DNA from: a virus
Taxonomy: Duplodnaviria > Heunggongvirae > Uroviricota > Caudoviricetes
Length of the DNA: 23,314 nucleotides
Strand: one strand, 5' to 3'
Virus record (IMG/VR): IMGVR_UViG_2537561930_000016
Shown: in pieces, positions 1 through 23,314 of the stretch
Position numbering within the stretch: position 1 is the stretch's first letter
Layout: each line of letters begins with the position of its first letter
The notes under the pieces: generated by a model
Databases searched by the model: none
What the model was told of the DNA's origin: nothing
The model's input: only the letters and a program-made list of their open reading frames with translations
Position numbers and translations under genes: made by a program

Positions 1-939
1 GCAGCGTTTTCCAGTCCACAGAAAACGCTGGCGTTTATGCGTGGCCTTTTTCTCGTTCCAGCGGTCGCCGTTCCAGTAGGCGTATGCCTCGTGCGTTTCG
101 GTGGATGGCGTGGAGAAGTAGGTGCGCCGCAGTCCGCTGAGGGTTGCCATAGCGCCAGCCACCTTGCGTAGTTCAGCAAAGCGACTGACCCAGAAAAATT
201 CATCAAAATAAAAATTGCCAGTATAGGACTGTGCCGACGCAGCAGAAGTGCCGAGGAAATGCAGCTCTGCGCCGTTGGAGAGGATGATTTTATCACCCCC
301 TTTCAGCTCCACATCAACTTCAGCCGCGGCCTTCTGAATAATGCTTTTAAACTGGAACGCCTGACGACGCGACGCAGACAAAAAAATCTGGTTACGCTGG
401 TAAGGTTGCGCCACATCGTCACGCAGCGCCATCAACAGTGCTTCCTGTGCAAAATACCAGGTCGCCCCAATCTGTCGGGATTTCAGGATCATCCTGTTAC
501 GTATCCCGGCTTCCCTGCAAAGGGTCAGGGCGTCAAACCAGCCCCGCTGATGCCACTCCAGCCTGCTGATGATTTTTTCCCGCAGTGCGGCAATCTGTTC
601 CGGCGTGAAATGATTTTTAAGTTTTTTCGCCCGGCTTTTCTTTCCTGTGGCCGTCGCATCCGGCTGGTCATTATGCAGTTTTTTAAGCTGCCGGGTCAGC
701 AGGTCTATTTCCTTGAAGTCACCACCTGTTTTATTCTGTTTTTCAGTAAGCTGGATGAGGCGCGCATCGATGGACTGCGTGACACGCTGCACGGGTGGCG
801 TTTCATCCCACTGATCGCGTTTTTTCCACGCATAAATCGTGTTCGGGTTTATTCCCATCAGACGTGATATTTCTGCGGGCGGATAACCCTGCCAGTAAAG
901 TTGTCGCGCACGCTGGCGCACAAAAGCGTCCTGAATCAT
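1..939 (-). CDS. P: Terminase large (ATPase) subunit, gpP-like; N-terminal ~313 codons, 3' end lies beyond window start
   Basis: Minus-strand frame open from ATG at 939..937 to position 1 (hand translation MIQDAFVRQRARQLYWQGYPPAEISRLMGINPNTIYAWKKRDQWDE...SRQIGATWYFAQEALLMAL...). Resembles P2 gpP as I recall it. GGGGGAG RBS upstream. Absent from ORF track because it has no stop in the window. Confidence 0.8.
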   Translation of the reverse strand, partial: MIQDAFVRQRARQLYWQGYPPAEISRLMGINPNTIYAWKKRDQWDETPPVQRVTQSIDARLIQLTEKQNKTGGDFKEIDLLTRQLKKLHNDQPDATATGKKSRAKKLKNHFTPEQIAALREKIISRLEWHQRGWFDALTLCREAGIRNRMILKSRQIGATWYFAQEALLMALRDDVAQPYQRNQIFLSASRRQAFQFKSIIQKAAAEVDVELKGGDKIILSNGAELHFLGTSAASAQSYTGNFYFDEFFWVSRFAELRKVAGAMATLSGLRRTYFSTPSTETHEAYAYWNGDRWNEKKATHKRQRFLWTGKRC

Positions 940-1093
940 TGCTCCCCCTGAGTAATTACAGGAAGATTACCCGCGCGCGAAACCGTTCTCCTTACCCCCC
1001 TGTTCTGGCCGTTTTCTTACAACAAAAGCCCTTTGTATCAGCCTGTTACGCTTTGCCATCATGACTGAAGAACCAGTCAGAGGGGCAAAAACT
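940..1093. promoter_or_regulatory. Divergent intergenic region between terminase (P) and capsid scaffold (O); expected site of divergent late promoters
   Basis: Position between divergently oriented P and O genes, as in P2. I could not find an exact TGT-N12-ACA activator site, so this is positional inference only. Confidence 0.35.
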
Positions 1094-1930
1094 ATGGCTA
1101 ATGAAAAAAAGACATCCCGCAAAAAGTTTCGCGTGGCTGTCTCCGGATCAACTGTTGATGGACGCGAAATCAGCCCGGTACATCTGCGTGAAGCCGCCGA
1201 GAACTTCAACCCGGATGTTTACGCTGCCCGCGTGAACGTTGAGCACTATCTCTCGCCATGCCCGTCAAGCGAATTTTCCGCAATGGGCGATGTCACCGCA
1301 CTGAGTACGGAAGATATTACGGAAGGCCCGCTGGCCGGACGTACTGCGCTGTATGCAGAAATCGAACCGACCGAGCGCATGAAGCAGCTTGTCGCTGACG
1401 GCAAGAAAATCTATTCCAGTATCGAACTGCACCCGCAGTTCTCCGTTAACGGGCGCGCCTATCTGGTCGGGCTGGCGATGACCGACACCCCGGCAAGCCT
1501 GGGCACTGAGCGCCTGAAATTCACGGCACAGCAACGTCAGGCGGTGATGACGTTCAACAGTGTCCAGGGTGAAGCACCGCTTATCTCCGAAGCCATCGAG
1601 TCTGAAATCATCGAAATGGCAGAACAACGCCAGGAAGAAGGCACCCAGTGGTTTAACCGCGTAATGGGGATTATTGGCCGTGGCCGCAAAGCGGATGACG
1701 CCAGTTTCTCCCGCATTCAGGAAGCGGTGGAAGGCGTCGCAACGTCACAGGCCGACATTATCGACCGTTTTAATGTGCTGGAAACCCGCCATCAGCAGGA
1801 CCGCCAGAAAATCACGTCACTGACCACAGAGCTGGCAGCACTGAAGGAAAAACTGCGCACGCAGGACGGCGATCCGCAGAACCGCTTCACCGCAACGGGC
1901 GCAGCCTCCGACCAGCTGGCTGACTTCTGA
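1094..1930 (+). CDS. O: Capsid scaffolding protein gpO-like
   Basis: ORF 1061..1930; probable start ATG 1094 (MANEKKTSRKKFRVAVSGSTVDGREI...) with AGGGG RBS. Resembles P2 gpO N-terminus; lies between terminase and major capsid genes. Confidence 0.85.
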   Translation: MANEKKTSRKKFRVAVSGSTVDGREISPVHLREAAENFNPDVYAARVNVEHYLSPCPSSEFSAMGDVTALSTEDITEGPLAGRTALYAEIEPTERMKQLVADGKKIYSSIELHPQFSVNGRAYLVGLAMTDTPASLGTERLKFTAQQRQAVMTFNSVQGEAPLISEAIESEIIEMAEQRQEEGTQWFNRVMGIIGRGRKADDASFSRIQEAVEGVATSQADIIDRFNVLETRHQQDRQKITSLTTELAALKEKLRTQDGDPQNRFTATGAASDQLADF

Positions 1931-1953
1931 TAAGACAAAGGAGCAAATTTTTT

Positions 1954-3006
1954 ATGAATCTGGTGATGTCAGATATTACCCGCAACAAGCTGGGTTGCTA
2001 TATGGCGCAGCAGGCGTCGCTTAACAACATCCCGGTATCTGCACTGGTATCGCGATTTACCGTGGAACCCTCGGTGCAGCAGCGTTTTGAAAACGCAGTA
2101 AAGGAGAGCACTGAATTTACAAAAAAAATTAACGTGTTCGGTGTGACCGACCAGAAAGGCGAAAAAATCCTCCTGGACACCACCGGGCCGATTGCGCGCA
2201 CGAATACCAGTTATGACGGCACAAAACGCCGTAACCCGAATAACGTGGTTGATCTGAAAAACCGCAAATATCAGTGCGAACAGGTGAACTACGACACGTT
2301 TATTTCGTATCCGCAGCTTGATGCCTGGGCGGCACACCCTGATTTTCAGTCACGCGTCAGCACACAGATTGCCCGGCAGGTGGCGCTTGACCGCATCATG
2401 ATCGGTTTCAACGGCACGTCTCACGCAGATGAGTCCAACTTCAGCACCAACAAGCTGCTTCAGGACGTTAACGTGGGATGGCTGGAGCACATCAGAACCG
2501 ACGCCAGCGAGCGCGTAATGAATGACGTGACGCTGACCTCCCGCAACATGGACAACACCGTGGCGCACGCGGGTAAGTATGCGAACGCTGATGCACTGGT
2601 ACAGGACGCGCGCTCATCCCTGCTGGATGAATGGCACAAGGAAGCTGACGACCTCGTGGTGATTATGGGGCGCAACCTGTTTAACTCGCTGCGTCTGCCC
2701 GTGCTGAACAGCATCAGCGGCCAGAATCCCAATGCGGAATTACTTGCCGGGCAGCTCATCCTGTCATCGCGCGCCATTGGCGGACTGGATGTATTCCTTG
2801 CGCCGTTCTTCCCGGATTCAACGATGCTGATCACCTCGTTCAACAACCTGTCGATTTACTGGCAGAAAGGAACAATGCGTCGCCTGATGAAAGACGAGCC
2901 GGAATACAACCGCATCGCCACCTACCAGTCCATCAATGACGCTTATGTCGTTGAAGACTATGGCAAGTGCGCGATGGTCACTGGCCTGAAGTTCGCCGAC
3001 AGCTAA
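1954..3006 (+). CDS. N: Major capsid protein gpN-like
   Basis: 350-aa ORF with AAGGAG RBS 8 nt upstream. Motifs FTVEPS, GEKI, MIGFNGT, NLSIYW, YVVEDYG match the P2 major capsid family as I recall it. Confidence 0.9.
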   Translation: MNLVMSDITRNKLGCYMAQQASLNNIPVSALVSRFTVEPSVQQRFENAVKESTEFTKKINVFGVTDQKGEKILLDTTGPIARTNTSYDGTKRRNPNNVVDLKNRKYQCEQVNYDTFISYPQLDAWAAHPDFQSRVSTQIARQVALDRIMIGFNGTSHADESNFSTNKLLQDVNVGWLEHIRTDASERVMNDVTLTSRNMDNTVAHAGKYANADALVQDARSSLLDEWHKEADDLVVIMGRNLFNSLRLPVLNSISGQNPNAELLAGQLILSSRAIGGLDVFLAPFFPDSTMLITSFNNLSIYWQKGTMRRLMKDEPEYNRIATYQSINDAYVVEDYGKCAMVTGLKFADS

Positions 3007-3015
3007 TCAACTCAC

Positions 3016-3034
3016 GGCGGGCATCATGCCCGCC
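3016..3034. other. Perfect 19-bp palindrome GGCGGGCAT-C-ATGCCCGCC in N-M intergenic spacer
   Basis: Direct reading of sequence; no T-run follows. Possible RNA hairpin or protein-binding site. Confidence 0.5.
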
Positions 3035-3051
3035 TGTAACGGAGAGAAAAA

Positions 3052-3852
3052 ATGATTACTCCTGCACAGCAACACTGGCAGAACGTGATGGCACAGCGCG
3101 CAGGCCGGGCGAATGAAGGCGTGGACCACGCCGCGCGTACCGCGCATGAAGAGGTGCTGTATCGTCTGCGTCTGGCACAGGCCCGGCTTAAGGGCGTACA
3201 GGCCAGAAGCGCGAAAGCCGCCATCAAAAAAGAGTTGTTGCCGGACTTTTCCGGCTGGATTGAGGGAACGCTGGAGGCTGACGGCGGGCAGCAGGATGAA
3301 GTGATTGCCACGCTGATGGTGTGGGCAATTGACTGCGGCGATCTTCCGCTTGCGCTGCGTATTGGCGCGTATGTGGTCCGTCACAACCTCATCATGCCGG
3401 ATAACTTTGGCCGTACTGCTGCCACGGTACTGACCGAAGAAATCTGCAACCCGGTACTGACGCAGGCCGGGACGGATGCCGACGCGGATTTGTCCGCCTT
3501 TATCGAACCACTGGACACACTTTGGGAAATTGTCGCCAACCAGGATATGCCGGACGAAGTGCGAGCCAAATTATGCAAGGCGTGCGCCTTTGCCCGTCGT
3601 GGTCTGACCGATGCAGACAACATGGCCTTATCACTGAAGCTGCTGCGCGAAGCGATGCACCTGAACCCGAACGCAGGTGTGAAACGCGAGATTGCAACCC
3701 TTTCCCGCGCCCTGAAAAAAGCCGATTCCGCAGCCGAACCAGAAGACGCCAGCGCACCGCAGGCGCAGGACGAAAGCAGCAAAAGTAAAAAGACAACGCG
3801 GAAGCCTGCAACACGAAAAACCACCGCGACGCAGAAGGCGAAGCGCGGTTAA
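3052..3852 (+). CDS. M: Terminase small (endonuclease) subunit gpM-like
   Basis: 266-aa ORF with GGAGAG RBS. Similar to P2 gpM as I recall it (ITPAQQ..., MPDEVRAKL, AGVKREI, basic Lys/Arg-rich C-terminus). Confidence 0.85.
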   Translation: MITPAQQHWQNVMAQRAGRANEGVDHAARTAHEEVLYRLRLAQARLKGVQARSAKAAIKKELLPDFSGWIEGTLEADGGQQDEVIATLMVWAIDCGDLPLALRIGAYVVRHNLIMPDNFGRTAATVLTEEICNPVLTQAGTDADADLSAFIEPLDTLWEIVANQDMPDEVRAKLCKACAFARRGLTDADNMALSLKLLREAMHLNPNAGVKREIATLSRALKKADSAAEPEDASAPQAQDESSKSKKTTRKPATRKTTATQKAKRG

Positions 3853-3867
3853 CGACTGACCCCGTCA

Positions 3868-3939
3868 GCGGGCGGCGTGCGCGGTGTTCCGGTTTGACTC
3901 CGTGACCGTTTACACCGCGCACCCACCGCCCGATTTTTT
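3868..3939 (+). terminator. Long imperfect GC-rich hairpin followed by TTTTTT between M and L; possible intra-operon terminator/attenuator
   Basis: Left arm GCGGGCGGCGTGCGCGGTG and right arm CACCGCGCACCCACCGCCCG, then GATTTTTTC at 3932..3940. Read directly from sequence. Confidence 0.4.
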
Positions 3940-3953
3940 CAGGAGTGAACCCC

Positions 3954-4448
3954 ATGAGTATGGTTGCCAGAACCAACCCCGGACCCGCAGAGGACGACAT
4001 CACCGATACCGATGATGGTGATACCCGTATTTCAGCGGGCGCATTCTGGCCGGATATTGTGCTGCGTGAGCTGCGTCTGGCGGTACGACTGCCGGGCCGT
4101 GTGACCACCTCCCGCCTGCTGCATACCGCCACCGGGGCGGTGGCACACGTTACCCGCGAGCTGGAAGCATGGCAGCAGGAACAGCAGGCGGCTGGCCATC
4201 AGACGCTGGCCGATGTTCCGGCACCCGTAATTAACGGAGAAAGCCTCAATCTCTGGCACTGGCGCAATGCGGTTTATACCGCCACGCGCGCCCTGATTCT
4301 GGAGCGTTACCGCGATGCGGACACAACGGATAAGGGCGACCGCCGGGCGGACGCACTGGATATACAGACATCGGATTTGTGGCGCGATGTGAGCTGGGCC
4401 ATCTCTGACATTCTGCGCCGCCCGCGAATTTTTGCGGAGCTGTGCTGA
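3954..4448 (+). CDS. L: Head completion/stabilisation protein gpL-like
   Basis: ORF 3945..4448; preferred start ATG 3954 (AGGAG RBS 9 nt upstream). P2 order position after M; motifs such as LADVPA and DxLWRDxxWAI resemble gpL. Confidence 0.8.
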   Translation: MSMVARTNPGPAEDDITDTDDGDTRISAGAFWPDIVLRELRLAVRLPGRVTTSRLLHTATGAVAHVTRELEAWQQEQQAAGHQTLADVPAPVINGESLNLWHWRNAVYTATRALILERYRDADTTDKGDRRADALDIQTSDLWRDVSWAISDILRRPRIFAELC

Positions 4449-4648
4449 TGAAAGTGAAGGCACTGGAAGGCGACACCGTGGATTCGCTCTGTTTCCGGTA
4501 CTACGGCACGACGCAGGGCGTCACCGAAAAGGTGCTGGATGCCAACCCCGGACTCTGTCAGCAGGTATTTCTGGACGCCGGGCAGGACGTGGAGATGCCG
4601 GAGCCGGAGAAGAAGAAACGAGAAATGATTCAGTTGTGGGGGGAGTAG
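4448..4648 (+). CDS. X: Tail protein gpX-like (small LysM-like protein)
   Basis: ATG 4448 overlaps the L stop (TGATG). MKVKALEGDTVDSLCFRYYGTTQGVTEKVLDANPGL resembles P2 gpX (MK.FALQGDTLDAIC.RYYG...). Confidence 0.75.
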   Translation: MKVKALEGDTVDSLCFRYYGTTQGVTEKVLDANPGLCQQVFLDAGQDVEMPEPEKKKREMIQLWGE

Positions 4649-4650
4649 CA

Positions 4651-4974
4651 GTGAGCACCATTCAAACAGGGATCACAGAGCAGGTTATTGCGTGGCTCTT
4701 TGACCACCTGCCAACGGTGTATGCAGTAGGCGCGGCAGTCAGCATTTCCGCGCTGATGAGTCTTTATGACGGACGAACACTGGTTCAGACCGTAACGGGA
4801 TCGCTGGCGTGCGGCGTTCTTGCCATGGCCGTGGCCGGGTCGTTGCGCTTCTTCGGGTTTCCTGAAGATGCCGTGACGTTTATCGGCGCATCAATCGGTT
4901 TTATGGGCGCAGAGAAAGCACGCGACAAGGTTATTGCGGCCTTTAATCGCAGGGTGAAGGAGAAGGACGAATGA
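4651..4974 (+). CDS. Putative holin (about 3 hydrophobic segments, charged C-terminus)
   Basis: GTG 4651 is in frame with ORF 4432..4974 and starts immediately after the X stop. Hydrophobic stretches VIAWLF...AVGAAVSISALM, SLACGVLAMAVAGSL, FIGASIGFMGA, then EKARDKVIAAFNRRVKEKDE. Sits directly upstream of the endolysin. Confidence 0.6.
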   Translation: MSTIQTGITEQVIAWLFDHLPTVYAVGAAVSISALMSLYDGRTLVQTVTGSLACGVLAMAVAGSLRFFGFPEDAVTFIGASIGFMGAEKARDKVIAAFNRRVKEKDE

Positions 4975-5363
4975 GCAACACATTTAAATTCAGCAGCCGG
5001 AGCGAAAAGAATTTGCAGGGCGTAAATCCTGATCTGGTGAAAGTGACCCGACGGGCACTGGAAATTTCGGAAGTGGATTTTGGTATCACTGAAGGGTTGC
5101 GCAGCCGTTACCGCCAGAAGCAACTTGTGGCCACAGGTAAGAGCCAGACCATGAACAGTCGCCACCTTACGGGACATGCCGTGGATGTTGTGGCTTATAT
5201 CGGCAGCCAGGTGTCATGGGAATGGCCGCTGTACGAAAAAATCGCAGCAGCATTCAGACAGGCCAGCCGGGAGCTGAATATTCCGGTGGAATGGGGCGGC
5301 GACTGGAAGACCCTGAAAGACGGACCGCATTTTCAGTTACCACACGGAGCCTATCCGGCATGA
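4971..5363 (+). CDS. Endolysin, peptidase M15 family (zinc D,D- or L,D-peptidase type)
   Basis: 130-aa ORF with GGAGAAGGA RBS; ATG overlaps the holin stop. Candidate H..D..H zinc-ligand pattern (SRHLTGHAVDVV ... PHFQLPHG) typical of M15 phage endolysins. Confidence 0.75.
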   Translation: MSNTFKFSSRSEKNLQGVNPDLVKVTRRALEISEVDFGITEGLRSRYRQKQLVATGKSQTMNSRHLTGHAVDVVAYIGSQVSWEWPLYEKIAAAFRQASRELNIPVEWGGDWKTLKDGPHFQLPHGAYPA

Positions 5364-5767
5364 AGCTCTGGCCCACGCTGGGTGTCGCTTTCCTTCTGAT
5401 TGCCGCATGGGGAACATCCATGCGTCTGTCATGGTCGCTGGGCCGGGAGAACGCCAGAAACGAAGCGCAGGCTAGCACCCTGAAACGTACCGCCGACACC
5501 CTGAATATCATCAGCGCCGAGGTACAGGATATGCAGCAGGTGCTGGCGCAACTCCGCGTGGAAAATCAGCAACGCAATCAGGACGGAGAGGCAAGACGTG
5601 AACAGCTACGCAACGACATTGCAAAAGATGAATGCGCCCACGCTTTGCCTGACGCTCGTTTTACTGACAGGCTGCGCAGGCACGCAGAACGCGCCACGGC
5701 CAGCGCCGTCAGTCCGGCTTATACCGCAGACGCTGACCATACCGGTAACGCCTCCCCCCTTCCCTGA
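5360..5767 (+). CDS. i-spanin (Rz-like inner membrane spanin)
   Basis: ATG 5360 overlaps the endolysin stop (ATGA). N-terminal TM segment MKLWPTLGVAFLLIAAWG, then charged coiled-coil-like region; o-spanin gene embedded in another frame. Confidence 0.65.
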   Translation: MKLWPTLGVAFLLIAAWGTSMRLSWSLGRENARNEAQASTLKRTADTLNIISAEVQDMQQVLAQLRVENQQRNQDGEARREQLRNDIAKDECAHALPDARFTDRLRRHAERATASAVSPAYTADADHTGNASPLP

Positions 5768-5918
5768 CACTCCCACATGGGGAAATCTCGGTATATGGGG
5801 CGACCGCCTTCTGGATGCACTGGAAACCTGTAACGCGGATAAACGGGCCATTGAATTACTGGAACAGCGCAGGCTGCAACGACTGAACAACGAGGACAAC
5901 AACCATGCTGAAAACTGA
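5628..5918 (+). CDS. o-spanin (Rz1-like outer membrane lipoprotein), overlapped architecture
   Basis: Inside ORF 5598..5918: MNAPTLCLTLVLLTGCAG has a lipobox LTGC; Pro-rich mature region. Starts within the i-spanin gene and extends past it. Confidence 0.6.
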   Translation: MNAPTLCLTLVLLTGCAGTQNAPRPAPSVRLIPQTLTIPVTPPPFPDTPTWGNLGIWGDRLLDALETCNADKRAIELLEQRRLQRLNNEDNNHAEN

Positions 5919-6372
5919 TTCCCTGCGTGAAGCCATGACCCGTTCATGCCGATGGTGTCAGGCCAACCCGGAAAAATTCACCATTTTCGTGGAGAGCGGC
6001 AACATTGAAACGACCGGAGAAACGCCCTCGTTTGTTTACCGCTATCAGATGGTGATGTTTGTCATGGATTACGCCGGGGAGCTGGACGACCTCACGCTGC
6101 CGCTGCTGGCGTGGTTATCCGAAAATCAGCCACAGTTGTTGCTCAATCCGGAGCGTAATCAGGACATCAAATTCTCCGCCGTTATCAATGACGATGACAG
6201 CGCCGATCTCCTGTTTACGCTCCCTCTGCGGGAACGCGTTCGCATCACGCGCAGCAGTCAGGGGACACCGCAGGCAGAACACCTGCCGGAGCCAAAACCC
6301 CGCCTGCCATCTTCCGAAGGCGACTGGTCGCATGTATTCCAGGATGTGACGTGGGGTGAAAGCGATGGATAA
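5905..6372 (+). CDS. R: Tail completion protein gpR-like
   Basis: 155-aa ORF MLKTDSLREAMT...; resembles P2 gpR (MLKPDSLR...), same length and position. Confidence 0.8.
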   Translation: MLKTDSLREAMTRSCRWCQANPEKFTIFVESGNIETTGETPSFVYRYQMVMFVMDYAGELDDLTLPLLAWLSENQPQLLLNPERNQDIKFSAVINDDDSADLLFTLPLRERVRITRSSQGTPQAEHLPEPKPRLPSSEGDWSHVFQDVTWGESDG

Positions 6373-7000
6373 GGCATTCACCCGCGTGGATGAAACCTTT
6401 GAGGCCATCCGCGACAGCCTGAATCAGCAGGCCATCAATAACATCGCCAGAAAGCTGGCACAGGATTTACGCCGCGCCCAGCAGGCGCGTATCCGGTCAC
6501 AGAAAGCGCCGGACGGGACCGCGTGGACACCACGCAGACGCCGCGTAACCCGGATACAGGAACGCATTCGCTTTATCTGGAATAACGAAGCACGCACGCT
6601 GAAAAACTGGCATCACGACACGGGGAAATACGGGCGAACCATTACCGGGTGGGATGAGGATAAAAACAATATCCGCACGTTTTACCGGGATGACATCGAC
6701 CGTTTTCTGGAAATACGCACCCGGCGCATCAACCAGGACAGCACAAAGCGCGTCCCCATGTTCGTAAAACTGCGCACCGCCCGCTACCTGAAAGCCCGTG
6801 CAGATGCTTCCGGTGTGACGGTGGGTTACAGCGGCGTGGCCGCACGTATTGCCCGCGTTCATCAGTTCGGTGAGCGCGATCAGGTTGCGCCGGGCATTTT
6901 CACCGATTACCCGGTACGTGAGCTGTTGGGCATCAGCCAGGCAGATGAACGCCTGATTTATAACACGGTGCTGGGCCGGATTGCGGAGGCTGTACGGTGA
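6365..7000 (+). CDS. S: Tail completion / virion morphogenesis protein gpS-like (longer than P2 gpS)
   Basis: ORF 6356..7000; ATG 6365 preferred. N-terminus (ARKLAQDLRRAQQARIRSQKAPDGTAW) and C-terminus (IARVHQFGERD...LLGIS..DE) resemble P2 gpS; the central part appears extra. Confidence 0.7.
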   Translation: MDKAFTRVDETFEAIRDSLNQQAINNIARKLAQDLRRAQQARIRSQKAPDGTAWTPRRRRVTRIQERIRFIWNNEARTLKNWHHDTGKYGRTITGWDEDKNNIRTFYRDDIDRFLEIRTRRINQDSTKRVPMFVKLRTARYLKARADASGVTVGYSGVAARIARVHQFGERDQVAPGIFTDYPVRELLGISQADERLIYNTVLGRIAEAVR

Positions 7001-7578
7001 GCGCAGAACTCATGCGACTGCTGAGCAACATCATCCGCACCGGGATCATCTCTGAAGTTGATGAGGAATCCTGGTGCGTGCGCGTTCGCAGCGGCGAACT
7101 GGAAACAGGCTGGCTGCGCTGGAACACCACGCGCGCGGGAGCCTTCAATGTGTGGCTGCCGCCATCACCAGGCGAACAGGTGGTAATTGCCTGCATTGGC
7201 GGCAACCCGGAAACCGCCATGATAATTGGCAGCCTGTGGAGTGATGCCAATCCGGCCCCCGGCAAAAGCCTGAAAGAAATCGTGATCAGCGCGCCGGATG
7301 GCGCGGTGTTCCGCTACGACGCGGACGCAGGCGCACTGAGCGCCAGCGGCATGAAAACGGCCACTTTACAGGCATCCGTCAGCGTGACACTGGACACGCC
7401 CGTCGTGGAATGCACAAACCTTCTGAGAACAGCGACGCTTGACGTCACAAAAGGAGGAAAGATGAGCGGCAATATCACGCACAGCGGCGGCAACTTCACC
7501 TCAAACGACATTACCGTGCATACGCATAAACACGGTGGCGTGAAAGGCGGCAGCGATTCGACAGGAGGCCCGCAGTGA
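6997..7578 (+). CDS. V: Baseplate spike/assembly protein gpV-like
   Basis: GTG 6997 overlaps the S stop (alternative ATG 7012). IRTGIISEVD, VHTHKHGGVKGGSDSTGGP resemble P2 gpV. Confidence 0.8.
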   Translation: MSAELMRLLSNIIRTGIISEVDEESWCVRVRSGELETGWLRWNTTRAGAFNVWLPPSPGEQVVIACIGGNPETAMIIGSLWSDANPAPGKSLKEIVISAPDGAVFRYDADAGALSASGMKTATLQASVSVTLDTPVVECTNLLRTATLDVTKGGKMSGNITHSGGNFTSNDITVHTHKHGGVKGGSDSTGGPQ

Positions 7579-7925
7579 CAACCCGCTACACAGGAATGAA
7601 TCCGGACGGGACGGGAAACCTGAACGATATGGAGCACCTGAAACAGTCAGTCAGGGATATCCTGACCACCCCGCTGGCAAGCCGGGTTATGCGACGGGAA
7701 TATGGCAGCCTTGTGCCTGATTTGATTGACGAACCCATGAATAACACCACGCGTCTGCAATGCATGAGTGCTGCCGTGATTGCGCTGACACGATGGGAAC
7801 CCCGCATTGCCCTGGATGCCATCGACGTTGTCTGGAAAGCGGGAGGCCGCGCCGGGGTGACGCTGTCGGGCACTGTCATGCAGACCATGCAGAATGTTGA
7901 ATTAACCATCACGCTGAGGGAGTAA
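7575..7925 (+). CDS. W: Baseplate wedge protein gpW-like
   Basis: GTG start overlapping the V stop, AGGAGG RBS. MTTRYTGMN...SRVMRREYGS resembles P2 gpW. Confidence 0.85.
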   Translation: MTTRYTGMNPDGTGNLNDMEHLKQSVRDILTTPLASRVMRREYGSLVPDLIDEPMNNTTRLQCMSAAVIALTRWEPRIALDAIDVVWKAGGRAGVTLSGTVMQTMQNVELTITLRE

Positions 7926-7927
7926 TC

Positions 7928-8824
7928 ATGCCCGCCGTTGACCTTTCACAGTTACCGGACCCCGCCATCATCGCGGAGCCTGACTTTGAGGCAATTCTGG
8001 CTGACACAAAGGCCATGATGATTGCGGCTTATCCCGCCGAACAGCGTGAAGCCGTTTCCGCCGCGCTGGAGCTGGAATCGGAACCCCTTAACGTTATCGC
8101 TCAAACCATGTCGTTTCGTGAAATGCTGTTACGCCAGCGGGTTAACGAGGGGGCACGCGCCTGCATGTTAAGCCACAGCGCCGGGACAGACCTGGACAAC
8201 CTCGCGGGCAATATGAACACAAAGCGCCTGGTTATCACTCCGGCAACGGATACCACCGACGCGGTGATGGAGAGCGACACCTCGCTGAGACTGCGGGCGC
8301 AGCGGGCGTACGACGGCCTGAGTGTTGCTGGCCCGTCAGGTGCATACGAGTATTTTGCCCGCAGCGCCAGCGGTCTGGTGCGTGATGTGCGGGCTATCAG
8401 TCCGTCTCCGGCAAATGTGACGGTTTCCATCCTGTCCACTGAAGGCGACGGCACGGCAACGGAGGCGTTGCTTAATACCGTTCGCGCCGTTCTGAATGCA
8501 GAGGATACCCGCCCGGTGGCCGACCGCCTGACCGTACAGAGCGCCAGCATCGTGACATGGCGGCTGAATGCAAAACTGTACTTTTACCCCGGCCCGGAAT
8601 CCGAACCTATTCTGGCCGCGGCGGAATCGTCGTTCAGGAAGTGGCTGGCTGAACAGGGGCTTATCGGTCAGGACGTGGCGTTGTCCGCCATTGCTGCCGC
8701 ACTTCATGTACACGGCGTGCAACGCGTGGAGATAATCGAACCCACACAGAATATGGCCATCAGTGACATACAGGCGGCGCGCTGTGAGTCGTTCACCATC
8801 AGCGAAGGTGGGCGTAATGAGTAA
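7928..8824 (+). CDS. J: Baseplate assembly protein gpJ-like
   Basis: 298-aa ORF starting 2 nt after the W stop; size and position match P2 gpJ. Confidence 0.8.
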   Translation: MPAVDLSQLPDPAIIAEPDFEAILADTKAMMIAAYPAEQREAVSAALELESEPLNVIAQTMSFREMLLRQRVNEGARACMLSHSAGTDLDNLAGNMNTKRLVITPATDTTDAVMESDTSLRLRAQRAYDGLSVAGPSGAYEYFARSASGLVRDVRAISPSPANVTVSILSTEGDGTATEALLNTVRAVLNAEDTRPVADRLTVQSASIVTWRLNAKLYFYPGPESEPILAAAESSFRKWLAEQGLIGQDVALSAIAAALHVHGVQRVEIIEPTQNMAISDIQAARCESFTISEGGRNE

Positions 8825-9347
8825 TTCACTGTTACCGCCATCAGCCAGCAATTTCATGCGTTATGCCGAAGCTGTCGGAACGCGCATTACAGACATCCCG
8901 GTAGACCTCAACACACTGTGGTCGCCGGATACCTGCCCGGTGCATCTGCTGCCTTATCTCGCCTGGGCATTTTCCGTTGACCGCTGGGATCGCAACTGGC
9001 CGGAAGAGACAAAGCGACAGGTTATTCGTGATGCATGGCTGATACACCGACACAAAGGGACCATCAGCGCACTGCGCAGGGCCATTGAACCACTGGGATA
9101 CCTCATTCGCGTGTCTGAGTGGTGGGAGTTCGGAGGAAAACCGGGAACATTTACCGTTGAAGTCGGCACACTGGACAGTGGTGTGACGGAGGAAATGTAT
9201 CTGGAAATGGAGCGGTTGATTGCTGATGCCCGTCCGGTCAGCCGCCACATGACAGGGCTGAATATCATTCAGGAAATTCCGGGGGATATTTTCGCAGCGG
9301 CGGCAACTTATGACGGTGAAGTTATTACCATTTATCCAGGCGATTAA
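8817..9347 (+). CDS. I: Baseplate/tail protein gpI-like
   Basis: ATG 8817 inside ORF 8763..9347, overlapping the J stop; 176 aa, same as P2 gpI length as I recall; position before tail fibre gene. Confidence 0.75.
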   Translation: MSNSLLPPSASNFMRYAEAVGTRITDIPVDLNTLWSPDTCPVHLLPYLAWAFSVDRWDRNWPEETKRQVIRDAWLIHRHKGTISALRRAIEPLGYLIRVSEWWEFGGKPGTFTVEVGTLDSGVTEEMYLEMERLIADARPVSRHMTGLNIIQEIPGDIFAAAATYDGEVITIYPGD

Positions 9348-9349
9348 GT

Positions 9350-11644
9350 ATGAGTACCACAACACGAAAATTTAAAACCGTTATCACCGATACGGGTGCC
9401 AAAAAATTAGCTCAGGCAGCCGCGCCAGATGGTAAGCCTGTTCGCCTGACTCATATGGCCGTGGGCGACGGTGGCGGCACGTTGCCCACACCAGACAGTA
9501 AGCAGACCCGTCTGGTGCATGAGGTGTGGCGACACACTGTTAATCGCGTCATCCTGGACGCAACACATCAGAACCGCATTATTGCGGAGCTGCTTATTCC
9601 TCCTGAAACGGGCGGATTCTGGATCCGGGAAATTGGTGTGTTTGATGAGAACGGCGATTTGATCGCGGTGGGCAATACTGCCGAAAGTTACAAGCCAATC
9701 GTTGCCGAAGGGTCCGGACGTGCACAAACATTTCGCACCATTCTGACCGTATCCAGCACTGCCACCGTGGCGCTTACCGTGAATAACACCATGGTGATGG
9801 CCACAGTGGATTACGTGGATGACAAACTGAAAGAGCATGAACAGTCACGACGTCACCCGGACGCCTCGCTGACCGCAAAAGGCTTTGTTCAACTCAGTAG
9901 CGCCACTAACAGCGTGTCTGAAACGCAGGCTGCAACGCCGAAAGCGGTTAAGGCCGCGTATGATCTTGCTAACGGAAAATATACTGCGCAGGATGCCAGC
10001 ACGACGCGAAAAGGCCTTGTCCAGCTCAGTAGCGCCACCAACAGCACGTCTGAAACGCAGGCTGCAACGCCGAAAGCAGTAAAGGCCGCGTATGACCTTG
10101 CTAACGCAAAATATACCGCTCAGGACGCCACGACAGCACAAAAAGGGATTGTCCAGCTCAGTAGTGCCACCAACAGCACGTCTGAAACACTGGCCGCGAC
10201 ATCGAAAGCGGTTAAGGCGGTAATGGATGAAACGAACAAGAAAGCGCCCTTAAACAGTCCTGTGTTGACCGGAACGCCAACAACGCCAACTGCGCGACAG
10301 GGAACGAATAATACCCAAATCGCAAGCACGGCTTTCGTTATGGCTGCAATTGCCGCCCTTGTAGATTCGTCACCTGATGCACTGAACACGCTGAACGAGC
10401 TGGCTGCGGCGCTGGGCAACGACCCGAATTTTGCGACCACCATGACTAACGCGCTTGCGGGTAAGCAACCGAAAGATGCCACCCTGACGGCGCTGGCCGG
10501 GCTTGCTACTGCGGCAGACAAGTTTCCGTATTTTACGGGGAATGATGTCGCCAGCCTGGCAACTCTGACAAAAATCGGGCGGGATATTCTTGCGAAATCG
10601 ACCGTTGCCGCCGTTATCGAATACCTCGGTTTACAGGAAACGGTAAACAGGGCTGGTAACGCCGTGCAAAAAAATGGCGATACCTTGTCCGGTGGGCTTA
10701 CTTTTGAAAATGACTCAATCCTTGCCTGGATTCGAAATACTGACTGGGTGAAGATTGGATTTAAAAATGATGCCGATGGTGACACTGATTCATACATGTG
10801 GTTTGAGACAGGCGACAACGGCAATGAATATTTCAAATGGAGAAGCAAACAAAGTACCACAACAAAAGACCTGATGAATCTTAAATGGGATGCTTTGTAT
10901 GTTCTTGTCAATGCCATTGTAAATGGCGAAGTCATATCAAAATCAGCAAACGGCCTACGTATTGCTTATGGTAATTACGGATTCTTTATTCGTAATGATG
11001 GTTCAAATACATACTTCATGTTGACAAACTCCGGTGACAACATGGGGACTTATAACGGATTAAGGCCATTATGGATTAATAACGCTACTGGCGCTGTTTC
11101 GATGGGGCGTGGCCTTAATGTTTCAGGGGAGACACTTTCAGACCGTTTTGCTATTAACAGCAGTAATGGTATGTGGATTCAGATGCGCGATAACAACGCT
11201 ATCTTTGGGAAAAATATAGTTAACACTGATAGCGCTCAGGCGTTGCTTCGCCAGAATCACGCCGACCGCAAGTTCATGATAGGTGGACTGGGGAACAAGC
11301 AATTTGGCATCTACATGATTAATAATTCAAGGACAACCAATGGCACCGATGGTCAGGCGTACATGGATAATAACGGAAACTGGCTTTGCGGTGCGCAAGT
11401 TATTCCCGGCAACTATGGCAATTTTGATTCCAGATATGTGAAAGATGTTCGACTTGGTTCACAGCAATATTATGGAGTGAACAACTGGCAAACATGGAAT
11501 TTCCAGTGCCCGTCAGGTCATGTATTGTCTGGTATTAATGTTCAGGATACAGGGTCCAACTCTGCCGATAATATAGCGGGCGTTTATTACAGACCCGTTC
11601 AAAAGTATATAAATGGCACCTGGTATAATGTAGCGAGCGTTTAA
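9350..11644 (+). CDS. H: Tail fibre protein gpH-like (current orientation): constant N-terminal part ~9350..10627 fused to variable C-terminal domain 10628..11644
   Basis: 764-aa ORF. N-terminus [26 protein letters not shown]...MAVGDGGG resembles P2 H. Internal gix-like site at 10614..10639. C-terminus ends [11 protein letters not shown], paralleling the alternative cassette. Confidence 0.9.
9878..10230 (+). repeat. In-frame tandem repeat, 132-bp unit x ~2.7 (44-aa motif [40 protein letters not shown])
   Basis: Repeat units start at 9878, 10010 and 10142 (period 132), seen directly in DNA and protein. Causes spurious antisense ORFs 9845..10141 and 9885..10082. Confidence 0.8.
10614..10639. 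other. gix/pix-like 26-bp invertase crossover site (left), inside H coding sequence: TTATCGAATACCTCGGTTTACAGGAA
   Basis: Near-identical to the Mu gix sequence as I recall it (TTATCCAAAACCTCGGTTTACAGGAA). Inverted copy at 13434..13459 shares the 12-bp core ACCTCGGTTTAC and central TC dinucleotide. Confidence 0.8.
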
Positions 11645-11645
11645 T

Positions 11646-12173
11646 ATGATGCACTTAAAGAACATTAAAGCGGATAACGCTAAAACACTTGAGCAGTACG
11701 AATTAACAAAGAAACACGGAGTTATCTGGCTTTACTCTGAGGACGGAAAAAACTGGTATGAGGAAGTGAAAAACTTTCAGCCAGACACAATAAAGATTGT
11801 TTACGATGAAAATAATATTATTGTCGCTATCACCAAGGATGCCTCTACGCTTAACCCTGAAGGCTTTAGCGTCGTTGAGGTTCCCGATATAACAGCCAAT
11901 CGTCGTGCCGATGATTCAGGGAAGTGGATGTTTAAGGACGGAGCTGTGGTTAAACGGATTTATACGGCTGACGAACAGCAACAACAGGCCGAATCACAAA
12001 AGGCCGCGTTACTTTCCGAAGCAGAAAGCGTTATTCAGCCACTGGAACGCGCTGTCAGGCTGAATATGGCGACGGATGAGGAGCGCGCACGACTGGAGTC
12101 ATGGGAACGCTACAGTGTTCTGGTCAGCCGTGTGGATACGGCAAATCCTGAATGGCCACAAAAGCCTGAATAA
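11646..12173 (+). CDS. G: Tail fibre assembly chaperone (gpG/Tfa-like), orientation-A copy
   Basis: 175-aa ORF starting 2 nt after H stop; [14 protein letters not shown]...[13 protein letters not shown]...FQPDT motifs of the P2 G/Mu U tfa family. Confidence 0.85.
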
Positions 12174-12178
12174 AAATT

Positions 12179-12198
12179 AAGGCCCGCTATCGGGCCTT
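12179..12198. terminator. Hairpin AAGGCCCG-CTAT-CGGGCCTT between convergent tfa genes (probable bidirectional terminator)
   Basis: Perfect 8-bp GC-rich stem; A-run upstream on plus strand (a T-run for minus-strand transcripts). Confidence 0.5.
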
Positions 12199-12201
12199 GT
12201 C

Positions 12202-12735
12202 TCATTCAGGTTGTTCGGGAAATGTTACTGGCAGGCTGGAGGTGTCTGTAGATTCGACTTTCTGCGCATAGAGCATCCACTCGGTTAATTTTTGTTTATT
12301 CTCGTCGGAAATGATGCCCAGCCGTAGCTGTGAGTCCCATAGCTGGGTTTTATCCCTGACGAGCTGTAGCAGGCTTTGCTTTTCATTTTCCGCCTGCTGC
12401 CTCTGCTCTTCCTCGGTATAAGTTCGCTTTACCACTACGTCATCTTTGAACATCCATCTACCCGAAATGTCAGCACGGCGATTTGCTGTAATATCAGGTA
12501 ATTCAACGACGCTTGCGCCTTCCGGATTAATTGCTGAAACATCCTTTTCAATACAAATAATAACGCCGTTATGGTCATAGACCATTTTCAAAGTGTCTGG
12601 CTGGAAATTCTTTTGTTCCTCATACCAGTTTTTTCCATCCTCTGAATAAAGCCATTTGATGTTAAATTGTTTCGTTAGCTGGTATTGCTCTTTTGTTTTA
12701 GGGTTGCCAGCAGTAATGTTTTTTAAGTGCATCAT
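12202..12735 (-). CDS. Tail fibre assembly chaperone, alternative (orientation-B) copy
   Basis: 177-aa minus-strand [43 protein letters not shown]..., paralogous to the 11646..12173 product and convergent with it. Confidence 0.85.
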   Translation of the reverse strand: MMHLKNITAGNPKTKEQYQLTKQFNIKWLYSEDGKNWYEEQKNFQPDTLKMVYDHNGVIICIEKDVSAINPEGASVVELPDITANRRADISGRWMFKDDVVVKRTYTEEEQRQQAENEKQSLLQLVRDKTQLWDSQLRLGIISDENKQKLTEWMLYAQKVESTDTSSLPVTFPEQPE

Positions 12736-12737
12736 CG

Positions 12738-13451
12738 TTAAATACTCCCCGCGTTATACCACGTCCCATTAATGCAATACTGAATTGGCCTTGCCTGAGT
12801 TGTATCAATTAATTCATCACGGTTTCCGTTAACTGAACCCGTAACGACATAACCTGACCTGTCAGACCAGCCGGGACCATTCCATGTCTGAACAGATGAC
12901 AGACCGCCAAGGCGAATACCTGTAATAAACCTTGAGTTACATTCTGCCCGCGTATATGCACCAACATCTCCCGCTGAAGGTTTTCGTGTCGTGGTATAGA
13001 AATCTGACCAACCTAATTCAAACCCATAACCATCACGAGCCGACCTGTAGGAAATGCCACCATTTTTATAATTCACACGGAATTGTACGGCAGGACAGCT
13101 ACCAGCATTTATATTAAAGTGAAGAATTAATGCAGATGCACCACCAATCAGGGCGTTATATGCACCACTATCCCAATTCCATCCAACGGATGTATCACCA
13201 TTAACAGTATTACCTGTTTGTCGGAGTGCAAATGCATTGACATTTTTGGCACTAATTGAAATATCGCTAGAACCATCAAAACCAACTCCAGCAATTTTTC
13301 GTGCTGTTTTCAGCTTTGTTGCAGTAGCGGCATTGCCGGACAGTTCCCCAGAAAGGCCACCGCTGAATGTTTGTCGATTGGTCCAGGTATTCGCTGTACT
13401 GAGTAACGGTATTTTCTCCCCGCTTGTGCCGAGTTCTCGTAAACCGAGGTT
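12738..13451 (-). CDS. Alternative tail-fibre C-terminal cassette (promoterless, no start codon; expressed only after inversion fuses it to the constant part of H)
   Basis: Minus-strand frame open from just after TAA (13454..13452) to stop at 12738. Hand translation ...LGLRELGTSGEKIPLLSTANTWTNRQTFSGGLSGELSGNAATATKLKTARKIAGVGFDGS...INGTWYNAGSI; shares LGL crossover codons and C-terminal INGTWYN motif with H. ORF track shows only the last 112 aa (from internal GTG). Confidence 0.75.
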   Translation of the reverse strand, partial: NLGLRELGTSGEKIPLLSTANTWTNRQTFSGGLSGELSGNAATATKLKTARKIAGVGFDGSSDISISAKNVNAFALRQTGNTVNGDTSVGWNWDSGAYNALIGGASALILHFNINAGSCPAVQFRVNYKNGGISYRSARDGYGFELGWSDFYTTTRKPSAGDVGAYTRAECNSRFITGIRLGGLSSVQTWNGPGWSDRSGYVVTGSVNGNRDELIDTTQARPIQYCINGTWYNAGSI

Positions 13452-13459
13452 TTAAATAA
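13434..13459. other. gix/pix-like 26-bp invertase crossover site (right), inverted relative to left site: TTCTCGTAAACCGAGGTTTTAAATAA
   Basis: Reverse complement TTATTTAAAACCTCGGTTTACGAGAA matches the left site at about 21 of 26 positions including the 12-bp core; lies 55 bp upstream of the invertase start. Confidence 0.8.
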
Positions 13460-13513
13460 TGGCCGTTTCTGGCCTGCATGGCATGATTTGTGCTTTTGGA
13501 CGGGAGATTCAGT

Positions 13514-14113
13514 GTGCTGATTGGCTATGTAAGGGTATCAACAAATGACCAGAATACAGACCTGCAACGAAACGCTCTTGTTTGTGCAGGATGTGAACAA
13601 ATATTTGAAGATAAATTAAGCGGGACAAAGACAGACCGACCGGGATTAAAACGCGCTTTAAAGCGCCTTCAAAAAGGTGACACGCTGGTTGTCTGGAAAC
13701 TGGATCGCCTCGGGCGAAGCATGAAACATCTGATTTCTCTCGTCGGGGAACTACGGGAGCGAGGGATTAATTTTCGCAGTCTGACCGACAGCATAGACAC
13801 ATCTTCTCCAATGGGGCGTTTTTTCTTCCACGTGATGGGTGCCCTGGCTGAAATGGAACGTGAATTAATTGTTGAACGTACACTGGCCGGGCTGGCGGCA
13901 GCGCGCGCAAGGGGGCGCACAGGCGGACGTCGACCGAAGCTGACAAAAGAACAGCATGAGCAAATAGCAAGGCTAATCAAAAACGGGCACGACAGAAAAC
14001 AACTGGCAATAATTTACGGCATTGGCACATCGACGATTTATCGTTATCACCCTGTAGGCGATATACAGACTGAAGAAACAACCGGGCAGACTCAGGAAAA
14101 TGAAAACCGCTAA
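13514..14113 (+). CDS. pin: Serine DNA invertase, Hin/Gin/Pin/Cin family
   Basis: ORF 13490..14113; probable start GTG 13514 giving (M)LIGYVRVSTNDQNTDLQRNAL...LVVWKLDRLGRSMKHL...GRRPKL..., which I recognise as the conserved N-terminal catalytic region (VRVSTxxQ, active-site Ser) and C-terminal HTH of this family, very close to e14 Pin as I recall. Symbol is tentative (could be a Fin/Gin-type orthologue). Confidence 0.9.
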   Translation: MLIGYVRVSTNDQNTDLQRNALVCAGCEQIFEDKLSGTKTDRPGLKRALKRLQKGDTLVVWKLDRLGRSMKHLISLVGELRERGINFRSLTDSIDTSSPMGRFFFHVMGALAEMERELIVERTLAGLAAARARGRTGGRRPKLTKEQHEQIARLIKNGHDRKQLAIIYGIGTSTIYRYHPVGDIQTEETTGQTQENENR

Positions 14114-14132
14114 TCTGACCATTAGCGGTTTT
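14103..14132. terminator. Bidirectional rho-independent terminator between convergent invertase and gpU genes
   Basis: AAAACCGCTAAT-CTGACC-ATTAGCGGTTTT: perfect 12-bp stem, 6-nt loop, flanked by A-run and T-run; overlaps the invertase stop codon. Confidence 0.65.
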
Positions 14133-14141
14133 TGTGTTAAA

Positions 14142-14636
14142 TCAGAACAGCCCTTTAACTGAACTGGCCACGCTGTTAAGAGATGATGTCACCTTATCTT
14201 TGAAGCCGGACAGCATATCACTGAACGATGAGGATTGCAGGCGCTCCCGCAAATCCTCATCACAGCGTTCAAGAGTCAGTGAAAATTCTATCTTTTTCGC
14301 CTTACCGTAGCGATCAAACTCGGAGCGGGTCGTATTCGTTTCAGTCAGGACATACATGCCGTAAATCTGCCCGACGCCATCAATCAAAGGCCAGGGTCGT
14401 CCTGTATACGCCTGCGTGGTCAGCAGCGACAGCGACACTTCGCCACCTGTAATTTCAGGATAAAGCACACCAGAAAGAACGATGCGATCATCACCTGCAC
14501 CGATATACTGCCAGCTTGCTGAACGGTTAACGCGTTCATTTTTCACATGCCGCCAGCTTTTGTTTTGCTGTAACTGCTGATGCGGCAGCGTGCGCAGCTC
14601 AAAAACAAACATGCCGTAGATCATCATCATGGCCAT
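14142..14636 (-). CDS. U: Tail protein gpU-like
   Basis: 164-aa minus-strand ORF immediately downstream of the tape measure gene; size and position match P2 gpU. Confidence 0.75.
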   Translation of the reverse strand: MAMMMIYGMFVFELRTLPHQQLQQNKSWRHVKNERVNRSASWQYIGAGDDRIVLSGVLYPEITGGEVSLSLLTTQAYTGRPWPLIDGVGQIYGMYVLTETNTTRSEFDRYGKAKKIEFSLTLERCDEDLRERLQSSSFSDMLSGFKDKVTSSLNSVASSVKGLF

Positions 14637-14642
14637 GACTCC

Positions 14643-17486
14643 TCAATCTTTATCGTAAAAACTGCCACGCCCGGCACGAGCGCGCCGTTCCATTTCTGCC
14701 CTGACCATTTCACCGACCAGTTTGGCCAGTTCGCGGGGATTCTGTGTAACAACGTTATGCAGATGAACATGAATTTCACCGCCAAATCCGGAGGCAACAG
14801 GCTCCCGGTTACGGGAAGTTGCAGGAACTGATGCCACTGGCGATCGTATGGCCTCTGCCACCGGGCGGGAGCTGGCCGCAACAACAGGGATCAGCGCCGG
14901 AGGCAGCGGAGCCGGAACCACAGGTGTGATATTAATTGCGGGAGCAGGCTTACTGACCTGCGCAATCTTCCGCTCCTGCCACTCCCCACGAACGGCAAGT
15001 GCGCGGGGCAGGTTCTTAAAGACAATATCGCCGGGGCCAATACGTTTTTTCGTCTCATCAACCAGCTTACCTGTGTTATCAGCAATTTTGCTGAGTCTGC
15101 GTAGCGTACCGGTATTGCTGTCTGTGAGCGGTTTGTTGTCTTTGGGTTTATCACCTCCGGTGCCATTGCCATTTTCCACAGGCTTCGGCGGATTGATTTT
15201 CGCCAGGTCCCCCTGAAGCAAGGCAACCTTGTCCTGAAGAATGGCCGCACGCTGTGCGTCTTCGATTTTCTTGCGCGCCCTTTCCGCTTCATCCGGAAGC
15301 ACACCGAGCTTTTCAAGTATCCACGCCAGCGTATCCAGCAACATTTTTGCAGGTGTCAGAACAAGTTGTAACGCACCGCCAAGAACGTTACCGAATATCT
15401 CGCCAGCACTGGTACATTTATCCAGCGTTTCCTTGCTGGACTCCATCGGTGACAGCAGCGATTTAAACCAGTTAAAGACCTGAATAATCCCATCACGCAC
15501 GACATCAAAAACAGGACCGAACCGTTCAAAGGTTTCGCGCAACGGAGCCAGCCGTTCCATAATCCCACTGAACACCCCGGCATAAAACGCCTTGATGGGT
15601 TCCCAATATTTCCAGATGAGAACCGCCGCAGCCACAAACGCAGCAACAATCAATCCAACCGGACTGAACAGCGCCCCGATAGCGCCTCCCAATAAAGAAA
15701 CGGAACCCGTCACCATTCCCCATAGTGCTGGCAGGACCCTGACAGCATTCATTGATCCGGTCAGGAGAGAAAAACCAAGACGCAGTTTTGCCAGCGGGCC
15801 AGCAAGCACACCAATAGCCAGCGACAACGAGCCAACCGTTGCAGTCATTGCCAGCAACGCACCGCCTGCTATCAGTAGCTGGCGCGTCAGTGCGGGATGG
15901 GCCTGCGCCAGCGCCGTCACCTTTGAGACCACCCGCGTGAGCCACTGCGTGACAGAACGCAGCGGACCGTCAATCAGATCTGCAATGCGGATGCGCAGCC
16001 CTTCCCATGCACTGCTGAGTGATTTCAGATCGCCGTCAAGGTTGTTGGCCATAACCTTTGCCGTGCGTTCAGCCTCACCGCGCGCGCCTTCAAGTTCTTT
16101 TCTCAGTTTGGGCAGGGAACCGTCACCTGCCGCATCAACGAGCGCCATAAATGATGTGAAAGCCTCTTCTCCGGCAATGTCCTTAAAGAACGATACCCGG
16201 TCAACTTCCCCGTATTTGCGGGTGGCTTTATAAAGGTCGGCCAGCACATCCTCCATCGGGCGCATTTTGCCGTTCGCGTCAGAGACTGCCACACCAAGCT
16301 CTTTCAGCGCCTCTGCTGCTGCCTTTGGCGGTGATGCCAGACGAGCTAGGCTGGCACGCATTGCCGTCCCGGCATCACTCCCTCTGATACCCATATTCGC
16401 CAGCACGCCCGCCATCGCTGCGGCCTGCTCCAGCGATATTCCCAGCTTACCTGCCACCGGACCTGCATATTTCATGGTTTCGCCCAGTGCGCGAAGGTCA
16501 GTGTTGGTACGGGTAAACGCTGCAGTGAGTGTGTCACCGACCCGGTCCATCTGGTCAGCAGAAAGGCCGAACTGCGTCAGGATATTTGAGCCAATATCTG
16601 CCGTCTCGCCGAGATCCATACCGCCAGCCGTTGCCATGCTCAGCACGCCGGGAAGCGCAGCCTGAATGGCCTGCGGAGTGAAGCCAGCCATTGCAAGAAA
16701 TGCCTGTCCACTGGCGGCATCGCCTGCGGTGAACTGCGTTTCAGAGCCAAGTTTTAACGCCTGCTCACGCAGCGCCTTAAACTGCGGGCTGTTCTGGTCG
16801 ATTCGCGTCAGTGCCTGAACGCGGGACATCTCTTTGCCGAACCCGATCGCAGGCTGCAAAAAACGCCCGGCAGCATAGCCGCCAGCCGCTGCCGCACCAG
16901 TTGCCAGTGCACCACCTGTTTTCAGTTTTCCCGCTGTTTCCTGCGCGCGCGAATACCGCTCACGCGCCCGCGTTACACGCGCAAGCGCCTGCCGTTCGCG
17001 TTCAAGCTGGTTGTTGTACTGTTCGCTGCGTCTGATGGCCTGCTGGATGGTGTTATCGCTGCCTGTCAGGGAAATGCCGTGGCGTTTCAGCTCTCCGCCA
17101 AGCTCCCGCATTTTCTGAATTTCCCGCGTGCGCGATTCATTCAGGCGTTCAAGCCGGGTGCTTAACTGCTGCATCAGCTTTTGTTGTTTTTCGCTGAGCA
17201 CTGTACCCGTGCGTTGTAACTGATTAAGGGCGTTAAGCTGGCGTCGCGCTTTCACGATGCCCGCATCCGCTTTACTGACAGCGTCGCGGGCGCGCTCAAA
17301 TGAACGCGCCTGACGCTCGAGATTTTTGATCGCCCCCTGCGTTCGCTGGATGGAGTCACCAAACTGCCCCATCAGGCGGCGGGCGTTTTCGGCAGGTCGG
17401 GTCAGCCTGTCAACGGCGCTGAAAGCGACCCGGATATCAAGAGTCTTCATTGTCTGCATTCCCGCTGCGAAGTGCCGCCCGCTCAC
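14643..17486 (-). CDS. T: Tail tape measure protein gpT-like
   Basis: 947-aa minus-strand ORF; long coiled-coil N-terminal region, central Gly/Ala-rich hydrophobic segments, position after E/E'. Confidence 0.85.
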   Translation of the reverse strand: MSGRHFAAGMQTMKTLDIRVAFSAVDRLTRPAENARRLMGQFGDSIQRTQGAIKNLERQARSFERARDAVSKADAGIVKARRQLNALNQLQRTGTVLSEKQQKLMQQLSTRLERLNESRTREIQKMRELGGELKRHGISLTGSDNTIQQAIRRSEQYNNQLERERQALARVTRARERYSRAQETAGKLKTGGALATGAAAAGGYAAGRFLQPAIGFGKEMSRVQALTRIDQNSPQFKALREQALKLGSETQFTAGDAASGQAFLAMAGFTPQAIQAALPGVLSMATAGGMDLGETADIGSNILTQFGLSADQMDRVGDTLTAAFTRTNTDLRALGETMKYAGPVAGKLGISLEQAAAMAGVLANMGIRGSDAGTAMRASLARLASPPKAAAEALKELGVAVSDANGKMRPMEDVLADLYKATRKYGEVDRVSFFKDIAGEEAFTSFMALVDAAGDGSLPKLRKELEGARGEAERTAKVMANNLDGDLKSLSSAWEGLRIRIADLIDGPLRSVTQWLTRVVSKVTALAQAHPALTRQLLIAGGALLAMTATVGSLSLAIGVLAGPLAKLRLGFSLLTGSMNAVRVLPALWGMVTGSVSLLGGAIGALFSPVGLIVAAFVAAAVLIWKYWEPIKAFYAGVFSGIMERLAPLRETFERFGPVFDVVRDGIIQVFNWFKSLLSPMESSKETLDKCTSAGEIFGNVLGGALQLVLTPAKMLLDTLAWILEKLGVLPDEAERARKKIEDAQRAAILQDKVALLQGDLAKINPPKPVENGNGTGGDKPKDNKPLTDSNTGTLRRLSKIADNTGKLVDETKKRIGPGDIVFKNLPRALAVRGEWQERKIAQVSKPAPAINITPVVPAPLPPALIPVVAASSRPVAEAIRSPVASVPATSRNREPVASGFGGEIHVHLHNVVTQNPRELAKLVGEMVRAEMERRARAGRGSFYDKD

Positions 17487-17655
17487 GCCAGCTAACCACT
17501 TCGCCGGGCGTCATCATGAAGATTTCGGCGGGCGACCAGTTAAAAATAACGGCAATATCTGCCACAAAGTCTTCTATGTGCTCAAAGCACACAACCGTGA
17601 TCAGGCTTCCGTCGCCTGTTCGTTCTTCCCGCCAGAGTCCGCACCGCTCAAAAAA
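17437..17655 (-). CDS. E' extension frame of tail assembly chaperone (expressed as E+E' fusion by -1 programmed frameshift)
   Basis: ORF 17437..17673 is in the -1 frame relative to E and overlaps its 3' end; slippery heptamer T_TTT_TTG at 17655..17649 lies in the overlap; frame ends inside the start of T. Confidence 0.65.
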   Translation of the reverse strand, partial: FFERCGLWREERTGDGSLITVVCFEHIEDFVADIAVIFNWSPAEIFMMTPGEVVSWRERAALRSGNADNEDS

Positions 17656-17966
17656 TTTACGGCAACCACACATAACTGAATAAAGTCACGGGATGCCATT
17701 TTTTTGATCGTCACTTCATCCAGTCGCGGTGATGTCACGCGTGACAGCAGCGTAAACATGGATTCCGCTTTCAGATTCAGCACATCAGACAGCGACAAAT
17801 TTCGCAGAGATCCAGCCTGCTCAATAGCTCCGGTGATCTCCACATACGTGATTTTTTCGCCGCCTCGCTCAATTGGTTGGGTAAGTTTTACGCCACGCTC
17901 ACTGGTTTCTTTCACAGTGTCAGCAACTACCGTGTTTTCGGTATCGATGTTTTTCGTCTCTTTCAT
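17601..17966 (-). CDS. E: Tail assembly chaperone gpE-like
   Basis: 121-aa minus-strand ORF with AAGGAG RBS, between tail tube and tape measure genes, with overlapping -1 frame E'. Confidence 0.75.
   Translation of the reverse strand: MKETKNIDTENTVVADTVKETSERGVKLTQPIERGGEKITYVEITGAIEQAGSLRNLSLSDVLNLKAESMFTLLSRVTSPRLDEVTIKKMASRDFIQLCVVAVNFLSGADSGGKNEQATEA
17649..17655 (-). other. -1 programmed ribosomal frameshift slippery site TTTTTTG (E to E')
   Basis: Minus-strand sequence AAA-T TTT TTG-AGC in E zero frame (..VNFLS..); same heptamer type as the P2 E/E' and lambda G/GT sites. Confidence 0.65.
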
Positions 17967-18020
17967 CAGGAAACTCCTTTCAGTCAGAGGCGACGCACTG
18001 CGCCGCCTGCATATTACTTA

Positions 18021-18533
18021 TCAGCCAAGCCCAAGCGCGGAACGGATACGGTCAGGCACAATGTCCTTGCCGTCCTTCCGGTAGATGTGGTTCAACAGGT
18101 CGATTTCCCACAGCGGGCGATCGTTAACGCTCAGCTTGTAGTAGGTGTTTTTGACAGCGTAAGTGTGTGATGTGGCTTCGCCCTGTTTGGCTTCCCCCAT
18201 ATCAATTTCCGTCACACGTCCGCGCATCTCGATTTCATACAGATCGCTTTCTGCATCGGTGTAGTATTCACCCGCAAAACGCAGCAGCGTGCCGTCAATC
18301 GTGCCGCCATACTTAAGGAACAGCTCACGAACTGCGCCCCCCATGACAAAACTCGCATCAAGCGCGGAGTCGTCCAGACCGAGATCAATACTTACCGCCC
18401 CCATCATGCCACCACCACGATAGCTGTCGGTTTTGCGCGTCAGTTTGGGCGGCGTGACGGATGTCACTTTACCCACTTCGTTTTCACCATCCACAAACAA
18501 CGTAAAAAAGCGAAGATGTTTTGGTACAGCCAT
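18021..18533 (-). CDS. FII: Tail tube protein gpFII-like
   Basis: 170-aa ORF MAVPKHLRFFTLFVDGENEVGKVTSVTPPKLTRKTDSYRGGGMMG...; resembles P2 FII (..VTLPKLTRK...YRGAGM..). Start shares one base with the FI stop. Confidence 0.85.
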   Translation of the reverse strand: MAVPKHLRFFTLFVDGENEVGKVTSVTPPKLTRKTDSYRGGGMMGAVSIDLGLDDSALDASFVMGGAVRELFLKYGGTIDGTLLRFAGEYYTDAESDLYEIEMRGRVTEIDMGEAKQGEATSHTYAVKNTYYKLSVNDRPLWEIDLLNHIYRKDGKDIVPDRIRSALGLG

Positions 18534-19717
18534 CAGGCACCTCCCAGCACCGCAAATGCGGGACCAAAGAATTCATCAGTAAACGACTGGTAAAGCTCCA
18601 TGTCTTCCAGCGGGGGAACAGGCGTATATTTGTAGCGAATACGCACGCGCCCCTGACGTAAATTCGTGGTGCCGTTATCCACCACGTCATACCAGCACTC
18701 CGCCCCAATCAGTTTCCCGGCAGTAACCAGTGAATCCAGTTTTGCCCTGATGGCACTGATAACATCCTTCACGTTCGCAGGCGTCAGTGGACTGTCGATG
18801 GTTTCAAACTGCGCTTCCGCAATTGAATCAGCCAGCACCTGTGCGGTTCGGGTATACACCTCAAAGATGTAGGCGTTCGTTTCCGGTGTGCGGTTGCCCC
18901 AGAAGCGGAACCCGTTGCGACGAATAATGGTCGTGATTTCTTTGTTGTTGAGGCTGTTGGCATCGCTGTCTTCGGCCTGCAACGACCAGAACACATGCCT
19001 GGACATCCCCAGCACATTTTTAACCGGAACGTTGGACAGCGATTTGTGCCAGCCCTGTTCATGGTCAATGTACGCACGAAGGCCGCACGCATAAGCAGGC
19101 GCGGGGAACGTTTCGTTTTCGCCACTTTTCGGGTTGTAGGCGATGAAGTCCGGCCATAAGAGCATCACTTCACGTTCGTTGAATTTCTGGCGGTAGGTAA
19201 TCGCTTCAGCCATCGTGTTACAGCCGTGACATGAGGCATACACAAATGCGCGCAGTTTACCCGCAATCACGCACAGGGATTTTGTCACCGCCTCCGTGTC
19301 CAGCTCCGGCGCGGCCAGAATACGCGGACGGTATCCGATGCTTTCATCCTGCTCTGCAACAAGCAGCGCATACATCCCCGTATAGCTGCCGTCATCCTCA
19401 GAACCACCGATAACCAGTTGATCCTGCGTCTTTTCGTCTTCTTCTTTGTGTTCAGCCACGCGAACGACGATCACCTTTGTGCTCACCTGGTCTGCGATGG
19501 CCTTAAGCGCACGATAAAGCGTCCCCGTTGTTCCGCATTTTCCCAGCACGTCATTGACGCGGGTCAGCAGTGTGGGCTTGTTCAGCGGGAACAGCTTCGC
19601 GTCCGCATCATCCGCCGTTGCCACGATACCGATAACGCTGGAATCAACATCGTTAATCGCTGTTACCAGGTCGGTATTTTCCGTAACACGGGCACCATGA
19701 AAACGAGTTTCACTCAT
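18533..19717 (-). CDS. FI: Contractile tail sheath protein gpFI-like
   Basis: 394-aa ORF MSETRFHGARVTEN...IGIVATADDADAKLFPLNKPTLLTRV...; resembles P2 FI as I recall it. Confidence 0.9.
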   Translation of the reverse strand: MSETRFHGARVTENTDLVTAINDVDSSVIGIVATADDADAKLFPLNKPTLLTRVNDVLGKCGTTGTLYRALKAIADQVSTKVIVVRVAEHKEEDEKTQDQLVIGGSEDDGSYTGMYALLVAEQDESIGYRPRILAAPELDTEAVTKSLCVIAGKLRAFVYASCHGCNTMAEAITYRQKFNEREVMLLWPDFIAYNPKSGENETFPAPAYACGLRAYIDHEQGWHKSLSNVPVKNVLGMSRHVFWSLQAEDSDANSLNNKEITTIIRRNGFRFWGNRTPETNAYIFEVYTRTAQVLADSIAEAQFETIDSPLTPANVKDVISAIRAKLDSLVTAGKLIGAECWYDVVDNGTTNLRQGRVRIRYKYTPVPPLEDMELYQSFTDEFFGPAFAVLGGA

Positions 19718-19874
19718 AGCTTCAGCCCCTTGTATCCGTTAAATGATTCAGCAACAATCATCACCCACCACGCGCGTAATCTCACCCCTGCGCTATTCTC
19801 CCGTCACGGCGACAACAAAAAGCAGTAACCCACTCCGCACGCACATGCGACCATGCCGCACAGGGAGGGAACAG
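19718..19874. promoter_or_regulatory. Divergent intergenic region between sheath gene FI (minus) and gpD (plus); presumed promoter(s)
   Basis: 157-bp non-coding spacer between divergent genes; GGGAGGGA RBS precedes ATG 19875. No exact TGT-N12-ACA found. Confidence 0.3.
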
Positions 19875-20984
19875 ATGACCGACACCACCATGCAATTGCT
19901 CAGTCAGGGCACAGACCCTGTAAAAATGCCGGATTTTGATATTCTCGCGGAGGGTAAAACGCTGTCCGGCGTGGCAGAGCGCCTGATGAGCCTGTCACTG
20001 ACCGACAACCGGGGATTTGAGGCAGACCAGCTCACCATCACGCTGGATGATGCCGATGGCCAGTTGCAGCTACCGCCACGGGGCGCGCGCCTGAAGGTTC
20101 TCATTGGCTGGAAAGGCGAACCGCTGACAGAAAAAGGCACTTACATTGTTGATGAAATCGCTCACGAAGGACCGCCGGACAGGCTGACTGTTTCGGCCAG
20201 AAGCGCAGATTTTCGGGATGAATTTAACGTTAAACGTGAGGTGTCCTGGCATGATGTGACCGTTGAGCGTGTGGTATCCGCCATCGCTCATCGGTATGGT
20301 CTGAAACCGCAAATCAGCGAAATGCTGATGGATATCGAAATCGACCACGCCGACCAGACCGAAGAAAGCGACATGTCCTTCCTTACGCGCATGGCGGAAA
20401 TGCTGGGCGCAATCACCACGGTAAAAAGCAGCAATCTGTTATTCATCATGCCAGGTGGTGGCGTGAATGCACAGGGCCAGCCGTTGCCCTCGTTCGCCAT
20501 TACACGCAGCAGCGGCGATCGCCATCAGTTCCGTATTGCTGACCGCGAGGCGTATACGGGGGTGCGCGCCTACTGGCTTGATCTTAATTACGGGAAAAAG
20601 AAAAAAGTCAGCGTGAAACGCCGTAAACCGCCAAAACCCAAAAAGGAGAAAAGCAGCAGCCGTGAAGGTGATTATATGGAAGGCGCGGAAGGCAATGTGT
20701 TTGTGTTACGCAAGACTTATCAGAACGAGCAGGCAGCAAGACGCGCAGCGGCGGCAAAGTGGCAGCAGCTACAACGCGGAGCCGCATCATTTTCCATCAC
20801 GCTGGCACGTGGACGTGCAGAACTCTACCCCGAAATGCATGGCACGGTAACAGGATTTAAAAGCGAGATTGATAATCAGGACTGGATTATTGCAAAAGCC
20901 GAGCACACCATTGATAACAGCGGCTTTACCACGCAGCTTGAGCTTGAGGCAAAAATCCCGGAATGGATAGCAGAAACAGAATGA
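19875..20984 (+). CDS. D: Tail protein gpD-like (late control D family)
   Basis: ORF 19743..20984; preferred start ATG 19875 (MTDTTMQLLSQGTD...) with strong RBS. Size ~370 aa; gene upstream of ogr as in P2. Confidence 0.75.
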   Translation: MTDTTMQLLSQGTDPVKMPDFDILAEGKTLSGVAERLMSLSLTDNRGFEADQLTITLDDADGQLQLPPRGARLKVLIGWKGEPLTEKGTYIVDEIAHEGPPDRLTVSARSADFRDEFNVKREVSWHDVTVERVVSAIAHRYGLKPQISEMLMDIEIDHADQTEESDMSFLTRMAEMLGAITTVKSSNLLFIMPGGGVNAQGQPLPSFAITRSSGDRHQFRIADREAYTGVRAYWLDLNYGKKKKVSVKRRKPPKPKKEKSSSREGDYMEGAEGNVFVLRKTYQNEQAARRAAAAKWQQLQRGAASFSITLARGRAELYPEMHGTVTGFKSEIDNQDWIIAKAEHTIDNSGFTTQLELEAKIPEWIAETE

Positions 20985-21120
20985 TAAACCATAGATACCA
21001 TGAAAAAGATAAATACAGAATAGTTACGCCGGACTTAAGAATACACTCACGCTAAAAAATATTTGTAATGATTTACTTGATATTTATGGTACGTGGCACC
21101 TCACTAAGGCGTCCGCCTCA

Positions 21121-21151
21121 GGCCACAGATAGCAAATCTGTGACCTTTTTT
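21121..21151 (+). terminator. Rho-independent terminator-like hairpin plus T6 downstream of gpD, inside AT-rich island
   Basis: GGCCACAGA-TAGCAAA-TCTGTGACC followed by TTTTTT (stem 8 of 9 paired). Confidence 0.45.
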
Positions 21152-21167
21152 GAAGACTTAGAATTCA

Positions 21168-22604
21168 TTAACTAAATTTTATATGACTTGATGCTAGAGC
21201 TTTAAATTCAGTGGTTTTCATAGTTTTTTCCAAAGTATCACCATTTACAATCAGATAATCTAAGATTTGCTTGAGCTTATCACTAACAACATTAGTTCTT
21301 ATATCCGTTAGAATTTGTACAGCATGCTTTCTACAGTTTTGGTTAGATAATAAGTGGTAAATCTCTTGATTATAGAATGCAATGATAACTTGAACAATAT
21401 TATCATCGCCCAGCATATTCAATATTGAATCGTATATGGGTTTGCCTAAAGGAGAAACACCAGCGTTATAAGAAACACCATTACCAATACGACACGATAG
21501 AATTATACGAATTAATTTTTCTTTACGTTCATTAGGAATATCCGATTCATTGGAAATGTAACTTAATATTTTCCTAGCATGAGGAACTTCATTATAGAAA
21601 TTATCCCAACCGCTGTGAGCAGAACTTAAATCATCCAGATATTCATCAAGCAGAATAACCCTAGCCTCAAGGGTTTTAAATTTATTACCAGAGCAAAATT
21701 CGAAAAACTCGTTACCTGCTAAAAATTTATCATTGTGCAAGTTGGTTCGATAACCATCAAGCGCAACACCTAGTTTATATTTAATATTATTATCTGCACA
21801 TTCCCAAACTGTTGGAGCAATTTCAGATATATTTTTCTTAAGGATGTTATTTGCACCAGCACCAATATACATACCGAAGATTGTCTGAAGGACATTATCA
21901 CAATTTCTTGTGTGTAGCTGTTTGAGCCCATTTTTCATATGCTGCAAACTAGAGCTACTGATGACTTCAGTTTGATTTCGCAGATTCTCAACAAAAGCCT
22001 TAACTTGCAGTGCAGCCTCTGAAGGTGTGTCATTGATAACTTCTTGAACACATGTTTGCAACCACCCCATCAGTTCATAAGCATTGATTTTCGCATCATT
22101 AGGATGACTGGCTCCAAGATCATTGCGCATAATTAAAATATGGGTGAGTTTTTTATAAATTGAGTCGGAGATCAATTCTAATTTAGCGCAATTGTCAAGA
22201 AGAACTTTATCTTTAATACCACTTAAGTCACTTTCAGTACTAAATAGATCTCTATGTTTACCACCAACGGCAGCATCAAAAAAAAGTTCCAAACCATAAA
22301 TAACTGTCTTTCTTCGTAAGTTAAGTACAACTTCGTTCCAGACATAATTCAAGGCAGCATCAAACAAACCAATAGCACTTGCTGCTGCAAATTTGGACAA
22401 ATATCTAGAGTCACGCTTAACGTCTTCTGGTAACGCCATCACAAACTGAGGAAAGTTTGTTTGGACAACCTGACGCTCCATCGTTGAAGCAAGAACATTT
22501 TCTTTTGGTAATCCAAGCGACTCCAAAAATTGCTCGAATCGATTGAAATCTGTTGATACGAGTTGCCCTTGTGCTTGTGTGCTAGCTATTTCATGTGTGC
22601 TCAT
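21168..22604 (-). CDS. Hypothetical 478-aa cargo protein in AT-rich island; candidate abortive-infection/defence protein with HEPN-like Rx6H motif (R160..H167, IMRNDLGASHPN)
   Basis: Long uninterrupted minus-strand ORF in a region of ~30-35% GC (by eye), between two phage genes of much higher GC; convergent with gpD and divergent from ogr. No Walker A motif or other family signature that I recognise. Confidence 0.7.
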   Translation of the reverse strand: MSTHEIASTQAQGQLVSTDFNRFEQFLESLGLPKENVLASTMERQVVQTNFPQFVMALPEDVKRDSRYLSKFAAASAIGLFDAALNYVWNEVVLNLRRKTVIYGLELFFDAAVGGKHRDLFSTESDLSGIKDKVLLDNCAKLELISDSIYKKLTHILIMRNDLGASHPNDAKINAYELMGWLQTCVQEVINDTPSEAALQVKAFVENLRNQTEVISSSSLQHMKNGLKQLHTRNCDNVLQTIFGMYIGAGANNILKKNISEIAPTVWECADNNIKYKLGVALDGYRTNLHNDKFLAGNEFFEFCSGNKFKTLEARVILLDEYLDDLSSAHSGWDNFYNEVPHARKILSYISNESDIPNERKEKLIRIILSCRIGNGVSYNAGVSPLGKPIYDSILNMLGDDNIVQVIIAFYNQEIYHLLSNQNCRKHAVQILTDIRTNVVSDKLKQILDYLIVNGDTLEKTMKTTEFKALASSHIKFS

Positions 22605-22722
22605 TTTTATCCCGATTTTGAATGATTTAATTACTTAACCGTGTATCTATGCAAACTGTCAGTTGGAGTCTGAACCAGTACAACATAGAATAGCAGCACT
22701 ACTACATTTAAGGGAGGTCGCT
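22605..22722. promoter_or_regulatory. Divergent promoter region shared by the cargo gene (minus) and ogr (plus)
   Basis: 118-bp AT-rich spacer between divergent start codons; AGGGAGG RBS for ogr. Confidence 0.35.
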
Positions 22723-22983
22723 ATGTTCCGTTGTCCGCTTTGTGGCGCATCTGCCCGAATCCGCACCAGTCGTCCGGAAAATGATTCAAACACCGTGCGG
22801 CAAAAGTATTACCAGTGTAACAACCTGGAATGCGGCGTATGCTTCTCAACACTGGAAGCCTTCCATAAATTCACATCAAAACACGCCTCCGCCGTTCACT
22901 CTTCAGAAGGTATCCCGTGGCATGAGCTGCCAGCTTCACACAGAGGAAACAATCAGATGAGTTTGCCTTTACCTCAGAACTAA
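22723..22983 (+). CDS. ogr: Ogr/Delta-family zinc-finger late-gene transcriptional activator
   Basis: ATG 22723 inside ORF 22663..22983: MFRCPLCGASARIRTSR...YYQCNNLECGVCFSTLE, a CxxC...CxxxxC zinc-finger pattern resembling P2 Ogr (MFHCPLCQHAAHARTSR...HQCQNVNCSATF). Confidence 0.85.
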   Translation: MFRCPLCGASARIRTSRPENDSNTVRQKYYQCNNLECGVCFSTLEAFHKFTSKHASAVHSSEGIPWHELPASHRGNNQMSLPLPQN

Positions 22984-23043
22984 CAGGCAGAATTGCCGGA
23001 TTAACAAAAAAGCGATAGATTACGCGCGGGTGCCTTTCGGCTG

Positions 23044-23256
23044 ATGGTCGGAGGGAATACCCGAAGGCCAGATGTGGAAAGGCCCCGGAAAACATCTCTG
23101 TTTAACCGAGGCCCTAACCGCATTACCTTGACAAGTGAAAGGTTAGCGCCTCTCCGGAAAAGGAGCAAGTGCTATGTCGCAAAAATCGCTTACGGCCATC
23201 ACGTTCTGCGTGACGGCAATCCTCATCATCTGGATGTTGCACGGTTCGCTGTGTGA
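23044..23256 (+). CDS. Possible mok-like overlapping reading frame of hok-type locus
   Basis: 70-aa ORF in a different frame overlapping the 5' half of the hok-like ORF, as mok does in hok/sok loci; no sequence-level recognition. Confidence 0.3.
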   Translation: MVGGNTRRPDVERPRKTSLFNRGPNRITLTSERLAPLRKRSKCYVAKIAYGHHVLRDGNPHHLDVARFAV

Positions 23257-23314
23257 AATACGGATGAGCTTCTGGGGAGCGGAGTTTGCGGCGTTCTTAC
23301 AGTGTAAGCAGTAA
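23174..23314 (+). CDS. hok: Hok/Gef-family type I toxin (small membrane peptide)
   Basis: ATG 23174 with AAGGAG RBS; 46 aa MSQKSLTAITFCVTAILIIWMLHGSLCEIRMSFWGAEFAAFLQCKQ. Pattern (hydrophobic TM)-W-M-x3-SLCE[IL]-x7-E[FL]AAFL-x-CK matches Hok family members as I recall them. Stop codon is the last 3 nt of the window. Confidence 0.7.
   Translation: MSQKSLTAITFCVTAILIIWMLHGSLCEIRMSFWGAEFAAFLQCKQ

Follow-up and report, generated by a model that had tools for sequence, protein, structure and literature searches.

The tail-fibre region of a P88-like (Xuanwuvirus) P2-family E. coli prophage very probably harbours a copy of the G segment of phage Mu, a Gin-type invertible segment that is active. It lies within a stretch of 23,314 nucleotides, referred to here as the window, in which the recombination sites, the reading frame, the gene content and the homology to Mu can be read directly, and a set of invertase and sites identical to that of the window has inverted in nature. 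The switch gives the prophage a choice between two tail-fibre tips and, with them, probably between two sets of hosts. It is real, but ordinary and already known: the arrangement has been annotated in P88, P884B11, phiSM, UTI89 and more than 200 complete E. coli genomes. The mechanism has been in textbooks ever since Mu, P1 and Salmonella Hin were studied, and no new principle is involved here.

Architecture of the invertible segment

The segment and its flanks comprise the following features, given in window coordinates:

9350..10624, plus strand: constant N-terminal part of the fibre gene H (ORF 9350-11644), codons 1-425, outside the invertible segment
10614-10639, no strand: left, gixL-like recombination site within the coding part of H, with the crossover core TC at 10626-10627
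10625..11644, plus strand: variable fibre C-terminus, Sv-like, in the expressed orientation, 339 aa from L426
11646..12173, plus strand: tail-fibre assembly chaperone of the expressed tip, homologue of Mu U and P2 G, 175 aa
12179..12198, no strand: GC-rich hairpin between the convergent chaperone genes
12202..12735, minus strand: alternative chaperone, homologue of Mu U', silent here, 177 aa
12738..13448, minus strand: alternative fibre C-terminus, Sv'-like, start-less and silent here, 236 aa plus stop
13434-13459, no strand: right, gixR-like recombination site, with the core GA at 13446-13447 and a gap of 54 bp to the start of the invertase downstream
13514..14113, plus strand: serine DNA invertase, 199 aa with a GTG start, Gin-type catalytic domain and lineage-specific HTH domain
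13514..13693, plus strand: presumed Fis-dependent recombinational enhancer, comprising the initial 180 nt of the invertase gene and proposed from homology with Mu gin

The constant part of H, which contains the Pfam domain Phage_tail_fib and three Phage_fiber_2 repeats and is 98% identical in nucleotides to P88, is the source of both the promoter-proximal start and the baseplate-attachment domain. As in the G and C segments, the crossover point falls inside the fibre ORF, the constant N-terminal part stays outside, the frame is kept both ways, and two convergent sets of variable domain and chaperone follow, the silent one lacking a start codon and any promoter-like site nearby. A preliminary description of this DNA had likened the arrangement to the Mu G segment, and the proteins bear this out: the Sv-like tip (Pfam Gp34_trimer) has 87.6% amino acid identity to Mu Sv, the expressed-tip chaperone (Pfam Caudo_TAP, E 1.5e-37) 93.1% to Mu U, the alternative chaperone (Caudo_TAP, E 3.6e-36) 96.6% to Mu U', and the last 165 aa of the Sv'-like tip 88.5% to Mu Sv'. 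The Sv'-like tip is also 100% identical in phages 503458 and 520873. Moreover, INGTWYN closes both tips and MMHLKNI opens both chaperones, as had been noticed before. The hairpin between the chaperone genes consists of an 8-bp stem, AAGGCCCG/CGGGCCTT, and then a T-rich tail, and a terminator scan found it terminator-like on the minus strand.

The alternative fibre domain had been described as start-less, and its sequence agrees: the frame is open from 13451 down to 12741, an in-frame TAA stands just before it at 13452-13454, and the first possible start codon comes only 125 codons in. No promoter-like site was found near the silent tip and chaperone set. The codons at the left site in H read TAC CTC GGT TTA CAG and those of the minus-strand frame read TAA AAC CTC GGT TTA CGA, so that the crossover joins the same constant part either to …EYLGL/QETV… in the sequenced orientation or to …LGL/RELG… in the alternative one (the slash marks the end of the shared LGL). 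Flipping the segment in silico yields a single open fibre of 661 aa with no frameshift, compared with 764 aa as sequenced, and this, together with the codon reading, confirms the earlier claim that the phase of CTC GGT TTA is the same at both sites. The lengths then proposed for the exchanged C-termini, 339 and 235 aa, hold for the first; the second is 236 aa counted from the L of LGL. The exact 661-aa fibre was not found in a collection of 15 billion proteins, but this missing match is uninformative, since the native allele is itself known there from one contig only.

Recombination sites

The left site reads TTATCGAATACC-TC-GGTTTACAGGAA and the right site, as the reverse complement of 13434-13459, TTATTTAAAACC-TC-GGTTTACGAGAA. 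They are inverted relative to each other, agree at 21 of 26 positions and have in common the core ACCTCGGTTTAC and the central TC; in each, two half-sites of 12 bp flank an asymmetric 2-bp core that is the same in both, as is typical of invertase sites. Against the Mu gix reference TTATCCAAAACCTCGGTTTACAGGAA, taken from NC_000929, the left site matches at 24/26 positions (two mismatches) and the right site at 22/26 (four mismatches), and each is identical to the corresponding site of the NU14 prophage. Scanning the whole window on both strands gave no third gix-like site within 6 mismatches, and 60 shuffled versions of the window gave no such 26-mer at all. Thus, the earlier description of an inverted 26-bp pair with a central TC, close to Mu gix, stands, as does the shared 12-bp core. 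A degenerate core pattern, AAACCNNGGTTT, allowing one mismatch, also matched the two sites only, but it was dropped because 20 of 100 shuffles gave at least two matches, and the full 26-mer comparison to Mu gix was used in its place.

The number of sites bears on whether the segment could be part of a shufflon-like system that makes more than two fibre variants, as in one EPEC P2-like prophage. Although modules with three sites are known in P2-like prophages (PMC4272514), the window has exactly two gix-like sites, counted on both strands, and two variable domains only, rather than the three or more sites and more than two arrangements of a shufflon, which makes a multi-site system extremely unlikely.

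The invertase and its putative enhancer

A Gin-type invertase had been placed next to the segment, and Pfam (Resolvase, E 1.6e-50; HTH_7, E 4.5e-13), the Gin structures in the PDB (4m6f, E 3e-100; 3uj3, E 1.4e-99) and an alignment with Gin all uphold this. The ORF has its first GTG at 13490, but translation most likely begins at the GTG at 13514 (VLIGYVRVS), in agreement with the annotated start of Mu gin. The protein combines a Resolvase-type catalytic domain, whose nucleophilic serine lies close to the N-terminus, with a C-terminal helix-turn-helix; within residues 1-122 it differs from Gin at only 2 positions (98% identity of the catalytic domain), and Ser9, whose role is documented (PMC3575834), is kept. 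It is identical to WP_000905061.1, the invertase of UTI89, NU14 and EC21Z-048, and to the phiSM invertase.

The DNA-binding domain, on the other hand, is only about 52% identical to that of Gin, a point against an active Gin-type switch. Fis-dependent invertases are set apart from resolvases by Fis-contact residues, namely Q-x-x-R-L in helix 1 of the DNA-binding domain together with basic residues of helix B (PMC3798978); the window's protein has EQIARL amid a C-terminal domain that has diverged elsewhere, and its helix-B region, PGLKRALKRL, is the same as in Gin. A 1985 paper by Kahmann et al., listed in PMC3798978, places the Mu enhancer within the invertase gene in its title. Nucleotides 1-180 of the window's gene match Mu gin at 177/180 positions and nucleotides 1-360 at 341/360, and an enhancer located in the first 180 would therefore be conserved. 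These features suggest that inversion may depend on Fis and on this putative enhancer.

The invertase could be regarded as a natural hybrid, with a catalytic domain 98% Gin and, after about codon 120, a DNA-binding domain found only in P88-like phages, which might confer a site preference unlike that of Gin, Cin and Pin and insulate the switch from other invertases in the same cell. This is a rather unlikely proposal; if true, the variant outer half-sites (TTCTCG and TTATTT) would be co-adapted to the hybrid enzyme.

Inversion in nature

The NU14 and UTI89 prophages, over 10,622 bp, differ solely by an exact inversion, with 0 mismatches after flipping, and the breakpoints lie inside the shared core of the 26-bp sites, with half-sites exchanged exactly. 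The invertase of both is identical to that of the window; the NU14 sites are identical as well, and in UTI89, where the segment is flipped, the same half-sites have changed places. Among 5,426 complete E. coli genomes, 117 hold the segment in the native orientation and 115 in the flipped one, at a required coverage of at least 80%. In EPEC P2-like prophages, flipping has been demonstrated at read level in clonal cultures (PMC4272514); that study concerns another site allele and supports the class rather than the allele of the window.

The breakpoints also bear on whether the repeats are incidental and the inversion is a product of general homologous recombination, acting where the two chaperone genes resemble each other at their 5' ends. 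These ends form a 65-nt, 77% inverted repeat (11646-11710 and 12671-12735), the longest in the region. However, a crossover there would leave the fibre tips unswapped, the NU14/UTI89 breakpoints contradict it, and the match of the sites to gix is far beyond chance. Hence, site-specific inversion is preferred, and the homologous alternative has a negligible probability.

Inversion is recorded for the identical invertase and identical sites of the NU14/UTI89 pair, and by analogy the copy in the window would be expected to flip as well. It might instead be a fossil or locked switch with an intact architecture, either because this copy has stopped flipping or because it sits in a defective prophage, and would then have no consequence for any virion. 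In favour of this, the window is only part of the prophage, and defective relatives exist, as the neighbouring gene D is annotated as truncated by RefSeq in several close ones. Nevertheless, the invertase is full-length and the sites are identical to those of the pair that inverted, the reading frame of D is open in the window, and P88 and phiSM, which are closely related phages, can be induced (PMC5285337, PMC6456863). A locked copy is thus very unlikely, and an active switch remains the preferred explanation.

Proposed mechanism and significance

Invertase dimers would bind both 26-bp sites, while the host protein Fis would bind the enhancer at the 5' end of the invertase gene, and both sites would be cut at the central TC/GA. 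One pair of subunits would then rotate by 180 degrees before religation, leaving bases 10628-13445 inverted. Since the constant part of H, which is not in the segment, would provide the only starts of transcription and translation, only the tip and the chaperone facing it would be made. In the sequenced orientation, this would be the 764-aa fibre with a tip of the P2 H/Mu Sv type and the U-type chaperone, and in the flipped orientation, the 661-aa fibre with an Sv'-type tip as in Mu and the U'-type chaperone. A lysogen population could therefore release two types of virion differing in receptor specificity.

It is well established that Mu G(+) and G(-) differ in host range, and a similar consequence of switching seems likely here. 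In P88, residues 716-746 of the 764-aa fibre, which fall inside the invertible part, determine host range (PMC5285337); the same published host-range study makes no mention of the switch. The switch bears on the engineering of host range in P88-like phages. It is also of practical value for annotation: what RefSeq marks at this place in related genomes as a 'partial tail protein' pseudogene is no pseudogene but the second tip, kept in reserve by a working switch, and the segment may legitimately have different orientations in different assemblies of one strain.

Host phage and cassette slot

The phage belongs to the Xuanwuvirus group (P88-like Peduoviridae), with 96-98% nucleotide identity to P88 across 874-10915 and 13439-20984. 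The cassette had been assigned to a P2-like tail module, at the place where P2 has Z/fun: its slot after the fibre chaperone is as proposed, but the phage itself is not P2 proper and belongs with the P88-like Xuanwuvirus phages. Sister prophages hold other cargo in this slot, and a preprint reports that invertases are common there. The gene order is that of P88 and phiSM, in which H and D lie on one strand and the FI-FII-E-T-U block on the other. The possibility that this minus-strand block reflects a second inversion by the invertase was rejected, since the layout is normal in P88 and phiSM, and no gix-like relic was found at the borders of the FI-to-U block.

Between D and ogr, the window has an extra 1.7-kb insertion with an unannotated cargo gene of 478 aa at 21168-22604, for which searches of Pfam, NCBIfam, PADLOC and the PDB, by sequence or fold, gave nothing specific. 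Four E. coli genomes that share this gene were considered as possible carriers of the flipped switch and turned out not to be: three have other cargo replacing the switch, and the fourth has a P88-type allele in the unflipped orientation.

Comparison with known switches

Close relatives form the P88-like set, which comprises P88, P884B11, Citrobacter phage Shae_phiSM and the prophages of E. coli UTI89, NU14 and EC21Z-048, with backbones 96-99% identical in nucleotides and the cassette in the same position. The sites of phiSM, NU14 and EC21Z-048 are identical to those of the window, whereas P88 differs slightly in the right site and in the C-terminal tail of the invertase. The fibre tips vary within the set, but all these differences are allelic, apart from the extra D-ogr cargo of the window.

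The H and G genes of P2 are 93.5% identical in nucleotides to window positions 10163-12173, and P2 H even has a lone gix-like site (TTATCGAATATCTCGGTTTACAGGAA) at the matching ...EYLGLQE... position. However, a second site, an alternative tip and chaperone and an invertase are all missing, and another gene follows G; thus, P2 cannot switch. The P segment of e14 (Pin) and the invertible segments of EPEC P2-like prophages also swap a fibre C-terminus by means of a Hin-family invertase, but their site allele (AAACCTTGGTTTGGGAGAA-type repeats) and fibre domains differ from those of the window. The C segment of P1 and P7 (Cin) has variable fibre and chaperone genes with 90-93% identical DNA and the same switching logic, within another phage backbone and with another invertase, and the P1 megablast matches (query 1283-3793) stop before the invertase gene.

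The Mu G segment (Gin; also in D108) differs in its constant part, which is Sc (169 aa) instead of a P2-type H (425 aa), in the N-terminal ~71 aa of Sv', in the length of Sv' (319 aa in Mu, 236 aa here), and in the diverged DNA-binding domain of the invertase noted above. Nevertheless, the segment DNA is about 91-93% identical, the gap of 54 bp from the right site to the invertase start and the GTG start are alike, and the gene order, Sc followed by Sv and U, then the convergent U' and Sv', and finally the invertase, is the same.

Gene Layout

According to the ORF list and Pfam matches, the window contains a late-gene region of the P2 family, including the tail-fibre gene H, an invertible segment, and an adjoining invertase gene.

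Genes of the window
up to H, plus strand: capsid, lysis, and baseplate genes
9350-11644, plus strand: tail-fibre gene H, 764 aa
11646-12173, plus strand: fibre chaperone
12202-12735, minus strand: second chaperone
12738-13448, minus strand: fibre fragment without a start codon
13514-14113, plus strand: serine recombinase (invertase), GTG start, 199 aa
14142-19717, minus strand: U, T, E, FII, and FI
19743-20984, plus strand, after FI: D, a 413-aa mechanical ORF
21168-22604, minus strand: cargo gene, 478 aa, sole gene of an insertion between D and ogr

The start of D probably lies later, near 19875 (cf. annotations of 369 aa in EL361 and 366 aa in P88), so that FI and D, which diverge, would be ~157 bp apart; the RefSeq annotation of several relatives has a truncated D of 801 nt. 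The constant part of H carries three tandem 132-nt Phage_fiber_2 repeats (9877-10272; 100/86/63% identity), and their copy number may differ among relatives, since H measures 764 aa in the window and P88, 716 aa in NU14, and 672 aa in phiSM.

Recombination Sites and Reading Frame

The segments 10610-10639 and 13434-13463 form the second-longest inverted repeat found by the repeat finder in the region. The left site reads directly as TTATCGAATACC-TC-GGTTTACAGGAA and the right site, in reverse complement, as TTATTTAAAACC-TC-GGTTTACGAGAA, with 21 of 26 positions identical. Mu gix, the 26-bp Gin recombination site, is TTATCCAAAACCTCGGTTTACAGGAA at both ends of the G segment in the Mu reference genome, and the two sites of the window show 2 and 4 mismatches to it. 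A third gix-like site within 6 mismatches is present on neither strand of the 23 kb window, nor does any occur in 60 shuffled copies of it. The looser core pattern has no significance by itself, so it is the comparison of the full 26-mer that carries the site claim.

H crosses the left site in the codons TAC CTC GGT TTA CAG (…EYLGLQETV…), and the minus-strand frame crosses the right site as TAA AAC CTC GGT TTA CGA (a stop, then NLGLRELG…), remaining open for 237 codons up to the stop at 12738-12740, with its first possible start codon 125 codons in. Inverting 10628-13445 in silico yields a single open fibre of 661 aa, in which 236 new residues follow the 425 constant ones, and the alternative chaperone then begins 2 nt past it. 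Thus, of the exchange of a 339-aa for a 235-aa C-terminus proposed in the preliminary description, the first length holds and the second should be 236. Direct reading also bears out its remark that the two tips share the ending INGTWYN and the two chaperones the start MMHLKNI. The promoter scan returned no sigma-70-like site near the silent set, and a GC-rich hairpin (12179-12198) lies between the two convergent chaperone genes. The exact flipped fibre protein was not found in the protein collection, where the native allele is known from one contig only. RefSeq labels the silent alternative tip fragment (Sv') as a pseudogene, "incomplete, missing N-terminus", and the silent Sv fragment of UTI89 goes under the name of hypothetical protein (comparison loci L001 15389-16099 and L005 6247-6744); both labels are artefacts that the switch causes in annotation.

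Invertase

The mechanical ORF list places the invertase start at GTG 13490; translation from the GTG at 13514, which follows GGGAGA, begins VLIGYVRVS…, precisely as annotated for Mu gin. The resulting 199-aa protein matches solved Gin structures with E values of 3e-100 and 1.4e-99, and residues 1-122 show only 2 differences from Gin, so that conservation extends over the whole catalytic domain and includes Ser9, the nucleophile of Gin (PMC3575834). DNA identity to Mu gin is 95% over nt 1-360 and only 54% over nt 361-540, dropping around codon 120; the gene is a mosaic, with a junction near 13873. The C-terminal DNA-binding domain, ~52% identical to that of Gin, is shared at 93-100% with P88-like phages only, and this diverged domain retains the Q-x-x-R-L patch, a mark of Fis-dependent invertases (PMC3798978). 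The Mu enhancer is located within gin (Kahmann et al. 1985, as cited in PMC3798978), and over its first 180 nt the invertase gene is identical to Mu gin at 177/180 positions; from this it is inferred that the recombinational enhancer has very probably been retained.

Evidence for Inversion

The native 4,764 bases and an in-silico flipped version were compared with 5,426 complete E. coli genomes, counting an arrangement at ≥80% coverage and joining aligned pieces only if they lay on one strand, so that no locus scores in both searches. The native arrangement is present in 117 genomes and the flipped one in 115. The uropathogenic strains NU14 and UTI89 carry prophages whose invertase is identical to that of the window, and both sites of the NU14 prophage are also identical to the window's. 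Over 10,622 bp, the two prophages differ only between the sites, with 0 mismatches once this part is inverted, and their half-sites are exchanged exactly as predicted for crossover at the central dinucleotide. This pair is the cleanest case of inversion by an identical invertase, though not by the window's own copy. In P2-like prophages of EPEC, such segments, with a different site allele, flip within clonal cultures at the read level (PMC4272514). The in-frame Gin-type tail-fibre switch of the preliminary description is confirmed as an observation, and its interpretation is supported by the sites, the frame, homology, and the NU14/UTI89 inversion.

Genomic Setting and Accessory Genes

A prophage of E. 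coli EC21Z-048 matches the window at 98.9% identity over 21 kb. Phage P88 matches it at 96-98% and Citrobacter phage Shae_phiSM at 95-97%, the latter with small replaced stretches (lysin gene, part of the fibre tip) set aside; P88 and Shae_phiSM belong to the genus Xuanwuvirus, Peduoviridae. Unlike in P2, the FI-FII-E-T-U block (14142-19717) lies on the opposite strand to H and D. This layout is normal for Xuanwuvirus, as seen in P88 and phiSM; the gix comparison over the window found no gix-like relics at the borders of the block.

Where the window has the switch, following the fibre chaperone, sister prophages at the ihfA-pheT locus encode a serine O-acetyltransferase (2014C-3011 and EL361, L008/L009 5004-5576) or a family-9 glycosyltransferase (STEC1585, L011 4468-5646); these may be surface-modifying accessory genes. 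According to a preprint, the Z/fun hotspot of P2 often carries invertases. The earlier placement of the cassette where P2 has Z/fun is therefore correct, and it is already documented.

The 1.7-kb insertion between D and ogr (20985-22680) is absent from EC21Z-048, P88, and phiSM; in other genomes, this slot holds DUF2971 or PIN-domain genes. The cargo gene occurs in 4 of the 5,426 E. coli genomes, and neither Pfam nor NCBIfam matches its protein; PADLOC gave no meaningful match, and the only family match is an unannotated PHROG. Hundreds of homologues of the same length, all labelled "hypothetical", are spread across Proteobacteria, including one from Klebsiella in a lambdoid prophage, in a region typical of accessory (moron) genes. 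The protein model consists entirely of helices, its C-terminal alpha-solenoid being modelled with confidence, and the fold matches are all generic. The invariant motif R160-N-D-x-G-x-S-H167 in our reading resembles the HEPN R-x4-6-H signature, and the gene may reasonably be considered a candidate defence gene carried by a phage.

Comparison with Known Systems

By sequence comparison, the invertible segment is the G segment of Mu, with DNA identities of 91-93% to Mu and D108 and of 90-93% to the C segments of P1, P7, and D6. At the protein level, the expressed tip Sv is 87.6% identical to its Mu counterpart, its chaperone U 93.1%, and the alternative chaperone U' 96.6%, and Sv' is 88.5% identical to Mu Sv' over the last 165 residues. 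In the stretch 10500-14100, the constant part of H has a G+C content of ~55%. This drops to 39-47% exactly at the left site and stays in that range through the invertase, which fits an exchanged cassette and gives it a composition foreign to the phage backbone.

The tip and chaperone of the plus orientation share 93.5% DNA identity with the H and G genes of P2. P2 H also contains one gix-like site, TTATCGAATATCTCGGTTTACAGGAA (L007 2952-2977), 1 mismatch from the left site of the window and at the same position (...EYLGLQE...). P2 has neither a partner site nor an invertase and, therefore, its H site represents half a switch.

By homology, the tip as sequenced would be of the P2 H/Mu G(+) type and the flipped one of the Mu G(-) type. 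Mu particles with G(+) and G(-) tips adsorb to different enterobacterial hosts. For P88, a study that makes no mention of the invertase found an altered host range when residues 716-746 of the 764-aa fibre were swapped (PMC5285337). The mechanism of the switch is textbook, and the element is already known, with annotated copies in public genomes of phages and bacteria.

What the first reader, a model, noticed from the sequence alone, without database searches (positions are those of the whole stretch)
14114..19874. Tail sheath-tube-E/E'-tape measure-U module is inverted relative to gpD and to canonical P2 synteny
In P2 as I recall it, FI-FII-E-T-U-D form one operon on the same strand as H-G. 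Here FI..U are all on the minus strand, ending convergently against the invertase, while D is on the plus strand and starts 157 bp from the FI start. All genes look intact, so this is either a lineage-specific rearrangement that separates D into its own transcription unit, an inversion that happened in this lysogen (possibly invertase-mediated at secondary sites), or an assembly artefact. I found no convincing gix-like repeats at the two junctions (14114..14141, 19718..19874).
Basis: partly seen in the sequence, partly recalled or inferred. Interest (0 to 1): 0.5.

Follow-up and report, generated by a model that had tools for sequence, protein, structure and literature searches.

The report
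Fixed tail-gene inversion in P88-like phages
The flipped sheath-to-gpU tail gene block is real, but it is the normal inherited gene order of a very common group of P2-related prophages (phage P88 and its relatives), not a recent inversion or an assembly error.

Summary
U, T, E/E', FII and FI lie on the minus strand (14142-19717). They converge on the invertase gene across a 28-bp gap, and FI is divergent from D, which starts 157 bp away at 19875.

The window is a P88-like (Xuanwuvirus) E. coli prophage, and this order is its standard arrangement. It is colinear at about 96% identity with phages P88, P884B11, 500465-2 and Citrobacter phiSM. The native FI-D junction is present in 1357 of 5426 complete E. 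coli genomes. Artificial "flipped-back" junctions match none.

The same order occurs in four further Peduoviridae genera (Novemvirus, Senquatrovirus, Reipivirus, Reginaelenavirus), in Serratia phage KSP20, and in prophages of about 13 enterobacterial genera. Most of those prophages have no detectable invertase gene next to the block. All 33 more distant relatives sampled keep the P2 order. It is therefore one old, fixed inversion, and neither an artefact nor an invertase event in this lysogen.

My inference on mechanism: the FI-D spacer carries one conserved P2-type activator site, T(C/G)T-N12-ACAAC, centred 46 bp from a -10-like hexamer on each side. This copies the shared pP/pO activator site of P2, so D probably has its own Ogr-dependent late promoter. 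Interest is low.

The parts
10614..10639 (.). Left gix-type crossover site of the real invertible tail-fibre segment (context only, not part of the inverted tail block)
   Evidence: repeat I2: a 30-nt inverted repeat, 80% complementary, paired with 13434-13463.
13434..13459 (.). Right gix-type crossover site, just upstream of the invertase gene
   Evidence: repeat I2. Window 13439-13869 is 92-96% identical to the Mu/D108 gin region.
13490..14113 (+). Serine DNA invertase (Gin/Hin type). The true start is probably a few codons downstream of 13490.
   Evidence: Resolvase 1.6e-50 and HTH_7 4.5e-13. Annotated as DNA invertase in P88.
14103..14132 (.). Bidirectional intrinsic terminator between the convergent invertase and U genes: a 12-bp perfect stem flanked by an A-run and a T-run
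   Evidence: Sequence. Terminator scan. Folding gives -17.1 kcal/mol (z -4.8) on the + strand and -15.7 kcal/mol (z -5.2) on the - strand. GC-rich hairpins also follow U in most relatives.
14142..14636 (-). gpU, last gene of the leftward tail operon
   Evidence: Phage_P2_GpU 5.5e-39. 46% identical to P2 U.
14643..17486 (-). gpT tape measure protein. By the P88 annotation the start may be at 17450.
   Evidence: PhageMin_Tail 2.3e-58. 33% identical to P2 T. P88 annotation.
17437..17966 (-). gpE (17601-17966) and the frameshift product E+E' (slippery T_TTT_TTG at 17655-17649; the E' frame ends at 17437)
   Evidence: frames and slippery site; phrog_103 tail protein. PGAP annotates a GpE-family ORF at the equivalent place.
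18021..18533 (-). gpFII tail tube
   Evidence: Phage_tube 1.1e-45.
18533..19717 (-). gpFI tail sheath, first gene of the leftward operon
   Evidence: three sheath domains. 46% identical to P2 FI.
19757..19762 (-). Predicted -10 hexamer (GATGAT on the - strand) of the FI promoter. Predicted transcription start near 19750.
   Evidence: Inference. The hexamer lies 46 bp from the activator-site centre. A hexamer with A2/T6 sits at the same distance in relatives (within 1 bp in a few).
19797..19821 (.). Predicted shared Ogr-type activator site TCT-N12-ACAACAAAAA (centre 19805.5)
   Evidence: It is the most conserved block of the spacer in 17 diverged loci. The form T(C/G)T-N12-ACA is found in 18 of 21 related loci, and the other three carry CCT. 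It is a perfect TGT-N12-ACA in SEN4, 3LV2017, KSP20 and Kluyvera. The same motif sits in the P/O spacer at 1004-1023.
19849..19854 (+). Predicted -10 hexamer (GACCAT) of the D promoter. Predicted transcription start near 19861.
   Evidence: Inference. It lies 46 bp from the site centre and is preceded by a conserved GC-rich run (CGCGCGCG in most relatives). It holds the same position in relatives.
19875..20984 (+). gpD (baseplate hub / late control D), divergent from FI
   Evidence: Phage_GPD; phrog_52 2.5e-165. 49% identical to P2 D. The start matches the P88 annotation.
21124..21151 (+). Terminator-like hairpin plus T-run that would end the D transcript in this prophage
22723..22983 (+). ogr/Delta-type zinc-finger late activator (CX2C...CX4C)
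   Evidence: NF007241 1.3e-11; phrog_603. 42% identical to P2 Ogr. Annotated as ogr/Delta-like in E. coli genomes.

Best explanation
The window is a P88-like (Xuanwuvirus, Peduoviridae) prophage. In this phage lineage the block pF-FI-FII-E/E'-T-U was inverted once, long ago, relative to the P2 order. The inversion is now fixed. It is shared by at least five ICTV genera and by prophages across Enterobacterales, with or without an invertase gene. The result is two transcription units. The first is a leftward FI-to-U operon that ends at a bidirectional terminator (14103-14132) shared with the convergent invertase gene. The second is a rightward unit that starts with D. The following part is inferred, not shown. 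Both units are driven from the 157-bp FI-D spacer by back-to-back late promoters. These share one dyad-type Ogr/Delta activator site (TCT-N12-ACA, centre 19805.5). That centre lies 46 bp from each -10-like hexamer, so it sits about 55.5 bp upstream of each predicted transcription start. This is the same layout that P2 uses for its divergent pP/pO pair, and D would therefore stay co-regulated with the rest of the tail genes.
For: Shown: (1) The window is colinear at about 94-96% identity across both junctions with 8 distinct sequenced phages (P88, P884B11, 520873, 503458, 500465-2, PhiR44_2, Chuche, Citrobacter phiSM), and the gene order is the same in the P88 RefSeq record. (2) The native FI-D junction is in 1357 complete E. 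coli genomes and the native invertase-U junction in 621. Artificial flipped junctions match 0 genomes. (3) Of 57 loci from different species, all 24 with FI >=69% identical have J-I-H-G> <U-T-E-FII-FI D>. All 33 with FI <=48% (alpha-, beta- and gammaproteobacteria) have the P2 order. (4) The same order occurs in SEN4 (FI 55%), phiT5282H, ST16-OXA48phi5.4, 3LV2017 and KSP20, whereas ENT90 is canonical. (5) P88 and phiSM form infective particles, so this order is functional (PMC5285337, PMC6456863). Evidence for the inferred promoter layout: (6) the activator-site block is the best conserved part of the spacer. (7) The spacing from site centre to a -10-like hexamer is 46 bp on both sides in the window and its relatives, within 1 bp in a few. 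(8) The same motif and spacing are found in the window's P/O spacer. (9) The P2 RefSeq record annotates a single activator site for pO and pP (3057-3087), with transcription starts at 3016 and 3127, each 55.5 bp from the centre of the TGT-N12-CCA element within it (3071.5). (10) The distance from site centre to the FI ATG is 82-88 nt here, against 83 nt for P2 pF. (11) TGT-N12-ACA is the published P2 late-promoter consensus, and a shared pP'/pO' site is reported for phage Smp131 (PMC3931495). (12) An ogr homologue is present in the window.
Against: No transcription data were available, so the transcription starts, the -10 hexamers and Ogr dependence are predictions. In this window the site is TCT, not TGT. 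The motif count in the window is not significant on its own: 3 matches, and 12 of 100 shuffles give at least 3. The -10-like hexamers match TATAAT at only 3-4 of 6 positions. No matching site was found for a pV-type third late promoter, so the late-promoter grammar of this clade is not fully understood. The papers I could read on P88, phiSM and SEN4 do not discuss the arrangement.
Confidence: 0.85

Rival explanations
1. The block was inverted recently in this lysogen, for example by the adjacent Gin-type invertase acting on secondary gix-like sites at the two junctions.
For: An invertase gene abuts the block. The best pseudo-gix matches in the two junction zones lie at the block borders in opposite orientation: 14138-14163(+) and 19717-19742(-), each 15/26. 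Only 30 of about 23,180 window positions score that high.
Against: A 15/26 match is weak, and the sites were picked post hoc. The junction sequences carrying them are not conserved in relatives. No E. coli genome shows a flipped junction, against 1357 and 621 with native junctions. The same order is present in relatives where tblastn finds no invertase next to the block. No inverted repeat links the junctions beyond chance.
Confidence: 0.01
2. The arrangement is an assembly artefact (a mis-oriented contig segment).
For: None beyond the departure from P2 synteny.
Against: The same junctions are found in more than a thousand independently assembled complete genomes and in phage genomes sequenced from virions.
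Confidence: 0.005
3. The inversion is fixed, but D is not driven from a shared Ogr site. It might have an independent promoter (constitutive, early, or with a separate activator), or the conserved ACAACAAAA block might serve another purpose, such as a binding site for a different factor.
For: The left half-site is TCT rather than TGT in most members. A conserved GC-rich run (CGCGCGCG in most relatives) lies just upstream of the D-side -10, and is also found on the P side, but it is absent from the FI and O sides, which suggests the promoters are not equivalent. There are no expression data.
Against: The 46-bp spacing is conserved to within 1 bp on both sides across loci whose spacer is otherwise diverged. 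The layout is identical at P/O. It matches the experimentally annotated shared site of P2 pP/pO. D is an essential structural protein needed at the same time as the rest of the tail (established P2 biology; annotation).
Confidence: 0.13
4. The P88-type order is ancestral, and the P2 order arose by inversion.
For: Gene order alone does not give direction.
Against: The P2 order is found in all 33 distant relatives sampled from alpha-, beta- and gammaproteobacteria, and in P2 and ENT90. The P88-type order is confined to one enterobacterial clade with FI >=55% identical. Parsimony therefore favours a single inversion within that clade.
Confidence: 0.03

Closest known systems
Escherichia phage P88 and other Xuanwuvirus (P884B11, 500465-2, 520873, 503458, PhiR44_2, Chuche, Citrobacter phage phiSM)
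   Same: Colinear over 13400-20200 at about 94-96% nucleotide identity, including both junctions. The gene order invertase> <U-T-E'-E-FII-FI D> ogr is identical.
   Different: This prophage has a 1.7-kb low-GC cargo gene inserted between D and ogr. Its tail-fibre H is only 84% identical to that of P88.
Other Peduoviridae genera with the same order: Novemvirus phiT5282H, Senquatrovirus SEN4/5, Reipivirus ST16-OXA48phi5.4, Reginaelenavirus 3LV2017, Serratia phage KSP20
   Same: Divergent D / FI-FII-E-T-U layout, and a spacer with the same site and -10 geometry.
   Different: FI is only 55-75% identical. The annotated records show no invertase next to U, and the cargo beside U differs. Several carry a perfect TGT-N12-ACA where the window has TCT.
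Phage P2 F operon (pF-FI-FII-E-E'-T-U-D)
   Same: The same seven genes in the same internal order FI to U. The same T_TTT_TTG frameshift for E'. The same distance from the activator site to the FI start (83 nt in P2, 88 nt here).
   Different: Here D is on the other strand and upstream of FI, so it cannot be part of that operon. Proteins are only 32-49% identical to those of P2.
Phage P2 divergent pP/pO late promoters with one shared Ogr-binding site
   Same: One dyad site midway between two back-to-back promoters. The centre is 55.5 bp from each mapped start in P2 and from each predicted start here.
   Different: In P2 this layout serves only P and O. Here it would also serve FI and D. The P2 starts are experimental, whereas those here are predicted.
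Mu G segment / Gin (and P1 C segment / Cin) invertible host-range cassettes
   Same: The window does contain such a cassette at 10614-13459, with gix sites and an invertase whose 5' part is 92-96% identical to Mu/D108 gin.
   Different: The FI-U block lies outside the cassette, has no flanking gix repeats, and is never seen flipped.

Membership tests
P88-like prophage (genus Xuanwuvirus, Peduoviridae) | High nucleotide identity and colinearity with the P88 genome | tested here: met
   96.4% identity over 99% of 13400-20200 in a single piece; the same order of X, J, I, H, G, inv, U, T, E, FII, FI, D, ogr, with 84-99% protein identity.
P88-like prophage (genus Xuanwuvirus, Peduoviridae) | Whole-genome identity at the level ICTV uses for a genus (about 70% over the full length, from memory) | not tested
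   The window covers only the late region (23.3 kb). The early and replication regions are outside it.
P2 F operon (single transcription unit FI to D) | D lies downstream of U on the same strand and is transcribed from pF | tested here: not met
   D is on the + strand at 19875-20984, and U is on the - strand at 14142-14636.
P2 F operon (single transcription unit FI to D) | Internal order FI-FII-E-E'-T-U with a -1 frameshift producing E+E' | tested here: met
Gin/Hin/Cin-type invertible DNA segment (tested for the FI-U block) | Segment bounded by inverted crossover (gix/hix) sites | tested here: not met
   no inverted repeat pairs the two junctions; best gix-like matches 15/26; best junction-to-junction 14-mer 11/14, reached by 39 of 200 shuffles.
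Gin/Hin/Cin-type invertible DNA segment (tested for the FI-U block) | Both orientations occur in populations | tested here: not met
   0 genomes with flipped junctions; 1357 and 621 genomes with native junctions.
Gin/Hin/Cin-type invertible DNA segment (tested for the FI-U block) | A cognate invertase is encoded next to the segment wherever the segment occurs | tested here: not met
   An invertase is present here. tblastn found one next to the block in only 3 of the 24 clade loci, and the annotated records of SEN4, phiT5282H, ST16-OXA48phi5.4 and 3LV2017 show none there.
Ogr/Delta-dependent P2-type late promoter (tested for the FI and D promoters) | TGT-N12-ACA-type dyad centred about 55 bp upstream of the transcription start | tested here: inconclusive
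   A conserved T(C/G)T-N12-ACA lies 46 bp from a -10-like hexamer on both sides. The consensus comes from PMC3931495 and the geometry from the P2 annotation. The transcription starts are not measured.
Ogr/Delta-dependent P2-type late promoter (tested for the FI and D promoters) | A cognate Ogr/Delta zinc-finger activator is encoded by the phage | tested here: met
   22723-22983: NF007241 1.3e-11 and phrog_603; 42% identical to P2 Ogr with CX2C...CX4C.
Ogr/Delta-dependent P2-type late promoter (tested for the FI and D promoters) | Transcription requires Ogr and the RNA polymerase alpha subunit | not testable with these tools
   This needs expression experiments.

The most novel reading that the evidence does not exclude
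After the ancestral inversion cut D off from pF, the dyad-symmetric Ogr site of pF was co-opted to fire in both directions. One activator site now drives FI-U leftward and D (plus ogr, in relatives without cargo) rightward. This would be a second, independently evolved copy of the shared-site pP/pO design. It would also show how a symmetric activator site can make an operon-splitting inversion survivable. As far as I could find, this is not described in the papers on these phages.
Probability: 0.55. Interest if true: 0.3.

Novelty: already known. Interest (0 to 1): 0.15.

Why it matters
The main value is as a correction: the finding is not a rearrangement event, a misassembly, or evidence of off-target invertase activity. 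It is the reference gene order of a prophage group carried by about a quarter of complete E. coli genomes. Annotators should therefore not flag it, and P2 synteny should not be taken as universal for Peduoviridae. There is a modest biological point. The clade offers a natural example of an essential operon split by an inversion, apparently rescued by bidirectional use of a symmetric late-activator site. This is cheap to test with 5'-RACE or reporter fusions in P88.

Tried and rejected
1. An exact TGT-N12-ACA search of the window found only one match, inside H. P2's own sites are also imperfect (TGT-N12-CCA), so I relaxed the pattern to T(C/G)T-N12-ACA(AC).

2. The sigma-70 consensus scan found no promoter in the FI-D spacer. 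This is expected for activator-dependent late promoters.

3. I looked for a third late-promoter site of the pV type upstream of R, S or V. None was found. The genes from O to G are packed without a clear gap.

4. I tested the idea that gix pseudo-sites sit at the junctions. The matches are weak (15/26) and not conserved, so I rejected it.

5. The Rfam scan of the window found nothing.

6. Text searches of the P88, phiSM, SEN4, Serratia PP4 and P2 defence-hotspot papers for any mention of the inversion found none.

7. Side follow-up of the D-ogr cargo gene gave no function: no Pfam, NCBIfam or PADLOC assignment, and no significant PDB fold match.
Full report
**Observation.**
- The invertase is at 13490-14113(+).
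- gpU is at 14142-14636(-), the tape measure T at 14643-17486(-), and gpE at 17601-17966(-).
- The tube protein FII is at 18021-18533(-) and the sheath protein FI at 18533-19717(-).
- gpD is on the + strand and ends at 20984.

D starts at ATG 19875, behind a GGGAGGG Shine-Dalgarno sequence. The FI-D spacer is therefore 157 bp, as stated. The invertase and U stop codons are 28 bp apart. The module is intact: it even keeps the P2-type T_TTT_TTG -1 slippery site (17655-17649) that leads from E into the E' frame.

**What the element is.** The 6.8-kb stretch spanning both junctions is colinear in a single piece with several sequenced phages. It matches Escherichia phage P88 at 96.4% identity and Xuanwuvirus P884B11 and Citrobacter phage phiSM at 96.2%, and also phages 500465-2, 520873, 503458, PhiR44_2 and Chuche. 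The P88 RefSeq annotation shows the same order: tail fibre H, G, inverted G' and H', DNA invertase(+), then U, T, E', E, FII and FI all (-), then D(+). The best E. coli match (99.0%) has the same order, followed by ogr and hok. The window is thus a P88-like (Xuanwuvirus, Peduoviridae) prophage. P88 and phiSM are inducible phages that form infective particles (PMC5285337, PMC6456863), so this gene order is functional.

**Is the block ever flipped?**
- The 6.8-kb query covers at least 80% in one place in 1358 of 5426 complete E. coli genomes. The block alone makes up 82% of that query, so I tested the junctions separately.
- An 801-nt query across the native FI-D junction is covered at least 80% in 1357 genomes.
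- A 771-nt query across the native invertase-U junction is covered in 621 genomes. This number is lower because the invertase region is variable.
- Two artificial queries that join the flanks to the flipped block (built) are covered at least 80% in 0 genomes, although their halves match 1657 and 1413 genomes.

The block therefore does not switch orientation. A recent inversion and an assembly error are both excluded.

**How far the arrangement extends.** A scan of one genome per species with FI returned 57 loci, and I located the neighbouring genes by tblastn.
- All 24 loci with FI at least 69% identical show J-I-H-G on one strand, U-T-E-FII-FI on the other, and D divergent from FI. These come from Salmonella, Citrobacter, Edwardsiella, Enterobacter, Kosakonia, Symbiopectobacterium, Pantoea, Mixta, Erwinia, Izhakiella, Trabulsiella, Kluyvera and Serratia, plus one probably mislabelled "Vagococcus" contig.
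- All 33 loci with FI at most 48% identical have the P2 order with D after U. These include Rouxiella, Pluralibacter, Yersinia aldovae, Acidovorax, Oligella, sphingomonads, Brevundimonas and others.
- Among sequenced phages, the inverted order is also annotated in Enterobacter phage phiT5282H (Novemvirus), Salmonella phage SEN4 (Senquatrovirus, FI 55%), Klebsiella phage ST16-OXA48phi5.4 (Reipivirus) and Klebsiella phage 3LV2017 (Reginaelenavirus). It is also in the Serratia phage KSP20 fragment, where the depositors already labelled divergent "gpD-like" and "gpFI-like" ORFs.
- Erwinia phage ENT90 (FI 51%) is canonical.
- tblastn found an invertase between G and U in only 3 of the 24 clade loci, and the annotated phage records above show none there.

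The simplest reading is one ancient inversion at the base of an enterobacterial Peduoviridae clade, unrelated to the invertase that happens to sit next to the block in P88-like phages.

**The junctions.**
- The left junction is a clean bidirectional intrinsic terminator. It reads AAAACCGCTAAT-ctgacc-ATTAGCGGTTTTT at 14103-14132 and overlaps the invertase stop codon. Folding gives -17.1 kcal/mol on the + strand and -15.7 kcal/mol on the - strand, with z-scores near -5. Most relatives also have a GC-rich hairpin just after U.
- The real invertible segment is elsewhere. Its gix sites are at 10614-10639 and 13434-13459, and they bound the alternative H/G tail-fibre ends.
- Nothing comparable flanks the FI-U block. 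No inverted repeat pairs the junctions beyond chance: the best 14-mer match is 11/14, which 39 of 200 shuffles reach.
- The best gix-like matches are 15/26, at 14138-14163(+) and 19717-19742(-). They do sit at the block borders in opposite orientation, which is mildly unusual. However, they were found post hoc, they are weak, they are not conserved in relatives, and the population data above contradict any role.

**How D is probably expressed (inference).** D has no upstream gene on its strand, so it needs a promoter in the spacer.
- An alignment of the spacer from 17 diverged loci shows that its most conserved block is GACAACAAAA, preceded 12 nt earlier by T(C/G)T. This is the P2-type late-activator element; the published consensus is TGT-N12-ACA (PMC3931495).
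- In the window the element is TCT-N12-ACA at 19797-19814, with its centre at 19805.5.
- It is a perfect TGT-N12-ACA in SEN4, 3LV2017, KSP20 and a Kluyvera prophage.
- A -10-like hexamer with A at position 2 and T at position 6 lies 46 bp from the centre on each side: GATGAT on the minus strand (19762-19757) and GACCAT on the plus strand (19849-19854). The same spacing holds in the related loci examined, within 1 bp in a few.
- This predicts transcription starts near 19750(-) and 19861(+), each 55.5 bp from the site centre.
- The window's other divergent late spacer, between the terminase gene P and the scaffold gene O, has the same design: TCT-N12-ACAAC at 1004-1023, with TAATCT (969-964, minus strand) and CATCAT (1057-1062) at the same distances.
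- The P2 RefSeq record annotates exactly this design from experiments. It lists one "activator binding site; pO, pP promoters" at 3057-3087, with mapped starts at 3016(-) and 3127(+). Both are 55.5 bp from the centre (3071.5) of the TGT-N12-CCA element that I located within that annotated site.
- The distance from site centre to the FI start codon is 82-88 nt in this clade and 83 nt for P2 pF. The FI-side promoter therefore looks like pF carried along with the block, and the D-side promoter looks like the new part.
- The phage encodes an Ogr/Delta zinc-finger homologue at 22723-22983.

None of this has been measured. The motif count within the window alone is not significant, and the -10 matches are weak, as is usual for activator-dependent promoters.

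**Comparison with known systems, and novelty.**
- The arrangement itself is already present, at about 96% identity, in RefSeq phage genomes, and it is annotated in GenBank records of several genera. It is therefore known, even though the papers I could read on P88, phiSM, SEN4 and Serratia PP4 do not comment on it.
- The block is not a member of the P2 F operon in the strict sense, because D is separated from it.
- The block is not an invertible segment, because it fails the flanking-repeat, population-polymorphism and invertase-linkage tests.
- The only possibly new element is the inferred bidirectional use of one late-activator site for FI and D.

**Verdict.** Interest is low (0.15).

Noticed in passing
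window 21168-22604 (-), with flanks 20985-22722: A low-GC (34-42%) 478-aa gene is inserted between D and ogr, where P88 has only about 45 bp. It belongs to phrog_27609 (unknown function) and has no Pfam, NCBIfam or convincing PADLOC hit. At least 869 homologues of about 476 aa occur across Proteobacteria, and all are annotated as hypothetical. Only 4 of 5426 E. coli genomes carry it at this place; others have PIN-domain, DUF2971 or other genes in the same slot, so the slot looks like a variable cargo (possibly defence) hotspot. The AlphaFold model is all-alpha, with a confident C-terminal alpha-solenoid (residues 200-478) and no significant PDB match. An invariant M-R-N-D-x-G-x-S-H motif (residues 159-167) resembles a HEPN Rx4-6H motif; that resemblance is from memory and untested.
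   Followed up: partly
window 10500-14000: The host-range cassette is mosaic. GC drops to 43-47%, against 53-59% elsewhere. Window 13439-13869 (right gix site plus the 5' two thirds of the invertase gene) is 92-96% identical to the gin region of Mu, D108 and SfMu. The G tail-fibre assembly protein is 90% identical to P2 G, whereas neighbouring structural proteins are 41-61% identical to those of P2.
   Followed up: partly
window 971-980; equivalent position upstream of the D-side -10 in related loci (L005-L020, L061-L066): A CGCGCGCG run lies directly upstream of the -10-like hexamer on the P side of the P/O spacer and, in most relatives, on the D side of the FI/D spacer. In this window the D-side run is degenerate (CGCACGCACATGCG). 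It is absent from the O and FI sides. Its meaning is unknown.
   Followed up: no
window 3000-9350: No T(C/G)T-N12-ACA site and no clear intergenic gap were found upstream of R, S or V, where P2 has pV. The O-to-G stretch may be a single long late transcript, or it may use a diverged site.
   Followed up: partly
locus L004 (NZ_JBQPOM010000071.1, 'Vagococcus sp. WN89Y'): A contig assigned to a Gram-positive genus carries a P88-like prophage whose FI is 97% identical to the window's. This is most likely contamination or a mislabelled assembly.
   Followed up: no
locus L002 26476-27585 (E. coli EC21Z-048, the closest match to the window): In the most similar E. coli genome the D gene is annotated as broken: an 801-nt ORF plus a pseudogene fragment. 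That prophage copy is probably defective, whereas D is intact in the window.
   Followed up: no
window 23175-23314 (+): A hok/gef-type small toxin ORF follows ogr at the window's right end, as in P88 (gp52, MokW-like/hok) and in E. coli annotations.
   Followed up: no

What the first reader, a model, noticed from the sequence alone, without database searches (positions are those of the whole stretch)
20985..22722. AT-rich single-gene cargo island between gpD and ogr: candidate novel anti-phage/abortive-infection gene with HEPN-like motif
In P2 as I recall it, D is followed directly by ogr. Here about 1.7 kb of much lower GC (roughly 30-35% by eye against about 52% or more in flanking phage genes) is inserted, holding one 478-aa ORF on the strand opposite to both neighbours. 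It has its own terminator-like hairpin (21121..21151) and an AT-rich promoter region shared divergently with ogr. The protein matches no phage structural family I recognise and has no Walker A motif. It does carry one HEPN-type Rx4-6H signature (R160-N-D-L-G-A-S-H167, nt ~22104..22127), common in Abi RNases. Composition, orientation and placement between conserved late genes fit the pattern of prophage-borne defence morons expressed in the lysogen. The D-ogr junction is not one of the classic P2 cargo sites I know (Z/fun, tin/old), so this may be both a new site and a new gene.
Basis: partly seen in the sequence, partly recalled or inferred. Interest (0 to 1): 0.85.

Follow-up and report, generated by a model that had tools for sequence, protein, structure and literature searches.

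The report
Prophage cargo gene: HEPN RNase candidate
A P2-like E. coli prophage carries, between tail gene D and the late activator ogr, one foreign AT-rich gene for an uncharacterised two-domain protein (predicted HEPN RNase plus helical-repeat domain) that most likely blocks competing phages, an expected kind of gene from a family nobody has yet named or tested.

Summary
Window 20985-22681 is a 1,697-bp insert relative to phage P88. Its gene has 35% GC against 52-54% around it. It holds one 478-aa ORF (21168-22604, minus strand) between gpD and ogr.

The protein matches no Pfam, NCBIfam or PADLOC family and no solved-structure sequence. It belongs to a large unnamed family spread patchily over many bacterial phyla.

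The gene has no conserved partner, is AT-rich relative to its host almost everywhere, and lies in prophages, integrase islands, plasmids and beside defence genes.

The D-ogr junction is a real cargo hotspot with at least nine alternative cargoes.

The closest characterised analogue is DARNA/PD-T7-3, which has the same layout. No sequence homology to it was detected.

Corrections: the T-tract after the hairpin is on the plus strand, so it suits transcription coming from D. No consensus promoter was found for the cargo gene. Anti-phage activity is inferred, not shown.

Verdict: a good candidate new member of a known kind, of moderate interest.

The parts
20985..22681 (.). Inserted cargo island (1,697 bp) relative to the empty D-ogr junction of phage P88
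   Evidence: blastn against P88: homology ends at 20984 and resumes at 22682, with 2 nt between these points in P88. Junction alignments. GC 32-40% against 50-57% in the flanks.
21168..22604 (-). Cargo gene, 478 aa (stop codon 21168-21170). RefSeq WP_001761908.1 'hypothetical protein'; PHROG 27609 (unknown function).
   Evidence: More than 869 homologues and 745 representatives at 50% identity. No significant Pfam, NCBIfam, PADLOC or PDB-sequence hit.
22020..22547 (-). Predicted N-terminal HEPN-fold domain (about residues 20-195)
22104..22127 (-). Rx6H motif, R160-N-D-L-G-A-S-H167 (putative catalytic Arg, Asn and His)
   Evidence: R160, N161 and H167 are invariant in 41/41 homologues that are 22-53% identical. 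They are also invariant in 39/39 closer homologues, along with D162, G164 and S166.
21171..22019 (-). C-terminal alpha-solenoid domain (about residues 196-478); putative sensor or regulatory domain
21120..21151 (+). Stem-loop plus T6 tract: an intrinsic-terminator-like element oriented for plus-strand (D-direction) transcription, 17 nt beyond the 3' end of the cargo gene
   Evidence: RNA fold: -16.7 kcal/mol on the plus strand, followed by U6; -23.5 kcal/mol on the minus strand, with no U tract. Not shared with the Vibrio or Pseudomonas homologue loci.
22650..22722 (+). Conserved right-hand junction module upstream of ogr. Different cargo cassettes share it from ~22650, and it is present in P88 from 22682. 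It includes a possible ogr promoter, TTGGAG (22663-22668), 17 nt, TAGAAT (22686-22691). The promoter reading is an inference.
   Evidence: Junction alignments of 10 loci. The promoter reading comes from the sequence only and falls below the scan's threshold.
19743..20984 (+). gpD (tail/late control D), left flank of the hotspot
   Evidence: Pfam Phage_GPD. 94-97% identical to P88-like phages.
22723..22983 (+). ogr (late transcription activator), right flank of the hotspot
   Evidence: Pfam Ogr_Delta. RefSeq annotation.

Best explanation
The insert is a horizontally acquired one-gene 'moron' sitting in a cargo hotspot of a P88-like (Xuanwuvirus, P2-like) prophage.

Its product is a two-domain protein. 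The N-terminal domain is a HEPN-superfamily ribonuclease whose active site is built from R160, N161 and H167. The C-terminal domain is a HEAT/ARM-like helical solenoid.

Most likely mechanism (inferred by analogy with DARNA/PD-T7-3, HepS, Tha and ApeA):
1. The protein is made in the lysogen.
2. It is held inactive as a dimer or higher oligomer.
3. The C-terminal domain senses a cue from a superinfecting phage, either a phage protein or a phage nucleic-acid intermediate.
4. This opens the composite HEPN site.
5. The enzyme cuts tRNA or other RNA, and translation stops.
6. The infection is aborted, protecting the lysogen population and the resident prophage.

Shown here: cargo status, the hotspot, the conserved motif, the HEPN-like fold, the solenoid, single-gene autonomy, and the mobile-element and defence neighbourhood.

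Inferred: RNase activity, the trigger, the RNA target, the oligomeric state, expression in the lysogen, and any phage-resistance phenotype.
For: Cargo and hotspot:
- The insert is absent from P88, PhiR44_2, P884B11 and Chuche.
- It is present in only 4 of 5,426 complete E. coli genomes, always at the D-ogr junction.
- In a spread sample of records, about 23 junctions were empty and about 16 were occupied by at least 8 other cargoes: a PIN_4 protein, a SEC-C protein, an alpha/beta hydrolase, a ParA-like protein hitting PADLOC PDC-M28B, a 340-aa protein with a weak RiboL-PSP-HEPN match, and hypotheticals of 132, 221 and 489 aa.

HEPN domain:
- The Rx6H motif with Asn after Arg is invariant in 41/41 divergent homologues.
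- In the model R160 ends a helix and H167 starts the following loop. The DARNA preprint describes R117 and H122 next to a 121-134 loop.

Architecture: N-terminal HEPN plus a HEAT-like C-terminal domain, as in DARNA.

Autonomy and mobility:
- There is no conserved neighbour in 80 loci.
- Only the CDS is shared between genera.
- The gene's GC is more than 3 points below its flanks in 54 of 71 loci and never more than 3 points above.

Context:
- A lambdoid prophage in Klebsiella and integrase islands in Pseudomonas.
- Next to PADLOC candidates PDC-M24A/B (E 2e-43 and 4e-66) in Bdellovibrio, and PDC-S02 in Pseudomonas.
- Shedu, type I and IIG restriction-modification, MADS and ResIII genes among immediate neighbours.
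- An Xre/CapH-like control gene directly upstream in a Firmicutes subclade.

Conservation pattern: conserved effector half and variable distal C-terminus.
Against: - There is no experimental evidence of any kind for this family. No paper mentions its accession.
- The domain modelled alone had pLDDT of only 67.7, and the catalytic loop scores about 63 in the full model.
- The two best structural matches (MtlR) are, to my knowledge, non-catalytic members of the superfamily.
- Defence genes are a minority of the immediate neighbours, no background rate was computed, and many neighbours are ordinary genes.
- No homologue occurs in 50,697 sequenced phage records.
- No consensus promoter was found for the gene, so expression in the lysogen is unproven.
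Confidence: 0.6

Rival explanations
1. Addiction or toxin module: the HEPN RNase is a toxin that stabilises the prophage (post-segregational killing), kept in check by an unrecognised antitoxin (a small RNA, a small ORF, or its own C-terminal domain), with no role in phage exclusion.
For: HEPN domains are common toxins in HepT/MntA and RnlA/LsoA systems (established knowledge). The prophage already carries a hok/sok-type module just downstream, so this end of the element does collect such modules. A relB antitoxin gene lies in the plasmid segment that carries a homologue.
Against: There is no conserved partner gene in 80 loci. There is no plus-strand ORF of at least 40 aa inside or beside the gene. 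No non-coding flank travels with the gene. Rfam finds no RNA family inside the cassette. There is no MNT-type neighbour. Many defence proteins are themselves regulated toxins, so this rival overlaps the main explanation.
Confidence: 0.12
2. A function that benefits the phage itself during its lytic cycle or on entry: counter-defence or host takeover through RNA cleavage (for example destroying host defence RNAs or tRNAs), or processing of phage transcripts.
For: The gene is phage-borne and sits next to the late-gene activator ogr. Homologues are on conjugative plasmids, elements that often carry anti-defence genes.
Against: The gene points against both late-gene neighbours. Family members are mostly chromosomal, in islands next to restriction-modification, Shedu and candidate defence genes. 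On plasmids it lies in the qnrS1 IS-rich accessory segment, not the leading region. It is absent from all 50,697 sequenced phage genomes and from most sister prophages, so it is dispensable for the phage.
Confidence: 0.1
3. A non-catalytic HEPN-like regulator or adaptor (MtlR-like) that binds a protein or nucleic acid rather than cutting RNA, for example a lysogenic-conversion factor that alters host physiology.
Against: Arg, Asn and His of the Rx6H motif are strictly invariant across phyla, which is the signature of catalytic HEPN families. There is no sequence similarity to MtlR. The patchy, AT-rich, mobile distribution fits conflict systems better than housekeeping regulators.
Confidence: 0.08

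Closest known systems
DARNA (formerly PD-T7-3; Vassallo et al. 2022, PMC9519451; bioRxiv 10.64898/2026.02.22.705581)
   Same: A single-gene E. coli accessory protein of similar size (456 vs 478 aa) with the same order of domains: an N-terminal HEPN RNase followed by a non-catalytic all-helical HEAT/Pds5-like C-terminal domain. The catalytic Arg sits at a helix end and the His at the start of a loop. No partner gene.
   Different: No detectable sequence relationship: no PADLOC hit for any of 41 family members. This assumes the 2023 PADLOC library holds a PD-T7-3 model, which I believe but did not verify. The DARNA sequence could not be obtained for a direct test. The motif spacing is Rx6H rather than Rx4H, and the HEPN region is longer (~175 vs 159 aa). 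DARNA's activation by ssDNA plus phage SSB, its tRNA anticodon cleavage and its dodecamer are all untested here. The genomic site also differs.
HepS (Gifsy-1 prophage, Salmonella; PMC13043305)
   Different: [quoted passage not shown] The protein here is 478 aa with an added solenoid domain, and its trigger and target are unknown.
Tha (S. aureus prophages; PMC11087260)
   Different: Tha has the HEPN domain at the C-terminus (R265x4H270), is 301 aa, and is controlled by an overlapping antisense inhibitor gene (ith). There is no antisense ORF of at least 40 aa here.
Classical P2 cargo hotspots (old/tin between gpA and gpQ; Z/fun within the tail genes; Rousset 2022, PMC9122126; PMC13586616)
   Same: The same phenomenon: a fixed junction between conserved P2-like genes that holds alternative, AT-rich, often nuclease-type accessory genes.
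   Different: A different junction (D-ogr). None of the nine cargoes seen here is called as a complete known system by PADLOC. That may be why surveys based on known defence systems do not list this site. [quoted passage not shown]

Membership tests
HEPN superfamily (Anantharaman et al. 2013) | All-alpha domain with the HEPN helical-bundle fold | tested here: met
HEPN superfamily (Anantharaman et al. 2013) | Conserved Rx4-6H motif, usually with a polar residue (N/D/H) after the Arg | tested here: met
   R160-N161-x5-H167. R, N and H are invariant in 41/41 homologues that are 22-53% identical.
HEPN superfamily (Anantharaman et al. 2013) | Two motifs brought together at a dimer interface to form the active site | not testable with these tools
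There is only one motif per chain, so a homo-oligomer would be needed.
HEPN superfamily (Anantharaman et al. 2013) | Sequence-profile match to a described HEPN family | tested here: not met
   No HEPN family in Pfam, NCBIfam or PADLOC matched the query or 40 homologues. There was no PDB sequence hit and no hhalign signal to MtlR. If it is HEPN, it is a new family of the superfamily.
HEPN superfamily (Anantharaman et al. 2013) | Metal-independent RNase activity | not testable with these tools
   Needs biochemistry.
DARNA / PD-T7-3 | Domain layout: N-terminal HEPN plus C-terminal helical (Pds5/HEAT-like) domain in one ~456-aa protein, single gene | tested here: met
   compared with the description.
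DARNA / PD-T7-3 | Sequence homology to PD-T7-3 | tested here: not met
   No PADLOC hit at E<=0.01 for 41 members except one marginal PDC-M04A match. A direct comparison was not possible because the sequence (RCP48690.1) was not obtainable. A distant relationship is not excluded.
DARNA / PD-T7-3 | R117x4H122 catalytic motif spacing | tested here: not met
   The spacing here is Rx6H.
DARNA / PD-T7-3 | Activation by ssDNA bound by phage SSB; tRNA anticodon-loop cleavage; dodecamer | not testable with these tools
   Experimental properties.
HepS | Standalone HEPN protein of fewer than 250 aa without extra domains | tested here: not met
   478 aa with a ~280-aa solenoid domain.
Tha | C-terminal HEPN domain and an overlapping antisense inhibitor gene | tested here: not met
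   The HEPN domain is N-terminal. There is no plus-strand ORF of at least 40 aa across the gene; the longest are 27 and 35 aa.
HEPN-MNT (HepT/MntA) toxin-antitoxin | Adjacent MNT nucleotidyltransferase antitoxin gene | tested here: not met
   It is a single-gene insert. There is no conserved neighbour in 80 loci. NTP_transferase appeared in only 2 of 132 neighbours.
AbiD/AbiF (Abi_2) | Match to the Abi_2 profile; upstream ncRNA repeats in AbiF | tested here: not met
P2-like prophage cargo hotspot | A fixed junction between conserved genes that holds alternative unrelated cargo in related prophages, plus an empty form | tested here: met
   There is an empty form (~1,875-bp span) and at least 9 different cargoes between the same D and ogr flanks.

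The most novel reading that the evidence does not exclude
This is the founding, E. coli-accessible member of a previously unrecognised family of HEPN-solenoid immune sensors that spans most bacterial phyla. The family would have arisen independently of DARNA. It also flags the D-ogr junction of P2-like phages as a defence hotspot whose whole cargo set (PIN, SEC-C, a second HEPN-like protein, ParA-like and several hypotheticals) is invisible to current defence-finding tools.
Probability: 0.4. Interest if true: 0.6.

Novelty: new member of a known kind. Interest (0 to 1): 0.45.

Why it matters
If the prediction holds, this would add a widespread, unnamed family to the list of single-protein HEPN immune sensors. 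The family has at least 745 clusters at 50% identity. It occurs in at least 312 species-representative genomes across Proteobacteria, Planctomycetota, Cyanobacteria, Firmicutes, Actinobacteria, Bacteroidota and Chloroflexota, and in one archaeon.

It would also add an experimentally convenient E. coli representative, because the exact protein is on at least 998 public contigs.

The D-ogr junction would become a further place to mine P2-like prophages for new systems.

A 53%-identical relative travels with the qnrS1 quinolone-resistance segment on conjugative Enterobacteriaceae plasmids. A defence function would therefore link phage resistance to the spread of an antibiotic-resistance module.

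None of this overturns current ideas. HEPN effectors in prophage hotspots are expected.

Tried and rejected
1. Library searches. Pfam, NCBIfam and PADLOC scans of the query and of 40 distant homologues gave no meaningful hit. PDB sequence searches with the single sequence and with the family profile gave none either.
3. Direct homology test against DARNA/PD-T7-3. The sequence could not be obtained from the papers or their supplements. hhalign against a DUF3644 protein that DefensePredictor links weakly to PD-T7-3 was negative.
4. hhalign of the family profile against the other minus-strand cargoes at the hotspot (489 aa and the 340-aa RiboL-PSP-like protein) and against E. coli MtlR was negative in every case.
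5. Partner gene or antitoxin. Clustering neighbours across 80 loci found none. No antisense ORF and no Rfam RNA lies in the cassette.
6. Terminal inverted repeats around the cassettes. A visual impression and repeat finder output for one locus suggested them. A shuffle test put 8 of 9 cassettes at chance level, so the idea is rejected.
7. Anti-defence reading based on the plasmid location. The homologue is in the qnrS1 accessory segment, not the leading region.
8. Homologues in sequenced phages: none were found.
Full report
**1. What is there**

The window is the late-gene half of a P88-like (Xuanwuvirus, Peduoviridae, P2-like) prophage. In E. coli 2014C-3011 the same sequence lies next to ihfA/pheT, with ogr and a hok/gef gene at the prophage end.

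Between gpD (19743-20984, +; Pfam Phage_GPD) and ogr (22723-22983, +; Pfam Ogr_Delta) lies one ORF of 478 aa on the minus strand, at 21168-22604.

GC falls to 32-40% across it, against 50-57% in the flanks. The gene has 35.3% GC, D has 53.8%, and this is the deepest trough in the window.

blastn against phage P88, where ogr starts 42 nt after the D stop codon, sets the insert at 20985-22681, or 1,697 bp.

Two details need correction:
- The hairpin at 21120-21146 is real (z -2.9 on the plus strand, -4.5 on the minus strand). Its T6 tract follows on the plus strand only. It is a canonical terminator for transcription arriving from D, and at best a non-canonical one for the cargo gene.
- No sigma-70 consensus promoter was found in the 118-nt gap between the cargo gene and ogr.

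**2. It is cargo, and the site is a hotspot**

P88, PhiR44_2, P884B11 and Chuche match both flanks at 95-97% identity but lack the insert.

Among 5,426 complete E. coli genomes, about 1,646 carry the flanks. Only 4 carry this insert, always between D and ogr.

In a spread sample of those records, about 23 junctions were empty and about 16 were occupied by other cargoes:
- a 500-aa PIN_4 protein
- a 379-aa SEC-C-motif protein
- a 252-aa alpha/beta hydrolase
- a 352-aa ParA-like ATPase (PADLOC candidate PDC-M28B, E 7e-8)
- a 340-aa minus-strand protein with a sub-threshold RiboL-PSP-HEPN match (E 1.2e-4)
- hypotheticals of 132, 221 and 489 aa

The D-ogr junction is therefore a true variable cargo site.

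The literature lists gpA-gpQ (old/tin) and Z/fun as the classical P2 hotspots. A 2026 survey based on known defence systems adds int-att, int-primase and tail-gene sites, but not D-ogr. [quoted passage not shown]

**3. What the protein is**

No Pfam, NCBIfam or PADLOC family matches the protein or any of 40 distant homologues. No solved-structure sequence matches either. Only PHROG 27609 ('unknown function') does.

The family is nevertheless large and of uniform length, about 470-490 aa:
- more than 869 hits in the 90%-clustered database
- 745 representatives at 50% identity
- at least 312 species-representative genomes from many bacterial phyla, plus one Thermoplasmata MAG

The exact protein is on at least 998 public contigs, always named 'hypothetical'.

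In an alignment of 41 members that are 22-53% identical, only seven columns are invariant: P33, W89, R160, N161, H167, N335 and E339. The motif by itself would occur by chance in 76% of shuffled sequences.

AlphaFold2 gives a confident all-alpha model (pLDDT 84.3).
- The N-terminal domain (residues 20-195), modelled alone (pLDDT 67.7), returns a list dominated by HEPN-superfamily structures:
  - TTHA0636, 7.9
  - the SO_3166 HepN toxin, 7.7
  - HI0074, 7.6
  - AbiA, 7.0
  - PbAbiF and AF0298, 6.7
  - YutE, two HEPN/MNT toxins and Swt1, 6.4-6.5
  - Cas13bt3, Csm6 and the prophage defence protein HepS, 5.7-5.8

That MtlR, HI0074, YutE and Swt1 belong to the HEPN superfamily rests on my knowledge of Anantharaman et al. 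2013.

I conclude, with about 0.8 confidence, that residues ~20-195 form a HEPN domain and that R160, N161 and H167 are its catalytic residues. Sequence profiles do not link it to any described HEPN family, so it would be a new family of the superfamily.

The HEPN half is better conserved than the solenoid half (2.21 vs 1.72 bits per column). The last ~80 residues are the most variable. This is the pattern expected for a conserved effector fused to a diversifying sensor.

**4. How it behaves in genomes**

Clustering the three genes on each side in 80 loci finds no conserved partner. The largest cluster covers 5 loci, 4 of them closely related Nostoc.

Only the coding sequence is shared with the 90%-identical Vibrio locus and the 74%-identical Pseudomonas loci. 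The ORF alone is the mobile unit.

In 54 of 71 loci the gene's GC is more than 3 points below its surroundings, and it is never more than 3 points above.

Contexts:
- a lambdoid prophage in Klebsiella, between the replication genes and dinI
- integrase-flanked islands in Pseudomonas, next to a PDC-S02 hit
- a Bdellovibrio island directly beside PADLOC candidate system PDC-M24A/B, E 2e-43 and 4e-66
- an Xre/CapH-type control-protein gene directly upstream in a Firmicutes subclade
- among 132 immediate neighbours: Shedu SduA (2), type I methyltransferases (2), type IIG enzymes (2), MADS mad2 (3), ResIII helicases (3) and Uma2 (4), alongside many ordinary genes

This association is suggestive. 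I did not compute a background rate.

No homologue occurs in 50,697 sequenced phage records. Ninety plasmids carry one. In Enterobacteriaceae it lies in the IS-rich qnrS1 accessory segment, not the conjugative leading region.

**5. Most likely mechanism and rivals**

The best reading is a single-protein, prophage-borne abortive-infection or defence RNase. The HEPN effector would be held inactive in an oligomer. The solenoid domain would act as sensor, and activation by a superinfecting phage would lead to RNA cleavage (probably tRNA) and translational arrest. Every step after 'HEPN fold plus solenoid, autonomous mobile gene' is inference by analogy. I put 0.6 on the defence reading.

Rivals:
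- an addiction toxin (0.12). No partner gene was found, and this reading overlaps with defence.
- a phage-beneficial or counter-defence RNase (0.10). The gene's orientation, its dispensability, its chromosomal island contexts and its plasmid location argue against this.
- a non-catalytic MtlR-like regulator (0.08). The invariant R, N and H argue against this.

**6. Comparison with what is known**

The closest characterised system is DARNA, formerly PD-T7-3. It is a 456-aa E. coli protein with an N-terminal HEPN domain (R117x4H122) and a Pds5/HEAT-like C-terminal domain that binds ssDNA presented by phage SSB. It cuts tRNA anticodon loops as a dodecamer.

The layout is the same here. However, no PADLOC model matched any family member, the motif spacing differs, and I could not obtain the DARNA sequence or structure for a direct test. 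It 'works like' DARNA at the level of architecture. Membership is not supported and not excluded.

HepS (standalone HEPN, triggered by the J tail tip) and Tha (C-terminal HEPN with an antisense inhibitor gene) are functional analogues, but this protein fails their defining features.

**7. Verdict**

This is a plausible new member of a known kind, namely prophage-borne single-protein HEPN immunity. It comes from a widespread family that no database names, and it sits at a P2-lineage junction that deserves listing as a cargo hotspot.

Interest is 0.45. A specialist would find it a good, testable candidate rather than a surprise.

Noticed in passing
window 23028-23314: A hok/gef toxin gene (23174 to the window end, +) with a sok-like antisense-RNA region (Rfam RF01794, 23028-23187, 48.4 bits, below the gathering score of 59, E 3.6e-9). 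This is a type I toxin-antitoxin module at the extreme right end of the prophage, conserved in P88-like phages and similar to one in Stx phages.
   Followed up: partly
window 22650-22722 and the equivalent junctions in L001, L002, L011-L016: Different D-ogr cassettes share a ~100-nt left module ('CAACTTAGATGTATTAGC...') and a ~45-nt right module ('AACTGTCAGTTGGAGTCTGA...CAACTTAGAATAGC'). The empty P88 junction lacks both and keeps a single 'AACTTAGAATAGC'. The window's cassette keeps only the right module. The right module contains TTGGAG, 17 nt, TAGAAT, a possible ogr promoter. How cassettes are exchanged is unexplained; terminal inverted repeats were tested and rejected.
   Followed up: partly
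window ~10400-14400: A second, shallower GC trough (42-48%) covers the tail-fibre C-terminus, the fibre-assembly gene and a minus-strand serine O-acetyltransferase gene. This is the Z/fun-equivalent cargo site of this prophage.
   Followed up: no
window ~14130-19717 (minus strand) versus D at 19743-20984 (plus strand): The tail operon FI-FII-E-T-U is inverted relative to the fibre genes and to D. D is therefore separated from its usual P2 operon and diverges from the sheath gene. The same arrangement is seen in phage P88.
   Followed up: no
L097 and L098 (plasmids pPGRT46 and pKP29105-2), 9001-10431: A 53%-identical homologue (WP_001460374.1) sits in the qnrS1 quinolone-resistance accessory segment (qnrS1, ISKpn19, recombinase, relB, betT, DUF2254, homologue, integrase fragment, IS26). 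It occurs on dozens of E. coli, Shigella and Klebsiella plasmids, most of them conjugative.
   Followed up: partly
L001 2863-3885 (phage 500465-2), same D-ogr junction: A different minus-strand cargo of 340 aa has a sub-threshold match to the RiboL-PSP-HEPN family (E 1.2e-4, 22.5 bits against a cut-off of 28.4). It would be a second, unrelated HEPN-like candidate at the same site.
   Followed up: partly
L046, L050, L053 and L061, immediately upstream of the homologue: In a Firmicutes/Actinobacteria subclade, a small Xre-family HTH gene lies directly upstream on the same strand. It matches PADLOC capH, RmrA and control-protein models (E down to 1e-11) and Pfam HTH_3. It may be a dedicated regulator.
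   Followed up: partly

What the first reader, a model, noticed from the sequence alone, without database searches (positions are those of the whole stretch)
22984..23314. Hok-family type I toxin with overlapping mok-like frame immediately downstream of ogr
A 46-aa ORF (23174..23314) with a good RBS has a hydrophobic N-terminal helix and a C-terminal SLCEIR...EFAAFL.CK pattern that I recognise as the Hok/Gef family signature (closest to HokA-like sequences in my memory). A 70-aa frame overlaps its 5' half like mok. In P2 the region after ogr is the attachment site, so this module is either host DNA just outside the prophage or a moron at the prophage end. hok/sok loci are known to exclude some phages (for example T4), so the adjacency is functionally suggestive. 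A Sok-like antisense RNA would be expected in 23040..23175 but cannot be called from sequence alone.
Basis: partly seen in the sequence, partly recalled or inferred. Interest (0 to 1): 0.5.

Follow-up and report, generated by a model that had tools for sequence, protein, structure and literature searches.

The report
Hok toxin cassette at prophage end
The 46-codon gene after ogr is a real but already annotated Hok-family membrane toxin with its antisense-RNA control region, carried as cargo just inside the right end of a P2-like (P88-type) E. coli prophage, so the finding is correct but ordinary.

Summary
ORF 23174..23314 matches Pfam HOK_GEF above its curated cut-off, and the DNA upstream (23028..23187) matches the Rfam hok/sok leader model (E=2e-9, below the gathering score). 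The window stops at the hok stop codon, so it lacks the 3' UTR. In a 99.9%-identical E. coli chromosome the 3' UTR carries GGCACCC, complementary to the mRNA 5' end GGGUGCC. The full transcript is predicted to fold with its ends paired (z=-7.2), and this pairing is kept in 10-11 of 11 homologous loci. A Sok-like antisense RNA (about 23133 to 23076, minus strand) with a promoter resembling R1's is predicted in all 11 homologues, but it is not demonstrated. A 25-bp att core repeat lies 262 bp beyond the window, so hok is phage cargo, not host DNA. The same ogr-hok segment occurs in 1158 of 5426 complete E. coli genomes and in phage P88, already annotated as Hok/Gef. One weak point: the 70-codon "mok-like" frame exists here, but no read-through upstream ORF is conserved (2 of 11 loci; 18 of 53 viral-contig variants). 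It is also not the characterised hokW-sokW of Sp5, but a second, unstudied HokA-like subfamily. Verdict: correct, already known, low interest.

The parts
22723..22983 (+). ogr (late-gene activator zinc-finger protein), the last conventional phage gene before the cassette
   Evidence: Pfam Ogr_Delta E=4.7e-14. RefSeq annotates the same CDS in L001 at 6124-6384.
22993..23021 (+). Predicted hok promoter: -35 TTGCCG (22993-22998), 17-nt spacer, -10 TAGATT (23016-23021), 6 nt before the inferred +1 at 23028
   Evidence: Read from the sequence. The hexamers sit in the same positions in homologous loci (TTGCC/TTGCG; TAAATT/TACATT/TAGAAT) in the alignment. The site falls below the threshold of the generic scan. 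Inferred, not shown.
23028..23173 (+). hok mRNA 5' leader. Its first 9 nt, GGGTGCCTT (23028-23036), form the tac-like 5' end that pairs with the fbi-like 3' element outside the window.
   Evidence: Rfam RF01794 matches 23028-23187 on the + strand, 48.4 bits, E=1.9e-9. The same model hits an R1-type control locus on the hok-sense strand from +1 to the hok AUG at 87 bits. The end pairing appears in the MFE fold and the consensus fold.
23044..23256 (+). 70-codon 'mok-like' frame (ATG at mRNA +17) that reads through the hok RBS and start; status doubtful
   Evidence: The ORF is present. The equivalent ORF is 4-31 codons in 10 of 11 homologues. A read-through ORF from this ATG occurs in only 9 of 53 IMG/VR variants.
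23072..23131 (+). Small leader ORF (19 codons, ATG at +45, in the hok frame, TGA at 23129-23131) preceded by GAAGG (23063-23067). The start codon and SD-like box are invariant; the ORF length is not.
   Evidence: The ATG and GAAGG are invariant in 11 of 11 loci, while ORF length ranges from 1 to 79 codons. In the full-length consensus fold this region pairs with nt 8-22.
23076..23133 (-). Predicted Sok-like antisense RNA of about 58 nt: a 5' tail predicted single-stranded, a GC-rich hairpin, then UUUCC
   Evidence: Fold of the minus strand: -26.4 kcal/mol, z=-3.4. The same architecture is predicted in all 11 homologues, with a variable 5' tail and a different upper-stem sequence. The ends are inferred from the promoter position and R1 homology, not mapped.
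23140..23168 (-). Predicted Sok promoter on the minus strand: -35 TTGCTC (complement of 23163-23168), 17-nt spacer, -10 TAACCT (complement of 23140-23145)
   Evidence: It aligns with the position I assign, from recalled R1 literature, to R1's Sok promoter (TTGCGC-17-TATCCT) in the Rfam alignment. It is conserved in 11 of 11 loci, with TACCCT in one. The generic scan misses it, and in the R1-type control locus it also reports nothing at the position I take to be the Sok promoter.
23144..23174 (+). Local hairpin that sequesters the hok Shine-Dalgarno (AGGAG, 23161-23165) and the first base of the start codon
   Evidence: Consensus structure columns 121-152. Pairs are kept in 11 of 11 loci, with one-sided G-C to G-U changes. 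The hairpin is also present in single-sequence folds.
23174..23314 (+). hok toxin gene, 46 aa: hydrophobic N-terminal segment (residues about 6-23), then SLCEIR...EFAAFLQCKQ
   Evidence: Pfam HOK_GEF 29.9 bits against a cut-off of 22. PHROG 251 E=1.3e-22. 43% identity to K-12 HokA. dN/dS is 0.27-0.44 against distant homologues. RefSeq WP_000078916.1 is annotated 'Hok/Gef family protein'.

Best explanation
This is an intact hok/sok-type type I toxin-antitoxin cassette of about 400 bp. It is carried as accessory cargo (a moron) between ogr and attP of a P88-like (Xuanwuvirus, Peduoviridae) prophage integrated at the ihfA terminator.

What the computations show:
- The ORF is a Hok/Gef-family peptide.
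- The leader is homologous to the hok mRNA leader.
- The full-length transcript is predicted to close on itself by pairing its 5' end (GGGUGCC) with GGCACCC in the 3' UTR, which lies beyond the window.
- The hok ribosome-binding site sits in a conserved hairpin.
- The cassette lies inside the prophage.

What is inferred by analogy with plasmid R1 hok/sok:
- The stable, folded hok mRNA is translationally inert.
- Slow 3' trimming removes the fold-back element, and the 5' end refolds.
- The activated mRNA is then either bound by a short-lived antisense Sok-like RNA (transcribed from the minus strand, about 23133 to 23076) and destroyed, or, once Sok has decayed, translated into Hok.
- Hok inserts into the inner membrane and kills or arrests the cell.

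My best guess for its role is that Hok is released when transcription of the locus stops, through loss of the prophage or shut-off by an infecting lytic phage. It would then act as an addiction and abortive-infection module. Helping lysis after induction, as shown for the distinct hokW-sokW locus of Sp5, is the main alternative role.

Unlike R1, translation is probably not obligatorily coupled to a conserved mok reading frame.
For: - Family: Pfam HOK_GEF above its cut-off; PHROG 251 E=1e-22; best NCBIfam model is HokA; 43% identity to HokA.
- Leader: RF01794 E=1.9e-9, with the orientation checked on an R1-type control.
- Fold-back: the MFE of the 408-nt transcript pairs nt 1-15 with the 3' region, z=-7.2. 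The consensus fold of 11 loci keeps the 7-bp end pairing in 10-11 of 11, and 13 other pairs show compensatory double changes.
- Refolding: removing the 3' element refolds the 5' end into a hairpin.
- Antisense unit: Sok-like promoter hexamers and a tail-plus-hairpin RNA are predicted in 11 of 11 loci.
- Selection: hok dN/dS is 0.27-0.44.
- Location: the 25-bp att core AAAGAAAAAAGGCCGCAGAGCGGCC is found at both prophage ends, with attR 262 bp past the hok stop. The cassette is present in deposited phage genomes. Ogr lies upstream in 87 of 120 IMG/VR matches.
- Mechanism and roles of relatives: PMC9841398 (R1 hok/sok regulation) and PMC8621323 (hokW-sokW; it also cites T4 inhibition by R1 hok-sok).
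Against: - There are no expression data for either RNA.
- The Sok promoter and RNA ends are assigned only by homology and were not found by the generic promoter scan. That scan also reports nothing at the position I take to be the Sok promoter in the R1-type control.
- The RF01794 score (48.4) is below the gathering score (59).
- The end pairing is invariant, so it carries no covariation support of its own.
- In R1, mok translation up to the hok SD is mandatory (PMC9841398). Here most relatives lack any such ORF, so Hok might be poorly translated or not translated at all.
- The biological role was not tested.
Confidence: 0.85

Rival explanations
1. The cassette is a silent or decaying relic. 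The hok ORF and RNA elements persist, but without a conserved mok to open the sequestered ribosome-binding site Hok is never made. The locus would then be neutral baggage, like most chromosomal hok loci of E. coli K-12.
For: - No read-through upstream ORF in 9 of 11 homologues and 35 of 53 IMG/VR variants.
- The hok SD is paired in every fold.
- Clearly degenerate copies exist: the E. albertii plasmid L010 has an early stop and a deletion.
- K-12 hokA is interrupted by IS150.
Against: - The 46-aa ORF is intact in essentially all variants sampled, and dN/dS is 0.27-0.44.
- Non-coding elements (5' end, fbi, SD hairpin, Sok hairpin) are as conserved as the coding part, or more so.
- The window's own allele does have a read-through ORF.
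- The cassette is retained in about a fifth of complete E. coli genomes and across phage, plasmid and chromosomal contexts.
Confidence: 0.12
2. The module is host chromosomal DNA lying just outside the prophage, not part of the phage.
For: The window ends at the hok stop, so its own sequence cannot settle the point.
Against: - Identity to prophage-free K-12 begins 262 bp after the hok stop, at the 25-bp core that is repeated at the integrase end.
- K-12 has only about 100 bp between btuC and ihfA, with no hok.
- hok is inside the circular genome records of P88 and related phages.
Confidence: 0.01
3. It is the previously characterised hokW-sokW system of Stx phages, simply relocated. This would fit the 'MokW-like host killing' label used in phage annotations.
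For: The PHROG 251 name. There is 81% nucleotide identity over the whole transcription unit to a locus in VT2-Sakai (Sp5) and 933W.
Against: The cloning primers in PMC8621323 show that HokW starts MKQQKAM and ends DYESEK, a 51-aa Gef/RelF-like peptide. The Sp5 locus that matches this window is a different, lom-adjacent 46-aa gene (MSQKSLITV...CKQ) that is not even annotated in NC_000902. The 'MokW-like' label is a family name, not an identity.
Confidence: 0.02

Closest known systems
hok/sok (parB) of plasmid R1, the founding type I toxin-antitoxin system
   Same: - Hok-family toxin (39% identity over 31 aa) and a homologous leader (RF01794).
- 5' end GGGUGCC (R1: GGCGCUU) pairs with a complementary 3' element.
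- The hok SD is sequestered.
- The antisense promoter hexamers lie at the corresponding position, over the hok SD region.
- The predicted Sok has a 5' tail plus a hairpin.
   Different: - The toxin is 46 aa rather than 52 and ends in a CKQ motif typical of HokA.
- The leader is about 20 nt shorter.
- No start codon sits at the position of R1's mok start, and no conserved read-through ORF exists.
- It is carried by a phage, not a plasmid.
- The RF01794 score is below the gathering threshold.
hokA/mokA/sokA of the E. coli K-12 chromosome
   Same: It is the closest characterised protein relative: 43% identity, with shared M-QK start, W-M, SLCE and AAFL-CK motifs. The best NCBIfam model is HokA. 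The mRNA has the same style of ends (GGGUGC ... GCACCC).
   Different: No detectable nucleotide similarity. It falls below the HokA equivalog cut-off (34 against 89 bits). K-12 hokA is disrupted by IS150, whereas this copy is intact.
Unnamed lom-adjacent hok locus of Stx-converting phages (VT2-Sakai 44532-44906; 933W L0129 region)
   Same: Same subfamily. It shows 81% nucleotide identity from the promoter to the fbi element, a 46-aa Hok with the same ends, and the same predicted Sok architecture.
   Different: It sits in lambdoid phages next to lom rather than in P2-like phages next to ogr. The sequence of the predicted Sok 5' tail and upper stem differs. In the sampled Stx phages (VT2-Sakai, P27, phi367) no ATG/GTG/TTG read-through ORF was found; P27 has one only if a +102 TTG start is counted. 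I found no experimental work on it in the held library.
hokW-sokW of Sakai prophage 5 (Takada et al. 2021, PMC8621323)
   Same: It is a prophage-borne Hok-family type I TA. It offers a tested precedent that a phage hok can promote lysis and phage release after induction.
   Different: It is a different Hok branch (51 aa, Gef/RelF-like) at a different locus, and is not an orthologue.

Membership tests
Hok/Gef toxin family (Pfam PF01848) | Significant match to the family profile above the curated cut-off | tested here: met
   29.9 bits against a gathering score of 22, E=4.1e-7, covering residues 7-44. PHROG 251 gives E=1.3e-22.
Hok/Gef toxin family (Pfam PF01848) | Peptide of about 50 aa with one N-terminal hydrophobic helix and a C-terminal tail carrying the conserved SLCE / AAF motif | tested here: met
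   Direct reading: residues 6-23 are LTAITFCVTAILIIWMLH, followed by GSLCEIR...EFAAFLQCKQ. The motifs align with HokA and R1 Hok. No dedicated transmembrane predictor was run.
Hok/Gef toxin family (Pfam PF01848) | Membrane-directed toxicity when expressed | not testable with these tools
   This needs an induction assay.
hok/sok type I toxin-antitoxin locus (R1 paradigm, PMC9841398) | Long-range pairing of the mRNA 5' end (tac) with a 3' fold-back element (fbi) | tested here: met
   GGGUGCCUU (23028-23036) is complementary to AAGGCACCC at L001 6772-6780, 58-66 nt beyond the window. It is paired in the MFE fold, z=-7.2, and in 10-11 of 11 loci in the consensus fold. The pairs are invariant, so there is no covariation at these positions.
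hok/sok type I toxin-antitoxin locus (R1 paradigm, PMC9841398) | Cis-encoded antisense Sok RNA with its own promoter, complementary to the hok leader | tested here: inconclusive
   Hexamers TTGCTC-17-TAACCT sit at the position I assign to R1's promoter, and a tail-plus-hairpin RNA is predicted in 11 of 11 loci. The generic scan is negative, and it also reports nothing at the position I take to be the Sok promoter in the R1-type control. No transcript data are available.
hok/sok type I toxin-antitoxin locus (R1 paradigm, PMC9841398) | Overlapping mok reading frame whose translation up to the hok SD enables hok translation | tested here: inconclusive
   It is present in this allele (23044..23256). 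It is absent from 9 of 11 homologues and 35 of 53 IMG/VR variants, and where present its start points vary (+17, +45, +47, about +102).
hok/sok type I toxin-antitoxin locus (R1 paradigm, PMC9841398) | Refolding of the 5' end after 3' truncation (tac-ucb type switch) | tested here: inconclusive
   In silico only. Without the last ~43 nt of the 5'-fbi transcript (L001 6766-6780 and beyond), nt 1-15 pair with nt 19-35. 3' processing itself cannot be tested here.
Rfam RF01794 (sok / hok leader) | Score at or above the family's gathering threshold | tested here: not met
   48.4 bits against 59, although E=1.9e-9 and the match is full length, positions 1-157. An R1-type control scores 87.2 bits. Relatives of this subfamily score 35.6-47.9 bits.
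HokA (NCBIfam NF007290, equivalog) | Score above the equivalog cut-off | tested here: not met
   34 bits against a cut-off of 89. It is HokA-like, not HokA.
hokW-sokW of Sp5 | Orthology to the characterised HokW (51 aa, MKQQKAM...DYESEK) | tested here: not met
   The primer sequences in PMC8621323 define a different peptide. The Sp5 homologue of this window is a separate locus beside lom.
Prophage moron (accessory gene inside the phage genome) | Lies between the att core repeats and is present in the packaged phage genome | tested here: met
   The 25-bp core is found at both ends, with attR 262 bp distal to hok. hok is inside the P88, Chuche and PhiR44_2 genome records. It has its own promoter-like and terminator-like elements.

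The most novel reading that the evidence does not exclude
This phage-borne HokA-like subfamily may be a hok/sok variant that has dispensed with mok. Two thirds of its variants keep an intact toxin ORF, the fold-back pairing and the Sok unit, but have no ORF that reads into the hok ribosome-binding site. Hok translation would then be gated in another way, for example by Sok-dependent cleavage or refolding of the conserved SD hairpin, or by the invariant +45 mini-ORF. A further speculation concerns P88-like phages, which also carry ParM/ParR-like genes. These could pair with hok/sok as on plasmid R1 (parA plus parB), hinting at a plasmid-like maintenance phase.
Probability: 0.2. Interest if true: 0.4.

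Novelty: already known. Interest (0 to 1): 0.13.

Why it matters
Little is new here. The gene is already annotated as Hok/Gef in RefSeq and in phage genomes, and it occurs in about a fifth of complete E. coli genomes. The check is still useful in four ways:
- It places the prophage boundary: hok is phage cargo.
- It corrects a tempting misidentification: this is not the studied hokW-sokW.
- It shows that the window truncates the transcript's essential 3' element.
- It flags that the textbook mok coupling is not conserved in this widespread and experimentally unstudied subfamily.

If that subfamily proves active without mok, it would modestly revise the general hok/sok model.

Tried and rejected
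- A 19-nt pattern scan of genome contigs gave 27 hits, about the number expected by chance. Only 4 were real (Salmonella, E. albertii, and two contigs labelled Vagococcus and Xanthomonas).
- blastn of the locus against a reconstructed K-12 hokA locus found no nucleotide similarity.
- The generic sigma-70 scan found no promoters in the locus. I discounted this for the Sok promoter because the scan also reports nothing at the position I take to be the Sok promoter in the R1-type control.
- Literature searches for hok with P2-like, ogr, P88 or Peduoviridae returned nothing specific.
- I first took the 'MokW-like' label and the 81% match to Sp5 to mean hokW-sokW. I rejected this after reading the primers in PMC8621323.
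- I considered ATG+45 (23072) as the true mok equivalent because its start and SD are invariant and are sequestered in the full-length fold. I did not adopt it, because its ORF varies from 1 to 79 codons.
- For the neighbouring 478-aa ORF, Pfam, NCBIfam, PADLOC, PDB-sequence and phage-GenBank searches gave nothing usable.

Full report
**Observation.** The 46-codon ORF is 23174..23314 (MSQKSLTAITFCVTAILIIWMLHGSLCEIRMSFWGAEFAAFLQCKQ). The 70-codon frame at 23044..23256 overlaps its 5' half. AAGGAG lies 8 nt before the ATG. ogr is 22723..22983 (Pfam Ogr_Delta, E=4.7e-14).

The Hok assignment is not a chance resemblance:
- Pfam HOK_GEF scores 29.9 bits against a curated cut-off of 22, E=4.1e-7.
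- PHROG 251 gives E=1.3e-22.
- The best NCBIfam model is HokA, at 34 bits, far below its equivalog cut-off of 89.
- BLASTP gives 43% identity to K-12 HokA and 39% over 31 residues to R1 Hok.

So 'Hok family, HokA-like' is correct, but it is not HokA itself.

**Where it sits.** The last 715 bases of the window are 99.9% identical to E. coli STEC1585. There, RefSeq already calls the gene 'Hok/Gef family protein', followed 303 bp later by ihfA.

Identity to prophage-free K-12 starts 262 bp after the hok stop. The 25-bp sequence at that junction, AAAGAAAAAAGGCCGCAGAGCGGCC (part of the ihfA terminator), is repeated at the integrase end of the element next to btuC. hok is therefore inside a prophage of about 36 kb inserted between btuC and ihfA. 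It is not host DNA.

The same cassette lies inside the deposited genomes of P88, Chuche, PhiR44_2 and other Xuanwuvirus (Peduoviridae) phages. At least 80% of the ogr-hok segment is present in 1158 of 5426 complete E. coli genomes. Ogr is encoded upstream of 87 of 120 matches in IMG/VR.

The window ends exactly at the hok stop codon, as do 36 IMG/VR loci. This looks like a provirus-boundary convention, and it cuts off the 3' UTR.

**The RNA side.** Rfam RF01794 ('sok') matches 23028..23187 on the plus strand at 48.4 bits, E=1.9e-9, below the gathering score of 59. As a control, the same model hits an R1-type locus on the hok-sense strand, from the mRNA +1 to the hok AUG, at 87 bits. The model therefore describes the hok leader, and the hit here means 'homologous hok leader'.

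I read the rest of the transcript from the STEC1585 locus. The 3' UTR contains AAGGCACCC, the exact complement of the inferred 5' end GGGUGCCUU (23028-23036), followed by an intrinsic terminator. The 408-nt transcript folds with its two ends paired (-178 kcal/mol, z=-7.2).

I aligned 11 loci of this subfamily: this prophage, P88, three Stx phages, an IncI1 plasmid, two other E. coli loci, Salmonella, E. albertii and one mislabelled contig. The consensus fold keeps the 7-bp end pairing in 10-11 of 11 sequences. It sequesters the hok SD and start in a conserved hairpin (23144-23174), and 13 pairs elsewhere show compensatory double changes. The end pairs themselves never vary, so they are supported by conservation, not covariation. 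Removing the 3' element makes the 5' end refold into a local hairpin. This is the behaviour described for R1 hok mRNA (PMC9841398).

**Sok.** On the minus strand, TTGCTC (complement of 23163-23168), a 17-nt spacer and TAACCT (complement of 23140-23145) lie at the position I assign, from recalled R1 literature, to R1's Sok promoter (TTGCGC-17-TATCCT) in the Rfam alignment. Transcription from there would give an RNA of about 58 nt (about 23133 to 23076). Its 5' tail is predicted single-stranded, followed by a GC-rich hairpin and UUUCC.

The same architecture is predicted in all 11 loci. The tail and the upper stem differ between lineages while the fold is kept. The generic promoter scan did not report this promoter. 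In the R1-type control it also reports nothing at the position I take to be the Sok promoter, so that negative result carries little weight. The Sok unit remains a prediction.

**Mok.** This is the part of the interpretation that does not hold up well. In R1, translation of mok up to the hok SD is mandatory for Hok synthesis (PMC9841398).

The window's allele does have a frame from ATG 23044 (+17) that reads through the hok SD. In the other ten aligned loci the ORF from that ATG is only 4-31 codons, and only E. albertii has any read-through ORF, from a different start at +45.

Among 53 parsable unique variants from IMG/VR, 35 have no ATG/GTG/TTG ORF reading into the hok SD. The 18 that do use at least four different starts.

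A second candidate is ATG 23072 with GAAGG upstream. It is invariant and is paired in the closed fold, but its ORF ranges from 1 to 79 codons.

The hok ORF itself is intact throughout, with dN/dS of 0.27-0.44 against distant homologues. I conclude that the 70-aa frame is probably an allele-specific by-product of indels in the variable Sok-target region, and that this subfamily may not depend on mok. The alternative, that many copies are silent, cannot be excluded.

**Relation to known systems.** Phage annotations label the gene 'MokW-like host killing', and the whole transcription unit is 81% identical to a locus in VT2-Sakai (Sp5) and 933W. That locus is not the characterised hokW-sokW. The cloning primers of Takada et al. 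encode MKQQKAM...DYESEK, a 51-aa Gef-like peptide (PMC8621323). The Sp5 homologue of this window is a second, lom-adjacent, 46-aa hok that is not annotated in NC_000902.

The cassette also occurs on IncI1 plasmids and at chromosomal sites, so it is a mobile module of about 400 bp. I found no paper in the held library on the ogr-adjacent copy.

**Mechanism and role.** Shown here by computation: family membership, leader homology, predicted fold-back and SD sequestration, and location inside the prophage.

Inferred from R1: the folded mRNA is inert; 3' trimming activates it; Sok binding leads to decay; when Sok is no longer made, Hok is translated and damages the inner membrane.

The role is a guess. 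The first possibility is addiction or abortive infection when transcription of the locus stops; T4 inhibition by R1 hok-sok is cited in PMC8621323. The second is help with lysis after induction, as shown for hokW-sokW (PMC8621323).

**Verdict.** The finding is real and its interpretation essentially right, apart from the doubtful mok. It is already annotated and widespread, so interest is low. The only mildly new point is the lack of a conserved mok in this unstudied HokA-like, phage-borne subfamily.

Noticed in passing
window 21168..22604 (- strand): A 478-aa ORF lies between tail gene D and ogr. It has no Pfam, NCBIfam, PDB-sequence or phage-GenBank match, only PHROG 27609 (unknown function, E=3e-201) and a weak PADLOC hit (PDC-M04A, E=0.0096). 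The 1.7-kb segment carrying it is absent from phage P88, where D abuts the ogr region. It is therefore a variable cargo slot next to hok and possibly a defence gene.
   Followed up: partly
L012 4519-5797 (same prophage in STEC1585, outside the window): The prophage encodes ParM ('plasmid segregation protein ParM') and a 'plasmid partitioning/stability family protein'. Together with hok/sok this mirrors the two stability loci of plasmid R1 (parA and parB), which is curious for an integrating P2-like phage.
   Followed up: no
L001 6977-7001 and L012 about 13370-13400 (att core); K-12 L003 about 3211-3235: The phage integrates into the terminator hairpin just downstream of ihfA, the gene for the alpha subunit of integration host factor. 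The 25-bp core is AAAGAAAAAAGGCCGCAGAGCGGCC. The terminator is rebuilt intact at attR.
   Followed up: partly
L012 12472-13271: Two small hypothetical genes (363 and 438 nt) lie between the integrase and attL, so there is a second cargo slot at the other prophage end.
   Followed up: no
window 23028..23187; control L011 282-453: Rfam RF01794, named 'sok antitoxin', matches the hok-sense strand from the mRNA 5' end to the hok start codon, both here and in an R1-type control. A hit to it marks the hok leader, not the strand of the Sok transcript.
   Followed up: yes
L004 (VT2-Sakai 44532-44906): Stx-converting phages carry a second hok locus beside lom in addition to the published hokW-sokW. It is unannotated in NC_000902 and in many Stx phage records, and annotation pipelines label it 'MokW-like', which invites confusion.
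   Followed up: partly
L032 (Vagococcus sp. WN89Y contig) and L016 (Xanthomonas pisi DSM 18956, 857-bp contig): These contigs carry near-identical E. coli-type hok cassettes (94% and 82% nucleotide identity). Contamination or misassigned contigs seem more likely than true presence in these genera.
   Followed up: no
L057 4353-4377 and 5075-5099: One IMG/VR contig has two copies of the cassette 722 bp apart in the same orientation. Both encode the divergent MPQKTII... Hok variant.
   Followed up: no
window end (23314) and 36 IMG/VR loci: The window, like 36 of 122 IMG/VR matches, ends exactly at the hok stop codon. Provirus boundaries appear to be cut at the last called CDS. This removes the hok 3' UTR (fbi element and terminator) and about 260 bp of phage DNA up to attR.
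   Followed up: yes
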